Notes under the pieces: generated by a model
Databases searched by the model: none
What the model saw: the letters and a program-made list of their open reading frames with translations, nothing else
What the model was told of the DNA's origin: nothing
Shown: positions 1-34,552 of the stretch, one piece after another
How the letters are laid out: each line of letters begins with the position of its first letter
Numbering within the stretch: the stretch's first letter is position 1
Made by a program: the position numbers and the translations under genes
Source: Heptranchias perlo
Taxonomy: Eukaryota
DNA length: 34,552 nucleotides
NCBI RefSeq assembly: GCF_035084215.1
Contig: NC_090333.1
Span: forward strand, 83,638,001 to 83,672,552
Reading direction: 5' to 3'

Positions 1-3000
1 ATGTGGAGGGGGTACAAGTGAGTGTTTTATATGGGGAGGGGGTACAAGTGAATGTTTTATATGGGGAGGGTGTATACGTGATTGTTTTGTATGGGGAGGG
101 GGTACAAGTGAGTGTTTTAAATGGGGAGGGGGTACAAGTGAGTGTTTTTTATGTGGAGGGGGTACAAGTGAGTGTTTTATATGGGGAGGGGATACAAGTG
201 AGTGTTTTTTATGTGGAGGGGGTACAAGTGAATGTTTTATATGGGGAGGGGGTACAAGTGATTGTTTTATCTGGGGAGGGGGTACAAGTGAGTGTTTTAA
301 ATGGGGAGGGGTATAAGTGAGTCTTTTATATGGGGAGGGGGTACAAGTGAGTGTTTTATATGGGGAGGGGTATAAGTGAGTGTTTTATATGGGGAGGGGG
401 TACAAGTGAGTGTTTTATATGTGGAGGCGGTACAAGTGAGTGTTTTATATGGGGAGGGGGTACAAGTGAGTGTTTTAAATGGGGAGGGGGTACACGTGAG
501 TGTTTTTTATGTGGAGGGGGTACAAGTGAGTGTTTTATATGGGGTGGGGGTACAAGTGAATGTTTTATATGGGGAGGGGGTACAAGTGAGTGTTTTATAT
601 GGGGAGGGGGTACAAGTGAGTGTTTTAAATGGGGAGGGGGTACACGTGAGTGTTTTTTATGTGGAGAGGGTACAAGTGAGTGTTTTATATGGGGTGGGGG
701 TACAAGTGAGTGTTTTATATGGGGAGGGGGTACACGTGATTGTTTTGTATGGGGAGGGGGTACGAGTGAGTGTTTTATATGGGGAGGGGTATAAGTGAGT
801 GTTTTATATGGGGAGGGGGTAAAAGTGAGTGTTTTATATGGGTAGGGGGTACAAGTGATTGTTTTATATGGGGAGGGGGTACAAGTGAGTGTTTTTTCAG
901 GGGAGGGGTAGAAGTGATTGTTTTATATGGGGAGGGGGGACAAGAAAGTGTTTTATATGGGGAGGGGGTACAAGTGAGTGTTTTATATGGGGAGGGGGTA
1001 CAAGTGAGTGTTTTATATGGGGAGGGGGGACAAGTGAGTGTTTTAAATGGGAGGGGGTACAATTGATTGTTTTATATGGGGAGGGGTACAAGTGAGTGTT
1101 TTGTATGGGGAGGGAGTACAAGTGAGTGTTTTATATGGGGAGGGGGTCCAAGTGAGTGTTTTATAAGGGTAGGGGGTACACGTGAGTGTTTTATATGGGG
1201 AGGGGATAGAAGTGTGTGTTTTATATGTGGAGGGGGTCCAAGTGAGTGTTTTTTATGGAGAGGTGGTCCAAGTGAGTGTTTTATATGGGGAGGGGTACAA
1301 GTGAGTGTTTTATGTGGGGAGGGGGTACAAGTGAGTCTTTTATATGGGGAGGGGTACAAGTGAGTGTTTTATATGGGGAGGGGTACAAGTGAGTGTTTTA
1401 TTTGGGGAGGGGGTACAAGTGAGTGTTCTATATGGGGAGGGGGTACAAGTGAGTGTTTTATATGTGGGGGAACAAGTGAGTGTTTTATATGGGGAGGGGT
1501 ACAAGTGAGTGTTTTATTTGGGGAGGGGGTACAAGTGAGTGTTTTATACGGGGAGGGGGTACAAGTGAGTGTTTTATATGGGGAGGGGGTACAAGTGAGT
1601 GTTTTATACGGGGAGGGGGTACAAGTGAGTGTTTTATACGGGTAGGGGGTACAAGTGAGTGTTTTATATGGGTGGGTACAAGTGAGTGTTTTATATGGGG
1701 AGGGGAAACAAGTTAGTGTTTTATATGGGGAGGGGGGACAAGTGAGTGTTTTTTATGGGGAGGTGGTCCAAGTGAGTGTTTTATATGGGGAGGGGGTACA
1801 AGTAGTGTTTTATATTGGGGAGGGGTACAAGTAGTGTTTTATATGGGGAGGGGTACAAGTGAGTGTTTTATATGGGGAGGGGGGACAATGAGTATTTTAT
1901 ATGGGGAGGGGGTACAAGTAGTGTTTTATATGGGGAGGGGTACAAGTGAGTGTTTTATATGGGGAGGGGGTACTAGTGAGTGTTTTTTATGGGGAGGGGG
2001 TACAAGTGAGTGTTTTATTTGGGGAGGGGGTACAAGTAGTGTTTTATATGGGGAGGGGTACAAGTGAGTGTTTTATATGGGGAGGGGGTACAAGTAGTGT
2101 TTTATATGGGGAGGGGTACAAGTGAGTGTTTTATATGGGGAGGGGTACAAGTGAGTTTTTTATAAGGGGAGGGGGTACTAGTGAGTGTTTTTTATGGGGA
2201 GGGGGTACACGTGATTGTTTTGTATGGGGTGGGGGTACAGATGAGTGTTTTATATGGGGAGGGGTACAAGTGAGTGTTTTATATGGGGACGGGGTACAAG
2301 TGAGTGTTTTATATGTGGAGGGGGTACAAGTGATTGTTTTATATGGGGAGGGGGTACAAGTGAGTGTTTTATGTGGGGAGGGGGTACAAGTGAGTGTTTT
2401 TTATGGGGAGGGGTTTCAAGTGAGTGTTTTATATGGGGAGGGGGTACAAGTGAGTGTTTTATATGGGGAGGGGGTACAAGTGATTGTTTTACATGGGGAG
2501 GGGGTACAAGTGAGTGTTTTATACGGGGAGGGGTAGAAGTGAGTGTTTTATATGGGGAGGGGGGACAAGTGAGTGTTTTATATGGGGTGGGGTTACAAGT
2601 GAGTGTTTTATATGGGGAGGGGGTACAAGTGAGTGTTTTATATGGGGAGGTGGTACAAGTGAGTGTTTTAAATGGGAGGGGGTACAATTGATTGTTTTAT
2701 ATGGGGAGGGGTAAAAGTGAGTGTTTTATATGGAGAGGGGGTACAATTGAGTGTTTTATTTGGGGAGGGGGACAAGTGAGTGTTTTATTTGGGGAGGGGG
2801 TACAATTGAGTGTTTTATTTGGGGAGGGGGACAAGTGAGTGTTTTATATGCGGAGGGGTACAAGTGAGTGTTTTATATGGGGAGGGGGTACAAGTGATTG
2901 TTTTATATGGGGAGGGGGTACAAGTGAGTGTTTTATTTGGGGAGGGGGTACAAGTGAGTGTTTTATATGGGGAGGGGGTACAAGTGAGTGTTTTATATGA

Positions 3001-6000
3001 GGAGGGTGTACAAGTGATTGTTTTATATGGGGAGGGGGTTCAAGTGAGTGTTTTATATGGGGAGGGGGTGCAAGTGAGTGTTTTTTATGGGGAGGGTTTA
3101 CAAGTGAGTGTTTTATATGGGTTGGGGGTACAAGTGAGTGTTTTATATGGTGAGGGGTACAAGTGAGTGTTTTATATGGGGAGGGGGTACAAGTGAGTGT
3201 TTTATATGGTGAGGGGTACAAGTGAATGTTTTATATGGGGGGTACAAGTGAGTGTTTAATATTGGGACGGGGACCAGTGAGTGATTTATATGGGGAGGGG
3301 GTACAAATGATTGTTTTATATGGGGAGGGGGGACAAATAAGTGTTTTATATGGGGAGGGGGTACAAGTGAGTGTTTTATATGGGATGGGGTACAAGTGAG
3401 TGTTTTATATGGGGAGGGGCTACAAGTGAGTGTTTTATATGGGGAGGGGGTACAAGTGATTGTTTTATATGGGGAGGGGCTACAAGTGAGTGTTTTATAT
3501 GTGGAGGGGCTACAAGTGAGTGTTTTATATGGGTGGGTGCAAGTGAGTGTTTTATATGGGGAGGGGATACAAGTTAGTGTTTAATATGGGGAGGGGGGAC
3601 AAGTGAGTGTTTTATATGGGGAGGGGTACAAGTGAGTTTTTTATAAGGCAAGGGGGGACTAGTGAGTGTTTTTTATGGGGAGGTGGTCCAAGTGAGTGTT
3701 TTATATGGGGAGGGGTACAAGTGAGTGTTTTATGTGGGGAGGGGGTACAAGTGAGTGTTTTATATGTGGAGGGGGAACAAGTAAGTGTTTTATCTGGGGA
3801 GGGGTACAAGTGAGTGTTTTATATGGGGAGGGGGTACAAGTGAGTGTTTTATATGGGGAGGGGGGACAAGTAGTGTTTTATATGTGGGGGTACAAGTGAG
3901 TGTTTTATATGGGGAGGGGGTACAAGTGAGTGTTTTATATATGGATGGGGAACAAGTAAGTGTTTTATCTGGGGAGGGGTACAAGTGAGTGTTTTATATG
4001 GGGAGGGGCTACAAGTGAGTGTTTTATATGGGTGGGTGCAAGTGAGTGTTTTTATGGGGAGGGGATACAAGTTAGTGTTTTATATGGGGAGGGGGGACAA
4101 GTGAGTGTTTTATATGGGGAGGGGTACAAGTGAGTTTTTTATAAGGCAAGGGGGTACTAGTGAGTGTTTTTTATGGGGAGGTGGTCCAAGTGAGTGTTTT
4201 ATATGGGGACGGGGTACAAGTGAGTGTTTTATATGTGGAGGGGGTACAAGTGATTGTTTTATATGGGGAGGGGGTACAAGTGAGTGTTTTATGTGGGGAG
4301 GGGGTGCAAGTGAGTGTTTTTTATGGGGAGGGGTTTCAAGTGAGTGTTTTATATGGGGAGGGGGTACAAGTGAGTGTTTTATATGGGGAGGGGGTACAAG
4401 TGATTGTTTTACATGGGGAGGGGGTACAAGTGAGTGTTTTATATGGGGAGGGGTAAAAGTGAGTGTTTTAAATGGGAGGGGGGACAATTGATTGTTTTAT
4501 ATGGGGAGGGGTAAAAGTGAGTGTTTTATATGGAGAGGGGGTACAATTGAGTGTTTTATTTGGGGAGGGAGACAAGTGAGTGTTTTATTTGGGGAGGGGG
4601 TACAATTGAGTGTTTTATTTGGGGAGGGGGACATGTGAGTGTTTTATATGGGGAGGGGTACAAGTGAGTGTTTTATATGGGGAGGGGGTACAAGTGATTG
4701 TTTTATATGGGGAGGGGGTACAAGTGAGTGTTTTATTTGGGGAGGGGGTACAAGTGAGTGTTTTATATGGGGAGGGGGTACAAGTGAGTGTTTTACTTGG
4801 GGAGGGGGTACAAGTGAGTGTTTTATATGAGGAGGGTGTACAAGTGATTGTTTTATATGGGGAGGGGGTTCAAGTGAGTGTTTTATATGGGGAGGGGGTG
4901 CAAGTGAGTGTTTTATATGTGGGGGTACAAGTGAGTGTTTTATATGGGGAGGGGTACAAGTGAGTGTTTTATATGGGGAGGGGGTACAAGTGAATGTTTT
5001 ATATGGGGAGGGGGGACAAATGAGTGTTTTATATGGGGAGGGGGTACAAGTGAGTGTTTTATATGGGATGGGGACCAGTGAGTGATTTATATGGGGAGGG
5101 GGTACAAATGATTGTTTTATATGGGGAGGGGGGACAAATGAGTGTTTTATATGGGGAGGGGGGACAAATGAGTGTTTTATATGGGGAGGGGGTACAAGTG
5201 AGTGTTTTATATGGGATGGGGTACAAGTGAGTGTTTTATATGGGGAGTGGCTACAAGTGAGTGTTTTATATGGGGAGGGGATAAAAGTGAGTGTTTTATG
5301 TGTGGGGGTACAAGTGAGTGTTTTATATGGGGAGGGTGCACAAGTGAGTGTTTTATATGGGGAGGGGGGACAAATGAGTGTTTTATATGGGGAGGGGATA
5401 CAAGTGAGTGTTTTATATGGGGAGGGGGGACAAGTGAGTGTTTTATGTGAGGAGGGGTACAAGTGAGTTTTTTATAAGGCAAGGGGGTACTAGTGAGTGT
5501 TTTTTATGGGGAGGTGGTCCAAGTGAGTGTTTTATATGGGGAGGGGTACAAGTGAGTGTTTTATGTGGGGAGGGGGTACAAGTGAGTGTTTTATATGTGG
5601 AGGGGGTACAAGTCGTGTTTTATATGGGGAGGGGTACAAGTGAGTGTTTTCTATGGGGAGGGGGTACAAGTGAGTGTTTTATATGGGGTGGGGGGACAAG
5701 TAGTGTTTTATATGTGGGGGTACAACTGAGTGTTTTATATGGGGAGGGGGTACAAGTAAGTGTTTTATCTGGGGAGGGGTACAAGTGAGTGTTTTGTATG
5801 GGGAGGGGGTACAAGTGAGTGTTTTATCTGGGGAGGGGGTACAAGTGAGTGTTTTATATGGGGAGGGAGTACAAGTGAGTGTTTTATATGGGGAGGGGTA
5901 CAAGTGAGTGTTTTATATGGGGAGGGTGTACAAGTGAGTGTTTTATATGGGGAGGGGATACACGTGAATGTTCAAAATGGGGAGGGTTACAAGTGAGTGT

Positions 6001-9000
6001 TTTATTTGGGGAGGGGGGACAAGTAGTGTTTTATATGGGGAGGGGTACAAGTGAGTGTTTTGTATGGCGAGGGGTACAAGTGAGTGTTTTATATGTGGGG
6101 GTACAAGTGAGTGTTTTATCTGGGGAGGGGGTACAAGTGAGTGTTTTATATGGGGAGGGGGTAGAAGTGAGTGTTTTATATGGGGAGGGGGTACAAGTGA
6201 GTGTTTTATATGGGGAGGGGGTAGAAGTGAGTGTTTTATATGGGGAGGGGGTGCAAGTGAGTGTTTTATATGGGGAGGGGGTACAAGTGAGTGTTTTATA
6301 TGGGGAGGGGTTACAAGTGAGTGTTTTATATGGGGAGGGGGTACAAGTGAGTGTTTTTTATGGGGAGGGGTACCAATGAGTGTTTTTTATGGGGAGGTGG
6401 TCCAAGTGAGTGTTTTACATGGGGAGGGGGTATAAGTGAGTGTTTTATATGGGGAGGGGGTGCAAGTGAGTGTTTTATATGGGGAGGGGGTACAAGTGAG
6501 TGTTTTTTATGGGGAGGGGTACCAGTGAGTGTTTTTTATGGGGAGGTGGTCCAAGTGAGTGTTTTACATGGGGAGGGGGTACAAGTGAGTGTTTTATATG
6601 GGGAGGGGTTACAAGTGAGTGTTTTATATGGGGAGGGGTACAAGTGATTGTTTTATATGGGGAGGTGGTACAAGTGAGTGTTTTATATGGGGAGGGGGTA
6701 CATGTGAGTGTTTTCAATGGGGAGTGGTTACAAGTGAGTGTTTTATATGGGGAGGGGGTACAAGTGAGTGTTTTATATAGGGAGGGGATACAAGTGAGTG
6801 TTTTATATGGGGAGTGGGTACAAGTAGTGTTTTATATGGGGAGGGGTACAAGTGAGTGTTTTATATATGGATGGGGAACAAGTGAGTGTTTTATATGGGG
6901 AGAGGGTACAAGTGAGTGTTTTATATGGGGAGGGGATACAGGTGAATGTTCAAAATGGGGAGGGGGTACAAGTGAGTGTTTTATATTGGGAGGGGTACAA
7001 GTGAGTGTTTTATATGGGGAGGGGGTACAAGTAGTGTTTTATATGGGGAGGGGTACAAGTGAGTGTTTTATATGGGATGGGGTACAAGTGAGTGTTTTAT
7101 ATGGGGAGGGGGTACAAGTGAGTGTTTTATCTGGGGAGGGGGTACAAATGAGTGTTCTATATGGGGAGGGGGTACAAGTGAGTGTTTTATATGGGGAGGG
7201 GGTACAAGTAGAGTTTTATATGGGGAGGGGTACAAGTGAGTGTTTCATATGGGGATGTGGTACAAGTGAGTGTTTTATATATGGATGGGGAACAAGTGAG
7301 TGTTTTATATGGGGAGAGGGTACAAGTGAGTGTTTTATATTGGGAGGGGGTACAAGTGAGTGTTTTATATGGGGAGGGGGTACAAGTAGTGTTTTATATG
7401 GGGAGGGGGTACAAATGAGTGTTTTATATGGGGAGGGGTACAAGTGAGTGTTTTATATGGGGAGGGGTTACAAGTGAGTGTTTTATATGGGGAGTGGGTC
7501 CAAGTGAGTGTTCTATATGTGGAGGGGGTACAAGTACTGTTTTATATGGGGAGGGGTACAATTGAGTGTTTTATATGGGGAGGGGGGACACGTGATTGTT
7601 TTTCTGGGGAGGGGGTACACGTGAGTGTTTTATTTGGGGAGGTGGTACAAGTGAGTGTTTTATTTGGGGAGGGGGTACACGTGAATGTTTTATATGGGGA
7701 GGGGGTACAAGTGAGTGTTTTATATTGGGAGGGGGTACAAGTGAGTGTTTTATATGGGGAGGGGGGACAAGTAGTGTTTTATATGGGGAGGGGGTACAAG
7801 TGAGTGTTCTATATGGGGATGGGGTACAAGTGAGTGTTTTATATGGGGAGGGGTACAAGTGAGTGTTTTATATGGGGAGGGGATACACGTGAATGTTCAA
7901 AATGGGGAGGTGGTACAAGTGAATGTTTTATATTGGGAGGGGGTACAAGTGAGTGTTTTATATGGGGAGGGGCGACAAGTAGTGTTTTATATGGGGAGGG
8001 GGGACAAGTGAGTGTTTTGTCTGGGGAGGGGTACAAGTGAGTGTTTTATATGGGGAGGGGGTACAAGTGAGTGTTCTATATGTGGACGGGGTACAAGTAG
8101 TGTTTTATATAGGGAGGGGTACAATTGAGTGATTTATATGGGGAGGGGTACAAGTGACTGTTTAATATGGTGAGGGGGTACAAGTGAGTGTTTTATATGG
8201 GGAGGGGGTACACGTGATTGTTTTATATGGGGAGGGGGTACAAGTGAGTGTTTTATATGGGGAGGGGGTACACGTGATTGTTTTTCTGGGGAGGGGGTAC
8301 ACATGAGTATTTTAATTGAGGAGGGGGTACACGTGAATGTTTTATATGGGGAGGGGGTAAATGTGAGTGTTTTATATGGGGAGGGGTACAAGTGAGTGTA
8401 TTATATGGGGAGGGGGTACAAGTGATTGTTTTATTTGGGGAGGGGGTACAAGTGAGTGTTTTATATGGGGAAGGGGGAAACATGTGAGTGTTTTATATAG
8501 GGAGGGGGTACAAGTGAGTATTTTATATGGGGAGGGGGTACGAGAGATTGTTTTTTCTGGGGAGTGGGTACAAGTGAGTGTTTTATATGGGGAGGGGGTT
8601 CAAGTGAGTGTTTTATATGGGGAGGGGCTACATGTGAGTGTTTTATATGGGGAGGGGGTACAAGTGAGTGTTTTATATGGGGAGGGGGTACATGTGATTG
8701 TTTAATATTGGGAGGGTGTGCAAGTGAGTGTTTTATATGGGGAGGGGGTACAAGTGAGTGTTTTATATGGGGAGGGGGTACAAGTGAGTGTTTTATATGG
8801 GGAGGGGGTACAAGTGAGTGTTTTATATGGGGAGGGGGTACAAGTGAGTATTTTGTATGGGGAGGGGGTACAAGTGAGTGTTCAATATGGATGAGGGGGT
8901 ACTAGAGATTGTTTTATTTGGGGAGTGGGTACAAGTGGGTGTTTTATATGGGGAGGGGGTACATGTGAGTGTTTTATATTGGGAGGGGTACAAGTGAGTG

Positions 9001-9733
9001 TTTTATAATGGGAGAGGGTACACGTGATTGTTTTATATGGGGAGGGGGTACAAGTGAGTGTTTTATATGGGGAGGGGGTGCAAGTGAGTGTTTTATATGT
9101 GGAGGGGGTACAAGTCAGTGTTTTATATGGGGAGGGGGTACAAGTGATTGTTTTATATGGGGAGGGGGTACAAGTGAGTGTTTTATATGGGGAGGGGGTA
9201 CAAGTGATTGTTTTATATGGGGAGGGGGTACAAGTGATTGTTTCATATGGGGAGGGGGTACAAGTGAGTGTTTTATATGGGGAGGGGGTACAAGTGATTG
9301 TTTTATATGGGGAGGGGGTACAAGTGAGTGTTTTATATGGGGAGGGGGTACAAATGATTGTTTTATATGGGGAGTGGGTACAAGTGAGTGTTTTATATGG
9401 GAAGGGGGTACATGTGAGTGTTTTATATGGGGAGGGGGTACAAGTGAGTGTTTTATATGGGGAGGGGGTACAAGTGATTGTTTTATATGGGGAGGGGGTA
9501 CAAGTGAGTGTTTTATATGGGGAGGGGGTACAATTGAGTGTTTTATATGGGGAGGGGGTACAAGTGATTGTTTTATATGGGGAGGGGGTACAAGTGAGTG
9601 TTTTATATGGGGAGGAGGTACAAGTGATTGTTTTATATGGGGAGGGGGTACAAGTGATTGTTTTGTACGGGGAGGGGGTACAAGTGATTGTTTTATATAG
9701 GGAGGGGGTACAAGTGATTGTTTTGTACGGGGA
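1..9733 (+). repeat. ~30-bp minisatellite, consensus ATGGGGAGGGGGTACAAGTGAGTGTTTTAT (~325 copies; 27-29-bp deletion variants common; runs off the window start)
   Basis: Directly visible tandem periodicity; translates to repetitive 10-aa peptides (GEGVQVSVLY / WGGGTSECFI). Confidence 0.98.
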
Positions 9734-9829
9734 GTGTATTTCATACAAGACATGAGGTGTGATTTTGTTGTACAAGAGTACGTATGTTTTATAAATGGGC
9801 ATAACACACTCACACTCACATTCACTCAA

Positions 9830-10554
9830 GGGTGTGACTGAGTTATATGAGAGTGTGAGTGTTATTTATGAGGGTGTGAGTGTCTTATATGAGGGTTTGA
9901 ATTTGTTATGTCGGGGTATGAGTGTGTTATACGGGGGTGTGAGTTTGTCACATCGGTTTGTTAGAGTTTATATGGGGGTGTGAGTGTGTTTTATGGGGGT
10001 GTGAGTGTGTTATACTGGGTGTGTGTGTTTTGTACGAGGTGTGAGTGTTTTATACTGGGGTGTGTGTCTTTTATCCTGGGTGTGTGTGATTTATACGGGG
10101 TGTGAGTGTTTTGTACGAGGTGTGAGTGTTTTATACTGGGTGTGAGTGTTTTATACTGGGTGTGAGTGTTTTATACGGGGTGTGAGTGTTTTATACTGGG
10201 TGTGTGTGTTTTATACGGGGTGTGAGTGTTTTATACGGGCTGTGAGTGTTTTATACTGGGTGTGTGTGTTTTATATGGTGTGTGAGTGTTTTATGCTGGG
10301 GTGTGAGTGTTTTATACGTGGTGTGAGTGTTTTATACTGGGGTGTGAGTGTTTTAAACTGGGTTGTGTTTGTTTTATACGGGGTGTGAGTGTTTTATACT
10401 GGGGTGTGTGTGTTTTATTCGGGGTGTGAGTGTTTTATACTGGGTGTGAGTGTTTTATACTTTGTGTGAGTGTTTTATACGGGGTGTGAGTGTATTATAC
10501 TGGGGTGTGAGTGTTTTATACGGGGTGTGAGTGTATTATACTGGGGTGTGAGTG
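9830..10554 (+). repeat. 20/21-bp minisatellite, left arm (consensus C(T)GGGGTGTGAGTGTTTTATA), degenerate at 9830-10010
   Basis: Tandem units visible; same unit as the array right of the LINE. Confidence 0.95.
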
Positions 10555-10569
10555 TTTTTTTTTATTCGT

Positions 10570-13496
10570 TCACGGGATGTGGGCGTCGCTGGCGAGGCCA
10601 GCATTTATTGCCCATCCCGAATTGCCCTTGAGAAGGTGGTGGTGAGCCGCCTTCTTGAACCGCTGCAGTCCGTGTGGTGACGGTTCTCCCACAGTGCTGT
10701 TAGGAAGGGAGTTCCAGGATTTTGACCCAGCGACAATGAAGGAACGGCGATATATTTCCAAGTCGGGATGGTGTGTGACTTGGAGGGGAACGTGCAGGTG
10801 GTGTTGTTCCCATGTGCCTGCTGCTCTTGTCCTTCTAGGTGGTAGAGGTCGCTGGTTTTGGAGGTGCTGTCGAAGAAGCCTTGGCGAGTTGCTGCAGTGC
10901 ATCCTGTGGATGGTACACACTGCAGCCACAGTGCGCCGGTGGTGATGGGAGTGAATGTTTAGGGTGGTGGATGGGGTGCCAATCAAGCGGGCTGTTTTAT
11001 CTTGGATGGTGTCGAGCTTCTTGAGTGTTGTTGGAGCTGCACTCATCCAGGCAAGTGGAGAGTATTCCATCACACTCCTGACTTGTGCCTTGTAGATGGT
11101 AGAAAGGCTTTGGGGAGTCAGGAGGTGAGTCACTCGCCGCAGAATACCCAGCCTCTGACCTGCTCTTGTAGCCACAGTATTTATATGGCTGGTCCAGTTA
11201 AGTTTCTGGTCAATGGTGACCCCCAGGATGTTGATGGTGGGGGATTCGGTGATGGTAATGCCGTTGAATGTCAAGGGGAGGTGGTTGGACTCTCTCTTGT
11301 TGGAGATGGTCATTGCCTGGCACTTATCTGGCGCGAATGTTACTTGCCACTTATGAGCCCAAGCCTGGATGTTGTCCAGGTCTTGCTGCATGCGGGCTCG
11401 GATTGCTTCATTATTTGAGGGGTTGCGAATGGAACTGAACACTGTGCAGTCATCAGCGAACATCCCCATTTCTGACCTTATGATGGAGGGAAGGTCATTG
11501 ATGAAGCAGCTGAAGATGGTTGGGCCTAGGACACTGCCCTGAGGAACTCCTGCAGCAATGTCCTGAGGCTGAGATGATTGGCCTCCAACAACCACTACCA
11601 TCTTCCTTTGTGCTGGGTATGACTCCAGCCACTGGAGAGTTTTCCCACTGATTCCCATTGACTTCAATTTTACGAGGGCTCCTTGGTGCCACACTCGGTC
11701 AAATGCTGCCTTGATGTCAAGGGCAGTCACTCTCACCTCACCTCTGGAATTCAGCACTTTTGTCCATGTTTGGAACAAGGCTGTAATGAGGTCTGGAGCC
11801 GAGTGGTCCTGGCGGAACCCAAACTGAGCAGGTTGTTGGTGAGTAAGTGCCGCTTGATAGCACTGTCGACGACACCTTCCATCACTTTGCTGATGATTGA
11901 GAGTAGACTGATGGGGCGGTAATTGGCCGGATTGGATTTGTCCTGCTTTTTGTGGACAGAACATACCTGGGTAATTTTCCACATTGTCGGGTGGATGCCA
12001 GTGTTGTAGCTGTACTGGAACAGCTTGGCTGGAGGCGCAGACTAGTTCTGGAGCACAAGTCTTCAGCACGACAGCTGGGATGTTGTCGGGGCCCATAGCC
12101 TTTGCTGTATCCAGTGCACTCAGCCATTTCTTGATATCACGTGGAGTGAATCGAATTGGCTGAAGTCTGGCTTCTGTGATGGTGGGGATATCGGGAGGAG
12201 GCCAAGATGGATCATCCACTCGGCACTTCTGGCTGAAGATGGTTGCAAACGCTTCAGCCTTGTCTTTTGCACTCACCTGCTGGACTCCGCCATCATTGAG
12301 GATGGGGATGTTTGCAGAGCCTCCTCCTCCCGCTCGTTGTTGAATTGTCCACCACCATTCACGACTGGATGTGGCAGGACTGCAGAGCTTTGATCTGATC
12401 CGTTGGTTGTGGAATCGCTTCGCTCTGTCCATAGCATGTTGCTTCCGCTTTTTAGCATGCATGTAGTCGTGAGTTGTAGCTTCACCAGGTTGGCACCTCA
12501 TTTTTAGGTACGCCTGGTGCTGCTCCTGGCATGCTCTTCTGCACTCACTGATCGAACCAGGGTTGATCCGCTGGCTTGTTGGTAATGGTAGAGTGAGGAA
12601 TATGCCGGGCCATGAGGTTACAGATTGTGCTGGAATACAATTCTGCTGCTGATGGCCCACAGCGCCTCATGGATGCCCAGTTTTGAGCTGCTGGATCCAT
12701 TCTGAATCTATCCCATTTAACACGGTGGTCGTGCCACACAACACGTTGGATGGTGTCCTCAGTGCGAAGACAGGACTTCATCTCCACGAGGACTGTGCAG
12801 TGGTCACTCCTACCAATACTGTCATGAACAGATGCATTTGCGACAGGTAGATTGGTGAGGACGAGGTCAAGTAAGTTTTTCCCTCGTGTTGGTTCGCTCA
12901 CCACCTGCCGCAGGCCCAGTCTCGCAGCTATGTCCTTCAGGACTCGGCCAGCTCGGTCAGTATGCTGCCGAGCCATTCTTGGTGATGGACATTGAAGTCC
13001 CCCACCCAGACTACATTCTGTGCCCTTGCTACCCTCAGTGCTTCTCAACATGGAGGAGGACTGATTCATCAGCTGAGGGAGTGCGGTAGGTGGTAACCAG
13101 CAGGAGGTTTCCTTGCCCATGTTTGACCTGATGCCATGAGATTTCATGGGGTCCAGAGTCAATGTTGAGGACTCCCAGGGCCACTCCCTCCTTACTGTAT
13201 ATCACTGTACCACCACCTCTGGTGGGTCTGTCCTGCCGGTGGGACAGGACATACCCAGGGATGGTGATGGAATAGTCTGGGACGTTGGCTGAAAGATATG
13301 ATTCTGTGAGTATGGCGAGGTCAGGCTGTTGCTTGACGAGTCTGTGGGACAGTTCTCCCAATTTTGGCACAAGTCCCCAGATGTTCGTAAGGAGGACCTT
13401 GCACGGTCGACTGGGCTTGGTGTTTTGCCGTTGTCGTGTCCGGTGCCTGGTGGTCCGTCCGGTTTTATTCTTATTGTGACTTTTCGCAGCGACATT
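10570..13496 (-). pseudogene. Disrupted single EN-RT ORF of the LINE (frame changes near ~13040, ~12962, ~12550, ~12040, ~11828)
   Basis: Conserved motifs are distributed over ORFs 13035-13370, an unlisted frame carrying QNVVWVGDFNVHHQEWLGS (~12965-13020), 12545-13162, 10570-12660 and 11751-11984. The EN frame is open upstream to a TAA at ~13497-13499 with no ATG. Confidence 0.88.
10573..10619 (-). other. 3'-terminal nested stem-loop of the LINE (candidate RT-recognition structure)
   Basis: Inner hairpin, sense GCTGGC-CTC-GCCAGC (10588-10602); outer stem 10573-10584 pairs with 10610-10619 (2-nt bulge). Sense AATAAA at 10604-10609 and 10561-10566. 3' stem-loops are established for L2/CR1-type LINEs such as UnaL2 and ZfL2. 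Confidence 0.7.
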
Positions 13497-13745
13497 TTAC
13501 AACTGAGTGGCTTGCTGGGCCATTTCAGAGGGCAATTAAGTATCAACCACATTGCTGTGGGTCTGGAGTCACATCTCGGCCAGACCGGGGAAGGACGGCA
13601 GGTTTCCATTCAAAAAGGTCATGAGTGAACCAGATGGGTTTTTACGACAATCTGGTCGTTTCATGGTCATCATTACTGATACTAGCATTTTAATTCCAGA
13701 TTTTAATTTAATTAATTGAATTTAAATTCACCAGCTGCTGCAGCA

Positions 13746-13828
13746 GGATTTGAACTCATGATTCTTGGATTTTAGTCCAGGCCTCTGCATAACTAGTCCA
13801 GTAACATAACCACTATGCGACCGTACTC
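13746..13828 (-). promoter_or_regulatory. tRNA-derived head with RNA polymerase III type-2 internal promoter (A box and B box)
   Basis: Sense 5'-GAGTACGG-TCGCATAGTGG: A box at 13810-13820, one mismatch to TRGCNNARYGG, starting at nt 9 of the element, close to the tRNA position. Anticodon-arm relic CTGGA-CTAGTTA-TGCAG. B box GAGTTCAAATCC at 13746-13757. Confidence 0.8.
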
Positions 13829-16800
13829 TTATACTGGGTGTGAGTGTTTTATACTGGGGTGTGAGTGTTTTAAACTGGGGTGTGAGTGTTTTATCCTGGG
13901 GTGTGAGTGTTTTATCCTGGGGTGTGAGTGTTTTTTGCGAGGTGTGTGTGTTTTAAACTGGGGTGTGAGTGTTTTATACTGGGGTGTGTGTGTTTTATAC
14001 TGGGGTGTGAGTGTTTTATACGAGGTGTGACTGTTTTATACTGGGTGTGAGTGTTTTATACGAGATGTGAGTGGTTTATACGGGGTGTGAGTGTTTTATA
14101 CTGGGGTGTGAGTGTTTTATACTGGGTGTGAGTGTTTTATACGAGGTGTGAGTGTTTTATACTGGGGTGTGAGTGTTTTATACGAGGTGTGAGTGTTTTA
14201 TACTGGGGTGTGAGTGTTTTATACGGGGTGTGAGTGTTTTATGCTGGGGTGTGAGTGTTTTATACTGGGTGTGTGTGCATTACACTGGGTGTGAGTGTTT
14301 TATACTGGGGTGTGAGTGTTTTATCCGAGGTGTGACTGTTTTATCCGGGGTGTGAGCGTTTTTTGCTGGGTGTGAGTGTTTTATACGGGGTGTGAGTGTT
14401 TTATATGGGGTGTGAGTGTTTTATACTGGGGTGTGAGTGTTTTATACTGGGGTGTGAGTGTTTTATACTGGGTGTGAGTGTTTTATACTGGGTGTGAGTG
14501 TTTTACACTGGGGTGTGAGTGTTTTATACGGGGTGTGAGTGTTTTATACTGGGTGTGTGTGTTTTACACTGGGTGTGAGTGTTTTATACGGGGTGTGAGT
14601 GTTAAATACGGGGTGTGAGTGTTTTATACTGGGTGTGAGTGTTTTATACGAGGTGTGTGTGTTTTATACTGGGGTGTGAGTGTTTTATACTGGGGTGTGA
14701 GTGTTTTATACTGGGTGTCTGTGTTTTACACTGGGGTGTGAGCGTTTTATACTGGGTATGAGTGTTTTATACGAGGTGTGAGTGTTTTATACTGGGGTGT
14801 GTGTGTTTTATACTGGGGTGTGAGTGTTTTATATTGGGGTGTGTGTGTTTTATACTGGGGTGTGAGTGTTTTATACGGGGTGTGAGTGTTTTATACTGGG
14901 GTGTGAGTGTTTTATATTGGGGTGTGTGTGTTTTATACTGGGGTGTGAGTGTTTTATACGGGGTGTGAGTGTTTTATACTGGGTGTGAGTGTTTTATACT
15001 GGGGTGTGAGTGTTTCATAATGGGGTGTGAGTGTTTTATACTGGGTGTGAGTGTTTTACACTGGGGTGTGAGCGTTTTATACTGGGTGTGAGTGTTTTAT
15101 ACGAGGTGTGTGTGTTTTACACTGGGGTGTGAGCGTTTTATACGGGGTGTGAGTGTTAAATACGGGGTGTGAGTGTTTTATACTGGGTGTGAGTGTTTTA
15201 TACGGGGTGTGAGTGTTTTATACTGGGTGTGAGTGTTTTATACTGGGTGTGTGTGTTTTACACGGGGGTGTGAGTGTTTTATCCGGGGTGTGAGTGTTTT
15301 ATACGGGGTGTGAGTGTTTTATACGGGGTGTGAGTGTTTTATACTGGGGTGTGTGTGTTTTATACTGGGGTGTGTGTGTTTTATACTGGGGTGTGAGTGT
15401 TTTATACTGGGTGTGAGTGTTTTATACGGGGTGTGAGTGTTTTATACGAGGTGTGTGTGTTTTACACTGGGGTTTGAGTGTTTTATACTGGGTGTGAGTG
15501 TTTTATACTGGGGTGTGAGTGTTTTACACTGGGGTGTGAGTGTTTTATACTGGGTGTGAGTGTTTTATACGAGGTGTGTGTGTTTTACACTGGGGTGTGA
15601 GTGTTTTATACTGGGGTGTGAGTGTTTTATACTGGGTGTGAGTGTTTTATACGAGGTGTGTGTGTTTTATACGGGGTGTGAGTGTTTTATACGGGGTGTG
15701 AGTGTTTTATACGAGGTGTGTGTGTTTTATACGGGGTGTGAGTGTTTTATACTGGGTGTGAGTGTTTTATACGAGGTGTGTGTGTTTTATACGGGGTGTG
15801 AGTGTTTTATACGGGGTGTGAGTGTTTTATACGGGGTGTGAGTGTTTTATACTGGGGTGTGAGTGTTTTATACGGGGTGTGAGTGTTTTATACTGGGGTG
15901 TGAGTGTTTTATACTGGGTGTGTGTGTTTTACACTGGGTGTGAGTGTTTTATACGGGGTGTGAGTGTTTTATACTGGGTGTGAGTGTTTTATACTGGGGT
16001 GTGAGTGTTTTATACTGGGGTGTGTGTGTTTTATACTGGGTGTGAGTGTTTTATACGGGGTGTGAGTGTTTTATACTGGGTGTGAGTGTTTTATACTGGG
16101 GTGTGAGTGTTTTATACTGGGGTGTGTGTGTTTTACACTGGGTGTGAGTGTTTTATACGGGGTGTGAGTGTTTTATACTGGGTGTGAGTGTTTTATACTG
16201 GGGTGTGAGTGTTTTATACTGGGGTGTGTGTGTTTTATACTGGGTGTGAGTGTTTTATACGGGGTGTGAGTGTTTTATACTGGGTGTGAGTGTTTTATAC
16301 TGGGGTGTGAGTGTTTTATACTGGGGTGTGTGTGTTTTATACTGGGGTGTGTGTGTTTTATACGGGGTGTGAGCGTTTTATACTGGGTGTGAGTGTTTTC
16401 TACGAGGTGTGTGTGTTTTACACTGGGGTGTGAGCGTTTTATACGGGGTGTGAGTGTTAAATACGGGGTGTGAGTGTTTTATACTGGGTGTGAGTGTTTT
16501 ATACGGGGTGTGAGTGTTTTATACTGGGTGTGAGTGTTTTATACTGGGTGTGTGTGTTTTACACGGGGGTGTGAGTGTTTTATCCGGGGTGTGAGTGTTT
16601 TATCCGGGGTGTGAGTGTTTTATACTGGGGTGTGTGTGTTTTATACTGGGGTGTGAGTGTTTTATACTGGGGTGTGAGTGTTTTATACTGGGTGTGAGTG
16701 TTTTATACGGGGTGTGAGTGTTTTATACGAGGTGTGTGTGTTTTACACTGGGGTGTGAGTGTTTTATACTGGGTGTGAGTGTTTTATACGGGGTGTGAGT

Positions 16801-19800
16801 GTTTTATACTGGGTGTGAGTGTTTTATACTGGGTGTGAGTGTTTTATACGAGGTGTGTGTGTTTTACACTGGGGTGTGAGTGTTTTATACTGGGGTGTGA
16901 GTGTTTTATACTGGGTGTGAGTGTTTTATACGGGGTGTGAGTGTTTTATACGAGGTGTGTGTGTTTTATACGGGGTGTGAGTGTTTTATACTGGGTGTGA
17001 GTGTTTTATACGAGGTGTGTGTGTTTTATACGGGGTGTGAGTGTTTTATACGGGGTGTGAGTGTTTTATACGGGGTGTGAGTGTTTTATACTGGGGTGTG
17101 AGTGTTTTATACTGGGTGTGTGTGTTTTACACTGGGTGTGAGTGTTTTATACGGGGTGTGAGTGTTTTATACTGGGGTGTGAGTGTTTTATACGGGGTAT
17201 GAGTGTTTTCTACTGGGGTGTGTGTGTTTTATACTGGGTGTGAGTGTTTTATACTGGGGTGTGAGTGTTTTATACTGGGGTATGAGTGTTTTATACTGGG
17301 GTGTGAGTGTTTCATACGGGGTGTGAGTGTTTTATACGGGGTGTGAGTGTTTTATACTGGGGTGTGAGTGTTTTACACTGGGTGTGAGTGTTTTATACGA
17401 GGTGTGTGTGTTTTACACTGGGGTGTGAGCGTTTTATACGGGGTGTGAGTGTTTTATACTGGGGTGTGAGTGTTAAATACGGGGTGTGAGTGTTTTATCC
17501 GGGGTGTGAGCGTTTTATACTGGGTGTGAGTGTTTTATACGGGGTGTGAGTGTTTTATACGGGGTGTGAGTGTTTTATACGGGGTGTGAGTGTTTTATAC
17601 TGGGGTGTGAGTATTTTATACGGGGTGTGAGTGTTTTATACTGGGGTGTGAGTGATTTATACTGGGGTGTGAGTGTTTTATACTGGGGTGTGTGTGTTTT
17701 ATACTGGGGTGTGAGTGTTTTATACTGGGGTGTGAGTGTTTTATACTGGGGTGTGAGTGTTTTATACTGGGTGTGAGTGTTTTATACGAGGTGTGTGTGT
17801 TTTATACGGGGTGTGAGTGTTTTATACTGGTAGTGAGTGTTTTATACGAGGTGTGAGTGTTTTATACTGGGTGTGAGTGTTTTATACTGGGTGTGAGTGT
17901 TTTATACTGGGGTGTGAGTGTTTTATACGGGGTGTGAGTGTTTTATACTGGGTGTGAGTGTTTTATACTGGGTGTGAGTGTTTTATACTGGGGTGTGAGT
18001 GTTTTATACGGGGTGTGAGTGTTTTATACTGGGTGTGAGTGTTTTATACTGGGTGTGAGTGTTTTATACTGGGGTGTGTGTGTATTATACGGGGTGTGTG
18101 TGTTTTATACGGGGTGTGAGTGTTTTATACGGGGTGTGAGTGTTTTATACGGGGTGTGAGTGTTTTATACGGGGTGTGAGTGTTTTATACTGGGGTGTGA
18201 GTGTTTTATACTGGGTGTGAGTGATTTATAGGGGTGTGTGTGTTTTATACTGGGGTGTGAGTGTTTTATACTGGGTGTGAGTGTTTTCTACTGGGGTGTG
18301 AGTGTTTTATACTGGGTGTGAGTGTTTTATAGGGGTGTGTGTGTTTTATACTGGGGTGTGAGTGTTTTATACTGGGTGTGAGTGTTTTCTACTGGGGTGT
18401 GTGTGTTTTATACTGGGTGTGAGTGTTTTATAATGGGTGTGAGTGTTTTATACTGGGGTATGAGTGTTTTATACTGGGGTGTGAGTGTTTCATACGGGGT
18501 GTGAGTGTTTCATACGGGGTGTGAGTGTTTCATACTGGGGTGTGAGTGTTTTATACGGGGTGTGAGTGTTTTATACGGGGTGTGAGTGTTTTATGCTGGG
18601 GTGTGAGTGTTTTATACGGGGTGTGAGTGTTTTATACTGGGGTGTGAGTGTTTTATACGGGGTGTGAGTGTTTTATACTGGGGTGTGAGTGTTTTATACT
18701 GGGGTGTGAGTGTTTTATACGGGGTGTGAGTGTTTTATACGGGGTGTGAGTGTTTTATACTGGGGTGTGAGTGTTTTATACTGGGGTGTGAGTGTTTTAT
18801 ACGGGGTGTGAGTGTTTTATACGGGGTGTGAGTGTTTTATACTGGGGTGTGAGTGTTTTATACTGGGTGTGAGTGTTTTATACGAGGTGTGTGTGTTTTA
18901 TACGGGGTGTGAGTGTTTTATACGGGGTGTGAGTGTTTTATATGGGGTGTGAGTGTTTTATACTGGGGTGTGAGTGTTTTATACGGGGTGTGAGTGTTTT
19001 ATACTGGGGTGTGAGTGTTTTATACGGTGTGTGAGTGTTTTATAGTGGGTGTGAGTGTTTTATACGGGGTGTGAGTGTTTTATACGGGGTGTGAGTGTTT
19101 TATACTGGGGTGTGAGTGTTTTATACTGGGTGTGTGTGTTTTACACTGGGTGTGAGTGTTTTATACGGGGTGTGAGTGTTTTATACGGGGTGTGAGTGTT
19201 TTATACGGGGTGTGAGTGTTTTATACGGGGTGTGAGTGTTTTATACGAGGTGTGAGTGTTTTATACGGGGTGTGAGTGTTTTATACTGGGTGTGTATGTT
19301 TTACACTGGGTGTGAGTGTTTTATACGGGGTGTGAGTGTTTTATACGGGGTGTGAGTGTTTTATACTGGGTGTGAGTGTTTTATACGAGGTGTGTGTGTT
19401 TTACACTGGGTGTGAGTGTTTTATACGGGGTGTGAGTGTTTTATACTGGGTGTGTATGTTTTACACTGGGTGTGAGTGTTTTATACGGGGTGTGAGTGTT
19501 TTATACTGGGTGTGAGTGTTTTATACTGGGGTGTGAGTGTTTTATCCGGGGTGTGAGCGTTTTTTGCTGGGTGTGAGTGTTTTATACGGGGTGTGAGTGT
19601 TTTATACTGGGGTGTGAGTGTTTTATACTGGGTGTGAGTGTTTTATACTGGGTGTGAGTGTTTTATACGAGGTGTGTGTGTTTTACACTGGGGTGTGAGT
19701 GTTTTATACTGGGGTGTGAGTGTTTTATACTGGGTGTGAGTGTTTTATACGAGGTGTGTGTGTTTTATACGGGGTGTGAGTGTTTTATACGGGGTGTGAG

Positions 19801-22800
19801 TGTTTTATACTGGGGTGTGAGTGTTTTATACGGGGTGTGAGTGTTTTATACTGGGGTGTGAGTGTTTTATACTGGGTGTGTGTGTTTTACACTGGGTGTG
19901 AGTGTTTTATACGGGGTGTGAGTGTTTTATACGGGGTGTGAGTGTTTTATCCTGGGTGTGTGTGTTTTACACTGGGGTGTGAGTGTTTTATACTGGGGTG
20001 TGAGTGTTTTATACTGGGTGTGAGTGTTTTATACGGGGTGTGAGTGTTTTATACGAGGTGTGTGTGTTTTATACGGGGTGTGAGTGTTTTATACTGGGTG
20101 TGAGTGTTTTATACTGGGTGTGAGTGTTTTATACGAGGTGTGTGTGTTTTATACGGGGTGTGAGTGTTTTATACGGGGTGTGAGTGTTTTATACGGGGTG
20201 TGAGTGTTTTATACTGGGGTGTGAGTGTTTTATACTGGGTGTGTGTGTTTTACACTGGGTGTGAGTGTTTTATACGGGGTGTGAGTGTTTTATACTGGGG
20301 TGTGAGTGTTTTATATGGGGTATGAGTGTTTTCTACTGGGGTGTGTGTGTTTTATACTGGGTGTGAGTGTTTTATACTGGGGTGTGAGTGTTTTATACTG
20401 GGGTATGAGTGTTTTATACTGGGGTGTGAGTGTTTCATACGGGGTGTGAGTGTTTTATACGGGGTGTGAGTGTTTTATACTGGGGTGTGAGTGTTTTACA
20501 CTGGGTGTGAGTGTTTTATACGAGGTGTGTGTGTTTTACACTGGGGTGTGAGCGTTTTATACGGGGTGTGAGTGTTTTATACTGGGGTGTGAGTGTTAAA
20601 TACGGGGTGTGAGTGTTTTATCCGGGGTGTGAGCGTTTTATACTGGGTGTGAGTGTTTTATACGGGGTGTGAGTGTTTTATACGGGGTGTGAGTGTTTTA
20701 TACGGGGTGTGAGTGTTTTATACTGGGGTGTGAGTATTTTATACGGGGTGTGAGTGTTTTATACTGGGGTGTGAGTGATTTATACTGGGGTGTGAGTGTT
20801 TTATACTGGGGTGTGTGTGTTTTATACTGGGGTGTGAGTGTTTTATACTGGGGTGTGAGTGTTTTATACTGGGGTGTGAGTGTTTTATACTGGGTGTGAG
20901 TGTTTTATACGAGGTGTGTGTGTTTTATACGGGGTGTGAGTGTTTTATACTGGTAGTGAGTGTTTTATACGGGGTGTGAGTGTTTTATACGGGGTGTGAG
21001 TGTTTTATACGGGGTGTGAGTGTTTTATACTGGGTGTGAGTGTTTTATACTGGGTGTGAGTGTTTTATACTGGGGTGTGTGTGTATTATACGGGGTGTGT
21101 GTGTTTTATACGGGGTGTGAGTGTTTTATACGGGGTGTGAGTGTTTTATACGGGGTGTGAGTGTTTTATACGGGGTGTGAGTGTTTTATACTGGGGTGTG
21201 AGTGTTTTATACTGGGTGTGAGTGATTTATAGGGGTGTGTGTGTTTTATACTGGGGTGTGAGTGTTTTATACTGGGTGTGAGTGTTTTCTACTGGGGTGT
21301 GAGTGTTTTATACTGGGTGTGAGTGTTTTATAGGGGTGTGTGTGTTTTATACTGGGGTGTGAGTGTTTTATACTGGGTGTGAGTGTTTTCTACTGGGGTG
21401 TGTGTGTTTTATACTGGGTGTGAGTGTTTTATAATGGGTGTGAGTGTTTTATACTGGGGTATGAGTGTTTTATACTGGGGTGTGAGTGTTTCATACGGGG
21501 TGTGAGTGTTTTATACTGGGGTGTGAGTGTTTTATACTCGGGTGTGAGTGTTTTATACTCGGGTGTGAGTGTTTTATACGGGGTGTGAGTGTTTTATACG
21601 GGGTGTGAGTGTTTTATACTGGGGTGTGAGTGTTTTATACTGGGGTGTGAGTGTTTTATACGGGGTGTGAGTGTTTTATACGGGGTGTGAGTGTTTTATA
21701 CGGGGTGTGAGTGTTTTATACTGGGGTGTGAGTGTTTTATACTGGGGTGTGAGTGTTTTATACGGGGTGTGAGTGTTTTATACGGGGTGTGAGTGTTTTA
21801 TACTGGGGTGTGAGTGTTTTATACTGGGTGTGAGTGTTTTATACGAGGTGTGTGTGTTTTATACGGGGTGTGAGTGTTTTATACGGGGTGTGAGTGTTTT
21901 ATATGGGGTGTGAGTGTTTTATACTGGGGTGTGAGTGTTTTATACGGGGTGTGAGTGTTTTATACTGGGGTGTGAGTGTTTTATACGGTGTGTGAGTGTT
22001 TTATAGTGGGTGTGAGTGTTTTATACGGGGTGTGAGTGTTTTATACGGGGTGTGAGTGTTTTATACTGGGGTGTGAGTGTTTTATACTGGGTGTGTGTGT
22101 TTTACACTGGGTGTGAGTGTTTTATACGGGGTGTGAGTGTTTTATACGGGGTGTGAGTGTTTTATACGGGGTGTGAGTGTTTTATACGGGGTGTGAGTGT
22201 TTTATACGAGGTGTGAGTGTTTTATACGGGGTGTGAGTGTTTTATACTGGGTGTGTATGTTTTACACTGGGTGTGAGTGTTTTATACGGGGTGTGAGTGT
22301 TTTATACTGGGTGTGAGTGTTTTATACGAGGTGTGTGTGTTTTACACTGGGTGTGAGTGTTTTATACGGGGTGTGAGTGTTTTATACTGGGTGTGTATGT
22401 TTTACACTGGGTGTGAGTGTTTTATACGGGGTGTGAGTGTTTTATACTGGGTGTGAGTGTTTTATACTGGGGTGTGAGTGTTTTATCCGGGGTGTGAGCG
22501 TTTTTTGCTGGGTGTGAGTGTTTTATACGGGGTGTGAGTGTTTTATACTGGGGTGTGAGTGTTTTATACTGGGGTGTGAGTGTTTTATACTGGGTGTGAG
22601 TGTTTTATACTGGGTGTGAGTGTTTTATACGAGGTGTGTGTGTTTTATGCGGGGTGTGAGTGTTTTATACTGGGTGTGAGTGTTTTATACTGGGTGTGAG
22701 TGTTTTATACTGGGTGTGAGTGTTTTATACGAGGTGTGTGTGTTTTATACGGGGTGTGAGTGTTTTATACGGTGTGTGAGTGTTTTATAGTGGGTGTGAG

Positions 22801-25800
22801 TGTTTTATACGAGGTGTGTGTGTTTTACACTGGGTGTGAGTGTTTTATACGGGGTGTGAGTGTTTTCTTCTGGGGTGTGAGTGTTTTATACGGGGTGTGA
22901 GTGTTTTCTACTGGGGTGTATGTGTTTTATACTGAGTGTGAGTGTTTTATACTGGGTGTGAGTGTTTTATACTGGGGTATGAGTGTTTTATACTGGGGTG
23001 TGAGTGTTTCATACGGGGTGTGAGTGTTTTATACTGGGTGTGAGTGTTTTATACTGGGGTGTGAGTGTTTTATACGGGGTGTCAGTGTTTTATACTGGGG
23101 TGTGAGTGTTTTATACTGGGGTGTGAGTGTTTTATACGGGGTGTGAGTGTTTTACACGGGGTGTGAGTGTTTTATACTGGGTGTGAGTGTTTTATACGAG
23201 GTGTGTGTGTTTTATACGGGGTGTGAGTGTTTTATCCGGTGTGTGAGTGTTTTATACTGGGTGTGAGTGTTTTATACGAGGTGTGTGTGTTTTACACTGG
23301 GTGTGAGTGTTTTATACGGGGTGTGAGTGTTTTCTTCTAGGGTGTGAGTGTTTTATACGGGGTGTGAGTGTTTTCTACTGGGGTGTATGTGTTTTATACT
23401 GGGTGTGAGTGTTTTATACTGGGTGTGAGTGTTTTATACTGGGGTATGAGTGTTTTATACTGGGGTATGAGTGTTTTATACGGGGTGTGAGTGTTTTATA
23501 CGAGGTGTGTGTGTTTTACACTGGGTGTGAGTGTTTTATACGGGGTGTGAGTGTTTTCTTCTGGGGTGTGAGTGTTTTATACGGGGTGTGAGTGTTTTCT
23601 ACTGGGATGTATGTGTTTTATACTGGGTGTGAGTGTTTTATACTGGGTGTGAGTGTTTTATACTGGGGTGTGAGTGTTTCATACGGGGTGTGAGTGTTTT
23701 ATACTGGGGTGTGAGTGTTTCATACGGGGTGTGAGTGTTTTATACGGGGTATGAGTGTTTTATACTGGGGTGTGAGTGTTTTATACTGGGTGTGAGTGTT
23801 TTATACTGGGGTGTGAGTGTTTTATACGGGGTGTGTGTGTTTTATACTGGGTGTGAGTGTTTTATACGGGGTGTGTATGTTTTATACTGGGGTGTGAGTG
23901 TTTTATACGGGGTGTGAGTGTTTTATACGGGGTGTGAGTGTTTTATACGGGGTGTGTGTGTTTTATACTGGGTGTGAGTGTTTTATACGGGGTGTGTGTG
24001 TTTTATACTGGGTGTGAGTGTTTTATACGGGGTGTGTATGTTTTATACTGGGGTGTGAGTGTTTTATACGGGGTGTGAGTGTTTTATACAGGGTGTGAGT
24101 GTTTTATACTGGGGTGTGAGTGTTTTATACGGGGTGTGAGTGTTTTATACGGGGTGTGTGTGTTTTATACTGGGTGTGAGTGTTTTATACGGGGTGTGTA
24201 TGTTTTATACTGGGGTGTGAGTGTTTTATACGGGGTGTGAGTGTTTTATACGGGGTGTGAGTGTTTTATACTGGGGTGTGAGTGTTTTATACTGGGGTGT
24301 GAGTGTTTTATACTGGGGTGTGAGTGTTTTATACGGGGTGTGTGTGTTTTATACGGGGTGTGAGTGTTTTATACGGGGTGTGAGTGTTTTATACTGGGTG
24401 TGAGTGTTTTATACGGGGTGTGTATGTTTTATACTGGGGTGTGAGTGTTTTATACGGGGTGTGAGTGTTTTATACGGGGTGTGAGTGTTTTATACTGGGG
24501 TGTGAGTGTTTTATACTGGGGTGTGAGTATTTTATACTGGGGTGTGAGTGTTTTATACGGGGTGTGAGTGTTTTATACGGGGTGTGAGTGTTTTATACGG
24601 GGTGTGAGTGTTTTATACGGGGTGTGAGTGTTTTATACGGGGTGTGAGTGTTTTATACGGGGTGTGAGTGTTTTATACGGGGTGTGAGTGTTTTATATGG
24701 GGTGTGAGTGTTTTATACGGGGTGTGAGTGTTTTATACGGGGTGTGAGTGTTTTATACGGGGTGTGAGTGTTTTATACGGGGTGTGAGTGTTTTATACGG
24801 GGTGTGAGTGTTTTATACGGGGTGTGAGTGTTTTATACGGGGTGTGAGTGTTTTATATGGGGTGTGAGTGTTTTATACGGGGTGTGAGTGTTTTATACGG
24901 GGTGTCAGTGTTTTATACTGGGGTGTGAGTGTTTTATACTGGGGTGTGTGTGTTTTATACTGGGTGTGAGTGTTTTATACTGGGGTGTGAGTGTTTTATA
25001 CGGGGTGTGAGTGTTTTATACGGGGTGTGTATGTTTTATACTGGGGTGTGAGTGTTTTATACGGGGTGTGAGTGTTTTATACTGGGGTGTGAGTGTTTTA
25101 TACTGGGGTGTGAGTGTTTTATACGGGGTGTGAGTGTTTTATACGGGGTGTGAGTGTTTTATACGGGGTGTGAGTGTTTTATACTGGGTGTGAGTGTTTT
25201 ATACGGGGTGTGTATGTTTTATACTGGGGTGTGAGTGTTTTATACGGGGTGTGAGTGTTTTATACGGGGTGTGAGTGTTTTATACTGGGGTGTGAGTATT
25301 TTATACTGGGGTGTGAGTGTTTTATACGGGGTGTGAGTGTTTTATACGGGGTGTGAGTGTTTTATACGGGGTGTGAGTGTTTTATACGGGGTGTGAGTAT
25401 TTTATACTGGGGTGTGAGTGTTTTATACGGGGTGTGAGTATTTTATACTGGGGTGTGAGTGTTTTATACTGGGGTGTGAGTGTTTTATACGGGGTGTGAG
25501 TGTTTTATACGGGGTGTGAGTGTTTTATACGGGGTGTGAGTGTTTTATACTGGGGTGTGAGTGTTTTATACGGGGTGTGAGTGTTTTATACGGGGTGTGA
25601 GTGTTTTATACGGGGTGTGAGTGTTTTATACGGGGTGTGAGTATTTTATACTGGGGTGTGAGTGTTTTATACGGGGTGTGAGTATTTTATACTGGGGTGT
25701 GAGTGTTTTATACTGGGGTGTGAGTGTTTTATACGGGGTGTGAGTGTTTTATACGGGGTGTGAGTGTTTTATACGGGGTGTGAGTGTTTTATACTGGGGT

Positions 25801-26620
25801 GTGAGTGTTTTATACGGGGTGTGAGTGTTTTATACGGGGTGTGAGTGTTTTATACGGGGTGTGAGTGTTTTATACTGGGGTGTGAGTGTTTTATACTGGG
25901 GTGTGAGTGTTTTATACTGGGGTGTGAGTGTTTTATACGGGGTGTGAGTGTTTTATACGGGGTGTGAGTGTTTTATGCTGGGTGTGAGTGTTTTATACGG
26001 GGTGTGAGTGTTTTATACGGGGTGTGAGTGTTTTATATGGGGTGTGAGTGTTTTATACGGGGTGTGTGTGTTTTATACTGGGGTGTGTGTATTTTATACT
26101 GGGGTGTGAGTGTTTTATACGGGGTGTGTGTGTTTTATACTGGGGTGTGAGTGTTTTATACGGGGTATGAGTGTTTTATACTGGGGTGTGAGTGTTTTAT
26201 ACGGGGTGTGAGTGTTTTATACTGGGGTGTGAGTGTTTTATACTGGGGTGTGAGTGTTTTATACGGGGTGTGAGTGTTTTATGCTGGGTGTGAGTGTTTT
26301 ATACGGGGTGTGAGTGTTTTATACGGGGTGTGAGTGTTTTATATGGGGTGTGAGTGTTTTATACGGGGTGTGAGTGTTTTATACTGGGGTGTGAGTGTTT
26401 TATACTGGGGTGTGAGTGTTTTATACGGGGTGTGAGTGTTTTATACGGGGTGTGAGTGTTTTATACTGGGGTGTGAGTGTTTTATACTGGGGTGTGAGTG
26501 TTTTATACAGGGTGTGAGTGTTTTATACTGGGGTGTGAGTGTTTTATACGGGGTGTGAGTATTTTATACGGGGTGTGAGTGTTTTATACGGGGTGTGAGT
26601 GTTTTATACGGGGTGTGTGT
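13829..26620 (+). repeat. 20/21-bp minisatellite, main arm (~630 copies; units CGGGGT-, CTGGGT-, CTGGGGT-, CGAGGT- + GTGAGTGTTTTATA)
   Basis: Direct tandem periodicity with internal higher-order duplications. Confidence 0.98.
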
Positions 26621-26813
26621 GTTTAATATAAGATGGTGTTTCCCAGTATATTTTATACACTGTGAGGTTTGATGAACACGGTCAGAGGGGATCAGTTCTC
26701 TGTTCTTTGATGTGAGCCTCCCATGACTGTCGCAGTGACTCAGACTGCAGTGCTGTTGTTCTCTGTCAGGAGTCTTGCATCACCAGGTTATAGTCCAACA
26801 GCTTTATTTAAAA

Positions 26814-26850
26814 TCACAAGCTTTCGGAGGCTTCCTCCTTCGTCAGGTGA
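26814..26850 (-). ncRNA. Minimal type I hammerhead ribozyme (PLE-associated)
   Basis: Sense TCAC-CTGACGA-A-GGAGG-AAG-CCTCC-GAAA-GC-TT-GTGA: stem I TCAC/GTGA, core CUGANGA, 5-bp stem II, GAAA, palindromic minimal stem III (AAGCTT). Confidence 0.85.
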
Positions 26851-27028
26851 GTGTGGGATTCCATGAAAGGTACTGCATATCTGGTCAGAGAACAATTCCT
26901 GGTGATTGCAGATAATCTTTCCAACTGCCCGTAATCAAGGCAATCAAAGGAGTTGAATAGTGTTCAGACAGAGAGACATTACATTCAAGACTACTGAATA
27001 TATAAACGGTCAGAACCCAAAGACAGAT

Positions 27029-27047
27029 AGAGAGAGAGAGAGAGAGA
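27029..27047 (+). repeat. (AG)n microsatellite within the PLE 3' region
   Basis: agagagagagagagagaga. Confidence 0.9.
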
Positions 27048-27273
27048 AACATCCGAAAGGAAGAGAAAGAGAGAGAATTTCCAGTTGTATTAAAAACAGA
27101 TAACTTTTTTTCACTGGTGGGGTAACGTGTAGCGTGACATGAACCCAAGATCCCGGTTGAGGCCGTCCTCATGGGTGCGGAACTTGGCTATCAATTTCTG
27201 CTCGACGATTTTGCGTTGTCGTGTGTCTCGAAGGCCGTCATGGAGAACGCTTACCCGAAGATCGGTGTCTGAA

Positions 27274-27344
27274 TTTTGGATGAGAGTGGACGATGGGAGT
27301 CTGGCAAGAGGAGCATTGGATAGTTGAATTGGACGTGACAAAGA
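27274..27344 (+). repeat. 71-bp exact direct copy of 27866-27936 (L2 sequence) at the PLE 5' junction
   Basis: TTTTGGATGAGAGTGGACG...GGACGTGACAAAGA is identical at both positions (offset 592). Confidence 0.95.
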
Positions 27345-27506
27345 TATGCATCAGCGGCCTCTCTGCCCCGTCCCTAATCTGCCTGTTCTCTCCTGAAGTC
27401 TTTGACAGTTCTCCTCTCTGTTTGCCAAACCTCTCCTTTTGTGCAGTCAGCACATTCCGATTCTCATGCTCCCTCTGCCCAAGTCCAAATCATCGATATA
27501 TATCAG

Positions 27507-28180
27507 GAACAACTTGCACCTTTAATGGGGAAAACAATCCCACCACAGTTCACAGGACATCAGGAAAAGGGATACGAGCCAAGGAAGGAGAGATTAGGAG
27601 GGGTGACCAAAAGCTTGGTTAAAGATGTGGGTTTTAAGGAGGGGCTTAAAGGAAGAGAGGGCAGTGCAGTATTTCAGGGAGGCTGAAGGTAAAGGAGGTT
27701 ATAGATATGGGAGTGGGAGAAGGCTACGGAGGGATCTAAAAACAAAGACAAGAACTTTGAATTTAAATTTGAAGGTGTTGGAGGATGGAAGGCCAATGTA
27801 GGTCAGCACGGACGGGGGTGATGGGCGAGCAGGACTTGGTTTGGGACAGGATATGGACAGCAGAGTTTTGGATGAGAGTGGACGATGGGAGTCTGGCAAG
27901 AGGAGCATTGGATAGTTGAATTGGACGTGACAAAGACATGAATAAGGGTTTCAGCAGCGGAAGAAGTGAGGAAGGTGCAGAGACGGGCAATGTTACGGAG
28001 GGGGAAGTGGGTGATCTTTGTGATGTAGAGGATATGGAGGTCAGCTTGGGGTCAAATACGACACCAAGGTTGTAAAGAGTCTGGTTCAGTGTGAGACAGT
28101 GCTCAGGGAGAGGGATGGAGATTGTGGTGGGAGATGAAGACGATGGCTTTGGTCTTCCCAATGTGTTTAGCTGGAGGAAA
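27507..28180 (-). mobile_element. Degenerate L2-clade LINE 3' fragment
   Basis: Peptides NLGVVFDPKL, IQNSAVHILSQTKSCSPITPVRADLHWP and FKVLVFVFRSL resemble the L2 ORF2 C-terminus; 3' end ...TGCAAGTTGTT near 27507-27520. Confidence 0.8.
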
Positions 28181-28228
28181 GAAAGAAAGAAAAAGAAAGG
28201 AGATTAAGATTCCACAATAAGGTAGATT

Positions 28229-29186
28229 GTACATGGTGTGTGGAGGGAGATTAAATGGGTGGGTCGAGTCCATGATAGGGGAGAGTGTACATGGTGTGTG
28301 GAGGGAGATTAAATGGGTGGGTAGAGTCCATGATAGGGGAGAGTGTACATGGTGTGTGGAGGGAGATTAAATGGGTGGGTAGAGTCCATGATAGGGGAGA
28401 GTGTACATGGTGTGTGGAGGGAGATTAAATGGGTGGGTAGAGTCCATGATAGGGGAGAGTGTACATGGTGTGTGGAGGGAGATTAAATGGGTGGGTAGAG
28501 TCCGTGATAGGGGAGAGTGTACATGGTGTGTGGAGGGAGATTAAATGGGTGGGGAGAGTCCGTGATAGGGGAGAGTGTACATGGGGTGTGGAGGAGATTA
28601 AATGGGTGGGTAGAGTCCATGATAGGGGAGAGTGTACATGGTGTGTGGAGGGAGATTAAATGGGTGGGTAGAGTCCATGATAGGGGAGAGTGTACATGGT
28701 GTGTGGAGGGAGATTAAATGGGTGGGGAGAGTCCGTGATAGGGGAGAGTGTACATGGTGTGTGGAGGGAGATTAAATGGGTGGGTAGAGTCCATGATAGG
28801 GGAGAGTGTACATGGTGTGTGGAGGGAGATTAAATGGGTGGGGAGAGTCCATGATAGGGGAGAGTGTACATGGTGTGTGGAGGGAGATTAAATGGGTGGG
28901 GAGAGTCCATGATAGGGGAGAGTGTACATGGTGTGTGGAGGGAGATTAAATGGGTGGGGAGAGTCCATGATAGGGGAGAGTGTACATGGTGTGTGGAGGG
29001 AGATTAAATGGGTGGGGAGAGTCCATGATAGGGGAGAGTGTACATGGGGTGTGGAGGGAGATTAAATGGGTGGGTAGAGTCCATGATAGGGGAGAGTGTA
29101 CATGGGGTGTGGAGGGAGATTAAATGGGTGGGTAGAGTCCATGATAGGGGAGAGTGTACATGGTGTGTGGAGGGAGATTAAATGGG
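28229..29186 (+). repeat. 58-bp minisatellite GTACATGGTGTGTGGAGGGAGATTAAATGGGTGGGTAGAGTCCATGATAGGGGAGAGT (~16.5 copies)
   Basis: Direct tandem periodicity with near-identical units. Confidence 0.97.
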
Positions 29187-29819
29187 CTAATGGTTAAATG
29201 GCCTTTTCCCATTCTGGGAGAGTTGAGCTCACTCCTCTGTGACCTTGGTAATTCCTGTTGGGTGAGGGAGGAATCTCTCCCAATCCCCTGAACTGTCAGC
29301 CCTCCGTTTGGGGAGTGTTGCACTAGTCCTGTCCCTAAACCTGTCTGGAAGGCCATTAGAACAGAACTTTATTCCCAGGCTCCGTTGGGCTGTGCTGGAG
29401 GCCCTGAGTCCTGGGATTCAGACTATGGATCAAGGTTTGAGTTAGACCGGCTGAAATTGAGCCCCATGCCCGGTGTGGATGTGCTGAACACAGCAGTGTG
29501 CAGTTCCAGTGTCCAGAATCTAAGCACAGGCTCTTCTTCAAATGGGCTCCTGTTTCAGGGTTGACGGGGCGTGGAGAGTTTAGCTGCCAGTGAGCCTGGG
29601 TCTTCAGACCTGCTGTTATTTTGGCTGTTTAGACAGTTATTATTAGAGACTCAGACCACAGCAGGAATCCCCTGTGCAAAAAATAATTGAAAAGATGCTC
29701 AGATCGGAAGATTGAAACTGAACCAACAGAGGAAGTGAAAGAAGGAGCTCGGTGCAGCTGGACGATTGTTAATAACACGGGGAAAATCTGCGAACCGCGC
29801 CCACCCACACACAACCTCC

Positions 29820-29960
29820 AATCTGACAGCACAGAAGGAGGCCATTCGGCCCATCGTGCCTGTGCCGGCTCTTTGAAAGAGCTGTCCAATTGGTCCCACT
29901 CCCCCTCTATTCCCCATAGCCCTGCAACTTTCTCCTTTTCCAGTCGAGATCCAATTATCT
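29820..29960 (-). mobile_element. 3' tail of a CR1-type LINE/SINE (resembles the shark HER1/HE1 tail)
   Basis: Sense ...GGCACGATGGGCCGAATGGCCTCCTTCTGTGCTGTCAGAT with GGCC-GAAT-GGCC hairpin; family recognised from memory. Confidence 0.65.
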
Positions 29961-30259
29961 CTTGTCGGCCTGGGGTTACTGCACAAGACTGCCCCTAACA
30001 TGGGCACTAAAGTGGCATCTCATTCATTGATTGGACCAGGAAATGCCTGGTGTGGGTAATGGAGCTCAGGGCTCTGACCATTCCCTCTCCTCTCCTGAGG
30101 GTTCCTTCATGCTGGGGTACAGTTCCATGGGCCCCGGGCAACACATTCCTACCTCACCCACTTCCCCATTCTGTGTGTGGAAGACTGGACCCTGTCAGCA
30201 GGATATTTGACTGCAGAGGGCATCACCACTGTGTCCAATTCTGTCCTCACCCAAAATCC

Positions 30260-30889
30260 AAACACAACTTGCATTTAGATAGCGCCTTTAACATCCAAAA
30301 CGTCCCAAGATGCTTCACACAGCTGCAGTTAGAGGAACAGAATGCTGAGCCCGGGAGGGGGGGAGGGAGAGGGAGGAGGGCGGGGGACTTTAGGAAGGGC
30401 GATTGAAGGCTTGTGTGAAAGGATGGAATTTGATGATGAGGAGAGAGAACGAGAGGGGTGAGGGATTAAGGGTGGGAGTTCAGAGAGCAGGGCCGAGGAG
30501 TCTGAAGGCTCTGCCATCAATGGTGGGATGAAGGAGGCAGCGATGGGCAGGAGGCCAGAGTCTGAGAGCGAGGGGTGTGGGAGGGAATGTAAGTCTGCAG
30601 CAGGACGCAGAGGTCGGGTGGAGCGAGGCCATGGAGGGAATTGGAGACAAGGCTTTCAAATTTGATGTGTTGGGGATCAGGGAGCCAGTGTCGGTCAGTG
30701 AGGTCAGGGGTCGTGTCCGAACGGGAGTGTGGGTGAAGGAAGCCGGGAGGGGCATTGGAATCATCGAGTTTGGAGGTGAGACAAGCAAGGGGCTGACGGA
30801 GGGAGGAGACGGGCAATGTTGTGGAGATGGAAATAAGTGGCCTTTGTGATGGAGTGGATGTGGGGTTTGAAGCTCAGCCATTGGAGCAA
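30260..30889 (-). mobile_element. Second degenerate L2-clade LINE 3' fragment
   Basis: Peptides HWLPDPQHIKFESLVSNSLHGLAPPDLCVLLQTY and PTIDGRAFRLLGP; L2-type 3' end GGCGCTATCTAAATGCAAGTTG near 30264-30285. Confidence 0.78.
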
Positions 30890-32174
30890 CAATAGGGAGT
30901 AGGCCCATGATTACTGGTCCCTATTAGAGGACCAATAGGGAGTAGGCCCATGATTACTGGTCCCTATTAATGGACCAATAGGGAGTAGGCCCATGTTTAC
31001 TGGTCCCTATTAGAGGACCAATAGGGAGTAGGCCCATGATTACTGGTCCCTATTAGAGGACCAATAGGGAGTAGGCCCATGTTTACTGGTCCCTATTAGA
31101 GGACCAATAGGGAGTAGGCCCATGATTACTGGTCCCAATTAATGGACCAATAGGGAGTAGGCCCATGTTTACTGGTCCCTATTAGAGGACCAATAGGGAG
31201 TAGGCCCATGATTACTGGTCCCAATTAATGGACCAATAGGCAGTAGGCCCATGTTTACTGGTCCCTATTAGAGGACCAATAGGGAGTAGGCCCATGATTA
31301 CTGGTCCCAATTAATGGACCAATAGGGAGTGGGCCCATGTTTACTGGTCCCTATTAGAGGACCAATAGGGAGTAGGCCCATGATGACTGGTCCCTATTAA
31401 TGGACCAATAGGGAGTGGGCCCATGTTTACTGGTCCCTATTAGAGGACCAATAGGGAGTAGGCCCATGATTACTGGTCCCAATTAATGGACCAATAGGCA
31501 GTAGGCCCATGATTACTGGTCCCTATTAGAGGACCAATAGGGAGTAGGCCAATGATTACTGGTCCCAATTAATGGACCAATAGGGAGTGGGCCCATGTTT
31601 ACTGGTCCCTATTAGAGGACCAATAGGGAGTAGGCCCATGATTACTGGTCCCTATTAATGGACCAATAGGGAGTAGGCCCATGATTCCTGGTCCCTATTA
31701 GAGGACCAATAGGGAGTAGGCCCATGATTACTGGTCCCTATTAGAGGACCAATAGGGAGTAGGCCCATGATTACTGGTCCCTATTAGAGGACCAATAGGG
31801 AGTAGGCCCATGATTACTGGTCCCTATTAATGGACCAATAGGGAGTAGGCCCATGATTACTGGTCCCTATTAGAGGACCAATAGGGAGTAGGCCCATGAT
31901 TACTGGTCCCCATTAATGGACCAATAGGGAGTAGGCCCATGTTTACTGGTCCCTATTAGAGGACCAATAGGGAGTAGGCCCATGTTTACTGGTCCCTATT
32001 AGAGGACCAATAGGGAGTAGGCCCATGTTTACTGGTCCCTATTAGAGGACCAATAGGGAGTAGGCCCATGTTTACTGGTCCCTATTAGAGGACCAATAGG
32101 GAGTAGGCCCATGTTTACTGGTCCCTATTAATGGACCAATAGGGAGTAGGCCCTTGTTTCCCGGTCCCCATTGG
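30890..32174 (+). repeat. 43-bp minisatellite CAATAGGGAGTAGGCCCATGATTACTGGTCCCTATTAGAGGAC (~30 copies) with internal inverted repeats
   Basis: Period 43 (30891 to 30934); inverted pairs AATAGGGA/TCCCTATT and TGGTCC/GGACCA. Confidence 0.97.
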
Positions 32175-32280
32175 TCAGTGGGATGTGGACACCATGGTGA
32201 TCGCTGATCCTTGATGTTTGAAATGTGGGACCGAACGGACCCCATCCCAGTAAATACACCACGATCCGGAGCCTGGACAT

Positions 32281-33497
32281 GGAGAGGGGGAGGGGAGGGG
32301 AAGGGGGGAATAGAGGGGAGAGGGGAGTGGAGGGGAAATAGAGGGGGGAGAGAGGGAGGGAGGGATGGAGGGAGGGGAGGAGAGGAGAGGGGAGGAAAGG
32401 GGAAGGGGCTGGAGAGGGGAAGAGAGGTGGGGAGGATAGGGGAAGGAGAGGCGAGGAGGAGGGGGGGGGAGGTGAGGAGGGGGGAGGAGAGGGGGAGGTG
32501 AGGAGGGGGAGAAGTGGGGAGGAGGTGCGGAGAGGGGGAGGAGAGGGGGGAGGAGAGGGGGGAGAGGGGGAGGGGAGGGGGGAGGTGAGGAGAGGGGGAG
32601 CAGAGGGGGGGAGGTGAGGAGAGGGGGGGAGGTGAGGAGAGGGGTGGAGAGGGCGGAGGTGAGGAGGGGAGGTGAGGAGGGGGGAGGAGGTGAGCGGAGG
32701 GGTGGAGAGGGGGGAAGTGAGGAGGGGAGGTGAGGAGGGGGGAGGAGGTGAGGGGAGGGGTGGAGAGGGGGAGGTGGAGAGGGGGGGAGGTGAGGAGAGG
32801 GGGAGGTGAGGGGAGGGGGAGGAGAGGGGGGGGAGGTGAGGAGAGGGGGGAGGAGGTGAGGGGAAGGGTGGAGAGGGGGAGGTGAGGAGAGGGGGAGGTG
32901 AGGAGAGGGGGAGGTGAGGGGAGGGGGAGGAGAGGGGGGGGAGGAGAGGGGGGGGAGGTGAGGAGAGGGGGGAGGTGAGGAGAGGGGAGGAGGTGAGGGG
33001 GAGGTGGAGAGGGGGGTGAGGAGAGGGGGAGGAGAGGGGTGGAGAGAGGGGTGGAGAGAGGGGAGGAGAGGGGGGAGGTGAGGAGGGGTGAGGAGAGGGG
33101 GGAGGTGAGGAGAGGGGGAGGAGAGGGGCGAGGAGAGGGGCGAGGAGAGGGGGGAGGAGAGGGGGAGGTGAGGGGAGGGGGTGGAGAGGGGGGAGGGGGA
33201 GGAGAGGGGGGAGGGGGAGGAGAGGGGGGAGGTGAGGAGGGGTGAGGAGAGGGGGGAGGTGAGGAGAGGGGGGAGGAGAGGAGAGGGGGGAGGAGAGGAG
33301 AGGGGGGAGGAGAGGGGGGAGGTGAGGAGGGGTGAGGAGAGGGGGGAGGTGAGGAGAGGGGGGAGGTGGAGAGGGGGGAGGTGGAGAGGGGGGAGGTGGA
33401 GAGGGGGGAGGTGAGGAGAGGGGAGGTGAGGAGAGGGGAGGTGAGGGGGGGAGGTGAGGGGGGGAGGGGGAGGTGAGGAGGGGGGAGGAGAGGGGGA
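32281..33497 (+). repeat. G/A-rich polypurine low-complexity tract built from GGAGAGGGGGGAGGTGA-like motifs
   Basis: Almost no C and few T on the + strand. Confidence 0.95.
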
Positions 33498-33607
33498 CGA
33501 GTGGTGAAGGGATTAAGGAATGTTCCGTGAGTGGACGGGATGGGTCAGTGGGTCAGACCCTGTCCTGTCACTCCGGCCCACACTGATTGGCTGATCTCTC
33601 CTCTCTC

Positions 33608-33872
33608 TGCTGGCCCTCCATGAAATGTGTTTTCTGTACAAACCAGTCCCCAGTGAGAATCGGCCAACAGCACAGAACTGCCCTAATCTGACCATAACCT
33701 GCCAGTATTACTGAGAGAGGACACAGAATGGCCAATGTGGGAAGTGGGAAATGGCGTCTTGCTCCAGGAGGAGGCATGCTTCTGGGGTCAAAGGTTAACA
33801 TCCATTGGCGGGGCAGAGGAGAGGGAGTTTTACTCTGCGTTTAACTGTGCGACACCTGGCCTGGAAATGCTC
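33608..33872 (+). mobile_element. Diverged LF-SINE-like ancient SINE body
   Basis: Collinear blocks TGAAATGTGTT, CCAGTCCCCAGTG, GAGAGAGG..GAATGGCC, GGTCAAAGGTT..CATTGGCGGGGCAG resemble the LF-SINE consensus as I recall it; no alignment was run. Confidence 0.55.
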
Positions 33873-33927
33873 CATTCTCCAGAAATAATGTCTGTCACAG
33901 TGATCAGCGACAGAATTCACAATACAA

Positions 33928-34552
33928 TGGAGGGTGGGAGAGGGAGAGGGAGAGGGAGAGGAGAGAGGGAGGCTGTGAGGCAGAGAGAGAGAAAGGGGAG
34001 GGGAGGCTGTGAGATAGAGGGCAGGGGAGGGAGCGAGGGGGACAGAGTAGGGGAGACAGCCGGGGGGGAGAGGTGGAGGGAGGGAGAGAGGTGGAGGGAG
34101 GGGGAGAGATGGAGGGAGGGGGAGTGAGGAGGAGAGAACTGGGAGTGAGGGGGAGAGAGGTGGAGTGTGGGGGAGTGAGGGGTCGAGAGGGAGAGAGAGT
34201 TTGAGTGTGGAGGAGAGTGGTGGAGGGAGGAGGAGGGAGGGAGAGAGACGTGGGGGAGTGAGATGGAGGGAGGAGAGAGATGGAGTGGGGGGAGAGGGGG
34301 GAGTGAGGGGGGAGGGAGGGGGAGGGGGGGAGGGAGAGAGGTGGAAGGAGGGGGAGAGGGGGGAGGGAGGGGGAGAGAGGTGGAGGGAGGGGGATAGGTG
34401 GAGTGAGGTGGATTGAGGGGAGAGGGGTGGAGTGAGGGGGAGTGAGGGGGAGAGGGGGAAGGCAGGGGAGAGGTGGAGTGAGGGGGAGAGATGGATTAAG
34501 GGTCAAGAGGTGGAGGAAGGGGGAGAGGGGGGAGGGAGGGGGAGAGGGGGGA
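33928..34552 (+). repeat. G/A-rich polypurine low-complexity tract (runs off the window end)
   Basis: Purine-dominated + strand. Confidence 0.93.

What the first reader, a model, noticed from the sequence alone, without database searches (positions are those of the whole stretch)
10564..13611. Sense strand of the LINE lacks TTTT Pol III terminators over ~3 kb
Seen (manual scan): no run of >=4 A on the + strand (sense TTTT) in 10564-13611, and only about five AAA runs, versus roughly 20 runs of >=4 T (sense AAAA) across the element. The only sense T-run is T5 at 13612-13616 in the 5' UTR. Nearby PLE and L2 fragments do contain sense T4-T5 runs. Established: vertebrate Pol III terminates at >=4 T. 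Inference: selection against Pol III terminators inside a coding sequence, independent support for Pol III transcription. Caveats: LINE sense strands are generally T-poor, and the T5 would terminate Pol III in this copy unless it is a post-insertion mutation.
Basis: partly seen in the sequence, partly recalled or inferred. Interest (0 to 1): 0.82.

Follow-up and report, generated by a model that had tools for sequence, protein, structure and literature searches.

The report
T-run-poor sense strand of LINE
The 3-kb coding strand of this retrotransposon copy has no TTTT, but that alone is about what its base and codon make-up predicts, so it adds little support to the idea that RNA polymerase III transcribes the element; the real oddity is a lineage-specific shortage of TT and TTT.

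Summary
The counts are correct. On the + strand, 10564-13611 has no A4, five AAA runs and 18 T4+ runs. The only sense T-run is the T5 at 13612-13616.

The element is one minus-strand CR1/Jockey-type LINE copy (10556-13828). It encodes APE and RT, is frameshifted, has no ORF1, and sits inside a 20-bp satellite.

Absence of TTTT is not significant. About 1.7-2.2 are expected under dinucleotide, codon-order and synonymous shuffles (P(0)=0.08-0.16). Over the whole element the figure is 1 against 2.3.

What is real is a 2.4-fold shortage of TTT runs (5 against about 12, P about 0.002):
- T|T at codon junctions is half of expectation.
- None of 29 TT-starting codons follows a T-ending codon.
- Phe is TTC 17, TTT 3.
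- 53 related LINE ORFs from other hosts show nothing like it.

Purging T4 alone would still leave about 11 TTT runs (P=0.007). The shortage therefore has another cause, and given that cause, zero T4 is unremarkable.

In this copy the T5 lies 213-217 nt from the 5' end and would stop Pol III. Whether the family shares it is unresolved.

The Pol III reading is neither excluded nor strengthened. No same-genome control was available.

The parts
10556..13828 (-). One LINE copy (3273 nt) that interrupts a 20-bp satellite without changing the phase of the array
   Evidence: Sequence read; satellite arrays 9830-10558 and 13829-26628; flanks of other copies diverge at 10555 and 13826 (loose ends)
10564..13611 (-). 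Stretch with no sense TTTT and only five sense TTT runs (the finding)
13612..13616 (-). Sense T5, 213-217 nt from the 5' end of the element and 3 nt upstream of an ATG (13609); the only T4+ run in the element
13735..13828 (-). 5' head called tRNA-like: box A-like GCATAGTGG at 13810-13818 and box B-like AGTTCAAATCC at 13746-13756. tRNA detectors do not recognise it
   Evidence: sequence; box B with 2 mismatches, not above chance; ARAGORN and Rfam: no tRNA, even at E<=10 on 151 nt
13421..13734 (-). A-rich 5' UTR, shared with short SINE-like forms of the family; TT is at expectation here (18 against 16.5)
   Evidence: joints
12549..13420 (-). Endonuclease (APE) part of the ORF, read in three frames in this copy (breaks near 13040 and 12962)
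   Evidence: Pfam Exo_endo_phos_2 on 12791-13105; three-frame reading
11212..11984 (-). Reverse transcriptase domain, with frame breaks near 12041 and 11830
   Evidence: Pfam RVT_1, E=1e-29; 1054 homologues with E<=1e-10
10556..10572 (-). Stop codon (10570-10572) and tail ACGAATAAAAAAAAA, with AATAAA at 10561-10566; there is no T-run terminator
13292..13294 (-). Sense TTT across a codon junction (CTT|TCA)
12247..12249 (-). Sense TTT, a Phe codon
11821..11823 (-). Sense TTT, the Phe codon of the QFGF motif
11701..11703 (-). Sense TTT, the Phe codon of the AAFD motif
11103..11105 (-). Sense TTT across a codon junction (CTT|TCT)

Best explanation
The TTTT-free 3 kb is a by-product of how this LINE's open reading frame is written. 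It is not a separate signature of terminator avoidance.

The sense strand is T-poor: 19.5 % overall, 14 % at codon position 1 and 20 % at position 3. C-ending codons are preferred. T next to T is avoided, above all across codon junctions and in the choice of TTC over TTT for Phe. That leaves only 5 TTT runs, and with 5 such runs, having no TTTT is unremarkable (about 0.37, from the shuffles' share of T3+ runs that reach T4).

Shown here: the counts, the shuffle results, and the contrast with relatives.

Inferred: the cause of the TT/TTT shortage. I think it most likely reflects selection on the long coding RNA or its translation, meaning codon and codon-pair usage and avoidance of U-tracts in general. 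Pol III terminators as such are a less likely cause, because TT and TTT do not terminate vertebrate Pol III and purging T4 alone cannot produce the pattern.
For: - T4 expectation is only 1.7-2.2 under dinucleotide, codon-order and synonymous shuffles, P(0)=0.08-0.16. Over the whole element it is 1 against 2.33, P=0.31.
- TTT runs: 5 against 12.2-12.4, P=0.0014-0.002.
- Among 2324 synonymous shuffles that happen to have no T4, TTT runs still average 11.0 (sd 2.45), and P(<=5)=0.007.
- T|T junctions: 13 against 25.8. TT-starting codons after NNT: 0 of 29 (5.7 expected, P=0.0017). NTT followed by T: 2 of 43 (6.0 expected). Phe TTC:TTT is 17:3 (P=0.034).
- A, C and G runs are at expectation in the codon-aware shuffles.
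- In the 408-nt head plus 5' UTR, TT is 22 against 22.6, and this is where the only T5 lies.
- None of the 40 best-supported family-versus-copy differences would create a sense T-run of 3 or more, so the pattern belongs to the family and not to the decay of this copy.
Against: - 53 related LINE ORFs show no such avoidance: TTT obs/exp has median 0.99 and minimum 0.74; T|T junction has median 0.92 and minimum 0.62; T|TT has minimum 0.58. The trait is therefore special to this lineage, and some selective cause tied to its peculiar biology, Pol III included, stays possible.
- No host coding sequence or other LINE from the same genome was available, so host codon-pair usage is untested.
- The contrast between UTR and ORF rests on few TT counts and is not significant by itself.
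- The frames were set by eye on a frameshifted copy, although the frame-free dinucleotide shuffle agrees.
Confidence: 0.55

Rival explanations
1. The LINE is transcribed from its tRNA-like head by RNA polymerase III, and lineages that acquired T4 or longer in the sense strand were truncated and lost. The ORF has therefore been kept free of terminators, and the T5 in this copy is a private or minority change.
For: - There is no T4 over 3048 nt, whereas related LINE ORFs carry a median of 8 T4 per kb and only 1 of 53 has none.
- The head sits at the extreme 5' end. Its box A-like motif lies 10 nt from the end and a box B-like motif about 52 nt further on.
- Contig depth over the head is about equal to that over the LINE 5' region, and flanks diverge at 13826, so the head belongs to full-length family members.
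- Short forms join the head and 5' UTR to the 3' tail (joints at 10618-10669 to 13495-13559). They carry the T5 position internally, which argues that an active Pol III SINE would not have T5 there (inference).
- Depth at 13608-13610 is far below that at neighbouring places, so this copy may be atypical there.
- Unchecked first-reader notes report two further headed, ORF1-less copies without TTTT.
Against: - T4 absence is not significant given composition.
- The depletion is at TT and TTT, which T4 purging does not explain (P=0.007).
- The T5 at +213-217 would terminate Pol III in this copy, and it is not among the listed private differences.
- ARAGORN and Rfam find no tRNA in the head, and the box B match is not above chance.
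- The tail carries AATAAA and an A-run, and no T-run terminator.
- From general knowledge: Pol III transcripts are uncapped and poorly translated. In the papers I searched and read I found no Pol III-driven autonomous LINE.
Confidence: 0.15
2. U-tract avoidance in a Pol II-made LINE mRNA. T-tracts on the non-template strand destabilise Pol II. U-rich stretches also serve as downstream elements of cleavage sites, as polypyrimidine tracts of cryptic 3' splice sites, and as binding sites for U-tract proteins. An intronless 3-kb retrotransposon RNA would benefit from lacking them.
For: - The depletion is graded (TT, TTT, T4) and not a cut-off at T4.
- AATAAA sits at the 3' end.
- Pure yeast Pol II terminates spontaneously at T-tracts (PMC7615648, abstract).
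Against: - Related LINEs, presumably Pol II-transcribed, show no avoidance.
- Three ATTAAA and one AATAAA lie inside the 5' UTR, so processing signals are not generally purged.
Confidence: 0.12
3. Strand-specific mutation bias of the copying cycle. Transcription and reverse transcription errors such as U to C and G to A accumulate over many rounds and erode T-runs on the sense strand.
For: The sense strand shows C>G and A>T skews (29.4 against 23.3 %, and 27.8 against 19.5 %). This is the direction expected from wobble-type mispairs during first-strand synthesis (inference from general knowledge).
Against: - The non-coding head and UTR, copied by the same enzymes, have TT at expectation (small sample).
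- Relatives with similar enzymes show no depletion.
- The depletion is concentrated at codon junctions and in Phe codon choice.
Confidence: 0.08
4. Chance. The pattern was picked post hoc from many possible compositional oddities of one sequence.
For: - Under a first-order Markov model TTT (z=-2.76) is only the third most deviant of 64 trinucleotides, after CCC (-3.84) and TAG (-3.04).
- The region limits were chosen to exclude the T5.
Against: - Codon-aware P is 0.0014-0.002.
- Three partly independent measures all fall outside the range of 53 relatives.
- The family letters agree with the pattern.
Confidence: 0.1

Closest known systems
CR1/Jockey-type non-LTR retrotransposons (LINEs)
   Same: - APE and RT domains in one ORF (Pfam).
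- RT homologues that sources name 'mobile element jockey'.
- A C-terminal region with the WNSLP motif.
- A steep 3'-to-5' copy-number gradient from 5' truncation.
   Different: - No ORF1, and only 3.27 kb long.
- The tail is AATAAA plus an A-run. From my own knowledge, CR1 tails are usually short microsatellite-like repeats.
- The 5' end carries a head with box A/B-like motifs.
- The ORF avoids TT and TTT, unlike 53 relatives.
[quoted passage not shown]
   Same: Contigs of four runs contain short forms that join the head and 5' UTR (to about 13498) directly to the last 60-110 nt of the LINE. This is the bipartite layout described in that paper.
   Different: - In the published cases the head is on the SINE only, and the examples named in the passages I read are RTE-type (Vingi appears in a figure legend). 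Here the full-length LINE carries the head too.
- The paper supposes that bipartite LINE derivatives are Pol II transcripts and that a template switch adds the head.
Small-RNA/LINE chimeric insertions made by template switching (U6/L1, tRNA/L1; PMC13174262)
   Same: A small-RNA-like sequence is fused to the 5' side of a LINE within one insertion.
   Different: Those are single events with a few to 21 loci per RNA type, and the tRNA parts are mostly half-length and antisense. Here the head is in sense orientation and as abundant as the LINE 5' end across at least four organisms.
Pol III type 2 transcription units and T+ SINEs that carry AATAAA and a terminator in the tail (PMC8466645, PMC12101331 abstracts)
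   Same: Box A/B-like motifs near the 5' end; AATAAA and an A-rich tail.
   Different: Those units are a few hundred nt long, non-coding, and have a T-run terminator in the tail. This element is 3.27 kb, coding, has no tail terminator, and in this copy has a T5 at +213.

Membership tests
CR1/Jockey-type LINE | Apurinic-type endonuclease domain followed by a reverse transcriptase domain on one strand | tested here: met
   Pfam Exo_endo_phos_2 (E=4e-4, below the gathering score) and RVT_1 (E=1e-29); APE motifs read
CR1/Jockey-type LINE | RT sequence groups with that clade | tested here: inconclusive
   1054 homologues with E<=1e-10, some named 'mobile element jockey' by their sources. No tree with reference clades was built.
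CR1/Jockey-type LINE | ORF1 upstream of ORF2 | tested here: not met
   Only about 410 nt lie upstream of the APE start; no second long ORF with a family match
CR1/Jockey-type LINE | Dispersed high-copy family with 5'-truncated members | tested here: met
   Depth falls about 20-fold from the 3' to the 5' end in DNA runs of three organisms
Pol III type 2 (tRNA/SINE-like) transcription unit | tRNA-derived head with box A and box B | tested here: inconclusive
   GCATAGTGG lies at +11 to +19 and AGTTCAAATCC at +73 to +83. The box B match has 2 mismatches and is not above chance (30 found, 46 expected). ARAGORN and Rfam find no tRNA.
Pol III type 2 (tRNA/SINE-like) transcription unit | No run of T4 or longer between the start site and the functional 3' end | tested here: not met
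   T5 at +213 to +217 in this copy. The 3048 nt downstream are free of T4. The family state of the T5 is unresolved.
Pol III type 2 (tRNA/SINE-like) transcription unit | T4 depletion beyond what composition gives | tested here: not met
   P(0)=0.16, 0.10 and 0.08 under dinucleotide, codon-order and synonymous shuffles
Pol III type 2 (tRNA/SINE-like) transcription unit | Transcripts made by Pol III (inhibitor sensitivity, POLR3/TFIIIC occupancy, 5'-triphosphate ends) | not testable with these tools
   Only assembled contigs were available for the RNA-labelled runs. They show no ends, strand or polymerase.
SINE/LINE pair with shared ends | Short non-coding form that shares the LINE's 3' tail (and here also its 5' end) | tested here: met
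   Joints at 10618-10669 to 13495-13559 in contigs of all four runs. An unchecked note describes a 232-nt SINE sharing both ends.

The most novel reading that the evidence does not exclude
An autonomous, ORF1-less LINE family whose only promoter is a tRNA-derived Pol III head. Its 3-kb coding RNA is made by Pol III, the ORF has been kept free of T4 terminators for that reason, and the T5 in this copy is a dead-copy or minority variant. The strong TT/TTT avoidance would then be partly an adaptation to a polymerase that pauses or leaks at short T-runs.
Probability: 0.13. Interest if true: 0.88.

Novelty: new variant of a known kind. Interest (0 to 1): 0.4.

Why it matters
A protein-coding, autonomous retrotransposon driven by RNA polymerase III would be without precedent in the papers I found. 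It would change how the origin of SINE/LINE partnerships is seen.

This report shows that the T4-free ORF cannot carry that claim. It is expected from composition about one time in ten, and the underlying bias is of a different kind. What remains is a clean, testable oddity: a very successful vertebrate LINE lineage avoids TT and TTT in its coding strand far more than its relatives do.

Finding the cause would say something about the constraints on long intronless retrotransposon RNAs. The candidates are host codon-pair usage, U-tract avoidance, or the polymerase.

Tried and rejected
- Exact-pattern scans for the 5' UTR domain and the 3' tail found nothing in viral contigs or genome contigs. 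No second full copy was therefore in hand, and the family state of the T5 could not be read directly.
- blastn and tblastn found no other fragment of this family, and no relative of its RT, in 26001-34552 of the window. The ORFs of the other non-satellite pieces have no Pfam match. They could not be oriented or used as same-genome LINE controls.
- ARAGORN and Rfam gave no tRNA for the head.
- tblastn with homologues ran straight through the out-of-frame stretch, so I set the frames by eye.
- I rejected self-target avoidance (a LINE endonuclease nicking T-rich sites). It would not be strand-specific, and the antisense strand has 18 T4+ runs.
- I rejected APOBEC- or ADAR-type editing as the cause, because those change G or A on the sense strand and not T.
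The family letters were inspected only in their local context.
Full report
**What is there**

The window is mostly G+T-rich satellite: a 30-bp unit at 1-9734 and a 20-bp unit at 9830-10558 and 13829-26628. A single 3273-nt insertion on the minus strand, 10556-13828, interrupts the 20-bp array without disturbing its phase. A target-site duplication cannot be told apart from one satellite unit.

Read 5' to 3' on the sense strand, the insertion has these parts:
- A 94-nt head with a box A-like GCATAGTGG at +11 and a box B-like AGTTCAAATCC at +73.
- An A-rich 5' UTR.
- A T5 at +213 to +217 (13616-13612), followed by an ATG at 13609.
- An APE endonuclease part (Pfam Exo_endo_phos_2).
- A reverse transcriptase (RVT_1, E=1e-29).
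- A stop codon at 10570-10572 and the tail ACGAATAAAAAAAAA.

There is no ORF1. The copy is broken by frame changes near 13040, 12962, 12548, 12041 and 11830 (the indel rows at 12041 and 12547 and the loose ends at 11830 and 12962 mark four of these places).

**The family**

The RT has 1054 homologues with E<=1e-10, some of them named 'mobile element jockey' by their sources. It is a CR1/Jockey-type LINE.

Contigs from DNA runs of three organisms, and from one RNA-labelled run, were laid on the element. They show several things:
- The family is enormous, with hundreds of thousands of contigs laid.
- Depth falls about 20-fold from the 3' to the 5' end, the signature of 5' truncation.
- The head is about as abundant as the LINE 5' region.
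- Flanks diverge at 10555 and 13826, so these are the true ends.
- Short forms exist that join the head and 5' UTR (to about 13498) directly to the last 60-110 nt.

That last layout is the bipartite SINE structure described by Kojima 2018 (PMC5786205), except that here the LINE itself also carries the head. Unchecked first-reader notes on other pieces of this genome mention two more headed, ORF1-less copies of 3247 and 3275 nt without TTTT, and a 232-nt SINE sharing both ends. I could not read those sequences.

**The observation**

The + strand of 10564-13611 has no A4, five AAA runs, and 18 T4+ runs. Positions 13612-13616 are A5.

**Is the absence of TTTT more than chance?**

Not once composition is respected. 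The sense strand is 19.5 % T.

| Null model | Expected T4+ | P(0) |
|---|---|---|
| Mononucleotide shuffle | 3.5 | 0.022 |
| Dinucleotide shuffle | 1.71 | 0.16 |
| Codon-order permutation | 2.0 | 0.10 |
| Synonymous-codon shuffle | 2.2 | 0.08 |

The codon-aware shuffles used six in-frame segments totalling 945 codons. The region was also delimited just after the T5. Over the whole element there is one T4+ against 2.33 expected (P=0.31), and a T4-free stretch this long has P=0.12.

**What is more than chance**

The shortage of TTT is real.
- There are 5 runs against 11.5 (dinucleotide, P=0.005) and 12.2-12.4 (codon-aware, P=0.0014-0.002).
- A, C and G runs are at expectation in the codon-aware shuffles.
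- Three of the five TTT are conserved Phe codons. Only two span a codon junction.
- At junctions T|T is 13 against 25.8.
- None of the 29 TT-starting codons follows a T-ending codon (5.7 expected, P=0.0017).
- Only 2 of 43 NTT codons precede a T (6.0 expected).
- Phe is TTC 17, TTT 3, against 36 % T among C/T-ending codons overall (P=0.034).

There are caveats. Under a plain first-order Markov model TTT is only the third most deviant trinucleotide, after CCC and TAG. The pattern was also picked post hoc.

**Is it the decay of this copy?**

No. Of the 40 best-supported places where this copy differs from nearly all other copies, none of the family letters would create a sense T-run of 3 or more. 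Three of the sense A4/A5 runs are private to this copy. Only 40 of 364 variable places were visible.

**Is it ordinary for such LINEs?**

No, as far as I could test. A metagenome scan with an RT alignment returned 80 related loci. 53 of them have an ORF of at least 1.2 kb.

| Measure | 53 relatives | This element |
|---|---|---|
| TTT obs/exp, synonymous shuffle | median 0.99, minimum 0.74 | 0.41 |
| T|T junction obs/exp | median 0.92, minimum 0.62 | 0.50 |
| T|TT obs/exp | minimum 0.58 | 0 |
| Phe TTT share minus overall T share | minimum -0.17 | -0.21 |
| T4 runs | median 8 per kb; one ORF of 53 has none | none in 3 kb |

The controls are from other, mostly AT-richer hosts. No LINE or gene from the same genome was available.

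The remaining non-satellite DNA of the window carries T4 and A4 runs on both strands. It could not be identified or oriented.

**Does the pattern fit Pol III terminator avoidance?**

Only loosely. Vertebrate Pol III needs T4 or more (established knowledge). TT and TTT are not terminators.

If the only force were loss of lineages that acquire T4, the result would resemble sequences conditioned on having no T4. Among 2324 such synonymous shuffles, TTT runs average 11.0 (sd 2.45), and 5 or fewer occurs with P=0.007. The TT/TTT shortage therefore needs another cause.

Given only five TTT runs, having none extended to T4 is unremarkable: about 0.37, using the shuffles' share of T3+ runs that reach T4. 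The T4-free stretch adds essentially nothing beyond the TTT shortage.

The non-coding head and UTR show TT at expectation (22 against 22.6) and hold the only T5. This is a small sample and only suggestive. It hints that the avoidance belongs to the coding part and not to the whole transcript.

**The T5**

In this copy a Pol III transcript started at the head would end after about 215 nt. Its family status is unresolved.

Two hints point to a shared state or give no answer:
- It is not among the listed private differences, which would argue that it is shared.
- The only listed variants at the site are rare contigs lacking one or four letters, which settles nothing.

Two hints point to an atypical state in this copy:
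- Depth at 13608-13610 is 50 to 1000 times lower than at neighbouring places in all four runs. The same is seen at 12547-12553, where this copy has a cluster of private changes.
- The short SINE-like forms contain this position internally. If they are active Pol III units they should not carry a T5 there. This is inference.

**The premise of a tRNA-derived head**

It rests on motif resemblance only. ARAGORN and Rfam find no tRNA, even at E<=10 on 151 nt. The box B match with two mismatches is not above chance in this window. An anticodon-like stem-loop can be drawn by eye, with one mismatch.

**Rival causes for T-run avoidance**

- T-tracts also destabilise Pol II (PMC7615648, yeast). U-tracts serve in cleavage, splicing and protein binding.
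- A strand-specific copying bias could contribute. The C>G and A>T skews point that way, but the UTR and the relatives speak against it.
- Host codon-pair usage is untested.

**Compared with what is known**

The element is a CR1/Jockey-type LINE. It has three unusual traits: no ORF1, a SINE-type head shared with a bipartite short partner, and a lineage-specific TT/TTT avoidance in the ORF.

tRNA/LINE chimeras are known as rare single events, mostly antisense and half-length (PMC13174262). SINE heads are thought to be added to bipartite LINE derivatives by template switching (PMC5786205). A head-bearing full-length LINE family was not described in the papers I read.

**Verdict**

- The second criterion (ordinary LINEs) is passed only against foreign relatives.
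- The third criterion (the T5) is open.
- I put the Pol III cause at about 0.15, and the compositional or coding by-product reading at about 0.55.

**Limits and compliance**

Noticed in passing
window 10618-10669 joined to 13495-13559 (contigs of runs X1, X5, X10, X15): Short forms of the family join the head and 5' UTR directly to the last 60-110 nt of the LINE, at several different junctions, some with extra letters between. These are SINE-like or internally deleted partners that share both ends with the LINE.
   Followed up: partly
window 13537-13647: In organisms B and D this 110-nt bin (the CCGTCCTT...GTGACTCCAGACCCACAGCAATGTGG domain) is 3-5 times deeper than the bins on either side. It may be shared with another, more abundant repeat in those species. 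Organism A shows no such bump.
   Followed up: no
window 13202-13609, minus strand: An open 135-codon frame starts at the ATG 3 nt after the T5. It runs in a different frame from the APE start (about 13420) and has no Pfam match. It is unclear whether it is the true ORF start disrupted by a frameshift or a chance opening.
   Followed up: partly
window 10556-10572: The element ends in AATAAA plus A9, a Pol II-type polyadenylation signal and A-tail. From my own knowledge CR1-type LINEs usually end in a short microsatellite. Loose ends at 10555 confirm that this is the family's 3' end.
   Followed up: partly
window 1-9734, 9830-10558 and 13829-26628: Two related, strongly G+T-skewed satellites with units of 30 bp and 20 bp fill about 23 kb of the window. 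The LINE sits within the 20-bp array, about 0.7 kb from its low-coordinate end, and array phase is preserved across the insertion.
   Followed up: partly
window 28217-29186, 30890-32172, 32281-34552: Further tandem arrays with units of 58 bp and 43 bp, and a long G/A-rich low-complexity tract, lie between decayed repeat fragments that have no Pfam match.
   Followed up: no
runs X1-X14 (organisms A-E): Half to three quarters of the element's 31-letter words occur in DNA runs of at least five differently labelled organisms. Either the family is very young or these genomes diverge very slowly.
   Followed up: no
window 27111-27341 and 27763-28161, minus strand: The same peptide string (SRPIQLSNAPLARLPSSTLIQNS) appears in two ORFs about 700 nt apart. 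This suggests two fragments or a duplication of one old repeat.
   Followed up: no
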